Below are positions 1-64,000 of a stretch of 64,000 bases of DNA, in pieces. Below the pieces are notes generated by a model. It ran no database searches and had not been told where the DNA came from. It saw only the letters and a list, made by a program, of their open reading frames with translations. The position numbers were made by a program, and so were the translations under genes. Within the stretch, counting starts at the first letter, position 1; each line of letters begins with the position of its first letter. Source of the DNA: Bacteroidales bacterium (GTDB lineage: Bacteria; Bacteroidota; Bacteroidia; Bacteroidales; UBA4181); the NCBI GenBank assembly GCA_031551645.1, contig JAVBNI010000001.1, forward strand, positions 10,902 to 74,901. Reading direction: 5' to 3'.

Positions 1-1477
1 CTCCTCTGGTTCTGATTGCTTTCCAGTGTTTCTGTGCATCAGCATCTAAATTTTCATAACGTTCGTAACAGGCTTCCATATAGTTTAGATAAGCTTCTGC
101 GGCGCGAAATACAACACAACCGGTATAGCATTGATCTCTTTTATTTTGCTCTTCGTTAAAATTACCACCCTTACGTAGTGCATACCCTGTTTGATAAGCA
201 TCGATGACATTATTCGAATAAATTACCGGATAAGGCTCTTTGATATTGGGCGTGGAAAATACATTGACCTGTCCGGGATCTTTTAGGAAAAGCCATAATC
301 TGTTATCCCTTCCGGACCGGACATCTGAAATATAATCGTCTCCGGCATATCCCGACCCGGAAACATATATGGGTAAACCGTTGGCCATCAGAAATGATTC
401 TACCATTCCACGTGATGTGCCGATACCAAGATTTCCTCCTTGTGCACACCATGGCACACTATGCATGATTCCTAATCCTTTGTCGTATTGCCGCCATAAC
501 AACACTTCACTGTATCCCGACATGTCGACATCGCTGAACATATTAAAATAGGGATTTGATTGTTCGGTGGACGATTGCTGCAATTGTTGGGTATTTTTTA
601 CTAGCTCAACGTTGTCTGCCACAGCCTTTGCTGCCTGCATGGCTGCCTCGAGAAAAAAATTGATTTCGGCGTCAATATTTCCCGAAGGGAATGAAAAGTT
701 AGCATTATATACTTTATTTTTTCCCGGCCAGTCGGGACTGCCAGGAACAAATGCTGTCCCTTTGAAATATTTCAGCCAGGTTCCTTCATACAAAGCAACA
801 CGTGATTTGAACAAGTAAGCGCAATTTTTCGATAATCTGTTTTTTCCTCCGTCGGGCGACACATTTTTCATCAACAATATGGCGGAATCAAGATCCGATA
901 AAATAAAACGAGCTACTTCGTTACGCGGATAGCGTTGGCTGATGCTTGTCAGGACTTCCTGTTCGTCAGGATAAGTTCTTTTTAGGATCGGAAAATCTCC
1001 CAATACCTGGAGTTTCGAAAAATATACATAAGCTCTCAGAAAATACATTTCTCCTATGTAATGATTGATATTTTCCGCATTTCCTGTTATTTTACCTGCT
1101 CTCCATTTAGGAAGTACATCCTGCAGAAAATAATTGCATGGATAAATAAATTCAAAATTCCATGATCCGCCACTCTCGGCAGTTCTCCATTGTCCCGGGA
1201 TAAACCGGGTATCGGGCTTGGCAGCTACTACAGTCATGTTATCCGTATTCATATCCTGTCCAAATATACCGTATCCACTTACTTTGCTAATTGAACTGTA
1301 AGTGGTATGCGTCAGTAAAATATCAGGATACCGGGCGATGGTATATGCGGCCAATTGGGTTTCTTCATTCAGATATTGTTCGGGAGTAAACTCGGACAAT
1401 GGTTCCTTGTCGAGAAAATCGTCACACGATATAATTCCCACAATTATGCAGACCAGATATATAATATATTTTTTCAT
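1..1477 (-). CDS. SusD/RagB-family nutrient-binding outer-membrane lipoprotein, partial (C-terminus lies beyond the window start)
   Basis: Absent from the ORF track because it is open at the window edge. My minus-strand translation from the ATG at 1477 gives MKKYIIYLVCIIVGIISCDDFLDKEPLSEFTPEQYLNEE... (lipoprotein signal, Cys18). The frame stayed open in every stretch I translated down to position 1 (...FRAAEAYLNYMEACYERYENLDADAQKHWKAIRTRG). It lies 43 bp downstream of the SusC-like gene, which is the canonical order. Confidence 0.8.
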   Translation of the reverse strand, partial: MKKYIIYLVCIIVGIISCDDFLDKEPLSEFTPEQYLNEETQLAAYTIARYPDILLTHTTYSSISKVSGYGIFGQDMNTDNMTVVAAKPDTRFIPGQWRTAESGGSWNFEFIYPCNYFLQDVLPKWRAGKITGNAENINHYIGEMYFLRAYVYFSKLQVLGDFPILKRTYPDEQEVLTSISQRYPRNEVARFILSDLDSAILLMKNVSPDGGKNRLSKNCAYLFKSRVALYEGTWLKYFKGTAFVPGSPDWPGKNKVYNANFSFPSGNIDAEINFFLEAAMQAAKAVADNVELVKNTQQLQQSSTEQSNPYFNMFSDVDMSGYSEVLLWRQYDKGLGIMHSVPWCAQGGNLGIGTSRGMVESFLMANGLPIYVSGSGYAGDDYISDVRSGRDNRLWLFLKDPGQVNVFSTPNIKEPYPVIYSNNVIDAYQTGYALRKGGNFNEEQNKRDQCYTGCVVFRAAEAYLNYMEACYERYENLDADAQKHWKAIRTRG

Positions 1478-1520
1478 TGATATGTATTTTTATTGTAAGG
1501 TCAGATGACATTTCAATTAT

Positions 1521-4500
1521 TTAAAAAGTAACAGATAAGCCAAAAGAAAATACTTTTGTCAAGGGGTACACGTTTCCTTCGCTATAACGGTTGTCGCCCC
1601 CGCTAACCTGTTCGGGATCGAAAATCTTGGTTAGTTTTGTTCCTGTCCACAGATTTTCTCCCGACACAAAAAATCTCAATTTTTGTATGGCTATCTTTTG
1701 TGTCAGGGACGGTGGTAAAGAATATCCTAATTGTACGTTTTTTAATCGGATATATGCAGCGTTCAGCAAGTACCGGGTTTGTACCTGGATATTCTTTTTT
1801 ACATTGAATACGGGACGGGCATAATAAGCATCCAGATTGAGGCCTAATGGGTGATCCGGATCATCGCGAAAGTAATCCAAGTGTTGAACGAGACAAGTCG
1901 ATTCCTGATAATTTCGTCGCGAGCCCCAGAAATAATAACTTTCATTGATGTAATCCCGTTTCATAATGCCCTGAAAAAATGCCCTGAAATCGAACCCTTT
2001 CCAGTCCATGTTCAGATCCAGTCCGAACATGAAACGAGCCTGTGAATTCCCAATAACTTTCCTGTCGCCAGGTTTTTCAAGGGTACTTGCACCGGCATCT
2101 ATTTTCCCATCGCCATCCAGGTCGGCATACATGATGTCTCCGGCTTTCCAGTCTGTTCCAAAACTAGCCTGTGCTCCGTTGGGCATGGTTGCCAGGTGTG
2201 TATCTATTTCTTCTTGTGTTCGTGCAATACCTGCTGTAACATATCCCCATAGTTCCCCATATTTTTGCCCGGCGTAATATGTCTTAAGGCTACCGGTTTC
2301 ATTCGGGTATCTGGTGATTTCGGTTTGGGAATCGGATAACAAAAACCGGATATTATATCTGAGTCCGTTCTTTAAGTAATCGTTCCACGACACCTCCCAT
2401 TCAAAACCGTATGTTTTCAGGTCGGTGTTATTTGTAGTGGGAACATCTGTTCCCAAGGTAGCCGGCAGTTCAGGTGCAGGGCCGACCATGTCGATTGTTT
2501 TACGGACAAAGTAATCGAATGAAGAGGTCAACCGGTTATTGAAAAAACCGAGATCGGCCCCGACATTCCATGTGCTTACCCGTTCCCATGTCAAGCTTGA
2601 ACTAACAAGACCGGGAGCATTAGCGGTATTGGGCCTTGAGCCTTTGGACAGCCAACTACCGTTAGCCGCCGTTACATCCATGGTCACATAAGTAGGATAC
2701 AACATGTCTGTATTCTGATTTCCCAATGAGCCGTAAGATGCTCTGAATTTTAACGTATTTATCTTGTTATCCAGTGATTCCCAGAAAGCTTCCCGGGCTA
2801 TATTCCATCCGACAGATACCGAAGGGAACCATTTCCAACGTTCATTCCCCCGGAATCGGGAGGAACCGTCATAACGGAGATTACCTTCCAGCAGATAACG
2901 ACCCTGATAGTCGTAATTTATTCTGCCAAAGAATCCAACAACCGACCAATCATCGTTGTAGCCGGAAACTTTTGCATTAATTTCTTTTCCGGTCTCGGGA
3001 TCAATACCCGATGTAGTATTCAATGAGGTAAGGGAGGGTATAACTATACCGGATCTATTGGCCATGATTTGGTGTGTTTTGGTCAATTCAGACTGAAATC
3101 CAAGCAATACTTTTGCGTGATGTCCGCCAAAATCCCTATTATACTCTGTCCATATGTTGGTGTTGTAGTAATTTTGTCGTGCAGCTTGTTCCGTAACAGA
3201 TGAGTTCGTTATGGTTACATAAGGATTTCCTGCTACATCGTGGTCATATAAAGGAAGTTGGTTGGCACTGTTAAACCAGTCTTTCATTCGGAAATTGCCT
3301 TCTCCGAAAATTTTCCAACCTTTCAACGGTTCTATCAATACCTGTACCTGTTGGTATAACTGGTCGGTCTGTGTATTGGTTCGTCCTCCATCGTTAAGCC
3401 TGATGGCATTGGAATAGGTCGCATTATACATGTGCCCATTAGGGTCGTATACCGGGAATATAGGCCATCCGAGATTTGCAAGACTATAAAATAGGTTTTC
3501 ATTCATAAACGTCGGTTTTTCATAATTTTCCCGAATAAACCTTCCTGTATAGTTCACTGAAAAATAGTCATTTAACCGGGCATTTATTTTTCCTGTGAGT
3601 AAATATCTGGAATAGTCATCCCCGCCTATAGCCATAAATCCCTCCTTGCCCAGGTAATTACCGGATATGTAATAGGTGAATCCCTCCTTACCGCCGTTCA
3701 CACTTATATTGTGTTCTTGTGCAAATGTGCGTTTTTTGTATATTACATCATACCAGTCTACATTACCGTTTGCTTTTTCATAATCGGCCCATTGGTTGGG
3801 ATTAGAAGAACTAACAGGCACCGATTCCTTAAGTGTCCCGTTCTGGTATGCAAGAATACGTTGCATCTGTTCCTGGTCGAAAAATACACTCGATCCGCTG
3901 TTGGTAAAACTATCATTCCAATAGATGGCGAATTTGTATGAGTCGGCCATCTGGGGCATGTTGATCGGATAATTCAACCGGAAGTTGTTGTTATAATTAA
4001 TGGTTGCCCGCCCGGTTTTTCCATTTTTGGTGGTGATCAAGATCACTCCGAAAGGTGCCCGGGATCCATAGATAGAAGAAGCGGCTGCATCTTTTAACAC
4101 CGATATATGTTCGATATCCTGCGAATTGACAGTATTCAGATCTCCTTCCATGCCATCTATCAGAACCAGGGGTTGTCCGCTGGAACCTTCTCCGATTGTG
4201 GTAATACCACGGATGTTGATATTTGGGGTTGTTCCCATGTCACCTTCGGTTTGTGTAATATTCAATCCGGCAACCAAGCCTTGCAAAGCTTGTGTTGCAT
4301 TTTGTACCGGGCGCGATTCAAGTGCTTTAACATCGACCGTGCCCACTGCTCCGGTCAGGTTGACTTTCTTTTGTGTGCCGAAACCTACTACCACCACTTC
4401 TTCAAGCTGGTGTGTATCTTCAGCCATATGAACGTCGATAACGTGCATGTCGCCAACTTCAAATTCCTGCGTTGTATAGCCGACGAATGAAAATATCAGA

Positions 4501-5015
4501 ACAGTTCCTTTTTCGGGTACTGTAATGCTGTATTTCCCGTTGATATCGGTTACCATTCCGGTTGTAGTACCTTTAATGATGATATTCACTCCCGGTATAG
4601 GTTCACCGTTTTCAGTGACGGTTCCGGTAACAGTGATACCCTGTGCTACCGCTTTGGGCGTAATTACAATAAATTTATGCTCATGTTCAAGATAAGTAAG
4701 ATCGGTATCTTTAAAGACAATATCCAAAAGTTTACCTACTTCAATATCCTGCTGATGGATGGTAATGGGACGAGTCAAATCGAGGAATGCATCGTTATAG
4801 AAAAATGTGTATTCGGTTTGTTTTTCAATAACTTTTAATACTTCTTTGATCGAAGTACTTTTTCCTGTCTTGTCGAAATGTACGACCTGGGCAAAAACAC
4901 CAGCCGATACATTCCAGACAAAAACGATACTGATCAGCATGCTAATTTTCATAATTAATAAAAATTTGCGATATACTTTTTTCGAATGATTAAAAAAATA
5001 ACGATAGAATTTCAT
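1521..5015 (-). CDS. SusC/RagA-family TonB-dependent transporter with an N-terminal STN signalling extension
   Basis: 1164 aa. It has an STN-like N-terminal extension (HFDKTGKSTSIKEVLKVIEKQTEYTFFYND...FIVITP), a CarboxypepD_reg-like segment (ITVTGTVTENGEPIPGVNIIIKGTTTGMVTDINGKYSI), a plug (VVVVGFGTQKKVNLTGAV...VLKDAAASSIYGSRAPFGVILITTK), and a long barrel ending in an aromatic residue (...GLSVTF). It follows FecR and an ECF sigma. Confidence 0.9.
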   Translation of the reverse strand: MKFYRYFFNHSKKVYRKFLLIMKISMLISIVFVWNVSAGVFAQVVHFDKTGKSTSIKEVLKVIEKQTEYTFFYNDAFLDLTRPITIHQQDIEVGKLLDIVFKDTDLTYLEHEHKFIVITPKAVAQGITVTGTVTENGEPIPGVNIIIKGTTTGMVTDINGKYSITVPEKGTVLIFSFVGYTTQEFEVGDMHVIDVHMAEDTHQLEEVVVVGFGTQKKVNLTGAVGTVDVKALESRPVQNATQALQGLVAGLNITQTEGDMGTTPNINIRGITTIGEGSSGQPLVLIDGMEGDLNTVNSQDIEHISVLKDAAASSIYGSRAPFGVILITTKNGKTGRATINYNNNFRLNYPINMPQMADSYKFAIYWNDSFTNSGSSVFFDQEQMQRILAYQNGTLKESVPVSSSNPNQWADYEKANGNVDWYDVIYKKRTFAQEHNISVNGGKEGFTYYISGNYLGKEGFMAIGGDDYSRYLLTGKINARLNDYFSVNYTGRFIRENYEKPTFMNENLFYSLANLGWPIFPVYDPNGHMYNATYSNAIRLNDGGRTNTQTDQLYQQVQVLIEPLKGWKIFGEGNFRMKDWFNSANQLPLYDHDVAGNPYVTITNSSVTEQAARQNYYNTNIWTEYNRDFGGHHAKVLLGFQSELTKTHQIMANRSGIVIPSLTSLNTTSGIDPETGKEINAKVSGYNDDWSVVGFFGRINYDYQGRYLLEGNLRYDGSSRFRGNERWKWFPSVSVGWNIAREAFWESLDNKINTLKFRASYGSLGNQNTDMLYPTYVTMDVTAANGSWLSKGSRPNTANAPGLVSSSLTWERVSTWNVGADLGFFNNRLTSSFDYFVRKTIDMVGPAPELPATLGTDVPTTNNTDLKTYGFEWEVSWNDYLKNGLRYNIRFLLSDSQTEITRYPNETGSLKTYYAGQKYGELWGYVTAGIARTQEEIDTHLATMPNGAQASFGTDWKAGDIMYADLDGDGKIDAGASTLEKPGDRKVIGNSQARFMFGLDLNMDWKGFDFRAFFQGIMKRDYINESYYFWGSRRNYQESTCLVQHLDYFRDDPDHPLGLNLDAYYARPVFNVKKNIQVQTRYLLNAAYIRLKNVQLGYSLPPSLTQKIAIQKLRFFVSGENLWTGTKLTKIFDPEQVSGGDNRYSEGNVYPLTKVFSFGLSVTF

Positions 5016-5093
5016 ATATTTGTCACATAAAATGGTTATATACTTTCAGTTTTCTCAGGACCGGGAAGTATAAGAATTGTTTTATTTCACACA

Positions 5094-5128
5094 GCCCGAA
5101 AGTTTCACCACTTTCGGGTTTTTTTTTA
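5094..5128. terminator. GC-rich hairpin with a flanking T9 run between the FecR and SusC genes
   Basis: The plus strand reads cccgaaagt-ttcacc-actttcggg followed by ttttttttt. As a rho-independent terminator it is oriented for plus-strand (antisense) transcription. On the gene strand the A-run precedes the stem. Confidence 0.4.
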
Positions 5129-5161
5129 TATATATTTTCTATATCATAGGCAACAGTGTTT

Positions 5162-6352
5162 TTAATCGGGTGAATGAATTAATTTTTCGTATTTCTTTTT
5201 CATTTGTTTTTCTTCACTGATAGTAACATCTTTCTCTTTTACCGAATATTGTATGGGAGCATTGAGACTAATGATTTCAAGTACCTGCTCCAATGGATAA
5301 TTTCTCAACGTTCCTGTAAAACTGTATTTCTTGATAGCTTCTCCCTCTATGCTAACAGCTACGTCATATTTTCGTTCTATTTTTTTTGCTAATGATTCAA
5401 GGCTTTCGGATTTAACAATCCAACGATCATCCTTCCATGAAGTGTATAATTCCGGGGTTATCTTGTCAATAAGCACAGCTTCTGATTTTTGTGACTGAAC
5501 CTGCGATAGCTGGGATAATCCGGAATCTTCCTTATCCGTTGTTATCTGCTTTACAAGCTCCTTATTTTGATCGGATGTCAAATGTTTGGGAATAGTGATT
5601 ACCTGTTTGGGTTTTAAAGTCACGATGTTTTGATTGGTTGTTGTTTCTACAGATACAATTCCCTCAACAAGCGTTGTTTCCACATAATCCTCATCAGCAT
5701 AAGCCTTAACATTAAAAGTAGTCCCAAAAGCCTTGATATTCAAACCGGATGTTTTTACTACAAAAGGAACGTCAGCATTGGTTTTTACATCAAAATACCC
5801 TTCTCCTGCAAATTGTAATTCGCGCACGTTTTTACCAAAGTCGGCGGAATAAGCAAGATAACTACAGGCATTAAGTTTTACTGTTGACCCGTCCGGTAAA
5901 ATGATGGTAACGCGCTCACCTTTATTGGTGTGTATCTCACATGGTTGTACGTTTACTACAGCAGGATCGACATCATGCAAGCCGGAATAAAGATGTAAAA
6001 GAAAAGATCCTGTCAAAATTCCCATAAGGAACAGAGCCGCATACCGCCTGATATTGGTTGCCCAGTGAGTATGCTTCATCCGGGGTGGTGTTATCTGGTA
6101 TATCTTTTTGTGAGTTATCTGTTTTCTCAATTTTTCCCAACCGGCTCTTGTCTCTGCCTCTTCGAAAAAAAGTTTGGAAGCACCGGCATCATAAATATCT
6201 TTCATAATGAACAACTGTTTCTCGTTTTCAGGGTCTTCATTCACCCATGCAAGAAGTTGTTGTTGCTCATCTTCATTGAGGTTGCCCGAAAAATACCGGG
6301 CAATCATATCTTCATTTATAGATTTATCTCTCATTATATGCTCGCTTGTCAT
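5162..6352 (-). CDS. FecR-family anti-sigma factor
   Basis: 396 aa. It has an N-terminal cytoplasmic segment, a single TM helix (YAALFLMGILTGSFLLHLY) and a periplasmic FecR-like domain (GEGYFDV...PFVVKT). It sits between an ECF sigma and an STN-bearing SusC. Confidence 0.85.
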   Translation of the reverse strand: MTSEHIMRDKSINEDMIARYFSGNLNEDEQQQLLAWVNEDPENEKQLFIMKDIYDAGASKLFFEEAETRAGWEKLRKQITHKKIYQITPPRMKHTHWATNIRRYAALFLMGILTGSFLLHLYSGLHDVDPAVVNVQPCEIHTNKGERVTIILPDGSTVKLNACSYLAYSADFGKNVRELQFAGEGYFDVKTNADVPFVVKTSGLNIKAFGTTFNVKAYADEDYVETTLVEGIVSVETTTNQNIVTLKPKQVITIPKHLTSDQNKELVKQITTDKEDSGLSQLSQVQSQKSEAVLIDKITPELYTSWKDDRWIVKSESLESLAKKIERKYDVAVSIEGEAIKKYSFTGTLRNYPLEQVLEIISLNAPIQYSVKEKDVTISEEKQMKKKYEKLIHSPD

Positions 6353-6689
6353 ATAAAAGATACATTCGGATGGGGATACTACTCATACGAATACAAATTT
6401 TTTATCATCTTTTGTAAATGTTATTTATAATCAGGCATTTAAAAATATAATTCTACCTTTGGCGTATTGAAAAATGCTTAAAAATCAAAAATAGATATCA
6501 TCACAAGAAAGAACAATTGAATATAGTTTTTACAAAATATATTATCACAACAATCATATTAATAAGCTATTGATTCACTTGCAAGACTGCCAATGTTAAG
6601 GTAATTGCCATTTTTGTAGTGCCAAATTAGAATATTTTTTTTACAATTTCGGAGAAAAATAAACTACAAAATTGCAAATTGGGTTGACT

Positions 6690-7274
6690 TCAATTGACAG
6701 ACAATCCAATAATAAACAGCATAAGCAGATAATCTTGTAATTCTATTTTCAAAGTCACAAGTGAGCGGAACATCTGATTTTCGACAGTACGTATCGAAAT
6801 GTTGAGTTGTTCAGCAATTTCGGCATATGTCATTCCTTGGAAACGGCTCATTTTGAATATTTGGCGGCATTGAGGCGAAAGATTTTCGACATACCGGTCA
6901 ATGATGTCTTCCATGTCTTTCAGGAAAATAGATGTGTAAACGCCATGTTCGGGTGAAAAAAAGTTTAGCTCAGCCTCTTTAAGTTTAAATGATGTATAGC
7001 TTTCAAAACGCTGATGTATCTGCTGGCTGCGGAGGTGTAACAGACAAAGGTTATGTACGGTTTTTTTCAAATATGCTGCAACGGAAGTGTGAATAGTGGA
7101 TATATCAACATCCTCCCAGAGCTTGACAAATGCATCTTGCACTAAATCCCTTGCTGTTTCGGGGTCGTTGATAAATTTACGACTATATGCATATAATCCC
7201 GGTTGTAATTTTTTGTACAGGGCTTCAAAATCTACAACTTTTTGATTTAAGACAAGATGTTGAGCAGATTTCAT
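6690..7274 (-). CDS. ECF-type RNA polymerase sigma-70 factor (PUL-associated)
   Basis: 194 aa. Region 2 reads ARDLVQDAFVKLWE and region 4 carries an HTH (MTYAEIAEQLNISIRTVENQMFRS). It lies upstream of FecR and SusC on the same strand. Confidence 0.85.
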   Translation of the reverse strand: MKSAQHLVLNQKVVDFEALYKKLQPGLYAYSRKFINDPETARDLVQDAFVKLWEDVDISTIHTSVAAYLKKTVHNLCLLHLRSQQIHQRFESYTSFKLKEAELNFFSPEHGVYTSIFLKDMEDIIDRYVENLSPQCRQIFKMSRFQGMTYAEIAEQLNISIRTVENQMFRSLVTLKIELQDYLLMLFIIGLSVN

Positions 7275-7421
7275 ACTTTCATGACATGCAACATAATGTA
7301 AAGTAAGTGCTTTTTACTTGAAGAAACAAGCTACAACATGCCGGAGAGATGATCGACAGGATTTAATTTATGACGAATATTTAAGAAATTTGTAAAAAGC
7401 CTGATTTTACCAGGGAAAATT

Positions 7422-7437
7422 GCTTAAACGTTTAAGC
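7422..7437. promoter_or_regulatory. Perfect 16-bp palindrome GCTTAAACGTTTAAGC (candidate dimeric-TF operator), copy 1
   Basis: Read directly from the sequence. It lies in the divergent region between the two ECF sigma genes, 10 bp upstream of a TAtTTTTG box (7448-7455). An identical 16-mer occurs at 11776-11791. Confidence 0.5.
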
Positions 7438-7572
7438 GAATATTTCTTATTTTTGCACGATGATTTGACTTTCGAAAGAAATTAATGGTTTTCGAATTTG
7501 AAAATACTTGATCACTCAAAATGAAAAACATCACAATACATTTGTTTGTTTCCGTATCTAATTCGTAACACT

Positions 7573-7580
7573 TATTTTTG
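7573..7580 (+). promoter_or_regulatory. Bacteroidota -7 promoter box (TAnnTTTG)
   Basis: TATTTTTG lies 25 bp upstream of the ATG at 7605. A second match is at 7448-7455. Confidence 0.4.
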
Positions 7581-7604
7581 TCTGTTCAAAATCTGTCTTG
7601 AATC

Positions 7605-8177
7605 ATGCAAGAAGAAAAAGAGTCATTTAAAGACAATTTGTCGCTTTGGAACAGCTTCCTTTCGGGAGATGATGCTGCTTATGCGTCTATTTATAAGCAG
7701 CATGTCCAGAGTCTTTTTTTGTATGGGCTGGTATTCACTATCGATGAGGATCTTGTAAAAGACTGTATTCAGGATGTTTTTATACGGCTCTATAAAAACC
7801 GGAGTCGTTTAGGAAAAACTGATAATATCAAATTGTACCTTTTAACAGCACTGAAAAACGAATTATTTAATACTTTTAAAAAGCAAAACAATTATCACCG
7901 GATCATTCATTCTATCGAACTTGAAGAGACTGCCGATACGGCCGATGAAAATTTATTGATCCGGGAGGACGAAGCCCAACTCCAAAAACAAGTTGCTTCG
8001 CTTAAATCATTGTTAACAACCCGGCAACAGGAAGTCATCCATTACAGATTCGTTGAAGACCTCAGCATTGAAGAAATAGCAGGATTATTACAACTCAACT
8101 ATCAGTCTGTCGCTAACATTATTCAAAGGGCTTTGAAAAAAATGCGGAGTTTTTATTTGATTTCTCCTTCAAAATAA
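7605..8177 (+). CDS. ECF-type sigma-70 factor with no adjacent anti-sigma gene
   Basis: 190 aa. Region 2 reads VKDCIQDVFIRLYKN and region 4 reads LSIEEIAGLLQLNYQSVANIIQRALKKMR. Confidence 0.8.
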   Translation: MQEEKESFKDNLSLWNSFLSGDDAAYASIYKQHVQSLFLYGLVFTIDEDLVKDCIQDVFIRLYKNRSRLGKTDNIKLYLLTALKNELFNTFKKQNNYHRIIHSIELEETADTADENLLIREDEAQLQKQVASLKSLLTTRQQEVIHYRFVEDLSIEEIAGLLQLNYQSVANIIQRALKKMRSFYLISPSK

Positions 8178-8274
8178 AAAGAGGACAGAAACTATTTTAC
8201 CAAAACGTTCCTGTCCTACTCACTATATTTACTACACAGTACAGACTATCAACTATAGCCTGTCTGGATTCTCT

Positions 8275-11200
8275 TTACCGACGAAAACGGAATTGCGGAA
8301 CTTCGTCGCTATAAGTAATTTCCTTCGTTTCGTAAGGTAATGCCCTCATTTCCATTGCTGGCTGGGTATCTCCGTTAGGATTGTCCGCTAAGGTAGCAGC
8401 AAACACCGCAATGGTCCGATCTTTAGGCAACAAAAGGGTACGTGCATCCTTATCTATATCCAAGCATATCTTATAAATATAGGTGAAGACATGCGGGTCA
8501 TTGCCTTCCCGGCCATGCCTGTGGGTGCCGAGATATGCTATAGAACCGTCTTTTACAAATCCTTCTGAAAATTCTTTCAAACCCCATTGTCCGTAAAAAT
8601 CAGTCCAAAAAGGCACATTCACAGCATACTCCTCGCCGTCTACCTTGAAAACAGTCTTACGGTCCCCAAATGGAGATGTCACCATGAGGTATAATTTGGT
8701 ACAACCATGATTGGCAGGCAGGACAACCGTCTGGCCATCGCACCGCACATAATTGTTCTCATCCACTTTATTATTCATCTTAAAGCGGATGCCGTCGGAA
8801 ATAACCGATTCCGGCATCAATTCTGCGGCAAAAGTATTACCTCTCATATCGAAGGCGCCGCTCTTGCTGAAAGCATCCGGAGTAACTGCCGAAGCGTTAT
8901 AGGCAAGATCGACAAACATACTTGCGGGAGTGCTGAGTGAATTATTTTTCTTCAATTTCACAGCAAACGTTTTGGGCTGAAATGCTGTTCCGCTGATAAT
9001 GATTTTATTACCGGAAAATTTAACATCACCCAGCATGTCTTCGACGCCATTCAATTCCTGGGCTGCTTCAATGGGAGCGGCAAAGGTGATTTCGGTATTT
9101 GTATATGGCTTACCGTAAATCTCATTGACGCGGACTACATAATATTCCCCTTTCTCAGCTTCCTTGATCGCTTTGATGGAAACCTGCGGATTGCTGGTTT
9201 TCACAAACGAAAAACTACGACCGAGCGTTCCTTGGCTTTTAGGAGCATTGAATGACATCAGGGGATTATTCAAAGCATCGGCTTTCCAAGCAACTCCGGC
9301 ATCGATAGCGGAACCGTTGTGTCCCACAATTGAATAACTGAAGGTGTGGGGTCCCCAATCCTGCTTACTCTGATACTCGTACCTGTTCCCGGTTTTCGGA
9401 GTATGGAGGAGTGTTAACCGGAGGGTGTTGTCTGCCGGTTTGTCCCAACCGTACTTGCAATCGTTCATAATAGCGATCCCGTATTTTCCATCCGCAGACG
9501 TAAGATCTGCCCATTGTTGTGCAATGACTTCATATGCGGTTTCGGTATTATTTCCTCGTTCTATATAACCAATTCCGAGGTCGTATTTGGCATTTGGATT
9601 CGAAATACTCATCGGAAATTCTGCCTTCAAAAGGGCATTGGTTTCTGTCCAGTCAATCTCGTTCTGGATATCGATACGGTCGTCCATTGCGCCATCTGTG
9701 AGACTGATATATTGTACGAACTTAGAATCCCCATAGGTTTTCTCCACTTTCAGAGTGGCACGCGCAGGACCGGTTTCGGCAACGCTTATGTTAACATTGC
9801 CCGAAATGGAAACAGGAGTTGCATCCATAGTCTTTTTAAGGATTTCCCATGCCGGCCATGCTACAGACTCATTTTCGGTGAAAAGCGCCAAACGGAAGGC
9901 TTTTCCGCTTTGAACCAATTCCTTTTTGCTTCTCTTGTCAATAATAGAAGCAATATCACCATTTTTGTCGAGAGTCAGTTTATATACAGGGTTTTCGATG
10001 GTATTACCCGAAGCAACAAGTTTTTTGTTCGTCCCTGAATTACCTGCTTTTACATCGTAAACGGAAAAACTGACAGGAGCCACATTGGCGGCAAACAGGA
10101 CGGTGGCTTTGCCATTTTCATAGGAAAGCAACTGTGCAGATACACTCTTCCCGTCGGGGCCAGTTACTGTGATCCCCTGAGGCTGCTGACTCATAGGAAC
10201 TGCAGCAACAACAATATCTTTACGTGGCTGGGCCACCGAGTTATACACAACTACCGCCGATCCGGTTACCTTTGTGTCGAGCGCCCTGGTGACAGCGCCT
10301 ACTGCTGAAGATGTGACATCGGCAAATTTCGATTGTGCAATTAATTCATCGTTCCATGAAAAAGAATATGCTTTGGGAAGACTTGTTCCGGTTAAATCGT
10401 CGTGAAATTGATGCCAAATGAAACTACGCCAACTGTTACGTATTTCTTCGGCTGGATATTCGGCGCCACCCAACCAATCGGCTACAACCGAAGCGCGTTC
10501 CGCGGCATCGGCTAGCCTTTCGTTGCGGCGGTTAAAACGTTTCATGGCAGCCTGGGAGGTGTAGCATCCTGTTGCATGGACATCCATCAAGAGCTCGCCA
10601 TTAAAGACAGGAAGTTCAGGATGTTTATCAAACGGCCAGTAATCTTCATACATCTGGCCAGCCGTAGCATTGATTATCTTAAGCGGTCCGTTGCCTTTCA
10701 ATCCTCTTTCTATAGAATTTGTCGACAGTATCGTCGGTGAACCTCCGGTATCGCCCGTGCCATAATAGCGATATGCTATATTATTTACTCCCCCTTGGGC
10801 AAGTTTAATGATGTCTTCGTCGTAGCTGAGATCTTCATCGAACCTGGAAACATAACTCTGGGCATCAAGGGCGGCCATGATCTTGGAACCGTCAAGACCT
10901 TGCCAAAGCCCTATTTTGAAGGGAACTTTCGAATCCCCATAAAAAGGTTTTGATCGCCATTGTAATTTTTGTGTCGAAAAGCCCTTTAGCCCGGCATGAG
11001 CCGCAATGGTGGGCAAATGGTAACCGAATCCGAAACAGTCAGGCAAAAATATATCGTTCGACGTATAAACACCGAACTCATCCCTGTAGTAATGTTGGCC
11101 GTATAAAATGTTACGGAAAAATGACTCGGATGAAGGAATATTGGGATCGGTCGCATCCCAGGTACTGCCACAAATATTCCACCGCCCCGACTTGATGTAT

Positions 11201-11475
11201 TCTTTTACCTTTTCGTATTCTTTCGGATAGTATTCTTTCATCCAGAGGTATTTGATACCCCCTTCGAAATTGAAGACATAATCCGGGTAATGCTCAAAAA
11301 GATAAAAATTCTGTATCATTGTTTTTGGTAAATAGTTGGAAATAGAGGTTTGTACATCCCAATTCCACTGGGTATCGAAATGTGCATTCGATACCATATA
11401 CGCGGTATACTGTTTTTGAGCAAACATAACCGGAACACACGCAAAAATCAAAACAATCAATAAAATTCTTTTCAT
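8275..11475 (-). CDS. Glycoside hydrolase family 38 alpha-mannosidase (secreted)
   Basis: 1066 aa with a signal peptide (LIFACVPVMFAQ). The N-terminal GH38 signature SNAHFDTQWNW is present, along with GGIKYLWMKEYYP and the motif ...FIWHQFHDDLTGTS. The size fits bacterial GH38 enzymes. Confidence 0.8.
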   Translation of the reverse strand: MKRILLIVLIFACVPVMFAQKQYTAYMVSNAHFDTQWNWDVQTSISNYLPKTMIQNFYLFEHYPDYVFNFEGGIKYLWMKEYYPKEYEKVKEYIKSGRWNICGSTWDATDPNIPSSESFFRNILYGQHYYRDEFGVYTSNDIFLPDCFGFGYHLPTIAAHAGLKGFSTQKLQWRSKPFYGDSKVPFKIGLWQGLDGSKIMAALDAQSYVSRFDEDLSYDEDIIKLAQGGVNNIAYRYYGTGDTGGSPTILSTNSIERGLKGNGPLKIINATAGQMYEDYWPFDKHPELPVFNGELLMDVHATGCYTSQAAMKRFNRRNERLADAAERASVVADWLGGAEYPAEEIRNSWRSFIWHQFHDDLTGTSLPKAYSFSWNDELIAQSKFADVTSSAVGAVTRALDTKVTGSAVVVYNSVAQPRKDIVVAAVPMSQQPQGITVTGPDGKSVSAQLLSYENGKATVLFAANVAPVSFSVYDVKAGNSGTNKKLVASGNTIENPVYKLTLDKNGDIASIIDKRSKKELVQSGKAFRLALFTENESVAWPAWEILKKTMDATPVSISGNVNISVAETGPARATLKVEKTYGDSKFVQYISLTDGAMDDRIDIQNEIDWTETNALLKAEFPMSISNPNAKYDLGIGYIERGNNTETAYEVIAQQWADLTSADGKYGIAIMNDCKYGWDKPADNTLRLTLLHTPKTGNRYEYQSKQDWGPHTFSYSIVGHNGSAIDAGVAWKADALNNPLMSFNAPKSQGTLGRSFSFVKTSNPQVSIKAIKEAEKGEYYVVRVNEIYGKPYTNTEITFAAPIEAAQELNGVEDMLGDVKFSGNKIIISGTAFQPKTFAVKLKKNNSLSTPASMFVDLAYNASAVTPDAFSKSGAFDMRGNTFAAELMPESVISDGIRFKMNNKVDENNYVRCDGQTVVLPANHGCTKLYLMVTSPFGDRKTVFKVDGEEYAVNVPFWTDFYGQWGLKEFSEGFVKDGSIAYLGTHRHGREGNDPHVFTYIYKICLDIDKDARTLLLPKDRTIAVFAATLADNPNGDTQPAMEMRALPYETKEITYSDEVPQFRFRR

Positions 11476-11775
11476 GATTATTAAATAAAATTAAAATTAG
11501 TATATCATATGACAGCTTTACAATATTGATTAAGCGAACCGGAAAGCTCGACAAAATCCGACTTAAAAGTATTCATAATCGTAATAGATTATTCTTTTTT
11601 TGCATTTTTTAACAATTGTTTCACTAAGGTTATACCAACATATAACAGAAAGGTAAATGTTGTAAAGATAAAATAATCAAATAGTTAACCATAAATAGTG
11701 ATCTTTTTATTGGATGTCATGTAATAGAAAAAGTGTATCAGGATAGAAAGTATATCCTTTAAAAATCAGTGGATA

Positions 11776-11791
11776 GCTTAAACGTTTAAGC
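11776..11791. promoter_or_regulatory. Perfect 16-bp palindrome GCTTAAACGTTTAAGC, copy 2
   Basis: Identical to the 16-mer at 7422-7437. It lies 301 bp upstream of the GH38 start codon. Confidence 0.5.
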
Positions 11792-11915
11792 AACCTAATT
11801 TTATCAATAGCATGTATTCATTGGGACTATTTCTCAAAGGAATTTGTTGAAAAATAGTTCCCGGTAAGTTTTTCATTTTCTTTTGCAAATCTGTCTAAAT
11901 CATTGTTTTTAGAAA

Positions 11916-12320
11916 TCAATTTTTTATATCGTTAACTGGTTTTAATAGACATATTACAAAGCACAATAGCGAGAAGGCAATAAAAGAGTATGCCAAAGGG
12001 TGGAAATAAATAATTGAAAGAATCAAAACAACAAGTGAAATTAAAATATCTGCAACAATAATTTGTCTGCTTGGCTTGTTGATTAGAAATGTTTGTAATC
12101 CAAAAGCAAACAACATAAATCCCATTGTGATACTGAATCCTGTGTAAAATTGCATCAAATCATGTTGTCCCATAAAGTGAAAAGTCGTGTTCTTCATCCT
12201 CATTAGTGTTTGTAAAACATTTTCACTAAGGCCATCTTTCTGCATTTGCGAAACAAGATGCATGAAACCTAACAGCATATAAGCGATTGCTCCTGCCTTA
12301 AAATAATTCAATTTTTTCAT
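11916..12320 (-). CDS. Small polytopic membrane protein, function unknown
   Basis: 134 aa with about four hydrophobic helices (GAIAYMLLGFMHLV, FSITMGFMLFAFGL, ILISLVVLILSIIYF, FIAFSLLCFVICLL). I recognise no family motif. Confidence 0.55.
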   Translation of the reverse strand: MKKLNYFKAGAIAYMLLGFMHLVSQMQKDGLSENVLQTLMRMKNTTFHFMGQHDLMQFYTGFSITMGFMLFAFGLQTFLINKPSRQIIVADILISLVVLILSIIYFHPLAYSFIAFSLLCFVICLLKPVNDIKN

Positions 12321-12339
12321 GTCATGATAATTAAATTAC

Positions 12340-12360
12340 CATACCATATAGTATGGTATG
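12340..12360. promoter_or_regulatory. Perfect 9-3-9 palindrome CATACCATA-TAG-TATGGTATG
   Basis: Read directly from the sequence. It starts 20 bp upstream of the start codon of the 134-aa membrane protein gene. Confidence 0.4.
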
Positions 12361-12470
12361 CAAATGTATGACATTTTTTTGAAATAGAAACATTTTTTAC
12401 TATTTCAGTCTGTTTATTGCTTGTTAAATCGGAGGTGTGCCTTGACGCTAAGAACTTAAAACTAATTGTA

Positions 12471-12478
12471 TATTTTTG
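12471..12478 (+). promoter_or_regulatory. Bacteroidota -7 promoter box (TAnnTTTG)
   Basis: TATTTTTG lies 15 bp upstream of the dusB ATG at 12493, which would give a very short leader. Confidence 0.35.
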
Positions 12479-12492
12479 CATAAAAATTTGGA

Positions 12493-13470
12493 ATGCAAAT
12501 AGGTACTATTGATTTAGGCCAAAATCCTTTGTTTCTTGCTCCCATGGAGGATGTTACCGATCCATCGTTTCGGTACATCTGCAAGCATTTTGGTGCCGAC
12601 ATGGTGTATACAGAGTTTGTATCGTCTGATGGCCTGATCCGTGATGCGAAAAAAACACTCAAAAAACTTGAAATCGGAGACTATGAGCGTCCAATCGGGA
12701 TCCAACTGTATGGACACCTGATTGAACCAATGGTAGAAGCTGCCAGGATAGCTGAAGAAGCTGCTCCGGACTTAATTGATATCAATTTTGGATGTCCTGT
12801 GCGGAAAATCGCCACACGGGGAGCAGGCGCCGGCATGTTATGCAATGTGCCATTAATGATGGAAATGACCAAGGCGATTGTGAATGCTGTAAAATTACCG
12901 GTGACTGTAAAAACCCGTTTGGGTTGGGACGAGGAATCCAAAAATATTGTGGAAGTTGCCGAACGTTTGCAGGATACCGGTATTGCAGCCATCACCATAC
13001 ACGGACGTACGCGGGCGCAACTCTACAAAGGCGAAGCGGATTGGACTTTGATCGGCGAAGTGAAAAATAATCCACGCATGTGTATTCCGGTTATTGGTAA
13101 TGGTGACATTACATCCGCTGAAATTGCAAAAGAAAAGATTGATCGGTATGGCGTGGACGGCATTATGATTGGCCGTGCTACATACGGACGTCCGTGGATT
13201 TTTGCCGAAATAAAGCATTATTTACAGACCGGTGAATTTATGAAACCGCTCACGATTGCCGAAAAAGTTGAGTTAGCTAAAATGCATCTTCAAAAATCTA
13301 TTGAATACAAGGGGATTCCTGTTGGTATTTTTGAGATGCGGCGGCACCTTTCCAATTATTTCAAAAATTTGCCTGATTTCAAACAAACCCGGATGATATT
13401 AGTTACTTCTTTGGATGTGAGTGAATTGTTGCAGACATTAGATGGTATTGTGGAGCGCTATGGATCATAG
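12493..13470 (+). CDS. dusB: tRNA-dihydrouridine synthase
   Basis: 325 aa. Dus-family motifs are present: LAPMEDVTDPSFR, DINFGCPVRK (catalytic Cys) and AITIHGRTRAQ. Confidence 0.9.
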   Translation: MQIGTIDLGQNPLFLAPMEDVTDPSFRYICKHFGADMVYTEFVSSDGLIRDAKKTLKKLEIGDYERPIGIQLYGHLIEPMVEAARIAEEAAPDLIDINFGCPVRKIATRGAGAGMLCNVPLMMEMTKAIVNAVKLPVTVKTRLGWDEESKNIVEVAERLQDTGIAAITIHGRTRAQLYKGEADWTLIGEVKNNPRMCIPVIGNGDITSAEIAKEKIDRYGVDGIMIGRATYGRPWIFAEIKHYLQTGEFMKPLTIAEKVELAKMHLQKSIEYKGIPVGIFEMRRHLSNYFKNLPDFKQTRMILVTSLDVSELLQTLDGIVERYGS

Positions 13471-13855
13471 CTTTGATGATGAGTTTATCGTAATGAATCT
13501 TTAACATATTTATGAAAAATATAATAAGATTCAGAAGGAGATTTACCATCGCATAGTTTCAAATTTAAAAAAAACTTAAAAAAATAACAGTAATTTTGTA
13601 ACCCGAAGCCACGGTTTTCCGTATAATACCAGTGCGTTAAATATTATGTAGAATTATAATATTAATTCACGTGTAGGGATACCTTATTGTAAAATAAACA
13701 ATATTGATTGATTGTATTTAGCGATATATCTATTAATACCATATATTATTATTTGTGAGTAGATAAAAACATGTAATATAATGTATTGAAATTTAGAAAA
13801 ATATACAAAATTAGTTGGTGAGATTTCACTTCGCGACTATTTTCCACACACATAC

Positions 13856-16800
13856 GTGACATCCATGATGGACCCAGATCTCAAGTTTACTATTTCAACC
13901 CATAATCTCTTCATTGGCTTACCTCCAAATAAAAGCCCTGTAGTGCAACGTCTGCTTACAGGTCCTGCCAGGTTTAATGCTTTGACAGGTTGTCATAAGT
14001 ACATGCACAACAGGCAATCTCCGGAGAAACCGGCATTATGCCCCGAAGCTATACAAGAGCCAGCCATTATACGCAATCGTTATCTCGATTTATTCACCCA
14101 GCTTAATATTATCGAGGACTCATTCGAGTTTATCCGCTTGATTTTTCATTTTGACCCGTTCCAATGCGTTTATGCGGGAAGTTCGTTCGAAAAAGTATAC
14201 GGTTATTCATGCAAGGAGATTTATGAATATACCGCTCTTTTCTATGATGTTGCACATCCTGATGATACCGATTTCTTGATGCAACAGATTAAGGTACTGC
14301 TTAAAAATGGATATAATGAGTTTACATACAGGATTATTACCAAAAATGGCGAAGTAAAGTATCTCAAGGTCAACGCATGGTGTCAGCAAGATGAAAACTT
14401 GTCGTATGTGCTGAATTGTTTCCAAAAAGATATCACACCAAAAATCGAAGCACGTAGTCAACTCGAAAAAAGTCTTAAAAAACATCATTCCGTATCTGAA
14501 ATAGCTATCGCTTTCAATTCTGTTGAAGAATTTGAATATAAATTACAAGTAGTAGTCGATAAAATAGGCAATACGGTACAGGCCGATCAGGTTAGTTTAT
14601 ATGAAATTGACAGCGATCTCCAACAAATGATTTGTCGCCTCATATGGGTGAAGGACAATGTTATCGTTCCTGCAGGGGTAATGCGTGCCATTCCACCATT
14701 AAGTTCGTTACCTGAATACATCAATACACTGCAATATTCCGTTGGTAATGAGATCAGCGGATTTATGCGTTTTTGGGATAAGCCGGAGCAGATACAGTCG
14801 CTTATGTTGGTACCTGTACGCATCAAGCAGAAAATGTTTGGGTTTATCGAGCTTGTTACGACCTCGAAGAAACGTAATTGGAGTGATGACGATCTCAGTT
14901 TTGTTTCATCTGTAAGCAATATGGTGGCAAATTTTTATGATCGTAAAATCATTAATGATGAGTTAAACCTGAACTATCAGAAACAGGAGCTATTGGCTAA
15001 TGTGTCGTATCATTTAAATAAATATAGCGACGACCAGGAAAATGTACTAACCTCGGCACTTGGTTACATCGGCATGAAAAAATTGGACACCGAGCGTCTG
15101 TTCATTTTCAAGTATGATGAAGAAGAAAACCGGTTCGTGAAAACACATGAATATATTAATCCTTCCCTCAACCAGAAATATGGTACACGTAACGAATATG
15201 GCGGCAAATTATTTGTTGATTTTGTTTCCCGGTTGAAATTGGGAAAGGCCTGTCCCATACCTGATGTTTCGCAACTGAGTCCCGAATTGCAACTTCTTTT
15301 CACGGGATTGAGTATCAAATCGATACTTGTCGTTCCGCTCTTTGTCAACAGACAATTCTATGGGGTTTATGGTTATGATATTTATTCACATTATCATACC
15401 TGGAAAAAGACTGAAATAGAAATAGCCCAGACATTTGCCGGTACAATAAGCCATTTTATTGAGCGGCAGGACATCATAGCTAAGTTGAAAAAAAGTGAGC
15501 GGAAGTTTAAAGACATATCAGATAAGCTTCCGGGTTGTGTTTTCCAGGTAACACTGTCTCCTGCAGAGGAAATTACGCTGAACTATGTCAGCCCGCAGTT
15601 TGAGCAATGGACCGGAATTAAACCTGCTCCCAGTATTTCATTGGAAAAGATTCAGCAAGCGTTGCATCCCAAAGATTATGAAATTTTCTCGCACTTTAAA
15701 AACGATTTAAAATTTTCAAAATCGGAAGCTTTTCTCGAAAGCCGTTTTTATTTTCCTCAAAAAGGATTTAAATGGTTGGTAATTAGAGCCATTTTATCAG
15801 AGACCATGCCTTCGGGCGAGCGGTTATACAATGGCTTGATCATCGATATGACCGAAAGTAAGCAAACCGAGTCGAAACTGGCCGAAGCCAATGTATCCAT
15901 ACAAAGTATTATCAATAACCTCGAGAAGGGAATCCTACTGGTAGATGATAAGGGCAATGTATTATACATGAATGATAAGCTGCTGGAAATGTTGGTCAGT
16001 GTCGGGGTTTTTGATGCGGAAATAGTACAACGGGACCAGATATTGGATGCTACATTCAATTTGGTAAGAGATAGTGCCGGATTAAAACAACATACCAAGT
16101 ACTTGTTGGAAAACAAAATAGAGGAACGCGGAAAAGAATTGTTTTTTTACCAATCAGCTGAATTTATTACCCGGGATTATATTCCTATATTCCGCGATCA
16201 GCAGTTTTTTGCGCATCTTTTTATTTTCAACAACATTACACATAATAAAATACAAGAACTTGAGATACAGAAGGCCTATAGACGTGTTCGTACAATTATC
16301 GATTATTCTGATATTGGAGTTTTGCTATTGAGCGAGAATGGAAAAGTGTTGATTGTCAATGACCAGTTCCTCAGAATGCACCAAATAGATGTGCCTGTGG
16401 AATGTTTTATCAATAAACCATTCAAGTTGCTGTGGAACAAAGCAAATGAAGTGGCCAAGGTCGAAGGTATTAGTTTTGAGTTGATGCAAAACGCGATAAG
16501 CTCGGGACAACGTGTTGTTAACCAGGAAATAACCATTAACGAAGTAACTACGTTGAGATGTTTTATTGAACCGATAGAGGATGACCGGCATGTGCAGCAC
16601 GAGACACTTGTTCAAATGGTTGATATTACAGCACAAAAGAATATCGAACATACCTTGCGTAAGGCTAAAGAGGAGGCCGAGACAATTGCTAAGGCCAAAT
16701 CGCACATACTCATGTCGATGAGTCACGAAATACGTACACCGCTTAATGGCATCTTGGGATTTTCGGGAATGTTGAAAAACGCCCTTTCTGATCCATACCA

Positions 16801-17461
16801 AAAGGAGATGGCAGAAATAATAGATCAAAGCGGTCACCGCTTGATGGAAACCCTGAATGCCATTCTTGACTTCTCGGTAGTACAGTCTGATAAGAAGGCA
16901 TTCCGGATAAGTTCGGTGAATGTAAATCACGTATTGCAGGAGCAAATCAAATTGTACCGGACAATGGCGGCTAACAAGGGACTATACATATATGCAAAGG
17001 TCGTCGGGCAAATCAGTGTGGCCGTTTCAGAACAGATTTTGTATAAAATATTACAAAATTTAGTCAATAATGCCATAAAATATACGATCAAAGGCGGGAT
17101 AAAGATTGAAGCAGGAATCACAGTTATAGGTGGTAGTGAATGGCTTGATTTAAAGGTGACAGATACAGGCGTAGGAATTGACGAAATCATGCATAAGACC
17201 ATCTTTGAACCATTCAGGCAGGGAAGCGAGGGATACGGAAGGGCTTTTGAAGGTACAGGGTTGGGATTGAGTCTGGTAAACGAATATGTGAAGAAAATGA
17301 ATGGAAAGATTCTACTTGCCAGCCGGAAAGATGAAGGATCCACCTTTACCATTTTATTACCTAACGCATATTATGAAACTACGGGAAGTTCGATTGAAAT
17401 CATTGGTATGCCTCCCGAGTCGAACGACAATATGAGCTATGGTTATGTGGTTAACATTTAA
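13856..17461 (+). CDS. Large soluble sensor histidine kinase (multiple PAS/GAF-like modules, HisKA, HATPase_c); start codon uncertain
   Basis: The H-box reads MSHEIRTPLNGILGFS, the N box LVNNAIKYT and the G boxes VTDTGVGI / GTGLGLSLV. Several PAS-like units are present (e.g. YGYSCKEIYEYTALFYDVAHPDD...FTYRIITKNGEVKYLKVNA). I see no TM segment and no receiver domain. The ORF-track start is a GTG, and ATG codons follow at 13865 and later. Confidence 0.85.
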   Translation: MTSMMDPDLKFTISTHNLFIGLPPNKSPVVQRLLTGPARFNALTGCHKYMHNRQSPEKPALCPEAIQEPAIIRNRYLDLFTQLNIIEDSFEFIRLIFHFDPFQCVYAGSSFEKVYGYSCKEIYEYTALFYDVAHPDDTDFLMQQIKVLLKNGYNEFTYRIITKNGEVKYLKVNAWCQQDENLSYVLNCFQKDITPKIEARSQLEKSLKKHHSVSEIAIAFNSVEEFEYKLQVVVDKIGNTVQADQVSLYEIDSDLQQMICRLIWVKDNVIVPAGVMRAIPPLSSLPEYINTLQYSVGNEISGFMRFWDKPEQIQSLMLVPVRIKQKMFGFIELVTTSKKRNWSDDDLSFVSSVSNMVANFYDRKIINDELNLNYQKQELLANVSYHLNKYSDDQENVLTSALGYIGMKKLDTERLFIFKYDEEENRFVKTHEYINPSLNQKYGTRNEYGGKLFVDFVSRLKLGKACPIPDVSQLSPELQLLFTGLSIKSILVVPLFVNRQFYGVYGYDIYSHYHTWKKTEIEIAQTFAGTISHFIERQDIIAKLKKSERKFKDISDKLPGCVFQVTLSPAEEITLNYVSPQFEQWTGIKPAPSISLEKIQQALHPKDYEIFSHFKNDLKFSKSEAFLESRFYFPQKGFKWLVIRAILSETMPSGERLYNGLIIDMTESKQTESKLAEANVSIQSIINNLEKGILLVDDKGNVLYMNDKLLEMLVSVGVFDAEIVQRDQILDATFNLVRDSAGLKQHTKYLLENKIEERGKELFFYQSAEFITRDYIPIFRDQQFFAHLFIFNNITHNKIQELEIQKAYRRVRTIIDYSDIGVLLLSENGKVLIVNDQFLRMHQIDVPVECFINKPFKLLWNKANEVAKVEGISFELMQNAISSGQRVVNQEITINEVTTLRCFIEPIEDDRHVQHETLVQMVDITAQKNIEHTLRKAKEEAETIAKAKSHILMSMSHEIRTPLNGILGFSGMLKNALSDPYQKEMAEIIDQSGHRLMETLNAILDFSVVQSDKKAFRISSVNVNHVLQEQIKLYRTMAANKGLYIYAKVVGQISVAVSEQILYKILQNLVNNAIKYTIKGGIKIEAGITVIGGSEWLDLKVTDTGVGIDEIMHKTIFEPFRQGSEGYGRAFEGTGLGLSLVNEYVKKMNGKILLASRKDEGSTFTILLPNAYYETTGSSIEIIGMPPESNDNMSYGYVVNI

Positions 17462-17468
17462 ATAATAG

Positions 17469-17585
17469 AGAGTTAAGAGTTGAGAGTTGAGAGTTGAATA
17501 ACTGAATAATTGAATAAATAACTGACAATTCTTCACTCTTCATTCATCACTTTTCATTCGTCACCCGTCACCAATTTATCATTTA
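17469..17585. repeat. Head-to-head heptamer arrays (GAGTTGA-type, then TTCAYTC/GTCACC-type)
   Basis: The first array reads gagttaa gagttga gagttga gagttga ataactga ataattga ataaataactga. It is followed by ttcactc ttcattc atcactt ttcattc gtcaccc gtcacca. It begins 8 bp after the HK stop codon. Confidence 0.7.
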
Positions 17586-17589
17586 TAAT

Positions 17590-17958
17590 GACTTTGTTGT
17601 AACGTGGATTAAAATATAACTTTCCAAGCATCAATTAAGATTATAGGTTTAATCGCTTAGATCGCTGCAATTAATGAAGAGTACTACCTTTGTAGCATGG
17701 GAGCAAGAATACAATTTATAGGTGTGAATTCGATAAAATTCAACAGGTTTTTTCAGAATGACGAGAACTGCTATCGTTATTTGTCCGACATTAAACCCAA
17801 ATTACGCAATAGGCTTTTCTAATGCGTAATTTGGGTTAAAAATAAATTGTTTATCAAAATTTACCAGTAAAAAATGAAATTTATAAATAACTGATAATCA
17901 TAATACAATCATTGCAACAAAGTCACCTTTTGGGCAAAAATCACGTTGCAACAAAGTC
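17590..17958 (+). mobile_element. Degraded IS1595-family remnant / MITE-like element
   Basis: Imperfect inverted repeats gactttgttgtaacg (17590-17604) and cgttgcaacaaagtc (17944-17958) match at 14 of 15 positions, with an extra copy ttgcaacaaagtc at 17912-17924. They enclose a transposase N-terminal fragment. Confidence 0.45.
17697..17822 (+). pseudogene. Truncated IS1595-type transposase N-terminus (about 33 codons, then divergence and a stop)
   Basis: My translation gives MGARIQFIGVNSIKFNRFFQNDENCYRYLSDIK|PKLRNRLF*. This resembles the conserved start of IS1595 transposases (..L.EF...F.DE..C..YL...RW...CP.CG), but the zinc ribbon is missing. The fragment ends in a 15-bp perfect hairpin, aacccaaattacgca...tgcgtaatttgggtt. 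Confidence 0.45.
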
Positions 17959-18040
17959 GGCATAAAGTATAATCTGCTACGTGCTTTAAGTTTTGATACC
18001 ATCGTTTCGTGACAGGATTTGGAATTTCAAAAAAACCTCT

Positions 18041-18048
18041 TACTTTTG
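18041..18048 (+). promoter_or_regulatory. Bacteroidota -7 promoter box (TAnnTTTG)
   Basis: TACTTTTG lies 37 bp upstream of the lpxD ATG. Confidence 0.45.
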
Positions 18049-18084
18049 TCAACTTAAAACCAGGTATACAAATTTTTCAAGTCA

Positions 18085-19113
18085 ATGGAATTTACAGCAA
18101 GCATGATTGCAGGCTATCTACATGGTGAGGTTGAAGGAAATTCCGAAATAACCGTCACCACTTTTGCCAAAATAGAAGAAGGCCACCCGGGAGCACTAAG
18201 CTTTCTGGCCAATCCTAAATACGAAAAATATCTTTACGAAACAGGATCAAGCATTGTCATCATCAACAAGACGCAAATAGTAGAACATCCGGTCAAGTGT
18301 ACGTTGATCCGTGTGGATGATGCTTACCAGTCTTTCGCTTCCCTATTGGAACTCTACGCTTCGACGCAACAGGAAAAATCAGGACGTGAAGAACCTGTTT
18401 CGGTAGCTGCATCAGTCAAATTAGGTGAAAACATTTACATAGGTGCATTTTCATACATTGCCGAAAATACTGAAATAGGTGATCATGTAAAGATCCATCC
18501 CCAGGTATATATCGGCAAAAATGTCCGTATCGGTAACAATACGGTAATATATCCCGGAGTGAAAATATACCACGATTGTGTGATCGGTAATGATTGTGTG
18601 ATACATTCCGGAGCAGTGGTTGGAGCTGATGGTTTTGGGTTTGCTCCGCAAGCCGATACCGATTACAAGAAAATACCACAAATAGGTAATGTGATCATTG
18701 AAGATCGGGTGGAAGTCGGTGCCAACACATGCATTGACCGTGCTACCATGGGATCGACCATCATCCGTAAAGGGGTGAAATTAGATAATCTCATACAGGT
18801 GGGCCACAATGTCGAAATCGGTGAAAATACCGTCATTGCATCGCAAAGTGGCATATCCGGTTCCTCCAAGGTAGGGAAAAACTGTATGCTTGCCGGTCAG
18901 GTGGGTTTAGCCGGTCATCTCGTTATTGCCGATGGCGTCAAAATTGGAGCGCAATCGGGAATAAATTCAAGTGTTAAAAAACCGGAAAGCACCATTCTTG
19001 GTACGCCTGCAACTGACTACAACGATTGTCTGAAACAATATGTGCTGGTGCGTAACCTGCCCGCAATGAAGAAAAAATTAGACGAACTGGAACGAAAATT
19101 AGCAGATAAATAA
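18085..19113 (+). CDS. lpxD: UDP-3-O-acylglucosamine N-acyltransferase
   Basis: 342 aa. It has an LpxD-type N-terminal domain (GALSFLANPKYEKYL) followed by a long run of hexapeptide (left-handed beta-helix) repeats and a C-terminal helix. Confidence 0.9.
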   Translation: MEFTASMIAGYLHGEVEGNSEITVTTFAKIEEGHPGALSFLANPKYEKYLYETGSSIVIINKTQIVEHPVKCTLIRVDDAYQSFASLLELYASTQQEKSGREEPVSVAASVKLGENIYIGAFSYIAENTEIGDHVKIHPQVYIGKNVRIGNNTVIYPGVKIYHDCVIGNDCVIHSGAVVGADGFGFAPQADTDYKKIPQIGNVIIEDRVEVGANTCIDRATMGSTIIRKGVKLDNLIQVGHNVEIGENTVIASQSGISGSSKVGKNCMLAGQVGLAGHLVIADGVKIGAQSGINSSVKKPESTILGTPATDYNDCLKQYVLVRNLPAMKKKLDELERKLADK

Positions 19114-19120
19114 TTAGGTT

Positions 19121-19912
19121 ATGTCGGTTCAATATGCATTAATTACAGGCGCTTCGAGTGGAATTGGAAGGGAGTTGGCTTTTGCGGCGGCAGCCGATGG
19201 GATGAATTTGATCCTGCTTGCCCGCAACGCTGAAAAACTGATGCAATTGCGGGAAGTTTTAGAAAAACTCTACCCGATAAAAGTATTAGCCATAGGATGT
19301 GATCTTTCACAACCCGACACAGTGGACAAGATAACGACATTGTTGCATGGCCGGAACATTATACCCGACGTGCTCATCAACAATGCCGGATTCGGATTAT
19401 ACGGGCCGTTCCATCAAACTGATCCCGAAATCGAAATGGATATGATCCAGGTGAATATAGTCACATTGACAGAGTTAACAAAAAAAATCTACCGGCAAAT
19501 GTTCGAAAAAGGCAGCGGCCGGATTATGAATGTGGCATCTGTTGCAGGATTTATGCCCGGTCCTCTGATGGCTGTATATTATGCGACAAAAGCCTATGTA
19601 TTGTCCTTTTCGGAAGCTTTGGCCAACGAAGCCAAGGGTAGTGGAGTCAGTGTAACCGCATTGTGCCCCGGTCCTACGATTACCAATTTCGAAACCAATG
19701 CATCCGCCCAAGGATCCAAGTTATTCAAAAGTTTTGGTAAACTACCTACAGGCGAACAGGTTGCCAAATACGGGTGGCGTTGTATGATGAAAGGTAAAAC
19801 CATTGCCATATATGGCTGGAAAAATCGTTTTATGCTATTTTTCACCCGTTTGCTGCCTCGCAAAACAGTGACCAACATGGTACGAACCATACAAAATCCG
19901 GTAAAAGGTTAA
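19121..19912 (+). CDS. Short-chain dehydrogenase/reductase (SDR) family oxidoreductase
   Basis: 263 aa. It carries the cofactor motif TGASSGIG, NNAG, and the catalytic YxxxK (YYATKAYV). Confidence 0.85.
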   Translation: MSVQYALITGASSGIGRELAFAAAADGMNLILLARNAEKLMQLREVLEKLYPIKVLAIGCDLSQPDTVDKITTLLHGRNIIPDVLINNAGFGLYGPFHQTDPEIEMDMIQVNIVTLTELTKKIYRQMFEKGSGRIMNVASVAGFMPGPLMAVYYATKAYVLSFSEALANEAKGSGVSVTALCPGPTITNFETNASAQGSKLFKSFGKLPTGEQVAKYGWRCMMKGKTIAIYGWKNRFMLFFTRLLPRKTVTNMVRTIQNPVKG

Positions 19913-19950
19913 CCTTTTACGCGCAGTACAGAAAATAAATGATCGTAATA

Positions 19951-19982
19951 CCCTGTCAGTGGTCGTCAGACCCTGACAGAGG
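19951..19982 (+). repeat. Conserved bulged hairpin (REP-like), copy A, at the 3' end of the SDR gene
   Basis: The sequence is ccCTGTCAGtGGTC-gtca-GACCCTGACAGagg. Its reverse complement matches 24749-24780 except in the 4-nt loop. Confidence 0.6.
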
Positions 19983-20033
19983 TGCTAAAGGCTAAGTACA
20001 TACAACCGGACGGATATCTGACAAAGCCATAAA

Positions 20034-20984
20034 TCAAAAGGATTTATCCCGGATACCCGACAAGGTATTGTTATATTCCCGTATCACCCCTTCCATCACT
20101 TCGGCTACCGGGCGGATTTCATTGATCATGGCCGACACCTGACCGATTTCGAGTTCACCCCGTTCCATATCGCCCTCAAACATCCCGGCTTTGGCCCTGC
20201 CTTTTCCAAGAATGGTCGATAATTCGGTTGCATCAGCTCCGCGCGATTCAGCTTCTTTTATCTCGTCAAAAAACGGATTTTTCAACAACCGGACAGCAAC
20301 TGTTTTTTTCATCATCAGCATCGTATCTCCTTCCCCTGACTGAAGAACTCGTTCTTTGAATGCCGGATGGGCTGACGACTCCTCAGTAGCAGCAAATAAC
20401 GAACCGGCTTGTATCCCATCTGCCCCCAAAGCCATAGCAGCAAGCATCGCCCGGCCGGAACCTATACCTCCAGCTGCAATAAGCGGCAGATCAACCACAC
20501 TGCGAACATGGGGAATAAGCACCATGGTGGTAGTTTCCTCACGGCCATTGTGTCCACCGGCTTCGAAACCTTCGGCAACAACAGCATCAACGCCAGCATC
20601 GGCGGCTTTGCGTGCAAATTTGGTATTGGATACAACATGCGCCACCTTGATACCATGTTGTTTGAGAAAAGGCGTCCATAAAGCAGGATTGCCTGCCGAA
20701 GTAAAAACAATCTTCACGCCCGCCTCGACAATGATATCCATCACCTTGTCAACCTGAGGATATAGTAATGGCACATTGACTCCAAACGGTTTATCGGTGG
20801 CTGCCTGGCATTTTTGGATGTGTTCGGCCAGAATTTCGGGATACATCGAACCGGCGCCAATCAGGCCCAATCCTCCTGCGTTACTAACTGCCGACGCCAA
20901 ATGCCAGCCACTACACCAAACCATACCACCCGATATGATCGGATAACGTATATTAAACAATTTACATATTCTGTTGTCAGTCAT
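20034..20984 (-). CDS. Nitronate monooxygenase family flavoprotein (FabK-like enoyl-ACP reductase II candidate)
   Basis: 316 aa. An NPD/NMO TIM-barrel pattern is present: YPIISGGMVWCSGWHLASAVSNAGGLGLIGAG, GVNVPLL, EGFEAGGH and IAAGGIGSGR. Confidence 0.75.
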   Translation of the reverse strand: MTDNRICKLFNIRYPIISGGMVWCSGWHLASAVSNAGGLGLIGAGSMYPEILAEHIQKCQAATDKPFGVNVPLLYPQVDKVMDIIVEAGVKIVFTSAGNPALWTPFLKQHGIKVAHVVSNTKFARKAADAGVDAVVAEGFEAGGHNGREETTTMVLIPHVRSVVDLPLIAAGGIGSGRAMLAAMALGADGIQAGSLFAATEESSAHPAFKERVLQSGEGDTMLMMKKTVAVRLLKNPFFDEIKEAESRGADATELSTILGKGRAKAGMFEGDMERGELEIGQVSAMINEIRPVAEVMEGVIREYNNTLSGIRDKSF

Positions 20985-21064
20985 ATGGTATACGATTAAA
21001 ATGAAATGATTATAAAACGAATCAAGTGCAAAAAGTTGGTGGTGTAAAATTCTTGCATTCGTTT

Positions 21065-21214
21065 ATGCCCTGACGGGCAATTTAATTCTTCTTCATGTCC
21101 GGTTCTATTGACATTTTTCCCCTAACGGGGAATTGTCATTACCGAAATTGTCCGTAGGACAACAACATCAATAGAAAAAAAATATCCTCAACTAATAATT
21201 GCCCGTCAGGGCAT
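21065..21214. repeat. 150-bp element bounded by an 18-bp perfect inverted repeat, with internal tetraloop hairpins
   Basis: atgccctgacgggcaatt (21065-21082) is the exact reverse complement of aattgcccgtcagggcat (21197-21214). Internal hairpins are cccc-taac-gggg (21119-21130) and ttgtcc-gtag-gacaa (about 21147-21162). Confidence 0.6.
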
Positions 21215-21365
21215 CAACCTTGAGAGCTATTAAATACATTTTACCAACATGTTTTTATCTTGATCCTATAAAACTACTCCGCCTTCCTGCATATAACACA
21301 ATATTATAATACAGTCCTGTATTTATCAAGAATACAAAGTTACAAAATTGTATGAAACGTGAAAT

Positions 21366-21407
21366 AATTGATAATTGACAATTGAAAGTTGAAAAATGAA
21401 AATTAAC
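21366..21407 (+). repeat. Tandem heptamer array (AATTGAN x6)
   Basis: The array reads aattgat aattgac aattgaa agttgaa aaatgaa aattaac. Confidence 0.75.
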
Positions 21408-21532
21408 TCCGTTAAATCCTTAAATTCAGTAGCATAAAGTGTATAAAATCAGAATGGGACAGATATTTGAAAGCATCATATTGCAACGCATTCAAAATAT
21501 ATTAAAAGACAAGATCGACCAGAAGTAACAAC

Positions 21533-22558
21533 CTAACGCCTTCCCGGATTTCCACTGCTTTGGAATTCATATCTCCGTTTGTAGCGGAAGAAACGTTCGC
21601 TTTGTCCAAAGGTGACACTGACCATCAATTCGTGCGAACCATATGAATATTTGCGGATACTGCTTAAGCTGTAGTCAAAAGCATAGCCAAAATGGTATTG
21701 TTTGTAACGAGCGCCAAACATGATACTGGTTGCTCCGTCCGATCCGCCAGCACCGGAACGGTATGACAATCCGCCCCAAAACTGGTCGTAATAATATGCC
21801 ATGGCGTTAAGGTCAATCTGCCCAACACCGTGTTCATTTAATTTGATTTGTGCACCGGGAACCACACTCCACTCTTTATTAATTTCGAAAATATAGCCGC
21901 CCAGAAGGAGATACTGGCGTTCAATCCTATAATCGGAACTATTACGCCCGCCAAACATCAGGTATGACTGGAACAGATTGGATGCCGAAAAACCGGCATA
22001 ATAATCTTTGGTAGTATAATGTAAGCCGAAAGAAGCATCCGGAACGATACTGTTAAGATCCGAAGCATTGATGAAACGGTCTTCATCCTCGGTTGTAATC
22101 TTTGAACGATCGATGCGTAACTGGAACAAACTGGCCGACAAACCGAAAGAAAGTTGTCCGAAGCGATCTTCAATATGGTAGGCATAGGTAAACTGCAAAC
22201 CGGTGGTACGTATCGGTCCCCTCATATCGTTGAAGAGGGCTGCACCCAAGCCTACATTTTCGGGACTGAATCCTCCTGAACTGCGACGTACCCTGTTGCC
22301 AAAAAGTCCTTCGCGCGGTACCCGTGTTTGTGCGGTTAATGTCTGATTAGACGGAGCGGCTGAGAATCCAGACCACTGGTCTTTCACGATGAGGCCAACC
22401 GACGAATAGCCATCGCTACCGCAAGCCGCCGGATTCAACAGGAACCGGTTGAAAAGATACTGGGTGAACGGTTGCGACTGCTGACCGGTCACCGTCATAC
22501 ATGACAGTAACAGGAGCGTTACACCGGCACATAAAATATGTATCTTTTTAAATATCAT
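21533..22558 (-). CDS. PorP/SprF-family type IX secretion system membrane protein
   Basis: 341 aa. The typical N-terminus is present (signal, then QQSQPFTQYLFNRFLLNPAACGSDGY...VKDQWSGF) and the rest is a beta-barrel-like Gly/aromatic-rich protein. It starts 8 bp after the type-B CTD gene. Confidence 0.85.
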   Translation of the reverse strand: MIFKKIHILCAGVTLLLLSCMTVTGQQSQPFTQYLFNRFLLNPAACGSDGYSSVGLIVKDQWSGFSAAPSNQTLTAQTRVPREGLFGNRVRRSSGGFSPENVGLGAALFNDMRGPIRTTGLQFTYAYHIEDRFGQLSFGLSASLFQLRIDRSKITTEDEDRFINASDLNSIVPDASFGLHYTTKDYYAGFSASNLFQSYLMFGGRNSSDYRIERQYLLLGGYIFEINKEWSVVPGAQIKLNEHGVGQIDLNAMAYYYDQFWGGLSYRSGAGGSDGATSIMFGARYKQYHFGYAFDYSLSSIRKYSYGSHELMVSVTFGQSERFFRYKRRYEFQSSGNPGRR

Positions 22559-22566
22559 GTGTGTAT

Positions 22567-23643
22567 TTATCGAATAATGGTGATTGTTCCAAGAATAGGT
22601 TTATTGCTCCTACCATCGTTCAAATGGATGATATAATAATAGGTTTCCATCGGCAGGACATGTCCACGGGCATCACGACCATTCCATGGATTCGACACAT
22701 ATCCTTTGGTTGAAGTAAATACCTTGCGTCCCCAGCGGTCGTACACCTCAACGATAGAGTTCTGATAATCCCGGAGAACTTTGATTTCCCAGACATCATT
22801 GTCGCCGTCTCCATTAGGCGTAAACGTATTCGGTATATCCAAATTTACAGGAAGCTCCTTGCATGCCATGATAACAATAGTATCGCTTGCTGAGCAACCT
22901 TCATGGTCGGCGCGTACCCAATACAACATGTCGCTTTGAGTATCGTGTTCGTTAACCTGGATAAATGGTGATGTGCCGCTTTCGCCGGTCGACCATGTAA
23001 AAGTTGTTCCCTGCGGATTAGTATTCGGGTAAAGTGCGTCCAACCTGAAGCCCGGCGTACAAATCATGGTATCGGGACCCAAATTAACCGCTACCGGTGA
23101 ACCCGGCAATATTTTGACATAACTGCTCAACCGGCAGTTGTTCATATCAATAGTTCTCAATTCATACGTTCCTGGCTTGGTAATAACATTGTCCTGAATG
23201 GATTTGTCCACCCATTCATAAGCTTTAAAGGCAGATGCATTGAAATCTACTGTTACCCCATCACCTTTGCATATCGTATAGCTATTTTGTCCGAATGTGG
23301 CATATTCGCCTACCACTTCAACGTTCAGGTAAGCCCAGTTACCCTCGCATCCATGTGTAGACGTCTCGCGCAAACCTAATGCATATATACCTTTGGTATT
23401 TCCCCATTTTACAATAATGGAATCGGCATATTTCTGAGCCAGTTCCCCTCCTCTAAGCGGCACCTCGTATTCGTACGTCGAACCGTCTTCACCAACAGCC
23501 TTGTACATTACCTTCGTGCCGATACAGACTTTCTCGTCCTGCGAAAATGCCGGGTGAGCGAAGATCAGCAAAGCTACCAACAGGGATAATATATGTTTCT
23601 TTTTGGACAAAGTTCGGATTCTATTTTTATTTGTTCGACACAA
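22567..23643 (-). CDS. Secreted protein with a T9SS type-B sorting domain (gliding-motility-associated C-terminal domain)
   Basis: 358 aa. The C-terminus reads IPNTFTPNGDGDNDVWEI...VEVYDRWGRKVF...WNGRDARGHVLPMETYYYIIHL...GTITIIR, the hallmark of type-B CTDs. The N-terminal module IIVKWGNTKGIYALGLRETSTHGCEGNWAYLNVEVV resembles the three upstream paralogues. Confidence 0.85.
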   Translation of the reverse strand: MCRTNKNRIRTLSKKKHILSLLVALLIFAHPAFSQDEKVCIGTKVMYKAVGEDGSTYEYEVPLRGGELAQKYADSIIVKWGNTKGIYALGLRETSTHGCEGNWAYLNVEVVGEYATFGQNSYTICKGDGVTVDFNASAFKAYEWVDKSIQDNVITKPGTYELRTIDMNNCRLSSYVKILPGSPVAVNLGPDTMICTPGFRLDALYPNTNPQGTTFTWSTGESGTSPFIQVNEHDTQSDMLYWVRADHEGCSASDTIVIMACKELPVNLDIPNTFTPNGDGDNDVWEIKVLRDYQNSIVEVYDRWGRKVFTSTKGYVSNPWNGRDARGHVLPMETYYYIIHLNDGRSNKPILGTITIIR

Positions 23644-23695
23644 ATTTTATGACACAGTGCCGAATGATTTTTTTTATTTTGTTACATCCGCCATC

Positions 23696-23722
23696 CCTGT
23701 ACAGGCAAATTACCTGTACAGG
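23696..23722. promoter_or_regulatory. Two copies of the 10-bp perfect palindrome CCTGTACAGG, 7 bp apart
   Basis: Copies lie at 23696-23705 and 23713-23722, 53-79 bp upstream of the type-B cargo start codon and inside the operon. The pair can also fold as a 10-bp stem with a 7-nt loop. Confidence 0.45.
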
Positions 23723-23783
23723 ATTGCGAACTGTAACATGATGAAACAAATAACTATTTTATATATTTTAACTTATGATCTGA

Positions 23784-24707
23784 TTAAGGCATGTTTTTAA
23801 CATGTTCCAATTTCTTGGTCTTCGGAGCAGGATATACATTAACGGTATATACATCCGCAGCTGCCGGAATATGAGTGCCGACTACAGCAGCAACACTCGT
23901 TTGATCAAGCGATTTGCGAGAAATCCGGTCAGTCAGGGTATTGATGGTTATCGTATAAATACCACTCTTATCCGTCTGTAGATTATCCAGATTAGCTGCA
24001 GGAATAACTATATCATACTGTCCGCTTTTTCGTCCGTCAGTACCAACCTCTACGGCAGTATAAGTACCAAGAGTTGTAGCCCCGGTTCCATCAAGCTTTG
24101 TATATTTAACAGTATAGCTTACTATCCATTTTCCATATCCGGTCATAGTGAGGGGAATGGTAACTGCAGTAGCGGCACAACCTGCTGTTTCTTTTACGGT
24201 AGGCCATTGCAAGGTAGGCTTAGCCACAACCTGGATACGGGCAATGGAATCTGTCCCGGTACAACCTGCAACATTGGACGGAAGGATAATGCTCCGCTCA
24301 TTGACCACAAGCGAATATTGACCAGGAGACCCAGGCATAACAACGTTGATTTCCTTATCCGTATAATAATTGGGATAAGCAGCATCGGTACTAGCTGTTG
24401 CAGATGTTAAGGTTGTCCCCTTGTTAATAGCCCAAGCTAAAGGAGTTCCTGTAACCGTGGATAAATAACCAGTATAAAACGCCCACTTGAATTCCGATTT
24501 CATTTTATTTTGAGCAGCCAGACCCACAATGACAGGGTCTCCTGCCATTTTATACGGCATACGGCTACCGACGGTCACCGTATCGATACTCTCTGTACCG
24601 GTAGTTGTGAATTCGGTATAATTCGGCGTTTGTGCAGAAACAGTCATCGACAACAACGCAAATGCTGCTGCGAAAAATCCTACTTTAAACATGTTATTTG
24701 TTTTCAT
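23784..24707 (-). CDS. Secreted protein, uncharacterised paralogue family (P1)
   Basis: 307 aa with an SPI-type signal (ALLSMTVSAQ). It shares with P2 and P3 the motifs DTVTVGSRMPYK, a GC-x-G beta-module and the C-terminal YTITINTLTDRISRKS. It has no lipobox and no T9SS CTD. Confidence 0.75.
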   Translation of the reverse strand: MKTNNMFKVGFFAAAFALLSMTVSAQTPNYTEFTTTGTESIDTVTVGSRMPYKMAGDPVIVGLAAQNKMKSEFKWAFYTGYLSTVTGTPLAWAINKGTTLTSATASTDAAYPNYYTDKEINVVMPGSPGQYSLVVNERSIILPSNVAGCTGTDSIARIQVVAKPTLQWPTVKETAGCAATAVTIPLTMTGYGKWIVSYTVKYTKLDGTGATTLGTYTAVEVGTDGRKSGQYDIVIPAANLDNLQTDKSGIYTITINTLTDRISRKSLDQTSVAAVVGTHIPAAADVYTVNVYPAPKTKKLEHVKNMP

Positions 24708-24748
24708 CTTATTTGATTTTTTAAATTTTCTTGTTTTTTATTTTAAGC

Positions 24749-24780
24749 CGCTGTCAGGGTCATCCGACCACTGACAGGGC
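24749..24780 (-). repeat. Conserved bulged hairpin (REP-like), copy B, between P2 and P1
   Basis: The plus strand reads cgCTGTCAGGGTC-atcc-GACCaCTGACAGggc. On the transcript (minus) strand it has the same sense as copy A. The stems are identical and only the loop differs. Confidence 0.6.
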
Positions 24781-24793
24781 AGGTTTATCTTTA

Positions 24794-25711
24794 TTAATAA
24801 TTACCATTATTGGGCAAACGATAGATCGGACCGGTTTCAACAGGCTTCAATACACTATAAGTGAAAGTGGCAGAACCTCCTACTGTAAGTAAACCGGCTC
24901 CGGTACTGGGAGCGTTTGATTTACGTGATATACGGTCGGTCACCTGAGTGATGGTTACTTCATACTTGCCATGCAACTTAGCGTCATTTTTAAGCATGAT
25001 GGTTAATATCCCCTTCCCGCTTACGATGGGAACAGAAACATTTGTTCCATAGGTAGTTTCGGGAGTTCCTGAAACAGGTGTGAAAACCATTGTGTAATTT
25101 ACCTTTATTTGTGACGATGCGGTCGTAGGCGTTAATTCGAAAGGATGATTAATACCGGCATTAACCTGAGTTTGCGTATAACATGCACCGTCCTTATAAT
25201 CAGCCGGACTTCCCGCTTTATCAAAAGTAATGGTCGGTTTCGGGATAACAGCCACAGGTATTTTTGTTTCAGTTCCCGGACATCCGTTAGTCGGGTTTTC
25301 CGTTACCCTGATGGTATCCACACCTGCCGTATTCCCCCACAAAATCGAAATAATATGCTTGTTGGTCGGGGTACCGGTTGTGGCTCCCAATTCTAATGGA
25401 CTTCCACCGTTACGTCTGAATCCCCAGCTGAAAGTTGATAATACTTTTGTAAAATCAGCCGCATTTTCGGGCGTATCGTATTTGAAATCGGGATTGGCTG
25501 TTGCGTCGGGCAATACAAAGTACTTCATGGTTGAGGTAACGGTTACCGAGTCGCGAACTTCCTGCGAAAGAGCCGGTCCACCGGTACTGTTGTATCCATT
25601 CTGGTAATAATCTTTTTCAAGCGTTACCTTGTTAGGAGCCGTTTGCCCGTAAACATTAGCTATTAAGAAAAACAGCAGGGCTACAATACTATATTTAACT
25701 AAATTTTTCAT
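24794..25711 (-). CDS. Secreted protein, uncharacterised paralogue family (P2)
   Basis: 305 aa with a signal (FFLIANVYGQ). Shared motifs are RDSVTVTSTMKYFVLPD, ISILWGNTAGVDTIRVTENPTNGCPGTETKIPVAVIPKP and YEVTITQVTDRISRKS. Confidence 0.75.
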   Translation of the reverse strand: MKNLVKYSIVALLFFLIANVYGQTAPNKVTLEKDYYQNGYNSTGGPALSQEVRDSVTVTSTMKYFVLPDATANPDFKYDTPENAADFTKVLSTFSWGFRRNGGSPLELGATTGTPTNKHIISILWGNTAGVDTIRVTENPTNGCPGTETKIPVAVIPKPTITFDKAGSPADYKDGACYTQTQVNAGINHPFELTPTTASSQIKVNYTMVFTPVSGTPETTYGTNVSVPIVSGKGILTIMLKNDAKLHGKYEVTITQVTDRISRKSNAPSTGAGLLTVGGSATFTYSVLKPVETGPIYRLPNNGNY

Positions 25712-25731
25712 TATCCTGATGTATTAATGGA

Positions 25732-26697
25732 TTAGAAATTATTCGGAACATGATAAGTCTTACCGGCTTTCGGTTGCGGCAATACATAATATGTAAACTG
25801 GTTATCTGTTGTTGTGGTCGAAACATTGGCGGTTGTTATGCCGCATTTTGTAGCAATACGGTCGGTGATCGATTTGATGGTAACCACGTATTTTCCAAAA
25901 TCGTTAAATTTAAGGGATAACTGACCGGTAGCGGCATTGGCGCTGGCAAGTGTCACCGTTTGGTCGCCACCTTCAGTACCATCATCTTTTGTAATGGAGT
26001 ATGTTATGACAACTTTATTAGCTTTACTGATAACAGCGCCGGTTGCTGTCGAAGCCGGGATCAACGGAAAGTCGAAAATCGGATATTCATTACCACTACC
26101 ATCAGCCTCATTGGGATCAAAAGTAGCACATTCGGCAGCCGTACGCGTACCGTCTTTCAGGCCAAACATAACATTCGGTTTAGGAATAACTGTCACGGGT
26201 ATCGTGTTTGGTTCCCCATCACATGTTACAGACAACCCTGTTATTACGGGTTTTTCCACAATGGTAATATCACCTTGGCCTTCGGCTGTCCATTCAATAG
26301 TCACATAAGGCGAAGTATTGGTGGTATTTTTATTTTCATAAGCATTCAAAGTACCGATTGCTGATGGAATTGTCCATACAAAATTCGATGTGGTAATGGA
26401 CGTATTGGTATAGACATTTTGATCGTAATAAGTCTTGTTGTAAAACTTGTCGGGAGCAACAAAGTATTTCATCTTGGAACTGACCATTACGGAGTCTCTG
26501 GTTTCACGACCTGATGGATCAGGGGTTCCAATGGTCGTATTATTTTTATTATTACCATGCTGGTAATATCCTGCCTTATCCAGAACGATGGTAACGGGAA
26601 TCGGATCAGGCATAGCCTGACCTGAGACATGAATAACTCCAAACATCAATAACCCGAAAGCTATGATACCCCATTTTTTTGTATACTTGTTGTTCAT
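25732..26697 (-). CDS. Secreted protein, uncharacterised paralogue family (P3)
   Basis: 321 aa with a signal (FGVIHVSGQ). Shared motifs are RDSVMVSSKMKYFVAPD, VTIEWTAEGQGDITIVEKP...CDGEPNTIPVTVIPKP and YVVTIKSITDRIATKC. Confidence 0.75.
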   Translation of the reverse strand: MNNKYTKKWGIIAFGLLMFGVIHVSGQAMPDPIPVTIVLDKAGYYQHGNNKNNTTIGTPDPSGRETRDSVMVSSKMKYFVAPDKFYNKTYYDQNVYTNTSITTSNFVWTIPSAIGTLNAYENKNTTNTSPYVTIEWTAEGQGDITIVEKPVITGLSVTCDGEPNTIPVTVIPKPNVMFGLKDGTRTAAECATFDPNEADGSGNEYPIFDFPLIPASTATGAVISKANKVVITYSITKDDGTEGGDQTVTLASANAATGQLSLKFNDFGKYVVTIKSITDRIATKCGITTANVSTTTTDNQFTYYVLPQPKAGKTYHVPNNF

Positions 26698-27150
26698 TTT
26701 ATTTTCTTATTCGATTATAACAATAAATTCAAATTACCACATTATACGTTAAACTTTGTTTGAGGTTGCATTCTTCGAAAAATTTTCTTACTCTAAATGC
26801 TTTATTCAAATAACCATTATTTATTTTAGCCTGAAAACAAACAATTTACCAAACATCATATATAAAGGAAAAATCGACATTAATGTTCGAAACAAAGGCA
26901 TTCATACATCATTTTTGTTTATTCGTCATAATTTTCCGGACGTTGGTAAATTAATGTAAGGGAAACTCTTCTCCAACACAGGGTATGACAAGATGCTTGG
27001 AAGAAACCAATGATGGTTTAAACCTCCGGAATGAGTTGCAAAAATTTTATATCAGAAAGAAACAGTTCGTGCGCTTACACAAAATATATGCGTCCATTCA
27101 ATCGTAAGAATTTGTAAAATATATTGAAAGACAAACAGTAGTTTCAAATT

Positions 27151-27200
27151 ATCAATCCGTGTACGCACACAAAAAAATCTATTAATCCGTGTGTGCGCAC
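27151..27200. promoter_or_regulatory. Direct repeat of a 20-mer (ATYAATCCGTGTnnGCnCAC) with 30-bp spacing; the second copy holds the palindrome TGTGCGCACA
   Basis: atcaatccgtgtacgcacac (27151-27170) and attaatccgtgtgtgcgcac (27181-27200) match at 16 of 20 positions. They lie just 3' of the sensor-phosphatase stop codon and about 450-500 bp upstream of the P3 start codon. Confidence 0.35.
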
Positions 27201-27232
27201 AGCTTATAAAATGAAAGTATATCTAATCACAT

Positions 27233-30200
27233 TTAAACCCGGATGCCGATTAGCAGAACATCATCGACTTGATCAATATCCCCCTTCCAAAGGTCAAAGT
27301 TTTCTTTAATCACCCGATGTTGCTCGTCCATATTCCGGTTATGAATATCATTAAAAACATTTTGCAGCCGGTTCATTTTAAATTTCTTCCCTCCCGGGCC
27401 ACCAAATTGGTCGGCATATCCATCGGTAAACAAATAAATCACATCTCCTGGAGACAGTTGCATTTCCACCATTTCAAAGGATTTATTTTCCAGCACCTGC
27501 CCACCGATCGACGAACGGCTACCCTTATATGAAGTCGCAGCTCCATCGTGATAGACGACGAACGGACGCATGGCTGAGGCAATCTTTACCTGATGTGTTT
27601 CGGTATTGATTTCGCACACGGAAAGATCCATCCCATCATTCGCCTGTTCCGATTCCCGGTTTTGATTCAGCGTCGATTGAATATTTTCATCCAAACGATA
27701 GAGTATATCCAAAGGTGATCGAACGTCAGGACGTATGGCAATATCTTTAATAAGCGTAGTCCCGATAAGTGACATAAACGCTCCGGGAACACCGTGTCCG
27801 GTTGAATCGGCACAAACGATCAACAAGTTCTTGGTCTGTGGAAAATACTCAAACCAATAAAAATCACCGCTAACAATATCCCGGGGCCGGTAAAAAACGA
27901 ACGCTTCGGTACAATGCTCGAGTAACGTGCTGGTCGATGGCAACACACTGAATTGGATACGTTGGGCATAGTTGATACTATCGGTAATATCCCTGTTTTT
28001 GTTCTCGATCTCTTCTTTTTGTTCACGGACTTCTTTGGTTCGCGCAGCCAATTCCCGCTCCAGGTATTCCTGTTGTATCCGGTGGTTACGTTCCCTGACC
28101 ATGATAATCACGTACACAACACCCACCACAGCGCCTATTACCAGAATAGTAAACCACCATGATTTCCAGAAAGGCTTACGCACTTTCAATGAAAACAAAA
28201 GTGTTTTTTCGGTACAGTTATCACTATTGCAAGCTTTCACCCACAGCTTATAGTCTCCGTCTTCCAAACGGGGATAAGTCACAAAACCAGCATTTGACGG
28301 CGCCGACCATTCACTGTCATATCCTTCCAATATATATTGATAAGTCACTGATCCGGGGTTACGAAACTGTAATCCGATGAAATCGAACTGTACCTTATAA
28401 CGTCCATATGATAAAGTTACCGGTTGATATGGATTATAATTTTTTTCGCCAATCATCACATCGGTTAGATTCAACATCGGCGCCTGATTCTGGTTTTTAT
28501 CTGCAACCAGGTTATACACAAGTACCCCGTCGGTAAGCCCCACCAGCATTTCACCGCTATTGTTCACCAGCATTGCATTGGGGTTTACGTCACCGGTGAT
28601 ACCGACCTCGTGTCCGAACTGCATAATGGTATGCCGTTGAGTATTGATACGACTCATTCCCAAGCGATGTCCCGCCCATAGATGATCGTTGTCGTCAACA
28701 ACCATCGCATAGCAAAAATCGGATTTCAAACCATCAAGCGTCGTGAAGTGGTAAACCGTATCATGCGCTATGTCGAACATATAAATACCACGCCCAAGCG
28801 TCCCTGCCCAAAAATTTCCGTTGTTATCACTGGTAACAGTTGAAAATTCGATTTCACTTTCACCTTCAAGGGTGTATTTTTTGTCTTCATTAACTGCAAC
28901 AATTGAGTTGCTATTAGTTGCTATCCAAATAATATTTTCCCGGTCTTTATATATATCGCGGATATTGTTATGCGGCAATCCTTCGGAAGTGTTTTTTGCC
29001 TCAACCGCCCCGGTTTGCGTATTTACAATAATCACCCCATTACGCGATGCATACCATATCTTGCCGTCCAACGAAGTGATAGCCTGTATGGCATTGGACA
29101 AGGAATTCTCCGAACGATAAACTAAAAATACCTGATGGGTATCTTTAACCATTTTATAAAGGCCGCTTTTTTCGGTACCAATCCATAAATCACCTTTCGC
29201 ATCCGTGTGTAAAGCCGTAATCCTATCATTAGGCACCCCATTGGCACGTCCTAAAACAACCGTTTTTTGCTCGGATTTTGATGTTATCTTCATCATAACA
29301 CCTATACCTGCAACCCAATATTCGGAGTCGTCAACCGATAAAAGAGCTGTTGCATTATTACCGATCGACTCTGTATTTTCGAAAAACGAGATTGCCAGGT
29401 TGGTCAAACACGCCAAGCCTTGTCCGTAGGTACCTACCCAAAGGTTTTGTTGGTTATCAAAAAACACTTGCTTGACAAAATCAGTACCCAAGCCGTTCGT
29501 GCTGTTGTAATTGAATATTTTTCCAATAGTCAGATCCGGTGCATACCGTACCCTGAAAAGTCCTTCACCAAGAGTCGATATCCAAAGGCTGTTTTGTTCA
29601 TCCTCATAGATCGATTGTACCCGCGCATCTTCAAGGCTGGGAATATCCATTTTATGTACCATGTATTCGCTCCCTGTAAAACTGATATTAAATATGCCAT
29701 CATCCTCAGTAGCTACCCAGAAATTATGGGATTTCTTTTGCGGAATGATCGCCTGAACTGTCATTCCTGACAACTGATCCACAGCTGCGTTGAAATCTAG
29801 GTTTGAACGGTTTTTCTGATAATCGTAAATATACAATCCATCCTGGCAACCGATAAACATCCTGTTTTCATCAATAAAGCAAGCAGAATGAATCAACTTG
29901 TCTTCAAAACCTTGTGAAAGATATTCTACTTTCTGCCCGGTAATGCGTGTTATTCCTTCTGTCTGGGTCACAACCAAGATTTCACCCTTAGGCGCTTGTA
30001 TGATCTGGTTGACGGATGTATTGCTTTGCGAAGTATCAGCAGGGAAAAAGTTGTAACCATCATATTTCACAACAAGCCCATCATTATACCCGAACCACAC
30101 GTTACCGGTAGTATCTCTGAAAGCGGTTGTAACATTGGCTAACGGCAAATCGTTCTCTGGCGTTTCGAAGTTGAATCCATCGTAACGGCAAAGGCCCATC

Positions 30201-30376
30201 CCGGTGGCAAACCAGATAAAACCATGTTTATCCTGCGTAATGGAATAAATGGTATGGTGACAAATACCCTTATCGATACCATACTGTTGGAACTTATAAA
30301 TCTGGGCATAGTTGGTGTGGCATGGTAAAATAAGGATTCCCAGCAAGGCCACAAACAAAGCAACCGTGTTTCTCAT
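27233..30376 (-). CDS. Periplasmic beta-propeller/Y_Y_Y sensor fused to a cytoplasmic PP2C-type (SpoIIE) Ser/Thr phosphatase
   Basis: 1047 aa. After the signal come repeated two-component-regulator-propeller units (GFIWFATGMGLCRYDG, NLWVGTYGQGL, DLWIGTEKSGLY, NFWAGTLGRGIY). A Y_Y_Y domain follows (YQYILEGYDSEWS...YPRLEDGDYKLWVKA), then a TM helix (WWFTILVIGAVVGVVYVIIMV), a coiled coil, and a PP2C/SpoIIE domain (SGDFYWF...CADSTGHGVPGAFMS...NDGMDLSV...LFTDGYADQFGG). Confidence 0.85.
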   Translation of the reverse strand: MRNTVALFVALLGILILPCHTNYAQIYKFQQYGIDKGICHHTIYSITQDKHGFIWFATGMGLCRYDGFNFETPENDLPLANVTTAFRDTTGNVWFGYNDGLVVKYDGYNFFPADTSQSNTSVNQIIQAPKGEILVVTQTEGITRITGQKVEYLSQGFEDKLIHSACFIDENRMFIGCQDGLYIYDYQKNRSNLDFNAAVDQLSGMTVQAIIPQKKSHNFWVATEDDGIFNISFTGSEYMVHKMDIPSLEDARVQSIYEDEQNSLWISTLGEGLFRVRYAPDLTIGKIFNYNSTNGLGTDFVKQVFFDNQQNLWVGTYGQGLACLTNLAISFFENTESIGNNATALLSVDDSEYWVAGIGVMMKITSKSEQKTVVLGRANGVPNDRITALHTDAKGDLWIGTEKSGLYKMVKDTHQVFLVYRSENSLSNAIQAITSLDGKIWYASRNGVIIVNTQTGAVEAKNTSEGLPHNNIRDIYKDRENIIWIATNSNSIVAVNEDKKYTLEGESEIEFSTVTSDNNGNFWAGTLGRGIYMFDIAHDTVYHFTTLDGLKSDFCYAMVVDDNDHLWAGHRLGMSRINTQRHTIMQFGHEVGITGDVNPNAMLVNNSGEMLVGLTDGVLVYNLVADKNQNQAPMLNLTDVMIGEKNYNPYQPVTLSYGRYKVQFDFIGLQFRNPGSVTYQYILEGYDSEWSAPSNAGFVTYPRLEDGDYKLWVKACNSDNCTEKTLLFSLKVRKPFWKSWWFTILVIGAVVGVVYVIIMVRERNHRIQQEYLERELAARTKEVREQKEEIENKNRDITDSINYAQRIQFSVLPSTSTLLEHCTEAFVFYRPRDIVSGDFYWFEYFPQTKNLLIVCADSTGHGVPGAFMSLIGTTLIKDIAIRPDVRSPLDILYRLDENIQSTLNQNRESEQANDGMDLSVCEINTETHQVKIASAMRPFVVYHDGAATSYKGSRSSIGGQVLENKSFEMVEMQLSPGDVIYLFTDGYADQFGGPGGKKFKMNRLQNVFNDIHNRNMDEQHRVIKENFDLWKGDIDQVDDVLLIGIRV

Positions 30377-30510
30377 GATTCGTTACCTAATTTTTTAAGT
30401 ACTCGTTTATAAATAATCGACGTTTTTGCCTTGATGTATAATATTGATTTATGTAATTTGTTCGCCTGAATGGCGTAGTCGGACAGGCGCTCATTTTCAA
30501 TTCTCAACTA

Positions 30511-31509
30511 TTATTTGGCAGGACTTCCTTTCTTGCGCGCATTGATCGCGGGTTTATATTTTGGCACCCCACCAATAGGGCTGGCAAAGAATGGAAGTAA
30601 CTCATTACGTTGGTTACGCACATTGATTACCACGTTGTTGTTTTTAACCGGGGAATTTTTCCTTTTGATAAATTGGAAATCGAGCGATTTTCCTTTTTCT
30701 CCGTCCATAACAGCAAATTCACTTTCAGCCCATACGGCATCTTTCGATACGGTACAAAACTGTTCACGCCGGACTTCAGACGAAACACGAATTACCCCGT
30801 CGTCGTCCCAATCGAAATTTCCCTGCCTTACTTTGAGACATTCCTGGTCTATATAAGGATATATGTGTGACACTTGTTGGGGGTTATCATGCATACGAAA
30901 TGAATATTCGTATGCAAAAGCATTACCGCCCTCAATCGGGATATTTTCATTGGCCGATGTACTTAAAAAATAGCGGTACATGTTTCCGTCATCACCAGCG
31001 ATTCCATCGCAAATCACTTTGAAAACATAACAGCCGAACTTGGAATCGAATTCACCTTCGGTAGGGTTGAACGGCCCAAAAGTATACCATTTATTGTCGT
31101 ATTTCGGATCGACGCCAAATGTTTTAGTTGCCAGCAGGTTTCCACTTTTATAATTTCCTACGGGATCGACCCCCTTTGCGTCAGGATGTGACCACGCTTC
31201 CTTACCACCATATACGGAATACTGCATTTTGGTATCGAACACACCATTCAACTCATCATACATTCCACCGATATCGGGATCAAACACACGAATGAAAACC
31301 ATACCTTTATAAGTCTCGGGTACCTGGAAGAAAAATGTCTGTGAAAAATCATCATCACCCCACAAAATATCCGCTTTATTCCCAAAAGTCATCAAAAAAG
31401 GGATATTTTCTTCTTCCGAAGGAACGGCTTGCGCATGTAAACTAAATCCTATAAAAAGCAGAAAAACAGAAATAAAAAAACCTTTCACTTTCAAATAATT
31501 AAATTTCAA
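30511..31509 (-). CDS. Secreted protein of unknown function
   Basis: 332 aa with a signal peptide (FLLFIGFSLHAQA) and a basic C-terminal tail (KYKPAINARKKGSPAK). I recognise no family motif. It lies immediately upstream of the sensor-phosphatase on the same strand. Confidence 0.6.
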   Translation of the reverse strand: MKFNYLKVKGFFISVFLLFIGFSLHAQAVPSEEENIPFLMTFGNKADILWGDDDFSQTFFFQVPETYKGMVFIRVFDPDIGGMYDELNGVFDTKMQYSVYGGKEAWSHPDAKGVDPVGNYKSGNLLATKTFGVDPKYDNKWYTFGPFNPTEGEFDSKFGCYVFKVICDGIAGDDGNMYRYFLSTSANENIPIEGGNAFAYEYSFRMHDNPQQVSHIYPYIDQECLKVRQGNFDWDDDGVIRVSSEVRREQFCTVSKDAVWAESEFAVMDGEKGKSLDFQFIKRKNSPVKNNNVVINVRNQRNELLPFFASPIGGVPKYKPAINARKKGSPAK

Positions 31510-31633
31510 TATTTTTAATCACACGAGTATACTTCCGGATGTATCATCGCCTTGACATATGATAACAAATAAAAAATACTTTTTCCATAAAGATGTATAC
31601 GTTTTTTGGATAAAAGAAGTTACACAAAGTATG

Positions 31634-32323
31634 TCATAACAATCTTTTTATTCGAAGATTCCGTATTTCGCCCGTAGTAAGATAAGTCGACAGTCCCAGC
31701 GACGTGGCTAAAATTCCTCCGCGAAGGTGGATTTTCTTACCGGCTGTTGCTATATCAACAACCTGCACGGTATCAACCGAAGCCTGTATACTGTCGGGTG
31801 TAACGCGCAATTGCACCGGATACCATCGGTCATCCCTGAAGGTAATGTAGGTTGTGGTTTCGTTATCCGATGCATCATAACCGTCAATACTGGATAAACC
31901 ACACGTTGAACCACCCCATCCGCCAACAACCAAGGTGGCGTAAGTATCATTATACGAGAAAGTCAAGCCGGCAAAAAAATCGTGCCCATCTATACGTTTT
32001 GCTTCAAATGCAATCATGTAGTTATTCGCCGGTAAAGGTTCGCCAATCCATTGTACCCCGGTCAATGTCCCGTTAATTGCCATGGGTAGGACAAGGATAT
32101 ATCCTTCCATATAAGGGTTACCCTCGCCACCGTACCGGATAGTTTCCCACCGGGATAGCGTATCTTTATCTATCAGAAGATCCCAGCCTTCAAAGACCGG
32201 CTGTTTGTCTTCCACAACTGTTACCGATTCCGTGTGTCGTCCACTTTGAGATGAACGCTTGCATGAAGCGGTTAACAGGGCAATTAACCAAACGTACAAG
32301 ATAAAAAGATATCTGACTTTCAT
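31634..32323 (-). CDS. Lipoprotein, possibly of concanavalin/LamG-like (DUF1080-type) fold
   Basis: 229 aa with a lipobox (LLTASC). The beta-rich sequence includes VVGGWGGSTCGLSSIDGYDASDNETT. The family assignment is tentative. Confidence 0.35.
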   Translation of the reverse strand: MKVRYLFILYVWLIALLTASCKRSSQSGRHTESVTVVEDKQPVFEGWDLLIDKDTLSRWETIRYGGEGNPYMEGYILVLPMAINGTLTGVQWIGEPLPANNYMIAFEAKRIDGHDFFAGLTFSYNDTYATLVVGGWGGSTCGLSSIDGYDASDNETTTYITFRDDRWYPVQLRVTPDSIQASVDTVQVVDIATAGKKIHLRGGILATSLGLSTYLTTGEIRNLRIKRLL

Positions 32324-32364
32324 GATTTCCTGATTTCGAAATATGCGTTCCGATACAAAAATAC

Positions 32365-32372
32365 TATTTTTG
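32365..32372 (+). promoter_or_regulatory. Bacteroidota -7 promoter box (TAnnTTTG)
   Basis: TATTTTTG lies 21 bp upstream of the tilS ATG. Confidence 0.4.
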
Positions 32373-32392
32373 TGTCAAATTGACCAGATATC

Positions 32393-33772
32393 ATGTCCCA
32401 TTCACTTCAAGAATTATTTGCCCGTTACATCAACCGGCAAAAATTACTACCTGCCGGCAGTAAGGTATTAGCCGCAGTGAGCGGTGGGATTGATTCCATG
32501 GTCATGCTTCATTTATTACATGGAATAGGAGTAGATTGCGCTGCTGCACATTGTAATTTCAGTTTAAGAGGAAGCGAATCGGACGAAGACGAACAATTTG
32601 TCAAAACACAAGCTGACAAACTCGGAATTCCGGCATATGTAACCCGGTTTGATACGACCGCATTTGCCACGCAAAATGGGATCTCCATACAAATGGCTGC
32701 ACGTGAATTGCGATACAGCTGGTTCGACGAATTATCCACCCGACATCATTACAATTATATCGCCATTGCCCACAATCGCAACGACAGGATCGAAACACTG
32801 TTTATCAATCTGGCACGTGGTACCGGCATACGAGGACTGAAAAGCATCCAGGTCCGGAACAGAAAAATTATCCGGCCTTTACTTTTCGCTTCGCGCGAAG
32901 AAATTACCGCATATGCCCAACAACAGCAAATCGGATTTCGCGAAGACTCAAGCAATTCGGGCGACAAATATGTACGTAACCATATCCGGCACCACCTTAT
33001 CCCCAATCTCGAACAATATTTTCCCGGTCTGCAACCAACTATCGAACGCGACATGGAACAGTTTGCCGGTATTGAGGCTTTTTACAATGAGGCTATTGAG
33101 CGATACCGACAGCAGATCGTTTTCGAAAAGGATGGTCAACAATACATCAACCTTCAGGAGTTGATGAAAAGCCCCTCTCCCACTACCCTGTTATACGAAA
33201 TAATCAGGCCATTTGGGTTTTCGAATGCGATGGTTGACGAAATTTTGGATCATGTGTTTCGTTCGGGCCGGCAGTTTTTTAGCGATACCCACCGTTTGAT
33301 CTGTGACAGACAGACAATAATCATCAGCGCTCTGAAAGATGACCCAGCACATGAATATCTGATAGAAGAGGGCGTTAGCGAGTTATTGACTCCTTTTCAC
33401 TTAACGATAAAATATTTTGATATGTATCTGGGATTTAAGCCTGATCTCGACCCTCACATTGCCTGTATTGACAAGGATAAACTTCGTTTCCCTCTGATAT
33501 TAAGACATTGGCAACATGGAGACAAGTTCCGGCCTCTTGGAATGAAAAACATGAAAAAACTCAGCGATTTTTTTATCGACCAAAAACTATCCCTTATCGA
33601 AAAAGAACGGACATGGGTATTGGTTTCTGGTGAAGATATTGCATGGATAGCCGGTTACAGGATCGACGACCGGTTCAAAATTACCAGCGACACAAAATGT
33701 ATTGTAAAATTTGAATGCCCGGACTATAGTGCATTTAAGTTTGGGATTGCTTCGGCTACTGCCTACCAATGA
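32393..33772 (+). CDS. tilS: tRNA(Ile)-lysidine synthetase
   Basis: 459 aa with the PP-loop SGGIDSMVMLHLL. The length and C-terminal domain are typical of TilS. Confidence 0.9.
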   Translation: MSHSLQELFARYINRQKLLPAGSKVLAAVSGGIDSMVMLHLLHGIGVDCAAAHCNFSLRGSESDEDEQFVKTQADKLGIPAYVTRFDTTAFATQNGISIQMAARELRYSWFDELSTRHHYNYIAIAHNRNDRIETLFINLARGTGIRGLKSIQVRNRKIIRPLLFASREEITAYAQQQQIGFREDSSNSGDKYVRNHIRHHLIPNLEQYFPGLQPTIERDMEQFAGIEAFYNEAIERYRQQIVFEKDGQQYINLQELMKSPSPTTLLYEIIRPFGFSNAMVDEILDHVFRSGRQFFSDTHRLICDRQTIIISALKDDPAHEYLIEEGVSELLTPFHLTIKYFDMYLGFKPDLDPHIACIDKDKLRFPLILRHWQHGDKFRPLGMKNMKKLSDFFIDQKLSLIEKERTWVLVSGEDIAWIAGYRIDDRFKITSDTKCIVKFECPDYSAFKFGIASATAYQ

Positions 33773-33843
33773 CAGATTTGCGTAAATTGCTGATTTTAAG
33801 ACAATCTGTCATAATCGCATTGTGCCACATTTTTTGGGGGTAG

Positions 33844-33888
33844 CCTCTCGCAATGACGTATTACCGTTCGTCATTGCGAATTGCGAGG
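33844..33888. terminator. Hairpin region between convergent genes (tilS and an OMP gene), with two mutually exclusive stems
   Basis: cgcaatgacg (33849-33858) pairs with cgtcattgcg (33869-33878) over 10 bp. Alternatively ctcgcaat (33847-33854) pairs with attgcgag (33880-33887). No clear U-run follows. Confidence 0.4.
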
Positions 33889-33986
33889 TACGAGCGATGA
33901 AGCAATCTAATTTTGTACAACTTAGCGTAAGCGATCTCACCGCAAGCAAGAACTTGACCGTGAAAGATATAAATAAAAATGTACGT

Positions 33987-35261
33987 TTATTCGTACTTCT
34001 CTTTAGCAAACCAGAACTCGATCAGTGAAAAATTGACAGAAAGCAACGCATAATTTTCGGTAATGCCGCCTCGTTTGCCTGTGGCGGATTGTCCAAGATT
34101 AAGAGCAACATTCACATACGAACGATTCTTAAATGGCAACCCGAAACCTACCGAAACGGAATAATCTTTCTGTTGATGGCCGTTTACCAGTAAATATGAC
34201 TCGTTGTAAGAAGCGCCTATCTGATAACGGATCAACTGCAGGTAGTTTACAGGCCGTTTAATATTGGGAATGACTTGTAATCCGACACTGTACAGGCGGC
34301 TATCGGTATATCGTATCCCACTTTGCTTCGATGGATCAACCGACCAGTCCTGCTGGTAAAAATCGGCTCCCAGCAACCATTGATGATTTCTCTTATTACG
34401 CAAGATCGAAAAACCCGCCCCGAAAGATTGGGGAACATAGGCCTTCTGATCGGGCATGGCCGCATTCTTTAATGTACTTCCGGTATTTGCCATAATATTA
34501 ATGTGCCGCCCCATATTGATATCGGCCTTATAACCATATACTCCTCCTACAGTAACTCTTGTATGGCCACTAAAGGAACGCGAGTATTGCATACCAAAGT
34601 CGAAATATATCTTGTTGGCCTCATACGTATTTTTGATGGTCATTGCTTTTTCTTCCGAGCTATGCGAAACGGTACCAAATAAATACGAAGCTGTTGCTCC
34701 AATCGATAATCCACGGAATATTTCAAGAGAGTTAGCCCAATAAAATTTATTAATACCGCCATCCCCGGTATATCTCACTGGATAGATTATCTGGTTTCCA
34801 TTTTCATCAAAACCGCCTAAAACCGATTCATATCCCACCATGTGATAGCCCACATTGCTATAAGGAGCCACCCCGACACTGGTCGTCCACATTTTGGACA
34901 CACGGAATCCGACAGCGATATTCTTGAAATTGAAATTGGTCGTCCGTTCTTTTTGGGTTGCGGTACTGAATTCGGAAAGTTTCATCGCCGCCGACAAATC
35001 GAAAATAAAAGTCAATGTATCGATACCGCTCAAACCTGCCGGATTGCGGCGATTTAAATAATCGGTTGACTTAACGCCAATCCCCACATTTCCCATCCCG
35101 GTTGTTCGTCCAAAATCGCGCGTCTCAATTTCACCTATCCCGAGTATGGAAAAAGGCGAACTGGTACTATTCTGCGCCAACCCATCCCCACAGGCCATCA
35201 GAACCGCAACAACACATGCAATAAATACTTGAAATCGAATCGTAAAAATATATTTAGTCAT
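33987..35261 (-). CDS. Outer-membrane beta-barrel protein (FadL/porin-like), function unknown
   Basis: 424 aa with a signal peptide. It has an SPFSILGIGE motif, alternating amphipathic beta-strand patterning, and the C-terminal sequence ...LSVNFSLIEFWF. Confidence 0.5.
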   Translation of the reverse strand: MTKYIFTIRFQVFIACVVAVLMACGDGLAQNSTSSPFSILGIGEIETRDFGRTTGMGNVGIGVKSTDYLNRRNPAGLSGIDTLTFIFDLSAAMKLSEFSTATQKERTTNFNFKNIAVGFRVSKMWTTSVGVAPYSNVGYHMVGYESVLGGFDENGNQIIYPVRYTGDGGINKFYWANSLEIFRGLSIGATASYLFGTVSHSSEEKAMTIKNTYEANKIYFDFGMQYSRSFSGHTRVTVGGVYGYKADINMGRHINIMANTGSTLKNAAMPDQKAYVPQSFGAGFSILRNKRNHQWLLGADFYQQDWSVDPSKQSGIRYTDSRLYSVGLQVIPNIKRPVNYLQLIRYQIGASYNESYLLVNGHQQKDYSVSVGFGLPFKNRSYVNVALNLGQSATGKRGGITENYALLSVNFSLIEFWFAKEKYE

Positions 35262-35290
35262 TAAAATCTTGATTTGACGGTCTCTGGCGG

Positions 35291-36655
35291 TTAATATTGA
35301 TTATAAATACTGTAGGTCACTCGCAACATCACTTGGTTACCCTTGCTTTCCGGTCCGCTTTTGTAGAAAAAATGTTGGTCGCCGAATACCATCCGTTGAA
35401 ATTCGTTATGTACCGGATATCCATTTTGATCCCTGTCAGGTATGGCAATTCTCAAAGACCACTTGTTGTAACCTTCGGCCCCCAATTGACCTGAAATAAA
35501 GTCGGTGATATTATATGAATAATAATACTTATCGGGCTGATCACGATAATCATTATTTAAATTACCAGTCATTATTGTTTTACCATCTGTGAGAAGCGTC
35601 TCACTTCCAAATCCTTTATCACTCAATGGATTATGTTGATAAAGATTAAGCGCAGGAGGCAACGGTACCGTATCATACGAATGACGAACCGGGCGTATAA
35701 TGAGTTGTGCGCTTTCTATGGTAACAATTTCACCCCAGTTCAGCAACTGGTTCAGTGTTGGAAACTCTATTTGCGTATATAAAACAGGACCACTCTGGAC
35801 AATCCCCATATTACGGGTTAATTCTGTTGGCTTGGGTTGATCCTTCGATGTAATTTGCAGGTAATCCGGGCGTTGTGTAATGTATTGGTTGAACTGTTTC
35901 ATATTATTCACCTTGAATTTCATGGCCGTATCCACCCGGTGTATTACTGTTTTATGATAATATATCTTAATCTGGCACGCCGAATCAGCCACCACAAACC
36001 CATAAATACATGGATTCGGGCTTATATCACTTGGCTCAAGGGCCAGGCCCGGGAATGTTTTCAGGAAGTTATCCGACTTCATGTCATCGTCATCATTGAC
36101 GATTCCCCAAAAAAGTTTCTCCCCGAACTCATCCGGTAACCTGAGTTCTATTTTTCTTTTTTTTGCAGCCCTGACCCTGAAGGTCATATCCTTCACCATA
36201 TCGCCAACCGGAACGGACGAAGTGGAATACATTTCCCCGAAGTCGCTCTGGAACTGCATGGGTTTCACTAACCGGGAAATTTTCATTGCGGCATGTTGCA
36301 CTGTATCACCATAATAAATTCCGAAGGGAAACAATACTAATGTAACGGAATCGAATTTGGCATATTTGTCACGTTCTATGTCATTCGTCCTGTTAAACTC
36401 CATAAAAGTCCTCGCAGTAGACGTTCCCAAATAGGGATCGTGGTAACGGCCTGCATACGCTTTGCCTGTTTGAGCGGTAATCACCGAATCAACAGCTATA
36501 ATAGATAATTTTACAGACAAAGTGTCCACCATAACCGCTTTGGTATAGGGTTCTGACAAATAAGTCCCAATCCTGAAATCGTCATTTTTACATGAAAATA
36601 AAAAAATACTCACCAACAAGCCGATACCGGCAATCTTCAACATATACTTTATCAT
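35291..36655 (-). CDS. DUF4270-like lipoprotein
   Basis: 454 aa with a lipobox (FLFSC). The N-terminal pattern (D...VDTLSVKLSIIAVDSVITAQ...AGRYHDPYLGT) matches my recollection of DUF4270. This is not verified. Confidence 0.45.
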   Translation of the reverse strand: MIKYMLKIAGIGLLVSIFLFSCKNDDFRIGTYLSEPYTKAVMVDTLSVKLSIIAVDSVITAQTGKAYAGRYHDPYLGTSTARTFMEFNRTNDIERDKYAKFDSVTLVLFPFGIYYGDTVQHAAMKISRLVKPMQFQSDFGEMYSTSSVPVGDMVKDMTFRVRAAKKRKIELRLPDEFGEKLFWGIVNDDDDMKSDNFLKTFPGLALEPSDISPNPCIYGFVVADSACQIKIYYHKTVIHRVDTAMKFKVNNMKQFNQYITQRPDYLQITSKDQPKPTELTRNMGIVQSGPVLYTQIEFPTLNQLLNWGEIVTIESAQLIIRPVRHSYDTVPLPPALNLYQHNPLSDKGFGSETLLTDGKTIMTGNLNNDYRDQPDKYYYSYNITDFISGQLGAEGYNKWSLRIAIPDRDQNGYPVHNEFQRMVFGDQHFFYKSGPESKGNQVMLRVTYSIYNQY

Positions 36656-36833
36656 AAATCCTATTTGTGGACTTTTAACATGTCATTATAAGCGAAAAAG
36701 CTAAAAACATAACCGCAATAATAACGTGTCGTGTTGCATTTTATTTTGTCACCTCTGTTTTTACCTGTAACTGATCAAAAATAAAATAAACTGCAAAACT
36801 AATAAAAATCCGGTTAAGCATGAATTTTGTTTC

Positions 36834-38327
36834 TCAACGTTTCTCAGAAGGGAGTGAGGGCAACTTGATATACATGTTTTGCCGGGCGGGATTCCGGTCG
36901 GCAGAGGACCCAACAATTTCATATGTCGGGGTTGCACTTTTCCGTTTGGCCGAAGTTTCTCCAAAAATATATTTTATGGTAGTGGATAACAACAGTTCAT
37001 CCGTTTCGCCCAAAGGTTTCAGAACAAAATTGTCATCCAGCTCATGCAATTTGATATCCGGAGTGAATCCATTAACATAATCTGAAAAACCCAATGAGTT
37101 TTCATATTTTAAAACAATTGGTTGCATCCCCCAACTGTTTTTCTTTTGTTTCACGGGATCGTCTTCATAAATAGAATACGATCCCACATTTTTTCCTACG
37201 GTTGTTTCACCGACAAGAATAACTTCCATATAAGGCTTAAGCCCGTTGATGATCAACTCGCTGGCCGATGCGGTAAAGTCCGAAACAATCAGGTATACCC
37301 GTTTTAGGCCTAACTGGTTAATGGGTATCCGTTCCACTACCTGGCCGTTACTATATCGCTCAAGACTATTCACAAAATAAATTTTGTTATAGTCTTTGCC
37401 GTACCATTGCTGGTAAACACCATGAAGGTATGGGTTATAGGTCTCGGTCCCGAAAAGCTGCGTCGAATTACAATTGGAAATCATACTGGCAAGAGCAATG
37501 GAAGTCGATACCGTTCCGCCACCATTATATCGCAGGTCGACAATCAGTTCGTCGGCAGCATTGGTCTTGAATTTTCCGAACAAATTGTTCAACTCCTTTT
37601 CATAGCTCAAGCTTCCATCGCCATTATCTTGCGCAAAAAAGTTATAAACAAAATAACCTATTTTCTTATTATTAACGGTATATATGGTATCCAGGAAAAT
37701 GGGATTTTCCTTGTATTCGACTACCCGGAACGAAATGGTTTCTCTTTCGTATATGGTATTTTCCGAAAAAAAAGCTTTGGTTATGGTATGGGGCTGCGAA
37801 ATCTGGGCAAGCAAATCAAAAACATTACTATCCTGCATCAGTATACCATTGATTTTCAGAAAAAAATCGCCCCGTTGGATATTCTCAGATTCAGCCGGCG
37901 ACCCCGGTTTAATGTATGTGACACAACCTATCCAATCAAAATCGTCAGCCCCCGATATCCGGAAAATATAAAATTCATAACCGGCTTCGGTATTCACCCC
38001 GGCCAATGAATTGACCAGTTCGGTAGAATTATCCTGTATCCACGAAAATCTATCTTCTTTGGAGAGAAGTGATTCGAAGTAAGCAGATGGTTCAAGTGTT
38101 TTATCCGTATTCCCGGGTATTTGCTCGTTCCAAAAATAATAAACCTCCATGTTCTCCAATATCCAGTCATTGATCTCTGCATACTCATTTACAGCCGGAC
38201 ACTGTTCACAGTCCGGACAGTCCTTACAAGCAGAGACAACCGACAGAAGACTCACAACACACAAAACCCAGACGGATCTCAGTTTCACCGACTCCATTAC
38301 ACCCCAAAAAAATCTCATATTCATCAC
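36834..38327 (-). CDS. S41-family C-terminal processing peptidase (lipoprotein); start codon uncertain
   Basis: 497 aa. It has a lipobox (LLSVVSAC), a PDZ-like segment (GSPAESENIQRGDFFLKING) and an S41 core (DLRYNGGGTVSTS...SDFTASASELIINGLK...VGETTVGK). Confidence 0.8.
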   Translation of the reverse strand: MMNMRFFWGVMESVKLRSVWVLCVVSLLSVVSACKDCPDCEQCPAVNEYAEINDWILENMEVYYFWNEQIPGNTDKTLEPSAYFESLLSKEDRFSWIQDNSTELVNSLAGVNTEAGYEFYIFRISGADDFDWIGCVTYIKPGSPAESENIQRGDFFLKINGILMQDSNVFDLLAQISQPHTITKAFFSENTIYERETISFRVVEYKENPIFLDTIYTVNNKKIGYFVYNFFAQDNGDGSLSYEKELNNLFGKFKTNAADELIVDLRYNGGGTVSTSIALASMISNCNSTQLFGTETYNPYLHGVYQQWYGKDYNKIYFVNSLERYSNGQVVERIPINQLGLKRVYLIVSDFTASASELIINGLKPYMEVILVGETTVGKNVGSYSIYEDDPVKQKKNSWGMQPIVLKYENSLGFSDYVNGFTPDIKLHELDDNFVLKPLGETDELLLSTTIKYIFGETSAKRKSATPTYEIVGSSADRNPARQNMYIKLPSLPSEKR

Positions 38328-38624
38328 CTTTTATAGTTGAATGCAAACCAATAACCTTTTTTCATTATCCAGAAACATAATCGACAAAAAAACATTAAAA
38401 CCAATCATATGATCTATATTTGACTACAAAAAAAACATTGAAATAATTACCCGATTTAAGGATAAATATTACCCATAAAAACAAAAATAATGGCTTTTAG
38501 TAGAAAATATTTTGAGATGAAACAATGTCAAAATACATTTGGTGCGTTTTGAAAAATAAACAAAACACACAATAAAAGGATCAAGTGCCCGTTTTGGGAA
38601 GTAAAATTAATATTTTATTATTTA

Positions 38625-39749
38625 ATGAAGACATACAAGTGTTTTTTATTGATACTGGCAACAGTGGTATTGGCCGCCTGTAGCGGAAGCAGTGAAGATG
38701 AACTCATAGGTAACTGGGTAAAGGTGGGCGATTTCGGAGGCGCCCGTCGCGGGTTTGCAAGTTATTTTACCATCGGCAATGTGGGATACGTAGTCGCCGG
38801 ATATAACGGCTACCAACCTCTCCGGAGAGACATGTGGAAGGTCGAAGTGGGGACAAATGGAGTAGGCTCCTGGACCAATACAACCGACTCGCTGCCTAAG
38901 GGTATGGAACGCAGGAGCGCCGTTGGATTTAGTGTCAACGGGAAAGGCTATATCGGTACCGGATGGGACAATCTCGAAAAAATCATGAATGATTTCTGGG
39001 AATATGATCCGAGTAAAAGCGGAACAGGTAATGCATGGAGACAAGTGGCTTCGTTGCCTGTGGCGGCCCAGGCCAGGTATGATGCAATATCATTTGTGCT
39101 TAACGGAGTAGCTTATGTAGGTACCGGCTATACCGCAGGAGCGGATCAATCGTGTCTGCTGGATTTCTGGAAATTTATTCCGCCATCGGATGCACTCCCT
39201 AACGGGGGATGGGAACAAGTCACCTCCATAGGCGGTAGCAAAAGAAGCGGAGCAGTGGTATTTGTAATCAATAATGTCGCTTATGTATGTACTGGAAGCA
39301 ACATCGGAAGCACTACCTCGGGAAATATATATGATTTTTGGAGTTTCGACGGCACTAACTGGAAAAAACTTCGTAACATCAACAATAGCGACATTGATAA
39401 CGATTATGATGACGAATATACGTCCATTGCACGTGTTCATGGGGTAGGGTTTACCTTGAACGGGAAGGGATATGTTGCTGTAGGTAATATGGCACAAACA
39501 TGGGAATATGAGCCTCCGGTCTATTCGGAAAGCGGGGAATTGATTTCAGGTGATTTATGGACGCAAAAAACTTCATTTAATCCTTCCGGTAGTGCTGCCC
39601 CACGTCAGGGAGCAGTCATATTGGAATTCCCAGCAGGAACTGCCACCGACCACGATATGGTATTTGTAGGGACAGGATTATACGGATCCTCATATGTGGA
39701 AGACATGTGGAATTTCTATCCTGATGATGAAGACAATGTTTATGATTAA
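38625..39749 (+). CDS. Kelch-repeat-like beta-propeller lipoprotein
   Basis: 374 aa with a lipobox (VLAAC). It has repeated motifs of the form G..R......(I/V)(N/G)G.(G/A)Y(V/I)..G.. Confidence 0.5.
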   Translation: MKTYKCFLLILATVVLAACSGSSEDELIGNWVKVGDFGGARRGFASYFTIGNVGYVVAGYNGYQPLRRDMWKVEVGTNGVGSWTNTTDSLPKGMERRSAVGFSVNGKGYIGTGWDNLEKIMNDFWEYDPSKSGTGNAWRQVASLPVAAQARYDAISFVLNGVAYVGTGYTAGADQSCLLDFWKFIPPSDALPNGGWEQVTSIGGSKRSGAVVFVINNVAYVCTGSNIGSTTSGNIYDFWSFDGTNWKKLRNINNSDIDNDYDDEYTSIARVHGVGFTLNGKGYVAVGNMAQTWEYEPPVYSESGELISGDLWTQKTSFNPSGSAAPRQGAVILEFPAGTATDHDMVFVGTGLYGSSYVEDMWNFYPDDEDNVYD

Positions 39750-39846
39750 TAAGTATTGATTTTTTAGCTATCGAAAAGCATCTTCCTGTAAAGGCAAGAT
39801 GCTTTTTTGTCTTATCTAATCCTGACAAAATAAACCCACAACAGCC

Positions 39847-41193
39847 ATGAAACCGCAACTGATCGTCAACGCCATCATTGTCAACGAAGGACGGAAACAA
39901 AAAGGAAACGTGCTGATAGAAAATGGCCGGATAGATGGTATTTTTTATGATACGCCACCCGAATCCATTTTTAACGCGAGTATCGTGGTCGATGCTGAAG
40001 GGAAATACCTGTTACCGGGCGTCATCGACGACCAAGTTCATTTCCGGGAACCTGGGCTTACCCACAAAGGTGATATCTACACCGAATCGCGGGCAGCCGT
40101 TGCGGGCGGAGTCACATCCTTCATGGAAATGCCCAATACCGTCCCGCAAACTACCACGCAGGAATCACTTGCCGGAAAGTTTGAATTGGCTGCACAAAAA
40201 TCTTTAGCCAATTATTCGTTTTATATCGGCGCAACGAATGAAAACATCGACGAACTGCTTCGTACTGATTTTTCGAAAGTATGCGGCGTTAAAGTTTTCA
40301 TGGGTTCATCCACAGGCAATATGTTGGTGGACGACATGGAAACATTGCAAAATATATTTAGTCAGGTGCCTGCTTTAATTGCAGTTCATTGCGAAAACGA
40401 AGAAATTATCAGGGCAAACACCGAAATATTCAGGAAACAGTATGGCGAGGATGTGCCCATTGCCTGTCATCCTGCCATCCGAAGCACGGAAGCATGTTTC
40501 CGGTCGAGCGCACTGGCTGTAGACCTGGCGCAAAAATACAATACGCGGTTACATGTGTTGCATCTGTCAACAGCTAAAGAAATGCAACTGTTCAACAATA
40601 CCTTACCCCTGACTGAAAAGCGGATCACAGCCGAAGTCTGCGTCCACCACCTTTGGTTCTGCGACTCCGATTATGCAAAATACGGAACGTTAATTAAATG
40701 GAATCCTGCAGTGAAGACGGCCACCGACCGTGAAAAGCTACGTGAATCGCTGATAAATGGCACCATTGATGTGGTCGCTACCGATCATGCCCCACATACG
40801 CTTTCAGAAAAACAAAATACCTACTTCAAGGCGCCATCGGGCGGACCATTGGTACAGCACTCTTTGACAGCCATGCTCGAACTTGCACACAATGGATACA
40901 TGAGCGTAGAACAAGTAGTGGAGAAAATGTGTCATAATCCTGCTATTTTGTTTGGAATAGAAAAAAGAGGATTTATCCGCGAAGGATACTGGGCCGACCT
41001 TGTACTGGTAGATATGGATTACGAATGGCAAGTGACACGTGAAAATATTTTATATAAATGCGGATGGTCGCCTTTCGACGGACAGGTTTTTCACTCATTA
41101 CCCACCCACACTTGGGTGAATGGCAACTTAGTATACTGCAATGGGATATTCGACGAACAATTTCATGGCAAGCCCCTTATGTTTAACAGATAA
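39847..41193 (+). CDS. pyrC: Dihydroorotase (cyclic amidohydrolase)
   Basis: 448 aa. Motifs are LPGVIDDQVHFREPG, VATDHAPH and ADLVLVD. Assignment as dihydroorotase rather than an allantoinase-type enzyme rests on similarity I recall, not on a test. Confidence 0.75.
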   Translation: MKPQLIVNAIIVNEGRKQKGNVLIENGRIDGIFYDTPPESIFNASIVVDAEGKYLLPGVIDDQVHFREPGLTHKGDIYTESRAAVAGGVTSFMEMPNTVPQTTTQESLAGKFELAAQKSLANYSFYIGATNENIDELLRTDFSKVCGVKVFMGSSTGNMLVDDMETLQNIFSQVPALIAVHCENEEIIRANTEIFRKQYGEDVPIACHPAIRSTEACFRSSALAVDLAQKYNTRLHVLHLSTAKEMQLFNNTLPLTEKRITAEVCVHHLWFCDSDYAKYGTLIKWNPAVKTATDREKLRESLINGTIDVVATDHAPHTLSEKQNTYFKAPSGGPLVQHSLTAMLELAHNGYMSVEQVVEKMCHNPAILFGIEKRGFIREGYWADLVLVDMDYEWQVTRENILYKCGWSPFDGQVFHSLPTHTWVNGNLVYCNGIFDEQFHGKPLMFNR

Positions 41194-41263
41194 CCCGCCT
41201 ACAAACAAATTATGCCGGATTGGTAACCAACCCAGCTTAATATTGTAATGTAAACGAAACGAT

Positions 41264-41644
41264 CTAACCTACGACCTCTATCATCTTAAAAGGTATGCGA
41301 ATGATGGACTCATAGTCTTGTCCGGCTTCCAGCATATCCTCATCGTCTTCGTCATAAAACCAATTAATAGTAACTCCCGAGTTTGCTTTTTGAATGGCTT
41401 CCAATTTCTTGAAGACATCCAGGATACATTTTGATGAACTGGTATTGAAATACTCCAATTGAATATTAACCTGTGTTTGGGGTTTAGCTTCTTTCGCATA
41501 AGCTTCGAGCCAATCGACCAAGGGCTTATAAAATTCAATGGAGTTTTCGGGGATTGAACGTCCTTTGATTTCGATCAAGCCTTTCGATGCATCAAAGCGC
41601 ACAGTTGGTGTTTTGGGAGTTCCTTCTATTGACAACGTGTTCAT
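41264..41644 (-). CDS. DUF1987 / SiaC-like partner-switching protein
   Basis: 126 aa. The sequence reads EGTPKTPTVRFDASKGLIEIKGRSIPENSIEFYKPLVDWL...IQLEYFNTSSSKCILDVF. By my count the Thr in FNTSS is residue 68. Confidence 0.8.
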   Translation of the reverse strand: MNTLSIEGTPKTPTVRFDASKGLIEIKGRSIPENSIEFYKPLVDWLEAYAKEAKPQTQVNIQLEYFNTSSSKCILDVFKKLEAIQKANSGVTINWFYDEDDEDMLEAGQDYESIIRIPFKMIEVVG

Positions 41645-41664
41645 ACTTTATAATTTTATGCTAA

Positions 41665-42216
41665 TTACACTAAAACAAAAATATCTAATCTGTAAAAATA
41701 ATACGAATCATTATACTGATAAAACTGATATCCAAGTTTTTCTTCCGATTTCCTTGCAATATCAATTAAGCCCAACCCCCCTCCTCCTTTGGATGACAGC
41801 TTCTGGTAATTGAGAATAAATTTATACATTTCTTTTAATTCTTCAGTAGACAATGAATTGAGTTTCTCAATTTTTTCGGAAAGAAACTTTACTTTATCCA
41901 CTGCCACAAAATTACCCACTGTCAATTGATATTTACCCTCCAGCTTTTTGATGATGACCATTCCATATTTTTTATCTAAAGTCTCCACCAAATCGGCTGG
42001 TACATCATCCGAATGATGATAAAGATTTTGAAGGCATTCTACCATAACATTATAGATTTTTTTTCTCACTTTGAGATCTGTTGATGTCTCAGCTAATTTT
42101 TCTTCTATATCCGTCAAGATGGTATTAATCTGCTCAGACGATATATCCCCTCCATACGCAAAAAAAACATCACCCCCACAAATTTCGGCAAACAACTGAT
42201 TAATATCAAAGCTCAT
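41665..42216 (-). CDS. SiaB-like (DUF6272) GHKL-fold protein kinase
   Basis: 183 aa with the motifs YNVMVECLQNLYHH and SSKGGGGLGLIDIARKS. It lies 20 bp upstream of the DUF1987 gene. Confidence 0.7.
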   Translation of the reverse strand: MSFDINQLFAEICGGDVFFAYGGDISSEQINTILTDIEEKLAETSTDLKVRKKIYNVMVECLQNLYHHSDDVPADLVETLDKKYGMVIIKKLEGKYQLTVGNFVAVDKVKFLSEKIEKLNSLSTEELKEMYKFILNYQKLSSKGGGGLGLIDIARKSEEKLGYQFYQYNDSYYFYRLDIFVLV

Positions 42217-42257
42217 AAAGACCCTTTATGAAAGAATAAAATCCTAAATATTGGTTA

Positions 42258-42265
42258 CAAATATA
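42258..42265 (-). promoter_or_regulatory. Bacteroidota -7 promoter box (TAnnTTTG on the minus strand)
   Basis: The plus strand reads CAAATATA, i.e. TATATTTG on the minus strand. It lies 42 bp upstream of the SiaB-like start codon. Confidence 0.4.
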
Positions 42266-42391
42266 CATCTTTTATACGGAAATAATGACACAAGGTTACA
42301 TCACCCTGTGTAAAAAATAAAACATATTAAAAAATGTATTGTTGAATCAGTGTTTAAAAACGGCTGAAGGAGCGCTATTAAAATAATGGAG

Positions 42392-42419
42392 AATTGAAAA
42401 TTGAAAATTGAGAATGAAT
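42392..42419 (+). repeat. Tandem heptamer array (AATTGAN x4)
   Basis: The array reads aattgaa aattgaa aattgag aatgaat. It lies in the divergent SiaB / ABC intergenic region. Confidence 0.7.
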
Positions 42420-42768
42420 ACAAATTTCATTAAATCAGTACTATATATTTTTAAAATGGTGATTATTTATCAGCAAGTATTTAAATGAACAATATATGCG
42501 CAAACCATTAAAAATAGAATAATTTGTCATGCAAAAACAAATCCTCTTCTGACTATGAAGATAAAATTCGTATACACAACTGGTTGATAGGCTTTAACAA
42601 TCAATATCAAAGTAAACTTAAAAAATAAGTCGGAAAATAAGAAACATTATTCCTTTTTTTTCGTAAAACGAGGTGATATTTTTTATCAAAAACCGGCTTG
42701 GTTTGTTTATGTCAGTGTGCAGATAAATACTATTTCGAGAAAGTTACATATAAAGAGGTAATCTTAAT

Positions 42769-45700
42769 ATGAGTGAAGAAATTTTAAGGGCGTTGATGCA
42801 ACTGTTTGCATTAATTGTTAAGCAAGATGAAGGGGTCTTAAGCGGTGAACGTGCTTATGTTGAGAGTTTTCTCAACCAGCAACTGAATCAGGAAACCGCC
42901 AACGAGTACCTCAAATTGTTTGACAAGCAGTCCTCGACCGATGAAGACAAAGATGCCGATCCGGAAAAAAAAGTGAAACTGACATCCGTAAAAGATTCGG
43001 TACGGGTACTGGGAATCTGCCGGAAAATCAATAAAACTCTGACACAGGAACAAAAGGTAGTATCGTTGGTACGTTTGTTCGAATTGGTGAATGCCGACCG
43101 GCGGTTTACCGACCAGCGCATGGCAATCATCAATACGGTAGCGGAGGTTTTCAAGGTTTCAAAAGAAGAATTCCAGCACATCGAAACTTTTGTATTAAAA
43201 AACAAACCCGAAGAACTGGATCTATCGGATATTCTGATAATCAGCAGTGATAAGGCTGCTTGCCAAAACGCAAAACATATCGGTACGGAAGAATTACAAG
43301 GAATGATTGTTATTCTACGTGTTCCGAGTGTCGACCTCTATTTTCTCAAATACACAGGCAATGAGTCCCTTTTCCTCAATGGATTGGGATTGAACAAGCG
43401 CCGCATTTACCTGTTTGCCAGCGGTAGTACAGTAAAATTACCCAAAGGTAAACCAGTATATTACAGCGACGTAGTAGCCCATTTCCTAGCCGATCTCACC
43501 GCAAACAAGATTTCGTTCGAGGTAAAAAACCTTGATTTCAAATTCCCCAATGGCGCTACCGGCCTCCGCAACATCAGCTTTACCGAAGGACATGGCAAGC
43601 TTATTGGTATCATGGGAGCCAGTGGCGCTGGAAAGACGACACTGTTAAATGTGTTGTGCGGATTGGAAAACCCCTCGAAAGGCGAAGTTTTGATCAACGG
43701 CATCAATCTGCATACCGAAAAGGAAAAACTCGAAGGCGTAATCGGCTATATCCCGCAGGATGATTTGTTGATTGAGGAGTTGACTGTATTCGAAAACCTT
43801 TACTACAATGCCAAACTCTGTTTCCGTGACAAAACCGAAGAGGAATTGGTGGTATTGGTAAACAAGACATTGAACAGCCTGGGGTTGTACGATCGTAAGG
43901 ATCTGAAAGTGGGATCGCCACTAAACAAGACAATCAGCGGCGGACAACGTAAGCGTTTGAATATTGCTTTGGAATTGTTGCGCGAACCATCTATTCTTTT
44001 TGTAGATGAACCGACATCGGGCTTATCGTCCAGCGACTCCGAAAATGTGATGGACCTCCTCCGCGAACTGGTGCTGAAAGGAAAACTGATTTTCGTGGTC
44101 ATTCACCAGCCTTCATCCGATATCTACAAGATGTTCGACAAGATGATCATACTCGACACGGGCGGTTATATGATATATTATGGTAACCCTGTCGAAGCGG
44201 TGATGTATTTCAAACGTGCCGACGAACAGATCAACAGCGATGTGGGCGAATGCCAGGTGTGCGGGAACGTGAATCCTGAGCTGATATTCAATATCATAGA
44301 GGCAAGAGTGGTTGACGAATTCGGCCGCTATACCAACAAGCGCAAAAAATCGCCACCGGAATGGGAAGATTTATATCAGAAAAATTTTGTTCCCGAAGCG
44401 CAGGATGATATCCAAGAAAAACCACCTAAGGCGCTGAATATTCCCAACTGGTTCAAACAATTGCGCATTTATACCGTCCGCGATTTCTTCTCGAAAATAA
44501 GCAACAAGCAATATCTCTTGCTTACCATGCTCGAAGCGCCCGTATTGGGATTCATACTGGCATATGTAATCCGTTACATCGCCGACCCCATGTCGAACGT
44601 GTATATTTTCCGCGAAAACGAGAATGTACCCATTTTTATCTTCATGAGTCTCATTGTATCCCTGTTCCTGGGCTTGATCGTGAGTGCCGAAGAAATATTC
44701 CGCGACCGTAAAATCCTGAAACGGGAAGCTTTTCTTAATCTGAGTAAGTCAAGTTATCTCGTTTCCAAAGTTTTGATACTAATCACAATATCTGCCATTC
44801 AGGCTTTACTTTTTGTATTGATTGCCAACACTATCCTGGAAGTAAAAGGAATGTATTTTGCTTACTGGCTGGCATTATTTTCTACGGCAGTATTTGCCAA
44901 CGTATTGGGATTGAATATCTCCGCTTCGTTCAACTCGGCTGTAACCATCTATATCATCATCCCTCTGTTGATGATCCCGATGATGGTACTCAGCGGCGCC
45001 ATGTTCAGCTTCGACAAACTGAACCGTAACGTCGGGAGTGTCAACAAAGTACCACTGGTTGCCGAATTCATGGTAACACGTTGGTCGTATGAGGCGTTGA
45101 TGGTGCATCAATATAAGGACAACAAGTTCGAAAAGTATTTTTATGATATTGAAAAACGTGAAAGTATAGCCGATTTTCGCCAGGTATATCTGATCCCTGA
45201 ATTGGAAAAACGATTTAACCAGTGCTATGATGAATTGACAGAAACCGGTAAAATTGAGAAAAGCAAAAACGCTTTGCTAGTGTTGTATAACGAAGTGAAA
45301 AAGGAGTTGGCTGCGAATCCTGCAGCTCAATATGATCTTTCGTTACTGACGCCTGCAAAATTTGATCTTGATGCTGCTTTCAACCTTCAGGATTTCATCA
45401 ACCTGATGGAAAAACATTATATGGAGCAATTTGCTCTGGCCAATGGGGAAAAAGAACGTGTAATCGGGTTTATGCTGGAAAAGAATGCCGAAGCATACAA
45501 CCGGCTGAAAAATACATATCAGAATGAGCACCTGGGCGAAATTGCAAAAAAATCGTTTGAAAAAAACAAGATATTGGAATTCGACCATGAAATGGTACAG
45601 CAAATCGATCCGATATATATGGATCCAACCACTACCGGACTGGTCAATGTACGTACCCATTTTTTCGCTCCAAGGAAATATTTTGCAGGAACCTTCTTCG

Positions 45701-45822
45701 ACACTTATTGGTTTAATATTAGCGTGATTTGGTTCTTCTCGATCATATTATACATCATGTTGTATTTTGATGTGTTGAAACGGTTGATGAATATGTTTAG
45801 CAATATACAATTCAAGAAATAA
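42769..45822 (+). CDS. Fused ABC transporter: TerB-like N-domain, uncharacterised linker, ABCG-type ATPase, ABC-2 permease and a long C-terminal extension
   Basis: 1017 aa. It carries Walker A GASGAGKTT, the signature ISGGQRKRL, Walker B ILFVDEPTSGL and the H-loop VIHQPS (ABCG/White-like). About six TM helices span residues roughly 590-790, followed by a helical segment of about 200 aa and a final TM. The N-terminus ILRALMQLFALIVKQDEGVLSGERAYVESFL looks TerB-like. Confidence 0.8.
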   Translation: MSEEILRALMQLFALIVKQDEGVLSGERAYVESFLNQQLNQETANEYLKLFDKQSSTDEDKDADPEKKVKLTSVKDSVRVLGICRKINKTLTQEQKVVSLVRLFELVNADRRFTDQRMAIINTVAEVFKVSKEEFQHIETFVLKNKPEELDLSDILIISSDKAACQNAKHIGTEELQGMIVILRVPSVDLYFLKYTGNESLFLNGLGLNKRRIYLFASGSTVKLPKGKPVYYSDVVAHFLADLTANKISFEVKNLDFKFPNGATGLRNISFTEGHGKLIGIMGASGAGKTTLLNVLCGLENPSKGEVLINGINLHTEKEKLEGVIGYIPQDDLLIEELTVFENLYYNAKLCFRDKTEEELVVLVNKTLNSLGLYDRKDLKVGSPLNKTISGGQRKRLNIALELLREPSILFVDEPTSGLSSSDSENVMDLLRELVLKGKLIFVVIHQPSSDIYKMFDKMIILDTGGYMIYYGNPVEAVMYFKRADEQINSDVGECQVCGNVNPELIFNIIEARVVDEFGRYTNKRKKSPPEWEDLYQKNFVPEAQDDIQEKPPKALNIPNWFKQLRIYTVRDFFSKISNKQYLLLTMLEAPVLGFILAYVIRYIADPMSNVYIFRENENVPIFIFMSLIVSLFLGLIVSAEEIFRDRKILKREAFLNLSKSSYLVSKVLILITISAIQALLFVLIANTILEVKGMYFAYWLALFSTAVFANVLGLNISASFNSAVTIYIIIPLLMIPMMVLSGAMFSFDKLNRNVGSVNKVPLVAEFMVTRWSYEALMVHQYKDNKFEKYFYDIEKRESIADFRQVYLIPELEKRFNQCYDELTETGKIEKSKNALLVLYNEVKKELAANPAAQYDLSLLTPAKFDLDAAFNLQDFINLMEKHYMEQFALANGEKERVIGFMLEKNAEAYNRLKNTYQNEHLGEIAKKSFEKNKILEFDHEMVQQIDPIYMDPTTTGLVNVRTHFFAPRKYFAGTFFDTYWFNISVIWFFSIILYIMLYFDVLKRLMNMFSNIQFKK

Positions 45823-45855
45823 TTTATAACTTTGTAATATTTAAAATAGAATCTC

Positions 45856-46764
45856 ATGATAAACAAATTGTTGTCTGTCATTGTTTTCGTAGCGTTTGTC
45901 ATGCAGGTAAGTTCATGCACCTGTAGCCGGACTAAATCAAACACAGATGAGTTCGACATTCCCGACTCGATTCGTAACACATCGTTGAAAGTCTCGGATA
46001 ATGTGATGCAGGAAATGGTTGGCAATATCTCGTCGCCTATCGAGATGGCATCACTTATCAAAAGTCTGGGAGTTCCGTTCTCACAAAAATATCTGGCTAC
46101 GACCAAGAATGTGTCGACCTATAACACGAGTTATGCAAAAGCCTTTAACCTGGGTATTTTTGGCGCTGACCTTGGTTTCCTGAACATGTACGGTAAAACG
46201 TCGATGGTATTGGATTATATCACCGCAATGAAAAATCTGGCAGATGGTATTAACGTCGGACAGTTTTTTGATTTTTCGACACTAAAACGATTGGCGACCA
46301 ACAACCAGAATATTGACTCATTGGTGTATATTTCGCAGCAAAGTTTCAATAAAATGGACAAATATCTCCAAAAAAATAATCGGGGAAATTTGAGTATCCT
46401 AATGGTAAGCGGGGTTTGGATGGAAGGGCTGTATCTTTCATGCCAGTTTTATAAGGAAACCCACAACACACGGTTGGCTGAAAGTATTGGTGAGCAAAAA
46501 ATACTGCTTAACCAATTGTTGATTATTCTGAAAAATTACCAGAGCGAAAAATATATTGCTGACTTGATTTCCGATCTGGAGCCTCTCAAAAAGATTTATG
46601 AGGATATCCGTATCACGATTGAAAAAGGCGAACCGCAAGCCGTAGAGGTTGATGGTATGTTAACCATCGTCCAGACCGAAACCAGTACAGTACATTACAC
46701 TGAGGAACAAATGAACGATCTTGTTGTCCAATCAGAAGTAATACGCAGTAAATTGATTAAGTAA
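45856..46764 (+). CDS. Lipoprotein of unknown function (predicted helical)
   Basis: 302 aa with a lipobox (MQVSSC). It lies 33 bp downstream of the ABC gene. No motif recognised. Confidence 0.6.
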   Translation: MINKLLSVIVFVAFVMQVSSCTCSRTKSNTDEFDIPDSIRNTSLKVSDNVMQEMVGNISSPIEMASLIKSLGVPFSQKYLATTKNVSTYNTSYAKAFNLGIFGADLGFLNMYGKTSMVLDYITAMKNLADGINVGQFFDFSTLKRLATNNQNIDSLVYISQQSFNKMDKYLQKNNRGNLSILMVSGVWMEGLYLSCQFYKETHNTRLAESIGEQKILLNQLLIILKNYQSEKYIADLISDLEPLKKIYEDIRITIEKGEPQAVEVDGMLTIVQTETSTVHYTEEQMNDLVVQSEVIRSKLIK

Positions 46765-46827
46765 TTTCATATTCGATATCAAAAAATATTCTTTCGCGCT
46801 CAATAAATATTAAAAATCTCTCAACGA

Positions 46828-47274
46828 ATGAAAAAGATATTATTCCTGTCGTTATTCTTATTTACTATAACGTTTGCTTCGCAGACAGTCAAAGCGCAAA
46901 CAGAAGCCCAAAAGGTTGACTTATGTACCAAGGCTGCCGGTGATGTCACATTCATGTCTGATTATAGTGCACAATTGGCGGCTGCAAAAGATGGGGAACG
47001 TGCACCTACTTTTAAAAAGGCATTGGCTCTCCGCAAAGGAAACCGTTATCGTCTGACCATTTGTACAGATGAAGAATCGGCAGGTGAAGGTGTAATGCAA
47101 TTATATGATGAAAATAAAATGATGGGGAGTTCGTATTACCCGGAAACAGGTAAGGAATACCAGAGTTTCGATTTTGATTGCCAGAAAACGGCAGTATATA
47201 TATTGTTTATATCTTTTAAAGACGGAAAGGAGGGTTCGGCCACCGTAATACTCTCCCACGTCAAAACCCTTTAG
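46828..47274 (+). CDS. Small secreted protein of unknown function
   Basis: 148 aa with a signal peptide (TITFASQTVKAQ) and two Cys pairs. It is followed by a strong terminator. Confidence 0.6.
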   Translation: MKKILFLSLFLFTITFASQTVKAQTEAQKVDLCTKAAGDVTFMSDYSAQLAAAKDGERAPTFKKALALRKGNRYRLTICTDEESAGEGVMQLYDENKMMGSSYYPETGKEYQSFDFDCQKTAVYILFISFKDGKEGSATVILSHVKTL

Positions 47275-47282
47275 CTATCCGG

Positions 47283-47309
47283 AAGCCCCGTAAGGGGCTT
47301 TTTTGTTTT
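47283..47309 (+). terminator. Rho-independent terminator
   Basis: The sequence is gaagcccc-gtaa-ggggcttc-like: an 8-bp GC-rich stem (AAGCCCC/GGGGCTT) with a GTAA loop, followed by TTTTTGTTTT. Confidence 0.8.
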
Positions 47310-47330
47310 ACATGAATCTTGTCCACCAAA

Positions 47331-47768
47331 ATGTTAACTGACGAACACTGGATGCGGGAGGCGCTCAAGGAAGCGCATCAAGCCTTCGAAAAGGATGAAG
47401 TCCCTGTAGGTGCGGTCATTGTATCGGGAAACCGTATGATTGCACGGGCGCATAATCTTACCGAAACACTTACCGATGTGACTGCTCACGCCGAAATGCA
47501 GGTTATTACGGCTGCGACTTCCTACCTTGGCGGAAAATACCTGAAGGATTGTACACTTTATGTTACTCTCGAACCATGCATCATGTGCGCCGGAGCGCTC
47601 TTTTGGTCACAGATTACCCGTATTGTATATGGCGCGACAGATACCAAACGCGGATTTACGCTTAATCCCGTCTCGCCGCTACATCCGACAACTACAGTTA
47701 CACCCGGGATACTCGGAAATGAATGTGCAACATTATTGGTCGACTTTTTTAAGAAAAAACGAAAGTAA
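47331..47768 (+). CDS. tadA: tRNA adenosine(34) deaminase
   Basis: Zinc motifs HAEMQ and PCIMCAGA are present, and the size is about 145 aa. The ORF-track start at 47319 is a TTG, so I prefer the ATG at 47331 (MLTDEHWM...). Confidence 0.85.
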   Translation: MLTDEHWMREALKEAHQAFEKDEVPVGAVIVSGNRMIARAHNLTETLTDVTAHAEMQVITAATSYLGGKYLKDCTLYVTLEPCIMCAGALFWSQITRIVYGATDTKRGFTLNPVSPLHPTTTVTPGILGNECATLLVDFFKKKRK

Positions 47769-47901
47769 AAACCCGAACTATCGGCAAAGTATATGAGCGG
47801 TCATTTTCTGGATAGAATACACTGTCAACGCTTTTTATGATTTTTTCTATATTACTAATTTTGAAATGCTAAAAAACAGGCATTAAATTGATATTTAGCA
47901 C

Positions 47902-48140
47902 ATGACAAAATTTCTGTAAGGCTTGAAAAGCCCGATTTTCATAACCGCAGGTCAACGACCTGCAGAGAAGGCAACAGACAATTATTACCTGTAAGGCAAG
48001 ACGTATTCTTGTTCTATATGTCTTGCCTTTATAGGCAATGGCTATGTTAGTTATCAATCTGCAAATTGCGCTTCGCTTACTTGCGGTTATGAAAATCTTG
48101 CCTTTCAGGCATAGAATAAGGGATATCTAAATTTTGTCAT
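47902..48140. repeat. 240-bp nested inverted-repeat element
   Basis: The outer stem is atgacaaaattt (47902-47913) with aaattttgtcat (48129-48140), 12 bp. The second stem is gattttcataaccgca (47934-47949) with tgcggttatgaaaatc (48082-48097), 16 bp. Inner hairpins are gcaggtc-aac-gacctgc (47947-47963) and aaggcaagac...gtcttgcctt (47993-48029). Confidence 0.65.
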
Positions 48141-48346
48141 ATACTAAGAAACCGATAAAACATTCGTTCAAATATACTATTAGGAACCACTATCAACACT
48201 AAAGTCATGAAACAACTGAAACGTTAAAAAAGTTGGTATTGGAATAATACAACAATTCGTATCTTTGAGGTGAGAATTGTCATATTTTGCAAGAAATATT
48301 GACTCAAAATAATTCCTGAATATTTAAACAATTAAATTCATTTGTT

Positions 48347-49207
48347 ATGGACAAAAAAAATCACATTACGAGACGGCATTTTATTGCTGCTACAGGAGTA
48401 GCTGCAGGAGGTGCATTGATCAATCCTGATTCGGGTCTCAGTGCAGCCCCCTTCCAAAAACAGGATGTTTCGCCAAAAGCATCCAATATCGGTATGGAAG
48501 TTTTGAAAAATGTCTACCAAGTCGGGGGAAGTCTCAGCGGTATTACTTATACTACCGGCGATGCCAATTACGATGACTGCAACACGTACATCATGAAAAC
48601 GGCCAAAGGGCTGATCATGTTTGATTGCGGTTGTGGCGATACGCTGGAACAAATTTTCGGAAACATGTCATATTACGGTTTGAACCCGTCCGACATAAAG
48701 GCTTGTTTTATCACCCATCCGCACCTTGATCATGCGGGAGCTGCCTATCTACTGAAAAAGAGAGGTGTTGCGTTGTATGCCAGCAAAAGTACAGCAGACT
48801 CCATACAAGCGGGAGATGAAAGATGTTGTGGTTTTCTCTATCATAAAGTATTTACGCCATGTACTGTCGACCATGTTATGAGTGATGGAGAAACTGTTGA
48901 TGTGTTGGGGGTTAAGATTAAAGCTGTTCTGTTACCCGGGCATACTGCCGGATGTACGGCATTTATGTTTGATCACGACAATAGGCGTATCACAGTGAGC
49001 GGAGATGTTATAGGCACGTTGCTCGGCGGTTTCTTCGGTTGGAGTGGTTCTATCGATTTCAATAAGCCTGTCTACATCGAATCGTTGAAACGTTTTGCCA
49101 GAATGGATTTCGATGTGATGTTACCTGGTCATGGATTAATTTGTTATCACAAACCCAAACGCAGGTTAGAAGAAGTCCTGAACGAAGCATTAATGCAATG
49201 GCGGTAA
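48347..49207 (+). CDS. MBL-fold metallo-hydrolase with a Tat-type signal
   Basis: 286 aa. It has a twin-arginine leader (TRRHFIAATGVAAGGAL) and the HxHxDH motif (THPHLDHAG). Confidence 0.8.
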   Translation: MDKKNHITRRHFIAATGVAAGGALINPDSGLSAAPFQKQDVSPKASNIGMEVLKNVYQVGGSLSGITYTTGDANYDDCNTYIMKTAKGLIMFDCGCGDTLEQIFGNMSYYGLNPSDIKACFITHPHLDHAGAAYLLKKRGVALYASKSTADSIQAGDERCCGFLYHKVFTPCTVDHVMSDGETVDVLGVKIKAVLLPGHTAGCTAFMFDHDNRRITVSGDVIGTLLGGFFGWSGSIDFNKPVYIESLKRFARMDFDVMLPGHGLICYHKPKRRLEEVLNEALMQWR

Positions 49208-49245
49208 TATGGGGAAAAGGATAGGCACACCACGCCGGCAATAAT

Positions 49246-50631
49246 ATGTTGGACTTTACCGAAGGCAAGCCCTGGAAGCTACTGCTTCAATTTGCTATCC
49301 CGATGCTGATCGGGAATGTATTGATGCAGCTATACAATGTGGTTGACATTTACATTGTCGGTAACTACATCGGTACAGATGCCCTGGCTGCTGTAGGCGC
49401 TTCAAGTCCGGTATTGTTTGCTTTGGTATCGTTTATCATCGGTATAGCAACTGGTTGTACCATTATTATTTCCCAATATTTCGGGGCGAAAGATATTGCA
49501 AAGGTAAAACGTGCCATCGACACGGTGACCATCTTTGTGCTCGTCGCTGCCATATCGATTATGGTAGTGGGTCTGTTCTTGTGTGATCCTTTACTACGTC
49601 TGGTAAAAACGCCCAATGACGTATTCGAGGGTGCACGGATATTTCTACAAATCAGCCTTATTGGAATACTTCCTTTATTTGGCGTTAATTGTTTGAGCGC
49701 CATTTTACGGGGATTAGGCGATTCTAAAACACCGCTTTATTACATGATATTTTCCTCCATCCTGAATATCGTCTTAGTCATGATTTTCGTCCCGGTAATG
49801 GGTTGGGGAATTGCGGGAGCTGCCTGGGCAACAGTATTGGCACAATTGATTACCGTCATTGCCATGATTGTTTGGCTCAACAGGGCACATCCTATTATCA
49901 AGATTGCGGCACATCGACCCGTTTTCGATTATGGAATATTCCGTAACAGCGTACGTATCGGTCTGCCCAACGGTGTACAACAAGCTTTGGTGGCTGTCGG
50001 AATGATGGCGCTGTTACGTATTGTTAACAGGTTCGACAGCGATGTGCTGGCTGCCTATTCGGTAGCCAGCCGGATTGACTCGCTGGCGTCAGCCCCGGCC
50101 ATGACCTTTTCCATAGCCATTGCTGCTTTCGTGGGACAGAACGTGGGCGCTCAAAAGCAATATCGTGTTTCACACGGGTTGCGCGCAGCATTCAATATGG
50201 CAGCGATCATTTCTGTGATTATTTCCATTGTGGTCATACTGTTCGGACACATCATCATGCAATGGTTTGCTACCGAAGCCGAACCAAACGTAATTGCCAT
50301 CGGAGGTCGTTATTTGATGATTGTCGGGGCATTCTATATCATTTTCTCCACCATGTTTGTTATCAACGGGGTGATGCGTGGCGCCGGGGATACGCTGATT
50401 CCCATGTTTATTACCCTTTTATCACTTTGGTTGGTCCGGATACCGGTAGCTTCCATCCTTTCCGATCATCTTGGCCCTGACGGTATCTGGTGGTCCATCC
50501 CCATTGCCTGGAGCGTGGGAGCTTTGTGCGCCTTTCTATATTACCGGTCGGGACGATGGAAAACCAAAGGAGTAGTGAAACCTGTCGAACCGCCAATTGA
50601 ATCCCCGATGGATATTCCAGGTTCAATCTGA
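49246..50631 (+). CDS. MATE-family efflux transporter
   Basis: 461 aa with about 12 TM helices. The N-terminus is MATE-like (PWKLLLQFAIPMLIGNVLMQLYNVVDIYIVGNYIG). Confidence 0.85.
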   Translation: MLDFTEGKPWKLLLQFAIPMLIGNVLMQLYNVVDIYIVGNYIGTDALAAVGASSPVLFALVSFIIGIATGCTIIISQYFGAKDIAKVKRAIDTVTIFVLVAAISIMVVGLFLCDPLLRLVKTPNDVFEGARIFLQISLIGILPLFGVNCLSAILRGLGDSKTPLYYMIFSSILNIVLVMIFVPVMGWGIAGAAWATVLAQLITVIAMIVWLNRAHPIIKIAAHRPVFDYGIFRNSVRIGLPNGVQQALVAVGMMALLRIVNRFDSDVLAAYSVASRIDSLASAPAMTFSIAIAAFVGQNVGAQKQYRVSHGLRAAFNMAAIISVIISIVVILFGHIIMQWFATEAEPNVIAIGGRYLMIVGAFYIIFSTMFVINGVMRGAGDTLIPMFITLLSLWLVRIPVASILSDHLGPDGIWWSIPIAWSVGALCAFLYYRSGRWKTKGVVKPVEPPIESPMDIPGSI

Positions 50632-50657
50632 TTGTCGAATTCAACCATTATTGTATC

Positions 50658-51482
50658 ATGCGTAAATTAACCGGGTTTTTTATCATTTTTATCTGTATTA
50701 CAGTTCCGATTGACGCACAAATACGTTATACCCAGGATGATTCCACCGTATTTGAACGTTTTCTGCAATATTCGAAACAAGGGAATAACAGTATTATCCA
50801 TACAGCGCGTTTCTTTATGGATGTTCCATATGTCGGCGGCACTTTGGAAGGTGATTCTGTCGAACATCTGCGCGTCAATCTTCGTGAACTGGATTGTTTC
50901 ACCTTCATGGAAACTGTCATTGCTTTACACCTAATGCTGCAAAGTAAAGAACTTAGTTTCGAGCGGTTTTGCAATAATTTGCAATATATCCGTTATCGTG
51001 GGGGTATTCTCGACGGTTACCTCTCCCGGTTACATTACACCAGCGAATGGCTCAGCGACAATCAACACAAAGGCATACTCGATTTACCGGAACTTCCCTC
51101 CTGCCAGGTTTTTTCACCTAATATTTCATTCATGTCATCCCATTGCGACCTGTATCCGGCATTGAAGGCCCATCCTGCATGGTGCAAGGCAATATTGCAA
51201 ACAGAAACCGACATTAATAAATTGCAACTAACTTATATTCCGAAAGAACTGGTAAATGCGACATCACAAAACATACGCAATGGCGATATTATTGCCATTA
51301 CCACCCGTATCAAAGGATTGGATATTGCGCATGTAGGTTTTGCTTTGATCCGTGACAAAAAAGTATATTTGCTGCATGCTTCGTCTGAAGCAAAAAAAGT
51401 AATTATCAGCGATGAAACGTTATATGATTATTTGATGAACCGCAAAAACCATTCAGGAATTATTGTTGCAAGAATGAAGTAG
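50658..51482 (+). CDS. DUF1460 domain protein (amidase-like)
   Basis: 274 aa with a signal peptide and the motif LRVNLRELDCFTFMETVIAL, which I recall as typical of DUF1460. Confidence 0.6.
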   Translation: MRKLTGFFIIFICITVPIDAQIRYTQDDSTVFERFLQYSKQGNNSIIHTARFFMDVPYVGGTLEGDSVEHLRVNLRELDCFTFMETVIALHLMLQSKELSFERFCNNLQYIRYRGGILDGYLSRLHYTSEWLSDNQHKGILDLPELPSCQVFSPNISFMSSHCDLYPALKAHPAWCKAILQTETDINKLQLTYIPKELVNATSQNIRNGDIIAITTRIKGLDIAHVGFALIRDKKVYLLHASSEAKKVIISDETLYDYLMNRKNHSGIIVARMK

Positions 51483-51506
51483 AGACAGCGCGCGCGCCGT
51501 CTCTAC
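51479..51506. terminator. Hairpin overlapping the DUF1460 stop codon
   Basis: The sequence is gtagagac-agcgcgcgcgcc-gtctctac, an 8-bp stem. No U-run follows. Confidence 0.35.
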
Positions 51507-51621
51507 ATTAACGAGTTTACGCATAGAGACATCTCGTAAGTATAATATCTGGTATTTAAAAAATTTCTCATCGGCAACCGATTCAAAGATAAGCACATTT
51601 GAAACTCGATCATTTGACGCA

Positions 51622-51804
51622 GGAATTTCAGAATTCTTGTGTTTTTTTCATCGGCCGGCACAAGAATTTCAGAATTCTTCCTTTTTCCGGGACCAGAAAC
51701 TCCCGGAATTTGAAATTCTTCCGTTTTATGACATCGATTGAATCGGGAATTTCCGAATTCCCGGTTCTCGAATGTCCGGAAGCCTCCGAAATTTGAAAAT
51801 TTCG
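51622..51804. repeat. Five GAATT-type quasi-palindromes phased at 41-42 bp (degenerate 41-bp tandem repeat / hairpin array)
   Basis: The copies are ggaatttcagaattc (51622), agaatttcagaattc (51663), ggaatttgaaattc (51705), ggaatttccgaattc (51746) and cgaaatttgaaaatttcg (51787). Local hairpins include cgggaatt-tccg-aattcccg, ccgaaatt-tgaa-aatttcgg and ttccggga...tcccggaa. Confidence 0.7.
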
Positions 51805-51960
51805 GCAATGCGATATGAAGATATACGGTGAGATCGTTTACGCTAAGTTGCTTCATCACTCGTACCTCGACACGCTAATCAAATTTGCACATTTTCTTGT
51901 CATTGGTAGCGAAGTCGAGACATCTTTGGGTAGCATATCCGAGAATCGCCACGATAGACA

Positions 51961-52680
51961 TCAAAACCAGCTTGCATGATGTTTCTTCGTTTCTGATGCC
52001 AAGCTTTTTGCCTGCCCTCCAGTATGCTCATCAAGGCATTTCCAAAAACCCGGTCCATGATTTTTGTGTACCGTATGCGTCAATTCGTGCAGAATAACAT
52101 AATCGATAAGATGTGATGGCAACCGCATCAAATGGATGTTCAGGTTAATATGATTATCAGCAGAACAACTTCCCCAGCGGCTACTGAGATTTTTTACAGC
52201 CACACCACGATAGCGAAACCCGTGTTCCTTGGCTAATTGTTCCGTGCGCAACGGCAAATATGCTTTTGCTTCTTTTCTAATCGTTTCAGTGATATAGTGC
52301 CTGATGACCTCCTGCGCTTGGGCGGACTGTATATCAATCTCTTGAGGATAAAAAATATGTAGTTGGTCTTTAGTTACCTGTGCACGAAAGCGCTCCGACT
52401 TCCAGGGAATAAGTTGTAACTGATGATCATAAGTCGAAAAATTAACACCGGGCACAAAGGTCGTGAAAGTTCCCTCATGTTGTTCCATTTTCGATTTCGC
52501 CTTCAATATCCAATCCTTCTTTTCCTCTACGAAAGCTATCGCCTGCTTGATTGAGGTCCGGCGTGGAACGGTAACCCGTATTCCGCCAAATGGTTTCAGC
52601 GAAATACGGATATGCCGGGCTGTAGCGCTCGAAACAAATGTCACTTCTCCTATCTGTGGATAATGTATGGATTGTTCCAT
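51961..52680 (-). CDS. YgjP-like (DUF45) M48-related zinc metallopeptidase
   Basis: 239 aa. It has RWGSCSADNHINLN followed by the HExxH motif in YVILHELTHTVHKNHGPGFW. Confidence 0.8.
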   Translation of the reverse strand: MEQSIHYPQIGEVTFVSSATARHIRISLKPFGGIRVTVPRRTSIKQAIAFVEEKKDWILKAKSKMEQHEGTFTTFVPGVNFSTYDHQLQLIPWKSERFRAQVTKDQLHIFYPQEIDIQSAQAQEVIRHYITETIRKEAKAYLPLRTEQLAKEHGFRYRGVAVKNLSSRWGSCSADNHINLNIHLMRLPSHLIDYVILHELTHTVHKNHGPGFWKCLDEHTGGQAKSLASETKKHHASWF

Positions 52681-52762
52681 GTTTCGTCTATAATATAAGA
52701 AAAAGCCACCCGATCACTCTGGCAGCTTTTCCAAACTATCATTAACCTTAAAATCTTACAAC

Positions 52763-54025
52763 TTAATTTCCGAAATCGTCGAACGCCAACATTTCCTGCG
52801 GAACGCCGAGGTTGTCGAGCATCTTGATGACGGCGGCAGCCATCGGGCCGGGACCGCACATGTAATATTCGATATCTTCGGGCGCCTCGTGCTTGCTCAG
52901 GTAATTGTCGTAAATCACCTGGTGGATAAAGCCCACATAACCCGTCCAATTGTCTTCGGGACGCGGTTCGCTCAATGCGATATTGAACGTAAAATTCGGG
53001 AATTCCTTTTCGATAGCCCGGAAATCTTCTTCATAGAAGATCTCATTTTTAGAACGAGCACCATACCAGTACGACACCTTACGATCGGTTGTTTTCAACG
53101 TATGGAACAGGTGGAACAGGTGCGAACGCAACGGAGCCATACCGGCGCCGCCGCCGATGTATAACATTTCGCGTTTGGTATCCTTGATGAAGAATTCACC
53201 GTAAGGCCCGGAAACAGTCACCTTGTCACCCGGCTTACGCGAGAAAATGTATGACGAGCAAACCCCCGAAGGCACATTCGCCCAGTTGCATTTGGGCCTA
53301 TCCCACGGCGGTGTGGCGATACGAATATTCAGCATCACGATATTGCCTTCAGCCGGATGGTTGGCCATGGAGTACGCACGGTAAGTTTCCTCGGTATTGG
53401 TCATTTTCAAATCCCACAATTTGAATTTGTCCCACTCGGCGCGGAAACGTTCGTCGACGTCTATGTCCTTAAAATTCATACTGTATTGCGGCACATCAAT
53501 CTGGATGTATCCGCCCGACTTGAAATTGAGTTTCTCACCTTCGGGCAACTTCACCACAAACTCCTTGATGAACGAAGCCACATTCCGGTTCGATACTACT
53601 TCACATTCCCATTTCTTGATACCCATCACTTCTTCGGGCACATGTATCTTCATGTCATTGCGAACCTTCACCTGGCAACCCAAACGCCAATCCTGTTGTA
53701 TCTGTTTACGGGTAAAGAAACCCACTTCGGTAGGCAGGATCGTTCCACCGCCTTCCACTACCTGGCATTTACACATACCGCAAGTACCACCTCCACCGCA
53801 TGCCGACGGTAAGAAAATTTTCTGTGCCGACAAGGTTGCTAAAAGCGATGATCCTGGCGCAGCATCTACCTTATCTTCCCCTTCATTAATATCGATGGTT
53901 ACGTTTCCCAGGGGCACTAGTTTCTTTTTGGCATACAGCAATAATATAACCAAAAACAAAATGGCTATCAGGAATACAACCATGCTCGTGACGATAGTGG
54001 TCATTTGTGAGGCTAACAAAATCAT
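52763..54025 (-). CDS. nqrF: Na+-translocating NADH:quinone oxidoreductase subunit F
   Basis: 420 aa. It has an N-terminal TM helix, a [2Fe-2S] motif ([12 protein letters not shown]), FAD-binding RAYSMAN and NADH-binding GGGAGMAP. Confidence 0.95.
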
Positions 54026-54064
54026 TGTCTATAATCTTTGAATTTTTGAATTTGGAATCTTGAA

Positions 54065-54682
54065 TTACAATTTAATCCCCATGAAACTCATAAATGCAAT
54101 AGCCATCAGGCCGGTAGTGATGAACGTAATGCCAAGGCCTTTGAGAGGCTCGGGAATTTGCGAATAACTCATCTTTTCGCGGATGGCAGCCAAACCAATG
54201 ATCGCCAACCACCAACCGATGCCGGAACCGAGTGCGTATGAAGTAGCTTCGCCGATATTGAGGAACTCGCGCTCCTGCATGAACAGCGATGCCCCCATGA
54301 TGGCGCAGTTTACTGCAATTAACGGGAGGAAAATACCCAACGATGAATAAAGCGCCGGGGCAAACTTTTCAACAACCATTTCCACCAATTGCACCATGGC
54401 GGCGATAACGGCAATGAACATGATAAAACTCAGGAAGCTGAGGTCTACGTCAGCGAACGAAGAGCCTAACCATGACAACGCACCGGCTTTCAGTATATAG
54501 TTTTCCAACAAATAGTTGACCGGAACAGTAATCAACAACACGAAAGTAACTGCGATCCCAAGCCCCATCGATGTTTTCACCGTTTTGGATACTGCCAGGT
54601 ACGAACACATACCCAGGAAGTATGCAAAAATCATGTTGTCGATAAAAATCGACTTGATAAAAATGTTAACTATATTTTCCAT
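54065..54682 (-). CDS. nqrE: Na+-NQR subunit E
   Basis: A polytopic RnfA/NqrE-like protein. I place the start at the ATG at 54682 ([26 protein letters not shown]...) rather than the ORF-track start at 54736, which adds 18 atypical residues. Confidence 0.9.
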
Positions 54683-54757
54683 TCTTTTTAATTGTATATT
54701 GTTGATTGAAAATTGAATATTACAGCCAACATGCAATATTCATTAATCAATATTCAA

Positions 54758-55384
54758 TTATTTCTTCGCTTCCTTCGTATTTGCCCTTTGTATCCAGATA
54801 ATCACACCCACAATGATCAATGCCATCGGTGGGAGGATGATCAGGTTGTTGTTGTGGTAACCAAAATCGTAGAATGCCTGAGGTATGATTTTAATTCCCA
54901 GCAAGGTGCCCGAACCGAGCAACTCGCGCACGAAAGCCACGATCACCAGGATCAGTCCGTAACCAGCGCCACTTCCAATACCGTCCAGGAACGAGGGCCA
55001 CGGCTTGTTGGCCATAGCAAAAGCTTCCAAACGGCCCATGATGATACAGTTGGTAATGATCAACCCCACGAATACTGACAATTGCTTGCTCACATCGTAG
55101 GCATAAGCCTTCAATATCTGGTCGACAATAATTACCAATGCGGCAATCACCACTAATTGCACAATGATACGGATACTATTGGGTATAAAGTTACGAATGC
55201 TCGATATAATCAGGTTTGAGAATCCCGTTACGGCTGTCACCGACAAGGCCATCACCAATGCAGGTTCGAGTTTCACCGTTACGGCCAACGCCGAACAAAT
55301 CCCCAATACCTGTATCGTCACCGGGTTGTTGGTGATGATGGGTTCGAATAACGGTTTAAGTTTTTTTGATGAAAATACGCTCAT
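54758..55384 (-). CDS. nqrD: Na+-NQR subunit D
   Basis: 208 aa, a polytopic RnfE/NqrD-like protein ([18 protein letters not shown]). Its position between nqrC and nqrE fits. Confidence 0.9.
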
Positions 55385-55386
55385 TT

Positions 55387-56091
55387 TCAGTTCGATTTAT
55401 GTTGTGAAAAATAAGTCTGGTAAGGTTCGAGGCTGTTAAACATCATCGCTTCAAGTCCCTTGCTGGTGATGGTTCCGCCCGAAATAGCGTCCACTGTGTG
55501 ATCGTCAGGCATATAAGTCCCAATTTTTTCCACTTTTATGGAAACGAACTTGTTCGAGCTGTCGAACAATTTTTTGTTTTGAAACTGATGTTCAAAGGGA
55601 GTGGTATTGATTTCCGCTCCCAAACCCGGCGTTTCGCCTTTATGGTCAAACGTAGTACCATACACCGTGTTCATATCGTTTGCCACAGCAACATTGCCCC
55701 AAATCGGTCCCCATAATCCCGTTCCCCTTACGGGAATCACCACAAACGACTTACCATCCTTTTCGGCAAGATATACCGGTAATAAACGTTCATTTTCAGG
55801 CTTTGCATTTTCTTTTTTCAGGTCGATCTTTTCGGGCGTTTCGCCGCTCACCGTGCTGCCATCGGCTTTGATCACAATACCTTGCTTGATGTATTGCGGG
55901 TATTTCGTCAACACGTCAGCCGGGGTCGATTCCACACCCAGAGCAGCCAAAATATTTTGTTGGCGCTCGATTTCGATATTCTCTTGCTGCTTATCCGCCA
56001 ACGAAAGTGATGTAAAGGATAAGGCTGCTGCCACCAACAGCACCAGCGCCGAAGAGAAGCAAAATATATACAGATTACTAAATTGTTTCAT
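55387..56091 (-). CDS. nqrC: Na+-NQR subunit C
   Basis: 234 aa with a single N-terminal TM helix and the FMN attachment motif [12 protein letters not shown]. Confidence 0.9.
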
Positions 56092-56134
56092 TTTTATCTT
56101 GTTACAATTCTTTCTTAATATTTAATTCTTCATA

Positions 56135-56491
56135 TTATGACTCATACGTTTGTTCAATATCGCCAAGCAACTTGTCAACACCCACTCTAAGTTTAGGCAG
56201 GTGGTAGATTACGATGCCCCAAACGGTTTCGTTGCTTACATTATCGTAGGCGTGAATGACCCGATTGCGTAAACTCACTATTTTCCTTGCATTGTCAATG
56301 ACAATACTTGAATCAAGTTGAAGAATCTTGCTTACAGCTTCGCCTATAATCTCCAATTCACGCTCTACGGAACGGCGCAATTGTTTGTTTGCCATATATG
56401 TGTCAAAATTACGCTGTTCGCCCAAATACTCATAGATGGAATCAATCGAGGTACGAATATCAAACAAATATTTTTGAATTTTAAGCAGCAT
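56135..56491 (-). CDS. hepT: HepT-like (DUF86) toxin of a type VII toxin-antitoxin pair
   Basis: 118 aa. The Rx4HxY motif is present (LRNRVIHAYDNV). It overlaps the upstream NTase gene by 11 bp. Confidence 0.8.
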   Translation of the reverse strand: MLLKIQKYLFDIRTSIDSIYEYLGEQRNFDTYMANKQLRRSVERELEIIGEAVSKILQLDSSIVIDNARKIVSLRNRVIHAYDNVSNETVWGIVIYHLPKLRVGVDKLLGDIEQTYES

Positions 56492-56789
56492 ATATCAGCT
56501 GTTTTGTTTGTTCGATACTGCGGATAAAATAGGGATTGGTCAACGTTTTTTCGACAACTAAATCTACATTTCGACCGAAAAGTTCTTCAAGTTCGAACAT
56601 CAGGTCAAAATAATTGTCGGCATATTCATTCAAACCAACATCATTCCGAAATGAGATCAAGAAGTCGATATCGCTGTTTTCATTGAAAGCATCGGTATTC
56701 GCCGACCCAAATACATACATCGTCGTCACGCGATACTTTTTACAAAGCACCATTACTTGCGGAATTTTATCTGCTATAATGCGTTTCAT
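56481..56789 (-). CDS. mntA: MntA-like minimal nucleotidyltransferase antitoxin
   Basis: The GSx10DxD motif is present (FGSANTDAFNENSDIDF). The ORF-track start at 56795 is a TTG, so I prefer the ATG at 56789 (MKRIIADK...). Confidence 0.8.
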   Translation of the reverse strand: MKRIIADKIPQVMVLCKKYRVTTMYVFGSANTDAFNENSDIDFLISFRNDVGLNEYADNYFDLMFELEELFGRNVDLVVEKTLTNPYFIRSIEQTKQLIYAA

Positions 56790-56818
56790 TCTCAATTCTC
56801 AATTCTCAATTCTCAATT
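56788..56818 (-). repeat. Tandem heptamer array (GAATTGA/AATTGAG x4 on the coding strand) filling the nqrB-mntA junction
   Basis: The minus strand reads ...GTCAGTAAT TGA gaattgagaattgagaattgaga ATG. The nqrB stop codon (56813-56815) is the first TGA of the array, and the mntA ATG (56787-56789) directly follows the last unit. Confidence 0.8.
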
Positions 56819-57970
56819 ACTGACTGTTACCCGTTTCAATCTCCGTTTAATGTTGGCATTCACCACGTAATAATCGATCAGCGGTGCGAAGGTATTCATC
56901 AGCAGGATGGACAACATCATGCCTTCGGGATAACTCGGGTTAAGTACGCGAATTAATACTGCGATAAAACCGATCAGGAATCCGTAAATTATTTTACCCG
57001 TAGCGGTATGCGAACCCGAAACCGGATCGGTAGCCATAAACACGGCGCCGAATGCAAAGCCTCCCATTACTAAGTGGTAGTATGGCGGCAATGCCATGTA
57101 ATCGTTTATCGCCACAAGGTTCAACAGGAAACCAACGCCCAGTGCACCAAGTACACACGAGAACATTATCTTCCAACTGCCGATACCTGTGTATATCAAT
57201 ATTACCGCGCCAAGCAGAATGGCCAGTGTCGATGTTTCGCCAATGGAACCGGGAATAAAACCGAAAAACATATCACCCACCGATGGTAATTTGCTGAACT
57301 CGCCGGCTGTGGCATGCGCCAGCGGCGTAGCGCCCGAAGCCGCGTCAATCAACGGCTGTTTGCCAATACCGGCAATCCACACCTTGTCGCCCGAAATGTG
57401 CGACGGGTAGGCGAAGAACACGAAAGCCCGCGCCAGCAGCGCCGGATTAAAGATGTTCATTCCTGTACCGCCAAACACTTCTTTGCCGATGATAACCGCA
57501 AAAGCGGTGGCCAGCGCCACCATCCAGAGGGGAACGCCCACCGGCATAATCAACGGAATCAACATACCGGTTACCAGAAAACCTTCGTTTACCTCGTGTC
57601 CGCGGATTTGCGCCGCAATAAATTCAATGCCCAATCCCGTAACATACGACACTATAATAATAGGAAGTACTTTTAAAAAGCCGAACCAGAACATTTCCCC
57701 AAAACCCATGGCTGCACCGAATGCATGTGCATGCTGATAGCCCACATTCCACATACCGAACAGCAGGGCCGGAAGCAAAGCCACAATCACCACGGTCATT
57801 GTGCGCTTCAGGTCAATGCTGTCGTGGATGTGCGTGCCCGACTTTGAAGTTGTGTTAGGCACAAACACAAAAGTCTCGAACGCATCGAACGTCGAATGCA
57901 GGAAGCCAAGCTTACCGCCCTTTTCAAAAGGAGGTTTGATTTTATCTATAATCGTTCTTAAAAAATTCAT
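56813..57970 (-). CDS. nqrB: Na+-NQR subunit B
   Basis: 385 aa and polytopic. The conserved FMN-site region reads AVFMATDPVSGSHT. Confidence 0.95.
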   Translation of the reverse strand: MNFLRTIIDKIKPPFEKGGKLGFLHSTFDAFETFVFVPNTTSKSGTHIHDSIDLKRTMTVVIVALLPALLFGMWNVGYQHAHAFGAAMGFGEMFWFGFLKVLPIIIVSYVTGLGIEFIAAQIRGHEVNEGFLVTGMLIPLIMPVGVPLWMVALATAFAVIIGKEVFGGTGMNIFNPALLARAFVFFAYPSHISGDKVWIAGIGKQPLIDAASGATPLAHATAGEFSKLPSVGDMFFGFIPGSIGETSTLAILLGAVILIYTGIGSWKIMFSCVLGALGVGFLLNLVAINDYMALPPYYHLVMGGFAFGAVFMATDPVSGSHTATGKIIYGFLIGFIAVLIRVLNPSYPEGMMLSILLMNTFAPLIDYYVVNANIKRRLKRVTVSN

Positions 57971-57972
57971 CG

Positions 57973-59322
57973 CTACATTTCTTTAATCATTAACTCAATT
58001 CCGTTGCGCAAAATTTCCTGCACTTTTATTTTCGAGGGGCAAATAAATTCGCACAATGCCAGGTCTTCTTCCGTCACTTCGTAAATGCCGAGCTGCTCCA
58101 TCTTGTCGATATCCTTTGCCAGTATGGCTTTCAGAAGGTAGGTCGGATAAATGTCCATCGGCAATACTTTTTCGTACTGCCCGTTCATTACAAATGCACG
58201 CTCGCCGCCGTTGAGGTTCGTGTCCAGTGTATACTCCTTGTCAGGCGCTATCCACGAAAGGTAGCTGCGCGAGAAACTGTATTTTTTCAACCGGAGCGGA
58301 TTGGCCCACCCGAAAAATTCGTAATGGTTACCTTCGGGAATTATGCTGAGCGCATTATCGTAAAAACCCAGGTGTCCTTGTGCCCCAATGTTTACGCCGG
58401 TTAGCACATTGCCACTGATGTAGCGTGGGTTATTCGTAGTGTCAATAAATTCGGACACACACGAAATGCCAGCCCCTGCAATCATACGGAAGTAACGCGG
58501 TTTTTTTACTTCGGAACCAACCAATGCAACGACTTTCGATACATCATAAATCCCTTTAAGGAAAAGCCGTCCCAGCGATACGATATGTTGCGGATCAATC
58601 GTCCACACCACTTCCCCTTTATTTATAGGGTCGATATGATGTATTTGTACGCCTACATTTCCGGCAGGGTGGGGGCCAACGAAGGTATTCGTTTCAAACC
58701 CTTTTGCCTTGCGGAAAATGCTTGTAGCAGCCACTTCGTTGTTCAAGCCTAAATATATTTTAGGACTCAATTTGCGCAGTACATCTATTCCTTTTTGGAA
58801 TGCTTCGCCCTCGCCGGTCAACACAAAATCCATGTCGGGCGCAAGCGGTGCACTGTCGAAGCCCGATATAAAAATTGCTTTCGGCATGTCTGCCGGATTT
58901 GCTACAATGCTGTAGGGGCGCTGCTTGATGAACGGCCATACCCCGGCGGTAAGCATCAGTGCCATCACCTCGTTGCGGCTCATGGTTCCCAGCTCGCCCA
59001 CGGTATGCTGGAAATACTCCTGTTGTGCGGCAGGCGCCACTTCAATGGCGAGCAGTTTGCGCTTGTCGCCGCGCACCACGGCGCTCACCGTGCCGCTCAC
59101 CGGCGATACATATTGCACCTCGGGGCGGTATTTATCCACAAAAAGCGGCGAACCGGCCAATACCGTATCGCCCTCTTTGACCACCGGCTTCGGCACCAAC
59201 TGGTGGAAGTCCATAGGTTTTACCGCATAGTTGGCTACTGCGCCGGTTTTCGAGAGCACTTTTTCGGCCCGTCCCTTTAGCGAAATATCAAGCCCCTTGC
59301 GGATTTTAAAGACTTTTGACAT
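57973..59322 (-). CDS. nqrA: Na+-NQR subunit A
   Basis: 449 aa and soluble, with a typical N-terminus (FKIRKGLDISLKGRAE). It is the first gene of the operon. Confidence 0.95.
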   Translation of the reverse strand: MSKVFKIRKGLDISLKGRAEKVLSKTGAVANYAVKPMDFHQLVPKPVVKEGDTVLAGSPLFVDKYRPEVQYVSPVSGTVSAVVRGDKRKLLAIEVAPAAQQEYFQHTVGELGTMSRNEVMALMLTAGVWPFIKQRPYSIVANPADMPKAIFISGFDSAPLAPDMDFVLTGEGEAFQKGIDVLRKLSPKIYLGLNNEVAATSIFRKAKGFETNTFVGPHPAGNVGVQIHHIDPINKGEVVWTIDPQHIVSLGRLFLKGIYDVSKVVALVGSEVKKPRYFRMIAGAGISCVSEFIDTTNNPRYISGNVLTGVNIGAQGHLGFYDNALSIIPEGNHYEFFGWANPLRLKKYSFSRSYLSWIAPDKEYTLDTNLNGGERAFVMNGQYEKVLPMDIYPTYLLKAILAKDIDKMEQLGIYEVTEEDLALCEFICPSKIKVQEILRNGIELMIKEM

Positions 59323-59359
59323 AGAGAAATGTTTAGTTTCCTAATTAAAACAGAATTTG

Positions 59360-59367
59360 CAAAGATA
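59360..59367 (-). promoter_or_regulatory. Bacteroidota -7 promoter box (TAnnTTTG on the minus strand)
   Basis: The plus strand reads CAAAGATA, i.e. TATCTTTG on the minus strand. It lies 38 bp upstream of the nqrA ATG. Confidence 0.45.
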
Positions 59368-59558
59368 GCAAAATTTGAGGAATTACAAAGCTTCATATCT
59401 ACTGAAAAGATTTTCATGTGCCGATTTTTCTTAAATTTATATATTAAACGGTACCGATTTTTTAGATTATTTGTAAGTTAGAAAAATAGTGCTACATTTG
59501 TAAAATAATTATGCTCTTTACATAGTAGTTGAAAAGTACTTTTATTCAATTCAGAAAT

Positions 59559-59651
59559 CTCGTAAATTTCAAAATTCGTAAGGATAAAAGTGACTTCTGT
59601 ACTCCTAAATGGGAAACGCGGATGTTACTTATTACGAATTGGGTTTACGAG
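59559..59651. repeat. Long interrupted hairpin built on ACGAATT/TTACGAG motifs
   Basis: ctcgtaaa (59559-59566) pairs with tttacgag (59644-59651), and aattcgtaa (59573-59581) pairs with ttacgaatt (59632-59640). The loop is about 50 nt. Confidence 0.5.
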
Positions 59652-59752
59652 AACCTCTGAATTTATAGGTACTGCCGCGTTTATATTTTTGAGGTAATCT
59701 ATAATAAATAATGCAAAACGGCAGTAGTTGCAAAAATGCAGCAGGGGTTTCT

Positions 59753-59787
59753 AATTGACGATTGACAAATGACAATTGATAATTGGC
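59753..59787 (+). repeat. Tandem heptamer array (AATTGAN-type x5)
   Basis: The array reads aattgac gattgac aaatgac aattgat aattggc. Confidence 0.7.
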
Positions 59788-59931
59788 GCAAAACGTACGA
59801 GTGGAGGTGGACGATTTTCCGCCCGAATAGAAAATAAAAAGAGAAATGGTTAACGGATAGTAGCCCGTAGGGCATTAACAAGAACAGTAGTAGCAGCGGG
59901 AACCGGTAAAAAGGTTTGTGTTTGTTGTAAC

Positions 59932-59970
59932 ACAGATTTCGCAGATTGAGAACAGATTTCACAGATGAGT
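59932..59970 (+). repeat. Adjacent direct repeat ACAGATTTCNCAGATNGAG x2
   Basis: The two copies are acagatttcgcagattgag and acagatttcacagatgag. Confidence 0.6.
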
Positions 59971-60074
59971 ATGCGGAAAATGTGGATAAAAAAACCGGCT
60001 CCCAAAGCTACACCATTATAAACTAAAAATTTAGTTAAAAAAATATACAGTTAATAAATGAATACGTTACGCAG

Positions 60075-60206
60075 GAGATGTCTCCACTTCGTGTTTGGCA
60101 AAAATTCCGCCAAACGCCCCGGTCGACATAACGGTTGACCTGATGGAAAGACAAGAGCCGTCATGTCGACCGGAACGAGCGGCAGCGAGTGAAGTGGAGA
60201 CATCTC
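60075..60206. repeat. 132-bp nested inverted repeat with three-way-junction topology (candidate structured RNA or MITE)
   Basis: The outer 16-bp perfect stem is gagatgtctccacttc (60075-60090) with gaagtggagacatctc (60191-60206). Inner hairpin 1 is gtttggc...gccaaac (60093-60115). Inner stem 2 is cggtcgacat (60120-60129) with atgtcgaccg (60163-60172), extended by acgg/ccgt. The element ends 45 bp upstream of the ATG at 60251. Confidence 0.65.
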
Positions 60207-60250
60207 GCCCCAGGCACTAAAATAGAACAACAACTAAAAAACTAATTGAT

Positions 60251-61309
60251 ATGCAAAAAATCTACTTTATCGTAATTATGCTGCTAAGCGTTATGGCAAA
60301 TGCTCAACAGCGCACGTTTACCAAATCGGTTCGTACGGACTATGCCACCAAACAAGTAACGTTCAACATTTCGTGGGCAGCGGGAAGCCGTGGTGTGTCG
60401 GGCGAAAATACTTACAATTCTAAAGTATGGGTGCTGGTCGATTATCAAGAAATACGCGGTGGCGTACCTTATGGTAGTTGGCAACGTGCAACTATGGACT
60501 TAACCAAATTGCCAACCGATTGTACAGCCGACGGAGCTAACACGAAAGGGTGTTGGTATCAAGGACAGGCAACGGCAGCACAAAATGCAAGTATAACCGT
60601 TACACTTACAAATGTACCTGCACAATTCAGATGGTGTGCTTTTGCCAGCGATTGTCCGCCGCAAATGATTGTAAATTCCGCTACAAATATTCAACTGAAA
60701 GGAACATCGCCTTTTACTATTAAATACGCCGATAATACAACCGATATTGTTACTGTTAAAACCTATTCTTTGCGGACAGGGAAGACGCTTGTTTCAATCA
60801 GTGATACAACAAAGGCTCCCGGCGTTATTCAGTGCTTGACAAGAGACCAGATTGCTATTAACAACTATTGCTGCAGCGGGCAAACCCTTGTGAATGGCTA
60901 CTGCCGAGATTTGATAGCTGATCAAGCAACTGTGATGAGTTGCAACAGCACCGAACTGGAAATAAAATTGACTGATCCTGGTGTTAAGACATGGGATAGT
61001 TATCAGTGCCCCAACGGTTGGCGGCTACCAAAAAACACAGAGTTAAACTGTATGTGGACTAATAGAACCGCGTTATCTCTAAAATATGACCACGGTTACT
61101 GGGGGAGTGAACAAAGCGGATGGACAAATCCTACTAACTATACTTACAGTTGTCACTGGCCTCATGGCGGCGACTGTTCCAGTGCAAATGCCCATATATG
61201 GTTGCAAACATTCCCAACAGATGAGTGTGGAGGCGCTTACCGTTATCAAGGTTATTTGAGCTTATGGTGTAATAATCAAAAAGATGGTTACCACCGCTGC
61301 TTACGGTAA
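60251..61309 (+). CDS. Secreted Cys-rich protein with a C-terminal GWRLP-type (DUF1566/FISUMP-like) domain
   Basis: 352 aa with a signal peptide (LLSVMANAQQ) and many Cys residues. The C-terminal motif is CPNGWRLPKNTELNCMW...GYWGSEQ. Confidence 0.55.
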   Translation: MQKIYFIVIMLLSVMANAQQRTFTKSVRTDYATKQVTFNISWAAGSRGVSGENTYNSKVWVLVDYQEIRGGVPYGSWQRATMDLTKLPTDCTADGANTKGCWYQGQATAAQNASITVTLTNVPAQFRWCAFASDCPPQMIVNSATNIQLKGTSPFTIKYADNTTDIVTVKTYSLRTGKTLVSISDTTKAPGVIQCLTRDQIAINNYCCSGQTLVNGYCRDLIADQATVMSCNSTELEIKLTDPGVKTWDSYQCPNGWRLPKNTELNCMWTNRTALSLKYDHGYWGSEQSGWTNPTNYTYSCHWPHGGDCSSANAHIWLQTFPTDECGGAYRYQGYLSLWCNNQKDGYHRCLR

Positions 61310-61408
61310 AGCATAGTTATACAGGGAGTGATTTAGTTTCTTCTTTGTTCGCTCAATTTATTTTTCAACAAAAACGCATATTGTTAAAAACGCCCCGTTT
61401 TTTTGTTG

Positions 61409-61416
61409 TATTTTTG
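61409..61416 (+). promoter_or_regulatory. Bacteroidota -7 promoter box (TAnnTTTG)
   Basis: TATTTTTG lies 19 bp upstream of the helicase ATG. Confidence 0.4.
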
Positions 61417-61434
61417 TCCTCCTAATTTTTAGAG

Positions 61435-63741
61435 ATGACAGATTTTTTAAAAGAATTGAGTGAGGTGCAGCGCGAGGCCGTGGTAAATTATCAAGGCCCC
61501 GCGCTCATTATTGCCGGCGCGGGTTCGGGCAAAACGCGCGTGCTCACCTACCGTATTGCTTATACCCTACAACAGGGCGTGCGGCCGCAGCAGGTGCTGG
61601 CGCTCACATTTACCAACAAAGCCGCCAAAGAAATGAAAGAACGTATCGGCGCGTTGATTGGCGAACAGTCGGCGCGGCGGTTGTGGATGGGCACGTTCCA
61701 CTCCATCTTTGCACGCATTTTGCGCAGCGAGGCCGAGCGGCTGGGCTACCCGTCGTCGTTCACTATTTACGACAGCGCCGACAGCAAAAGCTTGCTTAAA
61801 GCCTGCATCAAGGAATTGCAGCTGGACGATAAAGTGTACAAGCCCGGTGCGGTGCATGCCCGCATTTCGATGGCGAAAAATAATTTGATCCGCGCCAAGG
61901 AATATGCTGTCAATGTGCAAATCACTGCCGCTGATGCGGCTTCGCGCATGCCGCGCATTGCCGATATCTATGCACTTTACGAACGTAAGTGCAAGCTGGC
62001 CGGTTCCATGGATTTCGACGACTTGTTGTTGAATACAAATATTTTGTTTCGCGACCATCCCGAAGCATTGGCGCACTACGCCTCGCTGTTTCAATACATT
62101 TTGGTGGACGAGTATCAGGACACGAATTATGCGCAGTACTTGATTGTGAAAAAACTGGCCATGAACCACCGCAACATTTGCGTGGTGGGCGACGATGCAC
62201 AAAGTATTTATTCGTTTCGCGGCGCGCGTATCGAAAATATTCTGAATTTCCGCAACGACTATCCCGACTACAAGGAATACCGCCTTGAGCAGAACTACCG
62301 CTCTACGCAAACAATTGTGAATGCCGCCAACAACCTCATTGAAAAGAACAGCCGCCAGCTGAAGAAAAAATGTTTTTCGCGTGGCGAGAATGGCGAACCC
62401 ATTGGCGTGCTCAATGCCTTTACCGACCAGGAAGAAGGATTCCTCGTGGCTTCGTCGATTGCCGAAACGGTATACAACCACCGGGTGCCGTTCAACGAGT
62501 TTGCGATTCTTTACCGTACCAATGCACAGTCGCGCGCATTCGAAGAAGCGTTGCGCAAAAAAAATATCCCGTACAAAATTTACGGAGGCATGTCGTTTTA
62601 CCAACGCGCCGAAGTCAAAGACTTGCTGGCGTATTTGCGACTCATCGTGAACCCTAACGACGACGAGGCGTTCAAGCGGGCGGTACAAGTACCTTCGCGT
62701 GGAATAGGCGCCACCACTATTGATAAGCTGCAAGCCGCGGCTGCCGAGGCCGGCAAAAGCATGTACGACGCATTCCGTACACTACCGCTTGAAACTATCG
62801 GCCTGCGTGCCCCTGCACCGCAGAAACTGCAAGCCTTTTGCGAGTTGATTGCCGAATTGGCATCGTTGCAATTTGCGGTAGATGCGCACGAACTGGCTAC
62901 CGAAGTGGCCAGGCGGTCGGGCTATATTGCCGAGCTCAACTCGGTGAAAAGTGTCGAGAATATCACGCGCTTGGAATATGTCGAAGAATTGTTGAACAGC
63001 ATTAAGGAATTTTGCGACGACACGGAAAACAACAACCCCGACGACGAAAGCCAGTTGGTAACCATCCGCCAGTACTTGGAAAATGTGGCATTGCTTACCG
63101 ACATGGATAATGATAAGGAAGAAGACCGCAACAAAGTTACGATGATGACCGTGCATTCGGCCAAGGGCTTGGAGTTTTCATACGTGTATATTACCGGCAT
63201 GGAAGAAACGCTGTTTCCCGGCAGCATGGCCAGCTATTCCGGAGAAGAGCTGGAAGAAGAGCGCCGCCTGTTCTATGTGGCGATAACCCGTGCCAAGTGC
63301 AAAGTTACCGTGTCGTTTGCACAAACGCGCTACCGCTGGGGCGACCTGGTGTCTAACCGCCCCAGCCGTTTCCTCTCGGAGATTGAAGAATCGTATTTCG
63401 AAAAGCCGATATTCAGCGAAGCTGCTGTTAGCAACGTATTCAACGGTGCTGCCGGCGATGGCGAGAGTGGCCCGCCGCGGATAATTGAACGAAAAATTTC
63501 TGCACGGCCTGCACTGAAACCGAAACCAACGGTGGTTCCGCGCCCTGCTGCCAACTTTGTGCCCGACTCGCCCGCCGATTTACTTGCAGGCATGACCATT
63601 GAACACGACCGCTTTGGCATGGGTGTTATTGAAAGCATCGACGGCATTGGCTCAAATACCAAAGCAGTAGTTAATTTCCACGATTTTGGTAAAAAGACAC
63701 TGGTAATGGCTTACGCAAAAGTCCGAATAGTAAAACAGTAA
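61435..63741 (+). CDS. uvrD: UvrD/PcrA/Rep-family ATP-dependent DNA helicase
   Basis: 768 aa. Motifs are Walker A AGAGSGKTRVLT, motif II ILVDEYQDTN, VGDDAQSIYSFRGA, QNYRST and VHSAKGLEF. Confidence 0.9.
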   Translation: MTDFLKELSEVQREAVVNYQGPALIIAGAGSGKTRVLTYRIAYTLQQGVRPQQVLALTFTNKAAKEMKERIGALIGEQSARRLWMGTFHSIFARILRSEAERLGYPSSFTIYDSADSKSLLKACIKELQLDDKVYKPGAVHARISMAKNNLIRAKEYAVNVQITAADAASRMPRIADIYALYERKCKLAGSMDFDDLLLNTNILFRDHPEALAHYASLFQYILVDEYQDTNYAQYLIVKKLAMNHRNICVVGDDAQSIYSFRGARIENILNFRNDYPDYKEYRLEQNYRSTQTIVNAANNLIEKNSRQLKKKCFSRGENGEPIGVLNAFTDQEEGFLVASSIAETVYNHRVPFNEFAILYRTNAQSRAFEEALRKKNIPYKIYGGMSFYQRAEVKDLLAYLRLIVNPNDDEAFKRAVQVPSRGIGATTIDKLQAAAAEAGKSMYDAFRTLPLETIGLRAPAPQKLQAFCELIAELASLQFAVDAHELATEVARRSGYIAELNSVKSVENITRLEYVEELLNSIKEFCDDTENNNPDDESQLVTIRQYLENVALLTDMDNDKEEDRNKVTMMTVHSAKGLEFSYVYITGMEETLFPGSMASYSGEELEEERRLFYVAITRAKCKVTVSFAQTRYRWGDLVSNRPSRFLSEIEESYFEKPIFSEAAVSNVFNGAAGDGESGPPRIIERKISARPALKPKPTVVPRPAANFVPDSPADLLAGMTIEHDRFGMGVIESIDGIGSNTKAVVNFHDFGKKTLVMAYAKVRIVKQ

Positions 63742-63848
63742 CCACGAATTACACGAATTGACACTAATCAGAGTACACATTGGGGCACTAAACGGAAATT
63801 GCACGAATTATATTTGTTTGGCAAATACAAAATTCGGGTAATTCGTGG
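63742..63848. terminator. Long inverted repeat filling the convergent intergenic gap (candidate bidirectional terminator)
   Basis: ccacgaattacacgaatt (63742-63759) and aattcgggtaattcgtgg (63831-63848) are complementary at 17 of 18 positions. An inner hairpin tatttg-tttgg-caaata and an extra cacgaatt copy (63802-63809) are present. The element starts directly after the uvrD stop codon. Confidence 0.5.
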
Positions 63849-63859
63849 CTAACCTGTTC

Positions 63860-64000
63860 TCATGTTTTTTCTTCACGAACTTTGACATAGATTTCTTCGC
63901 TACGCCACAGCCCGTGCTTGTTGCAATAGGCAAGGGCCATCAGGTGCATGCTCACTTGCGGCATAATTGTGAAATCGGCGGTTATCTGCACCGGCTCTTT
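63860..64000 (-). CDS. 3' end of an unidentified gene (partial; continues beyond the window end)
   Basis: My minus-strand translation, in frame from position 64000, gives KEPVQITADFTIMPQVSMHLMALAYCNKHGLWRSEEIYVKVREEKT*, with the stop codon TGA at 63860-63862. No family recognised. Confidence 0.45.
   Translation of the reverse strand, partial: KEPVQITADFTIMPQVSMHLMALAYCNKHGLWRSEEIYVKVREEKT

Follow-up and report, generated by a model that had tools for sequence, protein, structure and literature searches.

The five genes at positions 21,533 to 26,697 of the window, the whole 64,000-nucleotide stretch of Bacteroidales DNA analysed here, are one copy of a widespread and undescribed T9SS accessory cassette of many uncultured Bacteroidia. 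An earlier note on this DNA had described a T9SS-linked, operon-like unit, a view that our results support, and had stressed a module common to its products; an extreme C-terminal tail, overlooked there and likewise undescribed, is more telling. All five genes lie on the minus strand in one orientation, in the order P3 (25732..26697, 321 aa), P2 (24794..25711, 305 aa), P1 (23784..24707, 307 aa, adjoining the anchor), the anchor or cargo, which is a type-B-CTD protein (22567..23643, 358 aa from the TTG at 23643), and a PorP/SprF-family outer-membrane beta-barrel (21533..22558, 341 aa). The gaps between them (20, 86, 140 and 8 bp, in order), the coordinates and the strand agree with what had been noted. 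In the NCBI call (P0199), the anchor starts at the TTG at 23610 and has 347 aa; with this start it keeps a normal signal peptide (MSKKKHILSLLVALLIFAHPAFSQ) and the third gap becomes 173 bp, and 347 aa rather than 358 aa is probably its true length. The AT-rich spacer of 535 bp located 5' of P3 (26698..27232, minus strand) has no ORF of note and is presumed, from its position only, to be the promoter region of the cassette; promoter-like matches within it were not above shuffled expectation. Its upstream neighbour (27233..30376, minus strand) encodes a 1047-aa sensor with a Reg_prop propeller, Y_Y_Y, a TM segment and a SpoIIE/PP2C phosphatase, which is a possible regulator that may lie outside the cassette; the corresponding position is occupied by response regulators in L016 and L018 and, judged by eye, in L021.

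The paralogy of P1-P3 is far beyond chance. By BLASTP, P3 matched P2 over the full length (E 7e-23, 32% identity) and P2 matched P1 (E 9e-10, 26% identity), which bears out the claim of three tandem paralogues, and P3 scored E 1e-77 against the family HMM. The three sequence blocks said to be common to them were all found, and the description of SPI signal peptides with neither a lipobox nor a T9SS CTD holds: by sequence inspection no Cys occurs in the signal peptides of P1-P3, and hhalign found nothing in their C-terminal part that resembles the type-B CTD (probability 1.5%). Searches of P1-P3 against Pfam and NCBIfam gave nothing at E<=1 except noise, so that, as had been stated, they fit no named family. 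Each paralogue consists of two Ig-like domains. P3 has a Sec/SPI signal peptide, an N-terminal Y-Y-Q-H-G-N-N motif, a PKD_6-like domain and a second Ig-like domain with TDRIATKC, and P2 has the same architecture with TDRISRKS; P1 is without the N-terminal Y-x-H-G-x-N motif.

The anchor and the beta-barrel belong to well-defined families. The anchor matched CHU_C (1.3e-22), Ig_7 and TIGR04131 (3.3e-18, 65.6 bits vs a cut-off of 35), the barrel matched PorP_SprF (6.7e-69) and TIGR03519 (1.1e-73, 248 bits vs 90.55), and the reading of the pair as a cargo ending in a type-B T9SS domain and followed by a PorP/SprF gene is thereby upheld. The anchor comprises a signal peptide, a PKD_6-like N-domain (36-111), two Ig_7-like domains (121-180 and 199-259) and the type-B CTD (270-356), and its AF2 model reached a pLDDT of 88.5. 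The module that the paralogues were thought to share with this cargo was recovered in the comparison of P2 with the anchor, by BLASTP (E 3e-5 over 36 aa) and by profile-profile alignment with hhalign (97.5% probability, E 4.9e-12, 119 columns; 97.9% in a local hhalign run), and the latter match indicates that the first and central blocks belong to a single N-terminal domain. Profile comparison places this domain, in P1-P3 and the anchor alike, in the PKD_6 superfamily as a divergent form of PKD_6 (PF19408), the repeat most often found in giant T9SS cargo of Bacteroidota, although Pfam's own PKD_6 model stays below significance on P1-P3. Since the N-domains of the paralogue family (96.7%) and of the anchor (97.8%) are about as close to generic PKD_6 repeats as to each other (97.4%), their homology stands, but it is not itself unusual, as the earlier note had held it to be. 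The second domain of P1-P3 with its TDRISRKS sequence, and the tail, have no counterpart in PKD_6 repeat proteins.

The linkage of the paralogues to type-B CTD and PorP genes is strongly conserved in other genomes. First, 12 non-redundant genomic loci keep the cassette while their flanks are unrelated. Second, among loci with >=700 bp downstream, taken from 80 metagenome loci and the earlier loci, an anchor-like gene came next in 51 of 58 (the script counted 50 of the 58, L014 being an ORF-overlap artefact), and PorP came next in 30 of the 34 loci with >=2 kb downstream. The anchor orthologues are of constant size and architecture (319-370 aa in every cassette). The anchor tree gave no clean separation from phylogeny, a point against the docking proposal made below. 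Each cassette has one, two or three paralogues, sometimes with four upstream genes, and the products encoded there carry a Sec signal peptide and lack a T9SS CTD. In the 12 loci analysed the paralogues sort into positional orthogroups with type-specific termini, P3 falling into the 'first gene' and P2 into the 'second gene' orthogroup, which argues for non-redundant, ordered roles. It might be supposed that co-regulation is all that joins these genes, an ordinary type-B cargo/SprF-like pair lying downstream of fast-evolving secreted Ig-like proteins that form no physical system with it. Seven loci do contain orphan family genes that are not followed by an anchor, and the ubiquity of PKD_6 leaves the common module little weight. 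However, synteny persists to ~25% identity and in many habitats with gene order kept, and the C-terminal tail is confined to cassette genes; these conservation statistics make the co-regulation reading very unlikely.

The tail occurs in two types. The A-type reads V-x-P-x-P-x-T-G-P-I-Y-H/R-[ILV]-P-N with 1-4 further residues to the COOH end, and is found in P3 (LPQPKAGKTYHVPNNF, 25735..25782, minus strand, ending ..PQPKAGKTYHVPNNF) and in P2 (LKPVETGPIYRLPNNGNY, 24797..24850, minus strand, ending ..KPVETGPIYRLPNNGNY), whereas the B-type, ..[LI]-[EQ]-H-[VI]-[KR]-N-x, is found in the gene adjoining the anchor, here P1 (YPAPKTKKLEHVKNMP, 23787..23834, minus strand, ending ..PAPKTKKLEHVKNMP). The anchor itself is without the tail. 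Of 92 genes that precede an anchor in 54 cassettes, 91 have a tail, as do 261 of the 271 distinct (non-identical) family members; six-frame ORFs totalling 351,129 aa contained the core motif 113 times, 108 of them <=6 aa from a stop. A B-tail gene lies directly upstream of the anchor in all 26 cassettes that have one. In single-paralogue cassettes an A-type tail adjoins the anchor, and thus the A/B difference is not a simple code. The distant cassette L101 has another tail (..SLTER), which its small upstream proteins share with its giant; this indicates that tails co-vary within a cassette.

The tail also ends 13 ORFs outside the paralogue family, all of them directly upstream within cassettes. 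Some are purple acid phosphatases and the others are built of PKD_6, PKD_5 or SprB repeats, the longest reaching >=1911 aa; CHU_C and Por_Secre_tail matched none of the 13. In L085 one protein joins a phosphatase to the family C-domain and also has a signal peptide and the tail. The N-termini of the giants run beyond contig ends, so their lengths are lower bounds and their signal-peptide region is outside the data. The phosphatase clients could equally be periplasmic. A modular tail at the position of a CTD, on adhesin-like proteins and enzymes alike, could be an autonomous sorting signal by which each client is handed singly to the PorP-like barrel or the T9SS translocon, with the type-B protein as a co-encoded client or cap and no heteromeric stalk. 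This would fit the equal conservation of PorP and the anchor in the cassette, and the co-variation of tail and cassette would suit any cassette-encoded receptor. We consider it unlikely, because known T9SS signals are folded domains of ~70-100 aa (PMC10202324, PMC12618676) rather than a 12-residue peptide, and because it leaves unexplained both the positional orthogroups and the ever-present, constant-size type-B protein with its N-terminal PKD-like domain.

The clients also bear on where P1-P3 reside. With Sec signal peptides and neither CTD nor lipobox, they could be periplasmic partners of the inner face of the PorP barrel, tethering or regulating the carrier as a stand-in for PorE or for the SprF-GldK link; the cassette has no PorE-like gene, and its PorP ends in a basic C-tail (..FGQSERFFRYKRRYEFQSSGNPGRR) without the C-x-C motif by which SprF is linked to GldK (PMC12635249, PMC12618676). 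A periplasmic site would also suit the conserved cysteines, and phosphatases are common periplasmic enzymes. However, the same tail ends PKD_6/SprB-type repeat proteins of >=1273 and >=1911 aa, which are typical of surface adhesins, and PKD_6 arrays among the profile-search matches carry T9SS CTDs; a periplasmic location is accordingly improbable in our view.

In the AF2 model of P2 (pLDDT 79.4), two beta-sandwiches span residues ~54-156 and 173-288, and the tail is a coil beyond the last strand; its pLDDT of ~84 in this monomer model suggests that it may pack in cis. The D and K of TDRISRK and the N of the tail vary little or not at all among family members, and Ig-like pilin domains are known to contain Lys-Asn isopeptides. 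A variant of the docking model proposed below would join the tail Asn to this Asp/Lys by an isopeptide-type or transpeptidation link into a covalent Ig-domain fibre. Given that the giants and the L034-type clients have the tail without the TDRISRK domain, and that the cassette has no transpeptidase gene, this variant seems highly improbable. Donor-strand pili (chaperone-usher and Bacteroidota type V) resemble the cassette in that one operon encodes ordered paralogous subunits of Ig fold, which have a conserved terminal extension, together with an anchor that has no donor element, and Foldseek gave weak matches to CfaB pilin fusions. They differ in that the cassette has no usher or chaperone gene and complete sandwiches were modelled for both Ig domains, and P1-P3, unlike type V pilins, have no lipoprotein signal peptide and no arginine-protease processing site.

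We tentatively propose that clients dock by their tails onto the anchor, the only one of these proteins that would engage the T9SS and PorP. Type-B cargo is held on a cognate PorP/SprF-like carrier encoded downstream (PMC9143113, PMC12618676), and the barrel presumably serves the type-B protein as its dedicated carrier or anchor. As in SprB-SprF and Fjoh_3952-Fjoh_3951 of Flavobacterium johnsoniae and PG1035-PorP of Porphyromonas gingivalis, a type-B CTD gene is followed by its own PorP/SprF-family gene, and by analogy the carrier would enable export and retain the cargo on the surface (PMC9143113, PMC12618676). Unlike in those pairs, the type-B protein is small, constant in size and without an obvious effector domain, the C-x-C tail that joins SprF to GldK (PMC12635249) is missing from the carrier, no PorE-like gene is adjacent, and the conserved unit includes 1-3 (or more) upstream genes with a common C-terminal tail. 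The sprCDBF gliding operon of F. johnsoniae likewise has CTD-less accessory proteins ahead of a type-B adhesin and its SprF carrier, but P1-P3 are ~300-aa two-domain Ig-like paralogues (for which Pfam and NCBIfam gave no match linking them to SprC or SprD), and the type-B protein of 347-358 aa is no giant adhesin. Because the carrier is without the twin-cysteine tail of SprF, the complex is probably static, not track-driven.

Under the docking proposal, the T9SS would export the type-B protein and its PorP partner would hold it on the cell surface, as has been shown for SprB-SprF and PG1035-PorP. The tails would serve as docking peptides: either directly or in a chain that follows the gene order P3 > P2 > P1, they would attach the upstream proteins to Ig/PKD-like domains, first those of the neighbouring protein and in the end those of the anchor. 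Assembly in this way would yield a short stalk of Ig domains that has a single T9SS-competent subunit and whose distal position would be taken in other genomes by adhesin-like PKD/SprB-repeat giants or by phosphatase/peptidase fusions. Clients would either pass the outer membrane in complex with the anchor, whose CTD would act in trans, or be captured once exported; for T9SS export of CTD-less partners, the literature searched offered no precedent. The varied distal clients suggest a surface-display scaffold comparable with donor-strand pili or with the cohesin-dockerin system of cellulosomes. In the latter, too, enzymes and structural proteins carry a short module at the C-terminus, tags co-vary with the cassette, adaptors combine a receptor domain with a tag, and one dedicated anchoring protein is fixed on the surface. 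The cassette and the cohesin-dockerin system have no relation in sequence or fold, the cassette tail being ~12-15 residues and not a folded dockerin, with putative binding and an anchoring that would go through the T9SS and PorP. In conclusion, the positional orthogroups, the modular tail and the co-varying tails make the predicted heteromeric surface structure with one T9SS-anchored subunit more plausible. If this is true, the cassette may be a way of displaying proteins that have no secretion signal of their own.

The cassette in the window comprises five genes, namely the three tandem uncharacterised paralogues P3 (25732-26697, ORF of 321 aa), P2 (24794-25711, 305 aa) and P1 (23784-24707, 307 aa), a small protein with a CHU_C/TIGR04131 type-B T9SS sorting domain and Ig_7, which we call the anchor (22567-23643, 358 aa), and a PorP/SprF gene (21533-22558, 341 aa). 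All five were placed on the minus strand by the ORF listing, with intergenic distances of 20, 86, 140 and 8 bp in cassette order, as the earlier note had read them without database searches. The sorting domain claimed there for the downstream protein was confirmed by TIGR04131 (65.6 bits against a cut-off of 35, residues 269-357) and CHU_C (PF13585; 80.1 bits, cut-off 27), and the PorP/SprF gene said to follow it was confirmed by a full-length match to TIGR03519 (248.2 bits, cut-off 90.55, profile positions 6-292 of 292) and by PF11751 (E 6.7e-69). This type-B/PorP pair is itself a standard member of known families. The AF2 model of the anchor (pLDDT 88.5) shows a PKD-like N-domain, two Ig_7-like domains and the CTD, and the anchor forms an orthologous family in its own right, constant in length and architecture. 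The position of its start codon is ambiguous. TTG 23643 was taken in the ORF listing (358 aa) and TTG 23610 in the public NCBI gene call (P0199, 347 aa), the latter giving a normal signal peptide cleaner than that from TTG 23643; with the first ATG of the ORF (23508) the signal peptide would be lost.

The upstream genes had been described as homologous to one another, with SPI signal peptides, no lipobox, no T9SS CTD and no place in a named family, and all of this held. Paralogy is clear (BLASTP E 7e-23 and 9e-10), and the SPI-type signal peptides of P1-P3 end in ..GQ/AQ and contain no cysteine. At E<=1, no type-B CTD (TIGR04131/CHU_C) was matched in P1, P2 or P3 and no type-A CTD (PF18962 Por_Secre_tail) in P1-P3 and 46 family members. 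The scan with Pfam and NCBIfam, run on all five proteins and on the same 46 members, assigned no family to the paralogues. Searched against PDB sequences, the family profile matched nothing at E<=10, and Foldseek against the PDB with the P2 and anchor models returned generic Ig/FN3 tandems only, the best matches being fragments of GhpA, the Aureispira grappling-hook protein, at TM-scores of 0.2-0.38, which are uninformative on function. In the AF2 model of P2 (pLDDT 79.4), two beta-sandwich domains (about residues 54-156 and 173-288) are preceded by an N-terminal stretch that is disordered yet conserved, with the C-terminal tail placed outside the last strand. Bacteroidota type V pilins (FimA/Mfa) carry a lipobox cysteine, unlike P1-P3, in which P_gingi_FimA/Mfa Pfam models found no match; chaperone-usher pili need usher and periplasmic chaperone genes, neither of which is among the five, and PapC_C gave a noise-level match in only 1 of the 46 members. 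For a link of P1-P3 to SprC/SprD of the sprCDBF operon, no connecting match was found in Pfam or NCBIfam.

Three sequence blocks had been reported as shared by the paralogues. All are present, but the first and central blocks are not separate: they form one divergent PKD_6-like domain, since the middle of the family profile matches PKD_6 repeats of giant proteins (12-32 repeats, in what Pfam calls PKD_6 arrays with type-A CTDs). With PF19408 (PKD_6) itself, hmmscan left P1-P3 unmatched and reached only 2 of the 46 members, at E 0.01. The module said to be common to the paralogues and the anchor is likewise real (97.5% probability, E 4.9e-12 over 119 columns in a profile-profile comparison of the family with anchor orthologues; 97.4% with the two N-domains only), but it is generic, because the N-domains of family and anchor are equally close to generic PKD_6 repeats (hhalign, 96.7% and 97.8%, respectively). 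Relatives of the second domain of the family, ..G-x-Y-x-[IV]-T-I-x-x-[IV]-T-D-R-I-S-R-K-S.., were not detectable. Its reading as a cryptic type-B CTD, for which a MAFFT alignment had put DR..RK under DRWGRK, was rejected at an hhalign probability of 1.5% (family C-domain plus tail against the type-B CTD alignment). The family is sizeable: an exhaustive profile search of 1.84 billion representatives gave 984 matches at E<=1e-3, of which 125 reach E<=1e-30. Unrelated giant PKD_6-repeat proteins account for some of the 984, but the best 150 of them are mostly full-length (250-345 aa). A word-index protein search badly under-reports it, with 32-36 matches.

The co-occurrence with type-B CTD and PorP genes proved to be conserved in other genomes. 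In close relatives, which are Bacteroidales MAGs (including L001, L003, L005, L007, L009, L011, L014 and L015), the gene order in every context retrieved is two or three paralogues, then a CHU_C protein of ~320-350 aa, then PorP/SprF, and the flanking genes change from locus to locus. The same order is kept by members of only 25-30% identity (L016, L017, L018). A metagenome pattern scan with a narrow family alignment added 80 loci. Over all non-redundant loci, earlier and added, an anchor-like gene came next in 51 of the 58 that extend at least 700 bp downstream (50 by script, 51 once an ORF-overlap artefact in L014 is corrected), and PorP was present in 30 of the 34 that extend at least 2 kb. 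One, two or three paralogues per cassette were counted in 16, 11 and 7 cases. In the reverse test from anchor homologues, tail-bearing genes were again found upstream (L101, L102), and L100, a distant type-B/PorP pair whose type-B protein has 398 aa, lacks them and marks the edge of the system. Given such an arrangement, mere co-regulation of associated genes is a very unlikely account of the cassette. Some loci depart from the common layout: in L005 (1-7574) a 3615-aa PKD/CHU_C giant with its own PorP lies directly upstream of the cassette, and in L102 (1911-3993) two PorP/SprF genes stand in tandem after the anchor. Orphan family genes with no anchor or PorP downstream occur in L025, L026, L041, L043, L047, L072 and L084, many with a signal peptide of the MKKSTILK.. 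type; presumably they rely on an anchor encoded at another site of the genome, or they are independent.

A more telling feature of the upstream proteins than the shared module is a short conserved C-terminal tail. Of 271 non-identical members, 261 terminate in V-x-P-x-P-x-T-G-P-I-Y-H-[ILV]-P-N with 1-4 more residues before the stop. Six-frame ORFs from all loci (351,129 residues) contain its core Y[HR][LIVTY]PN 113 times, and 108 of these copies stand within 6 residues of a stop. Across 54 anchor-bearing cassettes, 91 of 92 upstream genes end in this A-type tail (..TGPIYH[ILV]PN) or in a B-type tail (..L[EQ]HVKN), and the latter, where present, is always on the gene adjoining the anchor. The tail is also found outside the family, on 13 ORFs that each lie directly upstream inside a cassette and contain neither a type-A nor a type-B CTD. 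For example, those in L061, L098, L049, L035 and L043 are PKD_6, PKD_5, Ig_7 or SprB-repeat proteins of up to at least 1911 aa, and that in L034 (2-1888) is a purple acid phosphatase (Pur_ac_phosph_N + Metallophos) with an Ig domain. Tail-bearing enzyme fusions are also encoded by L085 (353-2713), where a complete protein of 787 aa consists of a signal peptide, a phosphatase of the same two Pfam domains, the family C-domain and the tail, and by L064 (1-1263), by eye an apparent M28-type peptidase arranged as in L085. These three fusions include an Ig domain, in some cases together with the family C-domain, and their tails read ..PETGPVYHVPNNF or ..PNTGNIYRVPNL. A distant cassette, L101 (1-6983), has upstream proteins of at least 1780 aa (a giant), 260 aa and 267 aa, whose ends are ..NSLTER, ..DSLTERP and ..SSLQRRQ in place of ..IYHxPN. 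Because the giant and both small proteins carry one alternative tail, tails co-vary within a cassette, as would be expected of a cassette-encoded partner that reads them. We consider it unlikely that PorP or the T9SS reads the tail as a signal in its own right, and highly improbable that it serves for covalent linkage. When the anchor tree was labelled by cassette class, co-evolution of tail and receptor was not separable from phylogeny.

In a paralogue tree from 12 loci, three groups corresponded to the gene positions. The first-gene group (P3 type) has TDRIA-x-KC and the tail ..PQPK-x-GKTYH[VI]PNN, the second-gene group (P2 type) ends in ..P-x-x-TGPIYR[LI]PNNY, and the last-gene group (P1 type, adjoining the anchor) in ..T[KQ]KL[EQ]H[VI][KR]N[ML]; two-paralogue cassettes consist of a P2/P3-like gene and a P1-like gene. 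An N-terminal Y-x-H-G-x-N motif, within the low-confidence segment, is conserved in the P2 and P3 types and lacking in the P1 type. That gene order is kept and that each type has ends of its own speaks for separate roles in a set order and against redundancy. The fuller motif, Y-[YL]-x-H-G-x-N (P2 residues 36-41; family alignments A2/A3), is predicted to be disordered just after the signal peptide, is also absent from the anchor, and loosely echoes the tail in composition (Y-H-x-P-N).

Type-B cargo depends on a cognate PorP/SprF-like carrier, the gene for which lies downstream, and remains bound to it (PMC9143113, PMC12618676). SprF joins the gliding track through a periplasmic C-terminal C-x-C that forms a disulfide to GldK (PMC12635249), whereas the cassette PorP has a basic C-tail (FGQSERFFRYKRRYEFQ..) and no C-x-C in the last 60 aa in any of 11 orthologues. 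PorE-like genes accompany static type-B complexes in the operon (PMC12618676), whereas none adjoins the window cassette, which lies between a downstream NMO-family oxidoreductase and an upstream Reg_prop/SpoIIE sensor, and no OmpA/PorE-like gene was called beside the cassette in other loci apart from an unrelated PD40/OmpA gene in L005, 2 kb away on the opposite strand. That the upstream proteins are periplasmic partners of the carrier seems to us improbable.

Our tentative preference, held at somewhat less than even confidence, is that the type-B protein acts as a surface anchor or adaptor retained by its own PorP, and that the tails would serve to dock the upstream proteins, with Ig/PKD-like domains in the next protein or in the anchor as the docking sites. 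A short stalk P3-P2-P1-anchor would result in the window, and adhesins or enzymes would be presented in other genomes; the clients might pass the T9SS together with the anchor or be caught after export. A bolder and rather doubtful proposal is a trans-acting branch of the T9SS, in which CTD-less clients would dock on a dedicated small type-B adaptor by a C-terminal tag some 12 residues long, P-x-T-G-P-I-Y-H-x-P-N-COOH or a variant specific to the cassette. The adaptor would take the clients through the T9SS and attach them to its own PorP barrel. The clients would then include Ig-domain stalk subunits, giant PKD/SprB-repeat adhesins, phosphatases and peptidases. The cassette is similar in logic to cohesin-dockerin display and donor-strand pili, with no defining feature in common.

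The DNA around the cassette is ordinary Bacteroidales chromosome, with genes for a TonB-dependent receptor, FecR, GH38, Dus, a PAS/GAF histidine kinase, NMO, TilS and DUF4270 and, by eye, an LpxD-like gene and an SDR; the window contains no tRNAs and, outside the cassette, no further family members or tails. Two ORFs on the minus strand have no Pfam match at E<=1e-5, one of 332 aa (30511-31509) and one of 424 aa (33987-35261) adjoining the DUF4270 protein (35291-36655). Immediately upstream of the cassette lies a Reg_prop/Y_Y_Y/SpoIIE sensor-phosphatase (27233-30376, minus strand), and at the equivalent place L016 (8671-9969) and L018 (8718-9973) have a LuxR-type response regulator and a stand-alone receiver (Pfam). 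Signalling genes at this place in unrelated genomes hint at signal-dependent expression. Apparently similar ORFs were seen by eye in L021 (4308-5969), and L018 also has a hybrid histidine kinase just downstream. The Bacteroidetes -7 promoter box is TAnnTTTG. In the P1-anchor spacer (23696-23722, minus), a 10-nt palindrome stands twice around a similar motif, CCTGTACAGG-TAATTTG-CCTGTACAGG, which may be an internal promoter or a processing site before the anchor and PorP. A sigma-70-type promoter scan showed no excess (21 matches against 20.7 expected from shuffles). The 548-bp spacer downstream of PorP holds a 22-nt inverted repeat (21061-21082 / 21197-21218, 95% complementary, arms 114 nt apart) with a terminator-like GC hairpin (TGCCCTGACGGGCA) in each arm, which may act as terminator of the cassette or represent a small repeat element; terminator-like matches within genes were disregarded.

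At present T9SS cargo is recognised by a folded type-A or type-B CTD, and genome surveys of T9SS secretomes rest on that. The cassette points to an additional class of surface or secreted proteins, which would have a short tail only and depend on a co-encoded type-B adaptor and PorP. Pfam, NCBIfam and the literature searched contain neither the family, nor its second domain, nor the tail, nor the rule by which each gene upstream of this anchor bears the tail, and in that literature we found nothing on T9SS hitch-hiking or co-secretion, on the tail motif or on type-B/PorP/PKD paralogue operons. Even a conservative reading still gives a sizeable unannotated protein family with a clear genomic signature usable in annotation pipelines. 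If the trans-acting proposal is true, T9SS cargo that lacks a CTD ("hitch-hiking" cargo) would be described for the first time, and Bacteroidota would have a display system similar to cohesin-dockerin. If the additional class exists, T9SS secretomes would have been under-counted, type-B/PorP pairs would be docking platforms as well as adhesin carriers, and the tag and adaptor together would make a compact surface-display tool for Bacteroidota. The trans-CTD or docking idea, if right, would be considerably more than a variation on the known type-B/PorP theme.

Follow-up and report, generated by a model that had tools for sequence, protein, structure and literature searches.

A 64,000-nucleotide stretch of a Bacteroidales genome (GCA_031551645.1 JAVBNI010000001.1:10902-74901; the window) harbours a gene whose product joins the periplasmic part of a Bacteroides HTCS sensor to a PP2C phosphatase. 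The locus raises the question which protein this phosphatase acts on, and what part is played by its neighbours, a secreted protein encoded upstream and a five-gene T9SS cassette downstream.

Architecture of the sensor phosphatase

The open reading frame at 27233-30376 on the minus strand, coding for 1047 amino acids, was confirmed as first described. Judged from its sequence, the protein is an inner-membrane sensor phosphatase with the following parts:

28382-30376, minus strand: N-terminal signal or anchor (residues 1-24) and periplasmic double Reg_prop beta-propeller (residues ~25-665; Reg_prop 1.1e-33)
28217-28366, minus strand: Y_Y_Y Ig-like domain (residues 671-720; Pfam PF07495, 4.6e-11)
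28091-28159, minus strand: single transmembrane helix (residues 740-762; hydropathy scan)
27887-28090, minus strand: cytoplasmic coiled-coil linker (residues 763-830; aligns with SiaA 6K4E and the NCBIfam SiaA profile)
27233-27886, minus strand: SiaA-type PP2C domain (residues 831-1047) and stop codon (SpoIIE, NCBIfam SiaA, 6K4E)

By homology, a periplasmic double propeller and Y_Y_Y domain, the type of input part with which HTCS sensors of Bacteroides bind their ligands, are shown to be followed by one transmembrane helix with a coiled coil and by a dimeric SiaA-type PP2C domain. Domain annotation, which returned Reg_prop, Y_Y_Y, one transmembrane helix and SpoIIE, bore out the earlier proposal of an HTCS-style sensor whose output is a PP2C. 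Besides the N-terminal signal or anchor, the hydropathy scan revealed one internal hydrophobic helix, at residues 740-762. The periplasmic part resembles solved HTCS sensor domains (4A2L/4A2M, 7.6e-52; also 3V9F, 3VA6 and 3OTT), and the propeller region shares homology with the periplasmic domains found in HTCS proteins such as BT4663. The sensor thus shares with HTCS proteins the two propellers, the Y_Y_Y domain and the single transmembrane helix, but not the HisKA-HATPase-REC-AraC modules: a Pfam search of the 1047-aa protein found no HisKA, HATPase, REC or AraC domain, and its cytoplasmic part consists of the coiled coil and the PP2C phosphatase. A further difference from the HTCS genes is that the window gene is not located in a polysaccharide utilisation locus.

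The phosphatase domain

The SpoIIE (PF07228) match in the sensor covers residues 849-1047 (3.5e-21; 76.5 bits against a gathering cut-off of 25), the NCBIfam SiaA score is 1.5e-51 over residues 769-1047, and a search of PDB sequences with the PP2C domain gave SiaA-PP2C 6K4E as the sole match (5.9e-33). Full-length, the sensor scores 175.8 bits against the SiaA equivalog NF038263, far below its cut-off of 700 bits, and covers only profile positions 383-657 of 658, which represent the linker and the PP2C domain. The active-site residues of SiaA are D457, D474, G477, D534, D600, G601, D604 and D653 (PMC7647112). All of these align with residues of the sensor (D838, D857, G860, D916, D985, G986, D989 and D1038/D1039); the alignment, in which degenerate catalytic residues were looked for, revealed none, and with all SiaA metal-binding residues kept the domain is intact.

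SiaA (PA0172) of the Pseudomonas aeruginosa SiaABCD system (6K4E) is likewise anchored in the membrane as a sensor and ends in a PP2C from the same subfamily. The two have their metal-binding residues in common and share the helical linker in front of the domain, and the linker motif DSINYAQRIQ is common to the coiled coil of the sensor and SiaA-type phosphatases. The N-terminal regions differ, the input of the window sensor being the double Reg_prop propeller with Y_Y_Y. The genome harbours four SiaA-type PP2Cs in total. The PP2C domain of the sensor is 36-40 % identical to those of the other three; the gene for one of these immediately precedes SiaB and SiaC on another contig (C90).

SiaC as candidate substrate

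The window contains a SiaB/SiaC pair of its own:

41264-41644, minus strand: SiaC-family phosphoprotein (DUF1987), putative substrate (NCBIfam SiaC 4.5e-30; PF09345 2.7e-45)
41665-42216, minus strand: SiaB-family kinase, putative opposing kinase (NF038262 1e-43, above the family cut-off)

The window resembles the SiaA system in having members of the SiaB and SiaC families, along with the phospho-Thr68 motif; a direct motif check showed that the phospho-acceptor Thr68 is kept in the window's SiaC (NT68SS). The pair at 41264-42216 lacks a phosphatase gene of its own. The genome has three SiaC paralogues, of which the C90 one already has its own SiaA; the window SiaC is thus one candidate target. 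Unlike in SiaABCD, the sensor gene is uncoupled from siaB and siaC, from which it is separated by 11 kb with unrelated genes in between and with which it does not share an operon, and there is no GGDEF gene.

The earlier note had named the SiaC-like protein as the obvious candidate target by guesswork. That guess is now backed by the SiaA-type identity of the phosphatase and by perfect phyletic co-occurrence. In a sample of 401 Bacteroidota genomes, in which SiaC was identified by PF09345 and SiaA-type PP2Cs at E<=1e-25, each was found in 24 genomes, and the two genome sets were identical. A check of co-occurrence of the sensor-PP2C architecture with DUF1987 gave the same picture: every genome carrying the u332-sensor pair (u332 being the secreted protein encoded upstream, see below) was SiaC-positive in this sample (6/6), as was every u332-positive genome in a second sample of 41 relatives (18/18), where the 19 SiaC-negative genomes were all without u332. 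Across both samples no SiaC-negative genome with a u332-sensor pair was found. Shared ancestry inflates these counts; at the family level support came from about 8 of 8 families, and in the order sample alone all four u332-positive families fell within the SiaC-positive ones (7 of 20 families; p = 0.007).

Further backing comes from individual genomes. One 100 % complete genome (G107) encodes the u332-linked sensor and three further SiaA-type PP2Cs but one SiaC only, an orthologue of the window's (67 % identical, in the same SiaB-SiaC-TerB_ABC context). In two of 19 loci SiaC is the immediate neighbour of the orthologous sensor, with a 33-bp gap on the same strand in L032 and 7 bp away and convergent in L048. 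In another class, full-length Reg_prop/Y_Y_Y/TM/SpoIIE homologues head sensor-SiaB-SiaC-GGDEF operons that are siaABCD-like (L054 and L055), and each of these two genomes encodes just one SiaA-type PP2C and one SiaC.

The other 17 of the 19 orthologous loci have no SiaB or SiaC gene within 10 kb, which would fit a substrate outside the SiaC family, for which the sensor itself, an anti-sigma antagonist of STAS type, or an envelope or secretion protein phosphorylated on Ser/Thr would be candidates. Substrates of PP2C domains vary in general, and the genome also encodes a GAF-PP2C of non-SiaA type (C90:71670-72902). We nevertheless consider such a substrate unlikely, in view of the identical distribution of SiaA-type PP2C and SiaC, the loci and operons that place the two side by side, and the failure to find the u332-sensor pair in a SiaC-negative genome. 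A SiaC-like protein is most likely the substrate class of the sensor PP2C, and it is to the SiaB/SiaC phospho-switch 11 kb away that the sensor most likely relays a signal from outside.

A conserved secreted partner

Upstream of the sensor gene lie two genes for exported proteins:

30511-31509, minus strand: u332, secreted 332-aa protein of an unnamed family (TTG start; predicted signal peptide 1-28, AQA|VP)
31634-32323, minus strand: 229-aa DUF1080/3-keto-disaccharide-hydrolase-like lipoprotein, directly upstream of u332 (PF06439 7.4e-06, just under the gathering score)

The u332 gene is found directly upstream of the orthologous sensor gene in all 19 loci, at gaps of -4 to 36 bp (from longest-ORF or gene calls) compared to 134 bp in the window, and is present in single copy in the window's genome. 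Identity of u332 among the loci is 46-80 %. A comparison by domain in ten loci showed u332 to be 50-80 % identical, against 26-64 % for the periplasmic domain of the sensor, whose propeller is more variable than any other part of the module. The protein was described earlier as secreted and unclassifiable; this description stands, but its importance was under-rated, u332 being the invariant and most conserved partner of the sensor. Together, u332 (30511-31509) and the sensor (27233-30376) form what can be predicted to be a conserved two-gene signalling module. In this lineage the lipoprotein gene may belong to the same transcription unit as u332; a member of its DUF1080-like family also precedes u332 immediately in L047 and lies close by in L045.

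No significant match of u332 to Pfam, NCBIfam or PDB sequences was found, and it belongs to no named family. A search of 5.8 billion proteins yielded 4209 homologues, and among the best 120 of these none had a Pfam domain or a name beyond 'hypothetical protein'; among representatives of clusters at 50 % identity, 666 matched. The AF2 model is all-beta, with two beta-sandwich domains (pLDDT 80.7, pTM 0.78) and a conserved C-terminal tail, PIGGVPKYK, that is disordered in the model; Foldseek returned only weak matches to tandem beta-sandwich proteins (TM <= 0.26). Distant u332-like domains occur in extracytoplasmic contexts only: they are fused to PKD, Big_1 or TIG arrays, one takes the sensor position of a BlaR1/M56 transducer, and they adjoin genes for histidine kinases, RR-PP2C, HAMP-cyclase and FecR.

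LuxP-LuxQ, TorT-TorS and ChvE-VirA are sensors that rely on a periplasmic binding protein. As in these systems, a secreted accessory is encoded beside a membrane sensor, and by analogy delivery of a signal to the periplasmic domain can be proposed. However, u332 is predicted to consist of tandem beta-sandwiches rather than a periplasmic-binding-protein fold, and its putative partner is a phosphatase, not a kinase. HTCS sensors are not known to require a separately encoded periplasmic partner. Adjacency, conservation, localisation and domain contexts indicate that u332 is most likely a co-sensor.

Association with T9SS genes

In 13 of the 19 loci, from at least five families, u332 and the sensor are the last two genes of a co-directional T9SS cluster in the order type-B CTD (CHU_C) cargo, PorP/SprF, PD40+PKD(+OmpA) PorE-like protein, u332, sensor, with stop and start codons that overlap or nearly abut. 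A complex of PorE, PorP and cargo has been established, and porP-like genes lie next to porE-like genes (PMC9143113). The gene order in the 13 loci is that of the described triads (PG1035-PorP-PorE; Flavobacterium johnsoniae clusters), but those lack appended signalling genes, whereas here u332 and the sensor-PP2C are added in the same operon. Where the SiaABCD phosphatase is tied to siaB and siaC, the sensor gene here goes with that of a conserved secreted protein and, in the majority of lineages, with a T9SS cargo triad.

The window itself differs from this arrangement. Nothing triad-like was found upstream of the module, and downstream lies an unrelated small-anchor cassette with CHU_C and PorP genes but no PorE-like gene:

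21533-26697, minus strand: five-gene cassette of three paralogues, a small type-B CTD protein and PorP/SprF (CHU_C 1.3e-22; PorP_SprF 6.7e-69)

The T9SS association, where conserved, is with the upstream cargo/PorP/PorE-like triad, which is distinct from the downstream cassette of the window.

It is possible, if rather doubtful, that the module monitors a T9SS complex of type-B cargo, PorP-like barrel and PorE-like periplasmic protein rather than a free ligand, with u332 as a putative periplasmic adaptor between the outer-membrane complex and the inner-membrane phosphatase. This reading concerns the input; the SiaC output could be the same as in the explanation preferred here. The position of u332 and the sensor at the end of the triad operon in 13/19 loci argues for it, as does the established complex. 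Although the window lacks the triad, it has another type-B CTD/PorP cassette at a distance of 535 bp on the downstream side, and with about ten other CHU_C loci in the 5.4-Mb genome chance adjacency would be unlikely. On the other hand, six of the 19 loci, including the closest relatives L001, L045 and L047, have no T9SS genes beside the pair. The window cassette, which lies on the opposite side and has no PorE-like gene, is not the orthologous triad and is not adjacent in same-genus genomes, and operon membership could reflect mere co-regulation.

The earlier note had also implied a specific link between the sensor and the five-gene operon. The same-strand arrangement and the 535-bp gap that it described were found, the next downstream gene being 25732-26697; no minus-strand terminator-like site was found between the genes, and the gap contains direct repeats with a palindromic core. 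These features would suit a sensor that specifically controls, or is co-regulated with, the paralogue/T9SS operon at 21533-26697. The co-occurrence check did not uphold the link, as the adjacency is not conserved even within the genus: no cassette gene was found in the 16 kb downstream of a 68 %-identical orthologue from the same genus (L001/L050), L045 and L047 likewise lack the cassette behind the sensor gene, and 10 genomes of the same genus as well as two of the same order (G427 and G430) carry its homologue on another contig than u332 and the sensor. A PP2C moreover has no direct transcriptional output. Such control or co-regulation is highly improbable, a shade more so than a substrate outside the SiaC family; the cassette is a neighbour here and not a conserved part of the sensor module.

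Proposed mechanism

Overall, the sequence comparisons make it reasonably probable that the sensor-PP2C and u332 constitute a module that feeds a SiaB/SiaC switch, with u332 as extracytoplasmic co-sensor. As the sensor's obligate extracytoplasmic partner, u332 would most likely bind a ligand and dock on the propeller domain. The phosphatase would then reverse the phosphorylation of a SiaC-type (DUF1987) protein at Thr68 by a SiaB-type kinase; of such SiaB/SiaC pairs, the one at 41264-42216 is the most likely target. Unphosphorylated SiaC would bind an output partner, which is a GGDEF cyclase in Pseudomonas and some Bacteroidota and here probably the adjacent TerB-ABC exporter. Several sensor phosphatases, the four SiaA-type PP2Cs, may converge on two or three SiaC proteins in this genome. 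The module would thus add an input variant, with a previously undescribed accessory protein, to the Sia partner-switch.

The sensor phosphatase

Both open reading frames of the pair are present in the window. The genes discussed here are the following.

27233-30376, minus strand: sensor, 1047 aa, with propeller, Y_Y_Y, transmembrane (TM) and PP2C regions
30511-31509, minus strand: u332, a secreted protein of 332 aa with a TTG start
21533-26697, minus strand: cassette, a five-gene operon encoding paralogues P1-P3, a small type-B CTD protein and PorP/SprF
41665-42216, minus strand: SiaB
41264-41644, minus strand: SiaC (DUF1987, PF09345)

The earlier note described the 1047-aa protein as a periplasmic sensor in the style of the Bacteroides hybrid two-component sensors (HTCS), connected to a PP2C output. 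Pfam domains, the TM helix and matches to solved HTCS periplasmic domains show that this architecture is real. Pfam identified Reg_prop repeats (1.1e-33), a Y_Y_Y domain at residues 671-720 (4.6e-11) and a SpoIIE/PP2C domain at residues 849-1047 (3.5e-21), and no kinase, receiver or AraC module. A hydropathy scan revealed an N-terminal signal or anchor and one internal TM helix (740-762). Residues 1-741 match the solved periplasmic domains of Bacteroides HTCS (4A2L/4A2M, 7.6e-52; also 3V9F, 3VA6 and 3OTT).

The only PDB sequence match of the PP2C part is the PP2C domain of SiaA (6K4E, 5.9e-33). Conserved active-site residues of SiaA are D457, D474, G477, D600, G601 and D653, while D534 and D604 support a third metal (PMC7647112). 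In the alignment with 6K4E these eight residues correspond to D838, D857, G860, D985, G986, D1038/D1039, D916 and D989 of the sensor, respectively. All aligned catalytic residues are thus conserved, and a degenerate phosphatase, named beforehand as a ground for abandoning the proposal, is therefore ruled out. Residues 769-1047 align with the C-terminal 275 positions of the NCBIfam SiaA equivalog model (1.5e-51); over the full length the score is 175.8, well short of the 700-bit cut-off, as the N-terminal sensor part differs. By full-length score and operon context the protein is not a SiaA equivalog, and it is not an HTCS either, having no kinase, receiver or AraC module. Homology instead shows it to be a SiaA-type sensor phosphatase with HTCS-type input, in which an HTCS-type periplasmic domain is joined through one TM helix and a coiled coil to an intact PP2C of the SiaA type.

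The constant partner u332

A search for related loci with the sensor protein alone yielded 7 loci; the wider context was obtained with u332 homologues and whole-genome searches. In 19 of 19 related loci (L001-L004, L008, L009, L011, L027-L032, L045-L049 and L051) a u332 homologue is encoded immediately upstream of the sensor orthologue on the same strand. With gene starts taken from longest-ORF or automatic gene calls, the two genes are separated by anything from a 4-bp overlap to ~36 bp in these loci, versus 134 bp in the window. Across ten loci compared domain by domain, u332 is more conserved (50-80 % identity) than any part of the sensor (PP2C 40-77 %, periplasmic domain 26-64 %). A divergent second copy in L048 is 46 % identical.

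The u332 family is undescribed. It has 4209 members at E<=1e-3 in a collection of 5.8 billion proteins, with 666 representatives at the 50 % clustering level. No Pfam domain was found among the best 120 of the 4209 members, and every source name given was 'hypothetical protein'. Searches with Pfam on 42 members, with NCBIfam and with a profile against PDB sequences gave no significant family assignment. An AlphaFold2 model (pLDDT 80.7, pTM 0.78) predicts a signal peptide and two beta-sandwich domains, followed by a conserved C-terminal tail, PIGGVPKYKY, that is disordered in the model. Foldseek against the PDB returned weak tandem beta-sandwich matches (TM <= 0.26) to the DeCLIC N-terminal domain, the SID1 ectodomain, the ColG tandem collagen-binding domains and PNGase F. 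Membership of a known family was rejected, the sequence searches being empty and the Foldseek matches too low for assignment. The tails of u332 and of P1-P3 were also compared by eye; no convincing similarity was seen, and a shared C-terminal peptide was rejected.

The u332 alignment contains the invariant acidic motifs WGDDDFSQ, DxDxGG..DE, GDDGN and NFDWDxDG, which may serve as sites for a metal or a ligand. More distant domains resembling u332 (24-32 % identity) are confined to extracytoplasmic contexts, among them positions N-terminal to long PKD arrays and C-terminal to Big_1/TIG Ig-like domains. PKD-repeat proteins of 412-1671 aa with such an N-terminal domain are encoded in other classes (L033:9696-14510, L036:5519-10534, L037:9475-14379, L038:7572-10331 and L034:12345-13583). 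In L033, L034 and L037 the PKD-fused forms directly adjoin histidine kinase, RR-PP2C, HAMP-cyclase or FecR genes, and in L038 an HK-RR-cyclase gene lies nearby. In one case, the 613-aa cluster representative P0126, the u332-like domain follows a BlaR1/M56 transducer module, at the sensor position. These contexts support a putative role of u332 as an extracytoplasmic binding or co-sensor protein.

In the window (31634-32323) and in L047, u332 is immediately preceded by a gene resembling DUF1080/3-keto-disaccharide hydrolases; in L045 such a gene (4817-5557) lies nearby. In L047, DUF1080-like genes (9212-9913 and 6410-7273) flank a pectate-lyase-like beta-helix gene. These neighbours hint that carbohydrates are a theme in the branch of Bacteroidales without the T9SS gene triad discussed below.

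SiaC as the probable substrate class

The earlier note suggested the SiaC protein, encoded ~11 kb from the sensor, as a target and proposed a co-occurrence check of the propeller-PP2C architecture with DUF1987/SiaB. This check was positive in a phylum sample as well as in a sample of relatives. Among 401 evenly drawn Bacteroidota genomes, SiaC (PF09345) was found in 24 and SiaA-type PP2C (query: sensor residues 761-1047, E<=1e-25) in 24, and the two genome sets are identical. The u332-sensor pair occurs in six of the 401 genomes, all six inside this set. Among the 41 relatives of the second sample, the 18 genomes with u332 all carry SiaC and the 19 without SiaC all lack u332. The statistics on this carry no correction for phylogeny: naive hypergeometric values for co-occurrence of the module and SiaC are ~1e-8 and inflated by shared ancestry; counted by families within the order, the 4 u332-positive families (4/4) fall inside the 7 of 20 that are SiaC-positive (p = 0.007).

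Gene neighbourhoods point in the same direction. A SiaC gene directly follows the orthologous sensor in L032 (genome G363), and in L048 (G427) a convergent SiaC gene lies 7 bp after it. Two loci from another Bacteroidota class (L054:3420-8724 and L055:3589-9022) are complete siaABCD-like units, in which the operon encodes the sensor, SiaB (DUF6272), SiaC and a small GGDEF cyclase. They are headed by Reg_prop/Y_Y_Y/TM/SpoIIE homologues of 1177 and 1186 aa that align with the window sensor over its whole length, and each of the two genomes has exactly one SiaA-type PP2C and one SiaC. Genome G107 (100 % complete, 4 contigs) encodes four SiaA-type PP2Cs, among which the u332-linked sensor, and a single SiaC, 67 % identical to the window SiaC and likewise arranged as SiaB-SiaC-TerB_ABC. 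Should SiaC be the substrate class, this orthologue of the window SiaC is the sole target available in G107. Four independent lines agree, and SiaC is most likely the target class of the sensor PP2C.

The source assembly (5.4 Mb, 298 contigs; the window is C189:10902-74901) encodes five SpoIIE domains, of which four have SiaA-type motifs.

SiaA-type PP2C proteins of the source genome
Window: the sensor
C159: propeller paralogue, 1120 aa
C219: TM/coiled-coil form, 419 aa
C90: 865-aa form whose gene immediately precedes those of SiaB and SiaC in a canonical siaABC unit

SiaB is encoded twice (on C90 and at window 41665-42216) and SiaC three times, on C90, in the window (41264-41644) and as an orphan on C158. 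The window SiaB/SiaC pair lacks a dedicated phosphatase gene, and the window SiaC retains the phospho-acceptor motif NT68SS. On C90 (17629-25388) the SiaA-SiaB-SiaC genes are preceded by a gene for a membrane protein of 252 aa, related to the N-terminus of SiaA, and followed by one for a 997-aa protein with histidine-kinase- and receiver-like motifs, read by eye, which may be a different output for the C90 SiaC paralogue. On C159 (38338-42761) a 343-aa signal-peptide protein is encoded 30 bp upstream of the propeller/Y_Y_Y/PP2C paralogue. This protein is rich in beta-strands and ends in an aromatic residue, which points to an outer-membrane barrel. It does not resemble u332, of which the source genome has a single copy, so that a u332-like partner for this paralogue is ruled out. 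Very large SiaC expansions are found in the Bacteroidales genomes G427, G428, G430, G432 and G435, which have 11-21 SiaC (DUF1987) paralogues versus 1-3 in most carriers.

The output of the Pseudomonas Sia system is a GGDEF cyclase, likewise present in L054 and L055. A TerB-ABC exporter follows or faces SiaB-SiaC in the window, G107, G243 (twice), G103, G311 and G111. In at least six genomes (window 41264-46764, L040, L041, L042, L043, L052 and L053) SiaB-SiaC adjoins this exporter of ~1020 aa, which is usually followed by a homologue of a 302-aa protein. A HAMP/GAF/PAS-type SiaA precedes SiaB-SiaC in L042, L052 and L053. The exporter is thus the probable output partner of SiaC in these genomes.

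Relation to type IX secretion

The earlier note also linked the sensor to the downstream cassette. Comparison of gene order within the genus and with near relatives shows that this link is not conserved. In the same genus (L001, the same locus as L050 and G406:C131; sensor orthologue 68 % identical), the 16 kb downstream of the sensor hold no cassette gene, and the cassette is also absent in L045 and L047 (u332 74 % and 70 % identical). Of 14 other genomes of the genus, 13 carry u332 and ten the cassette, never on one contig. The cassette is missing beside the sensor in relatives, and its adjacency in the window is therefore lineage-specific.

The 535-bp gap ahead of the paralogue operon contains, right after the sensor stop (27060-27205, minus strand), two direct repeats ~30 bp apart, GTGCGCACACACGGATTAATAG and GTGCGTACACGGATTGATAA, the first enclosing the palindrome TGTGCGCACA, and around 27065-27080 there is a third, weaker copy. 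These repeats may be operator or terminator elements. Screening both intergenic gaps for promoters and terminators gave no informative sites, since the sigma-70 consensus does not fit Bacteroidota promoters.

A broader connection with T9SS emerged from the related loci. In 13 of the 19 the pair ends a co-directional cluster, often with overlapping starts and stops, encoding a CHU_C type-B CTD cargo, PorP/SprF, a PD40+PKD(+OmpA) protein, u332 and the sensor. The first three genes are in the same order as the described type-B cargo/PorP-like/PorE-like arrangement. PorE, PorP and PG1035 form a complex, and six porP-like genes of F. johnsoniae adjoin porE-like genes (PMC9143113). In L027 (4061-9568) two PorE-like genes, for a 730-aa PD40/PKD/OmpA and a 1055-aa PKD/OmpA protein, lie between PorP and u332. 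In six of the 13 loci the first gene encodes a HAMP histidine kinase of ~1220 aa, whose ~830 N-terminal residues have no Pfam match; it may serve the same system as an unannotated second sensor. HAMP-HisKA-HATPase kinases were located at L008:1-3360, L009:38-3751, L011:1-3367, L046:1-3406, L049:1-3447 and L051:18095-19999.

The triad is absent from the clade of the window (L001, L045, L047 and the window itself), and in the window a different type-B/PorP cassette lies 535 bp downstream of the sensor. This adjacency could reflect a functional affinity of the module with type-B T9SS units. It might also have arisen by chance; the source genome has about ten CHU_C loci elsewhere, so chance adjacency is improbable.

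Proposed mechanism and significance

It is proposed that u332 is exported to the periplasm, where it would serve as a co-sensor together with the propeller domain. A signal would move the dimeric sensor and so alter PP2C activity, and the PP2C would dephosphorylate SiaC~P(T68), made by SiaB, after which free SiaC would bind its output partner. The T9SS connection is the basis of a further, surface-sensing reading, which we consider unlikely as it stands. According to this reading, u332 and the propeller-PP2C sensor would form an undescribed trans-envelope route in Bacteroidota, in which a T9SS-anchored type-B surface protein, held by a PorP-like barrel and a PorE-like periplasmic tether, passes its state (contact, load or ligand) via the u332 adaptor to an inner-membrane phosphatase, flipping a SiaC switch over an ABC exporter, or over c-di-GMP synthesis in other lineages. 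If true, the type IX secretion apparatus would here serve as the basis of a surface-sensing pathway.

A literature search found no published description of the propeller-PP2C architecture, the u332 family or a PP2C tied to T9SS cargo clusters. To our knowledge, experimental characterization of the Sia partner-switch is limited to Pseudomonas, and what feeds into SiaA there is poorly defined. The data suggest a possible regulatory tie of T9SS cargo modules with Ser/Thr phospho-signalling, of which no description was found in the searchable literature. Bacteroidota genomes each encode many SiaA-type sensor phosphatases, which probably converge on few SiaC proteins. Among these inputs, one widespread branch is built on the HTCS glycan-sensor architecture and is always accompanied by a strongly conserved secreted protein, unnamed in databases. 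This protein defines a new family of extracytoplasmic domains, with at least 666 clusters at the 50 % identity level. For the orphan proteins annotated as 'SpoIIE family phosphatase', a large class in Bacteroidales, the results provide a concrete substrate hypothesis.

What the first reader, a model, noticed from the sequence alone, without database searches (positions are those of the whole stretch)
41264..42216. SiaB/SiaC-like partner-switching pair with the phospho-Thr position conserved but no diguanylate cyclase output
The 126-aa DUF1987 protein carries the motif YFNTSS, with the Thr at residue 68 by my count. I recall this as the position of the SiaB-phosphorylated Thr in Pseudomonas aeruginosa SiaC. 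The adjacent 183-aa protein looks like the SiaB kinase (GGGGLGLIDIARKS). In Pseudomonas the module (SiaA PP2C, SiaB, SiaC) controls the cyclase SiaD. Here there is no GGDEF gene in the window, and the only PP2C is 11 kb away, fused to a periplasmic sensor. The target that the unphosphorylated SiaC-like protein binds is therefore unknown. The neighbouring divergent ABC operon is the obvious candidate by position.
Basis: partly seen in the sequence, partly recalled or inferred. Interest (0 to 1): 0.7.

Follow-up and report, generated by a model that had tools for sequence, protein, structure and literature searches.

The report
Sia-type phospho-switch beside an ABC exporter
A Bacteroidales genome carries the kinase and phosphoprotein of the Pseudomonas SiaABCD biofilm switch without its diguanylate cyclase, and comparison across genomes points to a neighbouring ABC exporter with an unusual TerB plus FHA-like regulatory head as the likely output.

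Summary
41264-41644(-) is a SiaC/DUF1987-family protein, and its Thr68 aligns without gaps to the SiaB-phosphorylated Thr68 of P. aeruginosa SiaC. 41665-42216(-) is a SiaB-family kinase above the NCBIfam subfamily cutoff. No window ORF of 150 aa or more has a GGDEF domain. The only PP2C (27233-30376) is a periplasmic-sensor fusion.

TerB-ABC genes recur beside SiaB/SiaC pairs in 9 of 22 pair loci. The pair lies directly beside 6 of 8 TerB-ABC loci chosen blind to context. Three arrangements exist: convergent, divergent (this window) and a full operon, cheR-cheB-GAF/PAS/PP2C-siaB-siaC-ABC, where the ABC gene sits where siaD sits in Pseudomonas. The window is a recombinant: an alpha-clade pair next to a beta-clade exporter.

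The exporter's cytoplasmic head is a TerB domain plus an FHA-like fold that lacks canonical phosphothreonine-binding residues.

The window's PP2C domain is SiaA-like, but it sits in its own conserved T9SS-related cluster, so its cognate role is unproven.

Physical interaction, kinase activity and transported substrate are all untested. I rate this a new variant of a known kind, of moderate to good interest.

The parts
41264..41644 (-). SiaC-family (DUF1987) phospho-acceptor protein, 126 aa. The Thr68 codon is at 41441-41443. N67, T68 and S69 are all present.
   Evidence: Pfam PF09345 E 5.4e-46. PDB SiaC 6kko_C E 1.6e-19, ungapped. The NCBIfam SiaC equivalog scores 104 bits against a cutoff of 150, so it is a family member and not the equivalog. 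Position 68 is T in 23 and S in 4 of 27 sequences. Its 90%-identity cluster has 119 members.
41665..42216 (-). SiaB-family GHKL-like protein kinase, 183 aa, 20 nt upstream of the SiaC-like gene and probably co-transcribed with it.
   Evidence: PF19788 E 1.1e-37. NF038262 148.9 bits, above the cutoff of 85; SiaB equivalog 67 bits, below 225. PDB SiaB 6kko_A E 7e-9. The N-box (VECLQN) and G2-box (GLGLIDIARKS) are conserved across 69 homologues.
42217..42768 (.). A 552-bp AT-rich divergent intergenic region between the switch pair and the exporter operon. It contains an AATTGAA x3.4 tandem repeat at 42392-42415.
   Evidence: Sequence. TRF. No Rfam family.
42769..45822 (+). ABCG/ABC-2-type exporter half-transporter, 1017 aa, and the proposed output. 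Cytoplasmic TerB-like domain: residues 3-150 (nt 42775-43218). FHA-like beta domain: residues 155-235 (nt 43231-43473). NBD: residues 266-417. TM1-5: residues 583-741. A ~240-aa loop follows, then TM6 at 984-1002.
   Evidence: Pfam TerB, ABC_tran and ABC2_membrane. AF2 model of residues 1-260, pLDDT 85.7. The top Foldseek hits are FHA domains, plus TerB-like 2h5n. Walker A, signature, Walker B and H-loop are intact. It recurs next to SiaB/SiaC pairs.
45856..46764 (+). Conserved 302-aa accessory lipoprotein of the exporter operon (helical bundle plus beta-hairpin; no family assignment).
   Evidence: 52% identical to the gene after the ABC gene in L069. 2141 homologues, all named hypothetical. 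AF2 pLDDT 76.7 with no significant PDB fold match. No Pfam or NCBIfam hit.
46828..47274 (+). Conserved 148-aa secreted accessory protein of the exporter operon.
   Evidence: 41% identical (E 8.5e-33) to the 145-aa gene at the same position in L069. No Pfam hit.
27233..30376 (-). Candidate, unproven SiaA-like phosphatase. Periplasmic Reg_prop/Y_Y_Y sensor, a TM segment, then a cytoplasmic PP2C domain (nt 27236-27832).
   Evidence: Pfam. The PP2C domain's only PDB hit at E<=0.01 is SiaA-PP2C 6k4e, E 1.2e-28 (identity of 6K4E confirmed). It is 37-39% identical to the PP2Cs encoded directly upstream of siaB in L051, L052 and L061. Against: its orthologues sit in their own conserved cluster without Sia genes.

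Best explanation
The two genes form a SiaB/SiaC-type partner switch. The SiaB-like GHKL kinase phosphorylates Thr68 of the SiaC-like protein, and a PP2C phosphatase removes the phosphate. The phosphorylation state decides whether SiaC binds its target. Here the target is not a diguanylate cyclase. It is most likely the neighbouring ABCG-type exporter (42769-45822, with its two accessory envelope proteins), contacted through its cytoplasmic TerB plus FHA-like N-terminal module. By analogy with Pseudomonas, unphosphorylated SiaC would bind and switch the transporter's activity. The sensor-PP2C at 27233-30376 is the best candidate phosphatase in the window. Shown here: the family memberships, homology and conservation of the phospho-site, absence of GGDEF, recurrent gene linkage to the TerB-ABC in three architectures, and the fold of the exporter's head. 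Inferred: kinase and phosphatase activities, the physical SiaC-exporter contact, its polarity, and which phosphatase is cognate.
For: Family and site. The literature says SiaB phosphorylates SiaC T68 and SiaA removes the phosphate. pT68 blocks target binding, and N67/T68/S69 form the binding surface (PMC8457831; PMC7278518). Linkage from the SiaB side: 22 species-level loci have an adjacent SiaB+SiaC pair, and 9 of them have a TerB-ABC within 5 kb (6 of the 10 with at least 4 kb of flank on both sides). Linkage from the ABC side: a TerB-region profile found about 1000 proteins. Architectures differ. Eleven loci are convergent. The window is divergent. L069, L076, L051 and L052 have a co-directional siaB-siaC-ABC row with a PP2C gene upstream (directly upstream of siaB in L069, L076 and L052), and L069/L076 show the full cheR-cheR-cheB-x-GAF/PAS/SpoIIE-siaB-siaC-ABC-~300aa-~150aa row, with the ABC gene starting 41 nt after siaC. 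The window is a recombinant: alpha-clade SiaB/SiaC (50-52% and 70-83% identity to alpha; 32-41% and 42-48% to beta) beside a beta-clade ABC (55-66% to beta; 38-43% to alpha). That makes it an independent juxtaposition. No other non-housekeeping neighbour recurs. No GGDEF motif occurs in any locus. SiaC is far more conserved than its partners (119-member 90% cluster against singletons; 83% against 51% identity), as expected for a hub that contacts kinase, phosphatase and target. The exporter's head has a protein-interaction fold (FHA-like). There is a precedent for an FHA-ABC exporter controlled by Ser/Thr phosphorylation: Rv1747/PknF (PMC3138270). The PP2C domain is SiaA-like.
Against: There is no direct evidence of interaction; everything about the output rests on gene neighbourhood. 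The closest relatives of the window's pair (L001-L005; SiaC 86-90% identical) have no TerB-ABC in the available flanks. L011, L012, L015, L036, L059 and L061 also lack one. The convergent (alpha) loci share housekeeping synteny (guaA-S41-pnuC-nadR-rlmL), so they count as roughly one evolutionary event. One TerB-ABC locus (L066) has no pair within 10 kb. In the window the pair and the exporter are divergently transcribed, not one operon. The FHA-like domain lacks the canonical pThr-binding residues and has no Pfam FHA match, so its role is open. The candidate PP2C sits in a different conserved cluster, and only 64 kb of the genome is visible.
Confidence: 0.55

Rival explanations
1. The pair is a genuine SiaB/SiaC switch, but its target is encoded elsewhere. 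One candidate is the T9SS cargo/PorP cluster that travels with the sensor-PP2C. Another is an alpha-clade TerB-ABC outside the window. On this view the adjacency to this exporter is inherited or accidental synteny.
For: The closest relatives L001-L005 keep the pair without an adjacent ABC. The window's pair is alpha-clade while the adjacent exporter is beta-clade, so its ancestral partner would be an alpha ABC. The alpha loci share housekeeping synteny. The PP2C is embedded in a conserved HK-CHU_C-PorP/SprF-PD40/PKD-~325aa-PP2C cluster.
Against: Chance adjacency of a two-gene unit to a one- or two-copy gene family is roughly 0.1% (my estimate), yet it occurs in three different architectures and from both search directions. 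No alternative neighbour recurs.
Confidence: 0.2
2. Reversed polarity: phospho-Thr68 SiaC, not the unphosphorylated form, docks onto the exporter's FHA-like domain. The kinase would then switch the output on, the opposite of Pseudomonas.
For: The top 26 Foldseek hits of the exporter head are FHA domains, which are classical pThr readers. Rv1747's FHA domains read phosphorylation by PknF (PMC3138270).
Against: In the only sequence-level alignment to an FHA domain (Mek1, E 0.17), the canonical S-x-N-G-T loop corresponds to G-S-E-E-L. The window protein also lacks an Arg after the conserved Gly (GMIV). There is no Pfam FHA match. T68 sits at the N-terminus of a helix in a folded domain, whereas FHA domains usually bind extended peptides (my knowledge).
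Confidence: 0.12
3. The SiaB-like kinase acts directly on the exporter by phosphorylating its TerB-FHA head or linker, in the manner of PknF and Rv1747. SiaC would then be a competing substrate or antagonist rather than the effector.
For: L021 has a DUF6272 kinase-like gene directly upstream of the accessory-accessory-ABC operon, with no SiaC-like gene within 10 kb. A large 'solo' DUF6272 clade exists (41 loci).
Against: Only 1 of 41 solo loci is next to a TerB-ABC. In Pseudomonas, SiaB binds SiaC but not SiaD (PMC7278518). The disordered linker at residues 59-71 of the head is not conserved.
Confidence: 0.08
4. The pair is an orphaned, decaying remnant of a SiaABCD-like operon with no current function.
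For: There is no adjacent phosphatase or cyclase in the window.
Against: Both ORFs are intact. Catalytic motifs and the phospho-site are conserved. The SiaC-like protein is more than 90% identical across 119 database sequences.
Confidence: 0.03

Closest known systems
SiaABCD partner-switching system of Pseudomonas aeruginosa (PA0172-PA0169)
   Same: SiaB-family kinase and SiaC-family phosphoprotein in the same gene order (siaB then siaC). Thr68 and the N67/S69 surface are conserved. A SiaA-like PP2C catalytic domain is fused to a membrane sensor. Related Bacteroidota loci keep the full PP2C-siaB-siaC-output gene order.
   Different: There is no GGDEF cyclase; the inferred output is an ABC exporter. 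Neither protein reaches the NCBIfam equivalog cutoffs. In the window the PP2C is 11 kb away in another gene cluster and carries a Reg_prop/Y_Y_Y periplasmic sensor. In related operons the PP2C is cytoplasmic GAF-PAS and is preceded by CheR/CheB genes.
Rv1747/PknF of Mycobacterium tuberculosis (FHA-domain ABCG-type exporter regulated by Ser/Thr phosphorylation)
   Same: An ABC-2/ABCG-type exporter with an N-terminal cytoplasmic FHA-fold regulatory module, encoded next to a protein kinase.
   Different: Rv1747 has two canonical pThr-binding FHA domains and a Hanks-type kinase that phosphorylates the transporter's own linker. Here there is one non-canonical FHA-like domain plus a TerB domain, a GHKL-type kinase and a separate phosphoprotein intermediary.
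RsbV/RsbW, SpoIIAA/SpoIIAB and HsbA/HsbR STAS-type partner switches
   Same: The same logic: a small phosphoprotein, a GHKL-type kinase and a PP2C phosphatase. The literature describes DUF1987 as structurally related to STAS. Some TerB-ABC loci carry an Hpt plus STAS pair upstream (L067, L068, L070, L075).
   Different: The phosphoprotein is DUF1987, not STAS. There is no sigma factor or anti-sigma function in view.
Cyanobacterial slr1658/slr1659 superfamily (NCBIfam NF047703/NF047705)
   Same: Distant sequence similarity of both proteins (E about 1e-3, far below the cutoffs).
   Different: They are not members (19 bits against a cutoff of 100). No functional description was found in the searchable literature.

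Membership tests
SiaC family (Pfam PF09345, DUF1987) | Profile match above the curated cutoff | tested here: met
   155.6 bits against a cutoff of 24.5, covering 119 of 120 profile positions
SiaC family (Pfam PF09345, DUF1987) | Phospho-acceptor Thr homologous to SiaC T68, with the flanking N67 and S69 | tested here: met
   Ungapped alignment to 6kko_C/6k4f. Position 68 is T or S in all 27 aligned sequences; Y65, F66, N67 and S70 are nearly invariant
SiaC proper (NCBIfam equivalog NF038265) | Score above the equivalog cutoff | tested here: not met
   104.2 bits against a cutoff of 150
SiaB family kinase (NCBIfam NF038262; Pfam DUF6272) | Profile match above the subfamily cutoff | tested here: met
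   148.9 bits against a cutoff of 85; PF19788 129 bits against 26.6
SiaB family kinase (NCBIfam NF038262; Pfam DUF6272) | GHKL-type N-box and glycine-rich ATP-lid motif | tested here: met
   VECLQN and GGGGLGLIDIARKS align to SiaB and are conserved in 69 homologues
SiaB family kinase (NCBIfam NF038262; Pfam DUF6272) | Phosphorylates the partner's Thr68 | not testable with these tools
   Needs an in vitro kinase assay
SiaB proper (NCBIfam equivalog NF038264) | Score above the equivalog cutoff | tested here: not met
   67.1 bits against a cutoff of 225
SiaABCD system | GGDEF diguanylate cyclase (SiaD) as the co-encoded output | tested here: not met
   No GGDEF domain in any window ORF of 150 aa or more. 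No GG[DE]EF motif in 74 related loci
SiaABCD system | PP2C phosphatase (SiaA) encoded in the same operon | tested here: not met
   Absent next to the pair in the window. It is present directly upstream of siaB in L069, L076 and L052, and one gene further upstream in L051 and L061. A SiaA-like PP2C lies 10.9 kb away
FHA domain (Pfam PF00498) | FHA beta-sandwich fold | tested here: met
   AF2 model with pLDDT above 90 over residues 155-235. The top 26 Foldseek PDB hits are FHA domains, with probability about 1 but weak E-values of 6e-3 to 0.1
FHA domain (Pfam PF00498) | Canonical pThr-binding residues (GR, SxxH, the N of SxNG) and a profile match | tested here: not met
   No Pfam hit at E<=0.5. 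The S-x-N-G-T loop aligns to G-S-E-E-L in the Mek1 alignment
ABC-2/ABCG-type exporter | NBD with intact Walker A, signature, Walker B and H-loop, followed by an ABC2_membrane domain | tested here: met
   Pfam ABC_tran 116 bits and ABC2_membrane 71 bits. Motifs at residues 283, 389, 409 and 444; six predicted TM segments
Known anti-phage defence systems (PADLOC) | Match of any component to a defence-system model | tested here: not met
   Only generic ABC-ATPase similarity for the exporter; nothing for the other six proteins

The most novel reading that the evidence does not exclude
Bacteroidota, which here show no diguanylate cyclase near these genes, have rewired the Sia partner switch to gate an ABC exporter directly. 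In the most novel version, the exporter's FHA-like domain is a degenerate phospho-reader that docks phospho-Thr68 SiaC. The kinase would then switch the output on rather than off. This would be the first case of a partner-switch phosphoprotein acting through an FHA-type module on a transporter.
Probability: 0.12. Interest if true: 0.8.

Novelty: new variant of a known kind. Interest (0 to 1): 0.58.

Why it matters
Partner switches are known to control sigma factors, diguanylate cyclases and secretion. The only SiaC-family output characterised so far is the cyclase SiaD. This locus, and about a thousand TerB-ABC relatives in Bacteroidota, give a concrete and testable alternative: post-translational gating of an ABC exporter through a TerB plus FHA-like head, without c-di-GMP. 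It assigns a working hypothesis to four uncharacterised families: DUF6272 in Bacteroidota, the TerB-FHA-like ABC exporter, and its two accessory proteins. The operon-type loci also supply the complete gene set (sensor PP2C, kinase, phosphoprotein, exporter) needed to reconstitute the system. The transported substrate, and therefore the physiology, remains unknown.

Tried and rejected
I replaced it with a protein search plus eight context look-ups.

It was rebuilt from window and database sequences.

(3) Pfam at E<=0.5 found nothing for exporter residues 140-260, its C-terminal 140 aa, the 148-aa accessory protein or the 154-aa ORF of L066.

(4) The AF2 model of the 302-aa lipoprotein (pLDDT 76.7) gave no significant PDB fold match (best E 0.9). 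This gave no clue to the substrate.

(5) Rfam found no RNA family anywhere in the window.

(6) PADLOC gave no defence-system assignment.

(7) I looked for Hpt/STAS genes in the window, because they flank some TerB-ABC loci. There are none.

(8) I looked for other recurrent outputs next to pairs. The neighbours were PolA, ClpB, MatE, FadL, a T9SS cargo protein, a TonB receptor and NrfD, and none recurs.

(9) I considered that the sensor-PP2C might be encoded next to Sia genes elsewhere. It was not in three divergent genomes.

(10) Literature: DUF1987 appears in a single paper and DUF6272 in none. The slr1658/slr1659 papers give no function.

(11) I rejected the idea that the FHA-like domain is a canonical pThr reader.

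Full report
**Observation**

- The 126-aa product of 41264-41644(-) matches Pfam SiaC/DUF1987 end to end (E 5.4e-46).
- It aligns without a single gap to the crystallised P. aeruginosa SiaC (6kko_C/6k4f, E 1.6e-19). This puts its EYFN-T68-SS on LYLN-T68-SS.
- The Thr68 codon is window 41441-41443.
- The literature held here confirms three things. SiaB phosphorylates SiaC at Thr68 and SiaA removes the phosphate. pThr68 blocks binding to the cyclase SiaD. N67/T68/S69 form the binding surface (PMC8457831; PMC7278518; bioRxiv 10.1101/674879).
- The 183-aa product of 41665-42216(-) matches DUF6272 (1.1e-37). It passes the NCBIfam SiaB-family subfamily cutoff (148.9 against 85) and aligns to solved SiaB, including the glycine-rich lid.
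- Neither protein reaches the equivalog cutoffs for SiaC or SiaB proper. They are family members, not orthologues in the strict sense.

Pfam scans of all real ORFs of 150 aa or more found no GGDEF domain. The only PP2C is the 1047-aa protein at 27233-30376(-). It has a signal/TM segment, periplasmic Reg_prop and Y_Y_Y domains, a TM at 736-754 and a cytoplasmic SpoIIE domain.

**Surroundings**

The pair is a two-gene unit with a 20-nt gap. It is convergent with an amidohydrolase gene and divergent, across 552 bp, from a three-gene unit:

- a 1017-aa TerB + ABC_tran + ABC2_membrane protein (42769-45822);
- a 302-aa lipoprotein (45856-46764);
- a 148-aa secreted protein (46828-47274).

The exporter's ATPase motifs are intact. 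It has five TM segments, a ~240-aa loop and a sixth TM.

**Comparative genomics from the kinase side**

A scan of one genome per GTDB species with the SiaB-like protein returned 64 loci, all but one titled as Bacteroidota (L007 is a Chlorobiota MAG). I called ORFs, clustered them and drew gene maps.

- 22 loci have an adjacent SiaB+SiaC pair.
- In 9 of these a TerB-ABC lies within 5 kb. That is 6 of the 10 loci with at least 4 kb of flank on both sides.
- Position 68 of the SiaC-like proteins is Thr (23) or Ser (4) in all 27 aligned sequences. Y65, F66, N67 and S70 are nearly invariant.
- No other non-housekeeping neighbour recurs.
- No GG[DE]EF motif occurs in any ORF of the 74 fetched loci (a crude test).

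**Comparative genomics from the exporter side**

A profile of the exporter's first 250 residues found about 1000 proteins. I picked eight on long contigs, blind to context.

- Six have DUF6272 and SiaC genes directly next to the ABC gene (L068, L070, L071, L075, L069, L076).
- One contig ends right after the ABC gene (L067).
- One has no pair within 10 kb (L066).

**Architectures**

- Alpha: guaA-S41-pnuC-nadR-rlmL-siaB-siaC, convergent with the ABC gene. There are eleven loci, but they share housekeeping synteny and so count as roughly one event.
- Beta: cheR-cheR-cheB-x-(GAF-PAS-SpoIIE)-siaB-siaC-ABC-~300aa-~150aa on one strand. The ABC start codon lies 41 nt after siaC (L069, L076). L051 and L052 show the siaB-siaC-ABC row up to a contig end, with a PP2C gene upstream. 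L061 has the upstream part but no ABC gene in view. Here the exporter sits exactly where siaD sits in Pseudomonas, and the SiaA-like PP2C is in the operon.
- The window: divergent.

Pairwise identities show that alpha and beta are separately co-inherited sets of all three proteins. The window mixes them:

| Window protein | Identity to alpha | Identity to beta |
|---|---|---|
| SiaB-like | 50-52% (41% to L013) | 32-41% |
| SiaC-like | 70-83% | 42-48% |
| ABC head (first 250 aa) | 38-43% | 55-66% |

The two accessory genes are also beta-type (52% and 41% identity to L069). The window's juxtaposition is therefore a third, independent association. I take this as the strongest single argument that the linkage is functional rather than inherited. 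I estimate chance adjacency to a one- or two-copy gene family at about 0.1%.

**The exporter's head**

An AF2 model of residues 1-260 (pLDDT 85.7) shows a helical TerB-like domain (3-150) and a beta domain (155-235).

- Foldseek against the PDB returns FHA domains as its top 26 hits (Mek1, CEP170, Rad53, EssC). Probabilities are near 1, although E-values are weak (6e-3 to 0.1). It also returns the TerB-like PG1108.
- At sequence level there is no Pfam FHA match.
- In the only alignment to a solved FHA domain (Mek1, E 0.17), the canonical S-x-N-G-T loop corresponds to G-S-E-E-L.

I therefore describe it as an FHA-like fold without the canonical phosphothreonine-binding residues. The nearest functional precedent is Rv1747 of M. 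tuberculosis, an FHA-bearing ABCG-type exporter positively regulated by the adjacent kinase PknF (PMC3138270).

**The phosphatase**

- The window PP2C domain's only PDB match at E<=0.01 is SiaA-PP2C (6k4e, 1.2e-28; identity of 6K4E confirmed).
- The operon-encoded PP2C of L069 gives the same top hit (2.9e-35).
- The window domain is 37-39% identical to the PP2Cs next to siaB in L051, L052 and L061.

However, orthologues of the whole sensor-PP2C in three divergent genomes lie in their own conserved cluster: histidine kinase, CHU_C T9SS cargo, PorP/SprF, PD40/PKD, a ~325-aa protein, then the PP2C. No Sia genes lie within 10 kb. The window holds the same pieces at 21533-31509; the 332-aa ORF at 30511-31509 is 54-64% identical to those ~325-aa proteins. 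I therefore treat it as the best candidate in view, at roughly one chance in three, not as established.

**Mechanism proposed**

SiaB-like phosphorylates Thr68 of SiaC-like, and a SiaA-like PP2C reverses this. Unphosphorylated SiaC-like binds the TerB/FHA-like head of the exporter and changes its activity.

- Shown: homology, site conservation, linkage and folds.
- Inferred: every biochemical step, the interface, the polarity and the cognate phosphatase.

Supporting the idea of a hub protein, the SiaC-like protein is far more conserved than its partners. Its 90% cluster has 119 members, while the other three are singletons. Against L008 it is 83% identical, compared with 51% for the kinase.

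**Weaknesses**

- The closest relatives of the pair (L001-L005) show a GH109-like oxidoreductase upstream of the pair and no ABC gene in the available flanks.
- Several other pairs also lack an adjacent exporter.
- One exporter locus lacks the pair.
- Nothing is known about the substrate. The lipoprotein model matched no solved fold.

**Comparison and novelty**

The switch works like SiaABC and belongs to the SiaB and SiaC families. It fails the defining system features of SiaABCD: it has no cyclase, no in-operon phosphatase in this window, and scores below the equivalog cutoffs. In the searchable literature DUF1987 occurs in a single paper. That paper only speculates that DUF1987 proteins modulate adjacent proteins. 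DUF6272 occurs in none. I rate it a new variant of a known kind.

**Scores**

- Confidence in the switch itself: about 0.85.
- Confidence in the exporter as output: about 0.55.
- Interest: 0.58.

Noticed in passing
window 21533-31509 (- strand); L072, L073, L074: The sensor-PP2C belongs to a gene cluster conserved across divergent Bacteroidota: ~1220-aa histidine kinase, CHU_C T9SS cargo protein, PorP/SprF, PD40/PKD protein, ~325-aa secreted protein of no known family, then the PP2C. The window has PorP/SprF (21533-22558), a CHU_C protein (22567-23643), the PP2C, and the 332-aa ORF (30511-31509; 54-64% identical to its counterparts). No phosphoprotein substrate is encoded in the cluster.
   Followed up: partly
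window 23784-24707, 24794-25711, 25732-26697 (- strand): Three tandem, weakly paralogous secreted proteins of about 305-321 aa (24-32% identity, E 1e-6 to 1e-22). None has a Pfam match. They lie between the PP2C and the CHU_C/PorP genes.
   Followed up: partly
L019-L050, L053-L058, L062-L064 (41 loci in all): A large, well-conserved 'solo' clade of DUF6272 kinase-like proteins (about 70-75% identical to each other, 35-39% to the window protein). GHKL motifs are intact, but no SiaC-like gene lies within 10 kb. About 23 of these loci place it after proS, a 233-aa unknown and an M49-like peptidase. In L021 it sits directly upstream of the accessory-accessory-TerB-ABC operon.
   Followed up: partly
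L067 9198-9887; L068 3945-4641; L070 4443-5141; L075 8141-8830: An Hpt protein plus a STAS protein are encoded 0.1-5 kb upstream of alpha-type TerB-ABC genes. This is a second partner-switch-like pair, reminiscent of HptB/HsbA, near the same exporter. No homologue is present in the window.
   Followed up: partly
L069 3173-8962; L076 1-8960; L052, L061: Beta-type operons begin with two CheR methyltransferases and a CheB methylesterase ahead of the GAF-PAS-PP2C. This suggests a methylation-based input to the phosphatase. No MCP gene was listed in the stretches shown (Pfam rows for L069 and L076 only).
   Followed up: no
L017 3288-5231; L051 7938-9918; L052 1536-3040 and 8982-9957: Some genomes carry tandem or duplicated SiaB/SiaC pairs. 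L051 has the order siaC-siaB-siaB-siaC.
   Followed up: no
window 42392-42415: An AATTGAA x3.4 tandem repeat lies in the divergent intergenic region between the switch pair and the exporter operon. It could be a regulatory site or mean nothing.
   Followed up: no
window 42769-45822, residues 745-983: The exporter has a ~240-aa predicted loop between TM5 and TM6 with no family match. Given the ABC-2 topology it is presumably periplasmic, and it may work with the two accessory envelope proteins.
   Followed up: no
(P0003, P0010, P0013, P0015, P0045, P0055, P0075, P0109): All eight TerB-ABC gene calls taken from long contigs are split into two or three ORFs. This is probably due to assembly frameshifts. 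It explains why the protein search listed only 230-440-aa fragments of a ~1020-aa protein.
   Followed up: no
window 1521-7274 and 52763-59322: Ordinary Bacteroidota content: a SusC-like TonB receptor with FecR and an ECF sigma factor at 1.5-7.3 kb, and an NqrA-F operon at 52.8-59.3 kb. The closest SiaB relatives are Bacteroidales MAGs (isolate names Kf353, Rs511, Nc350, Cc175, Hs463) that I take, from memory and untested, to be from termite guts.
   Followed up: no
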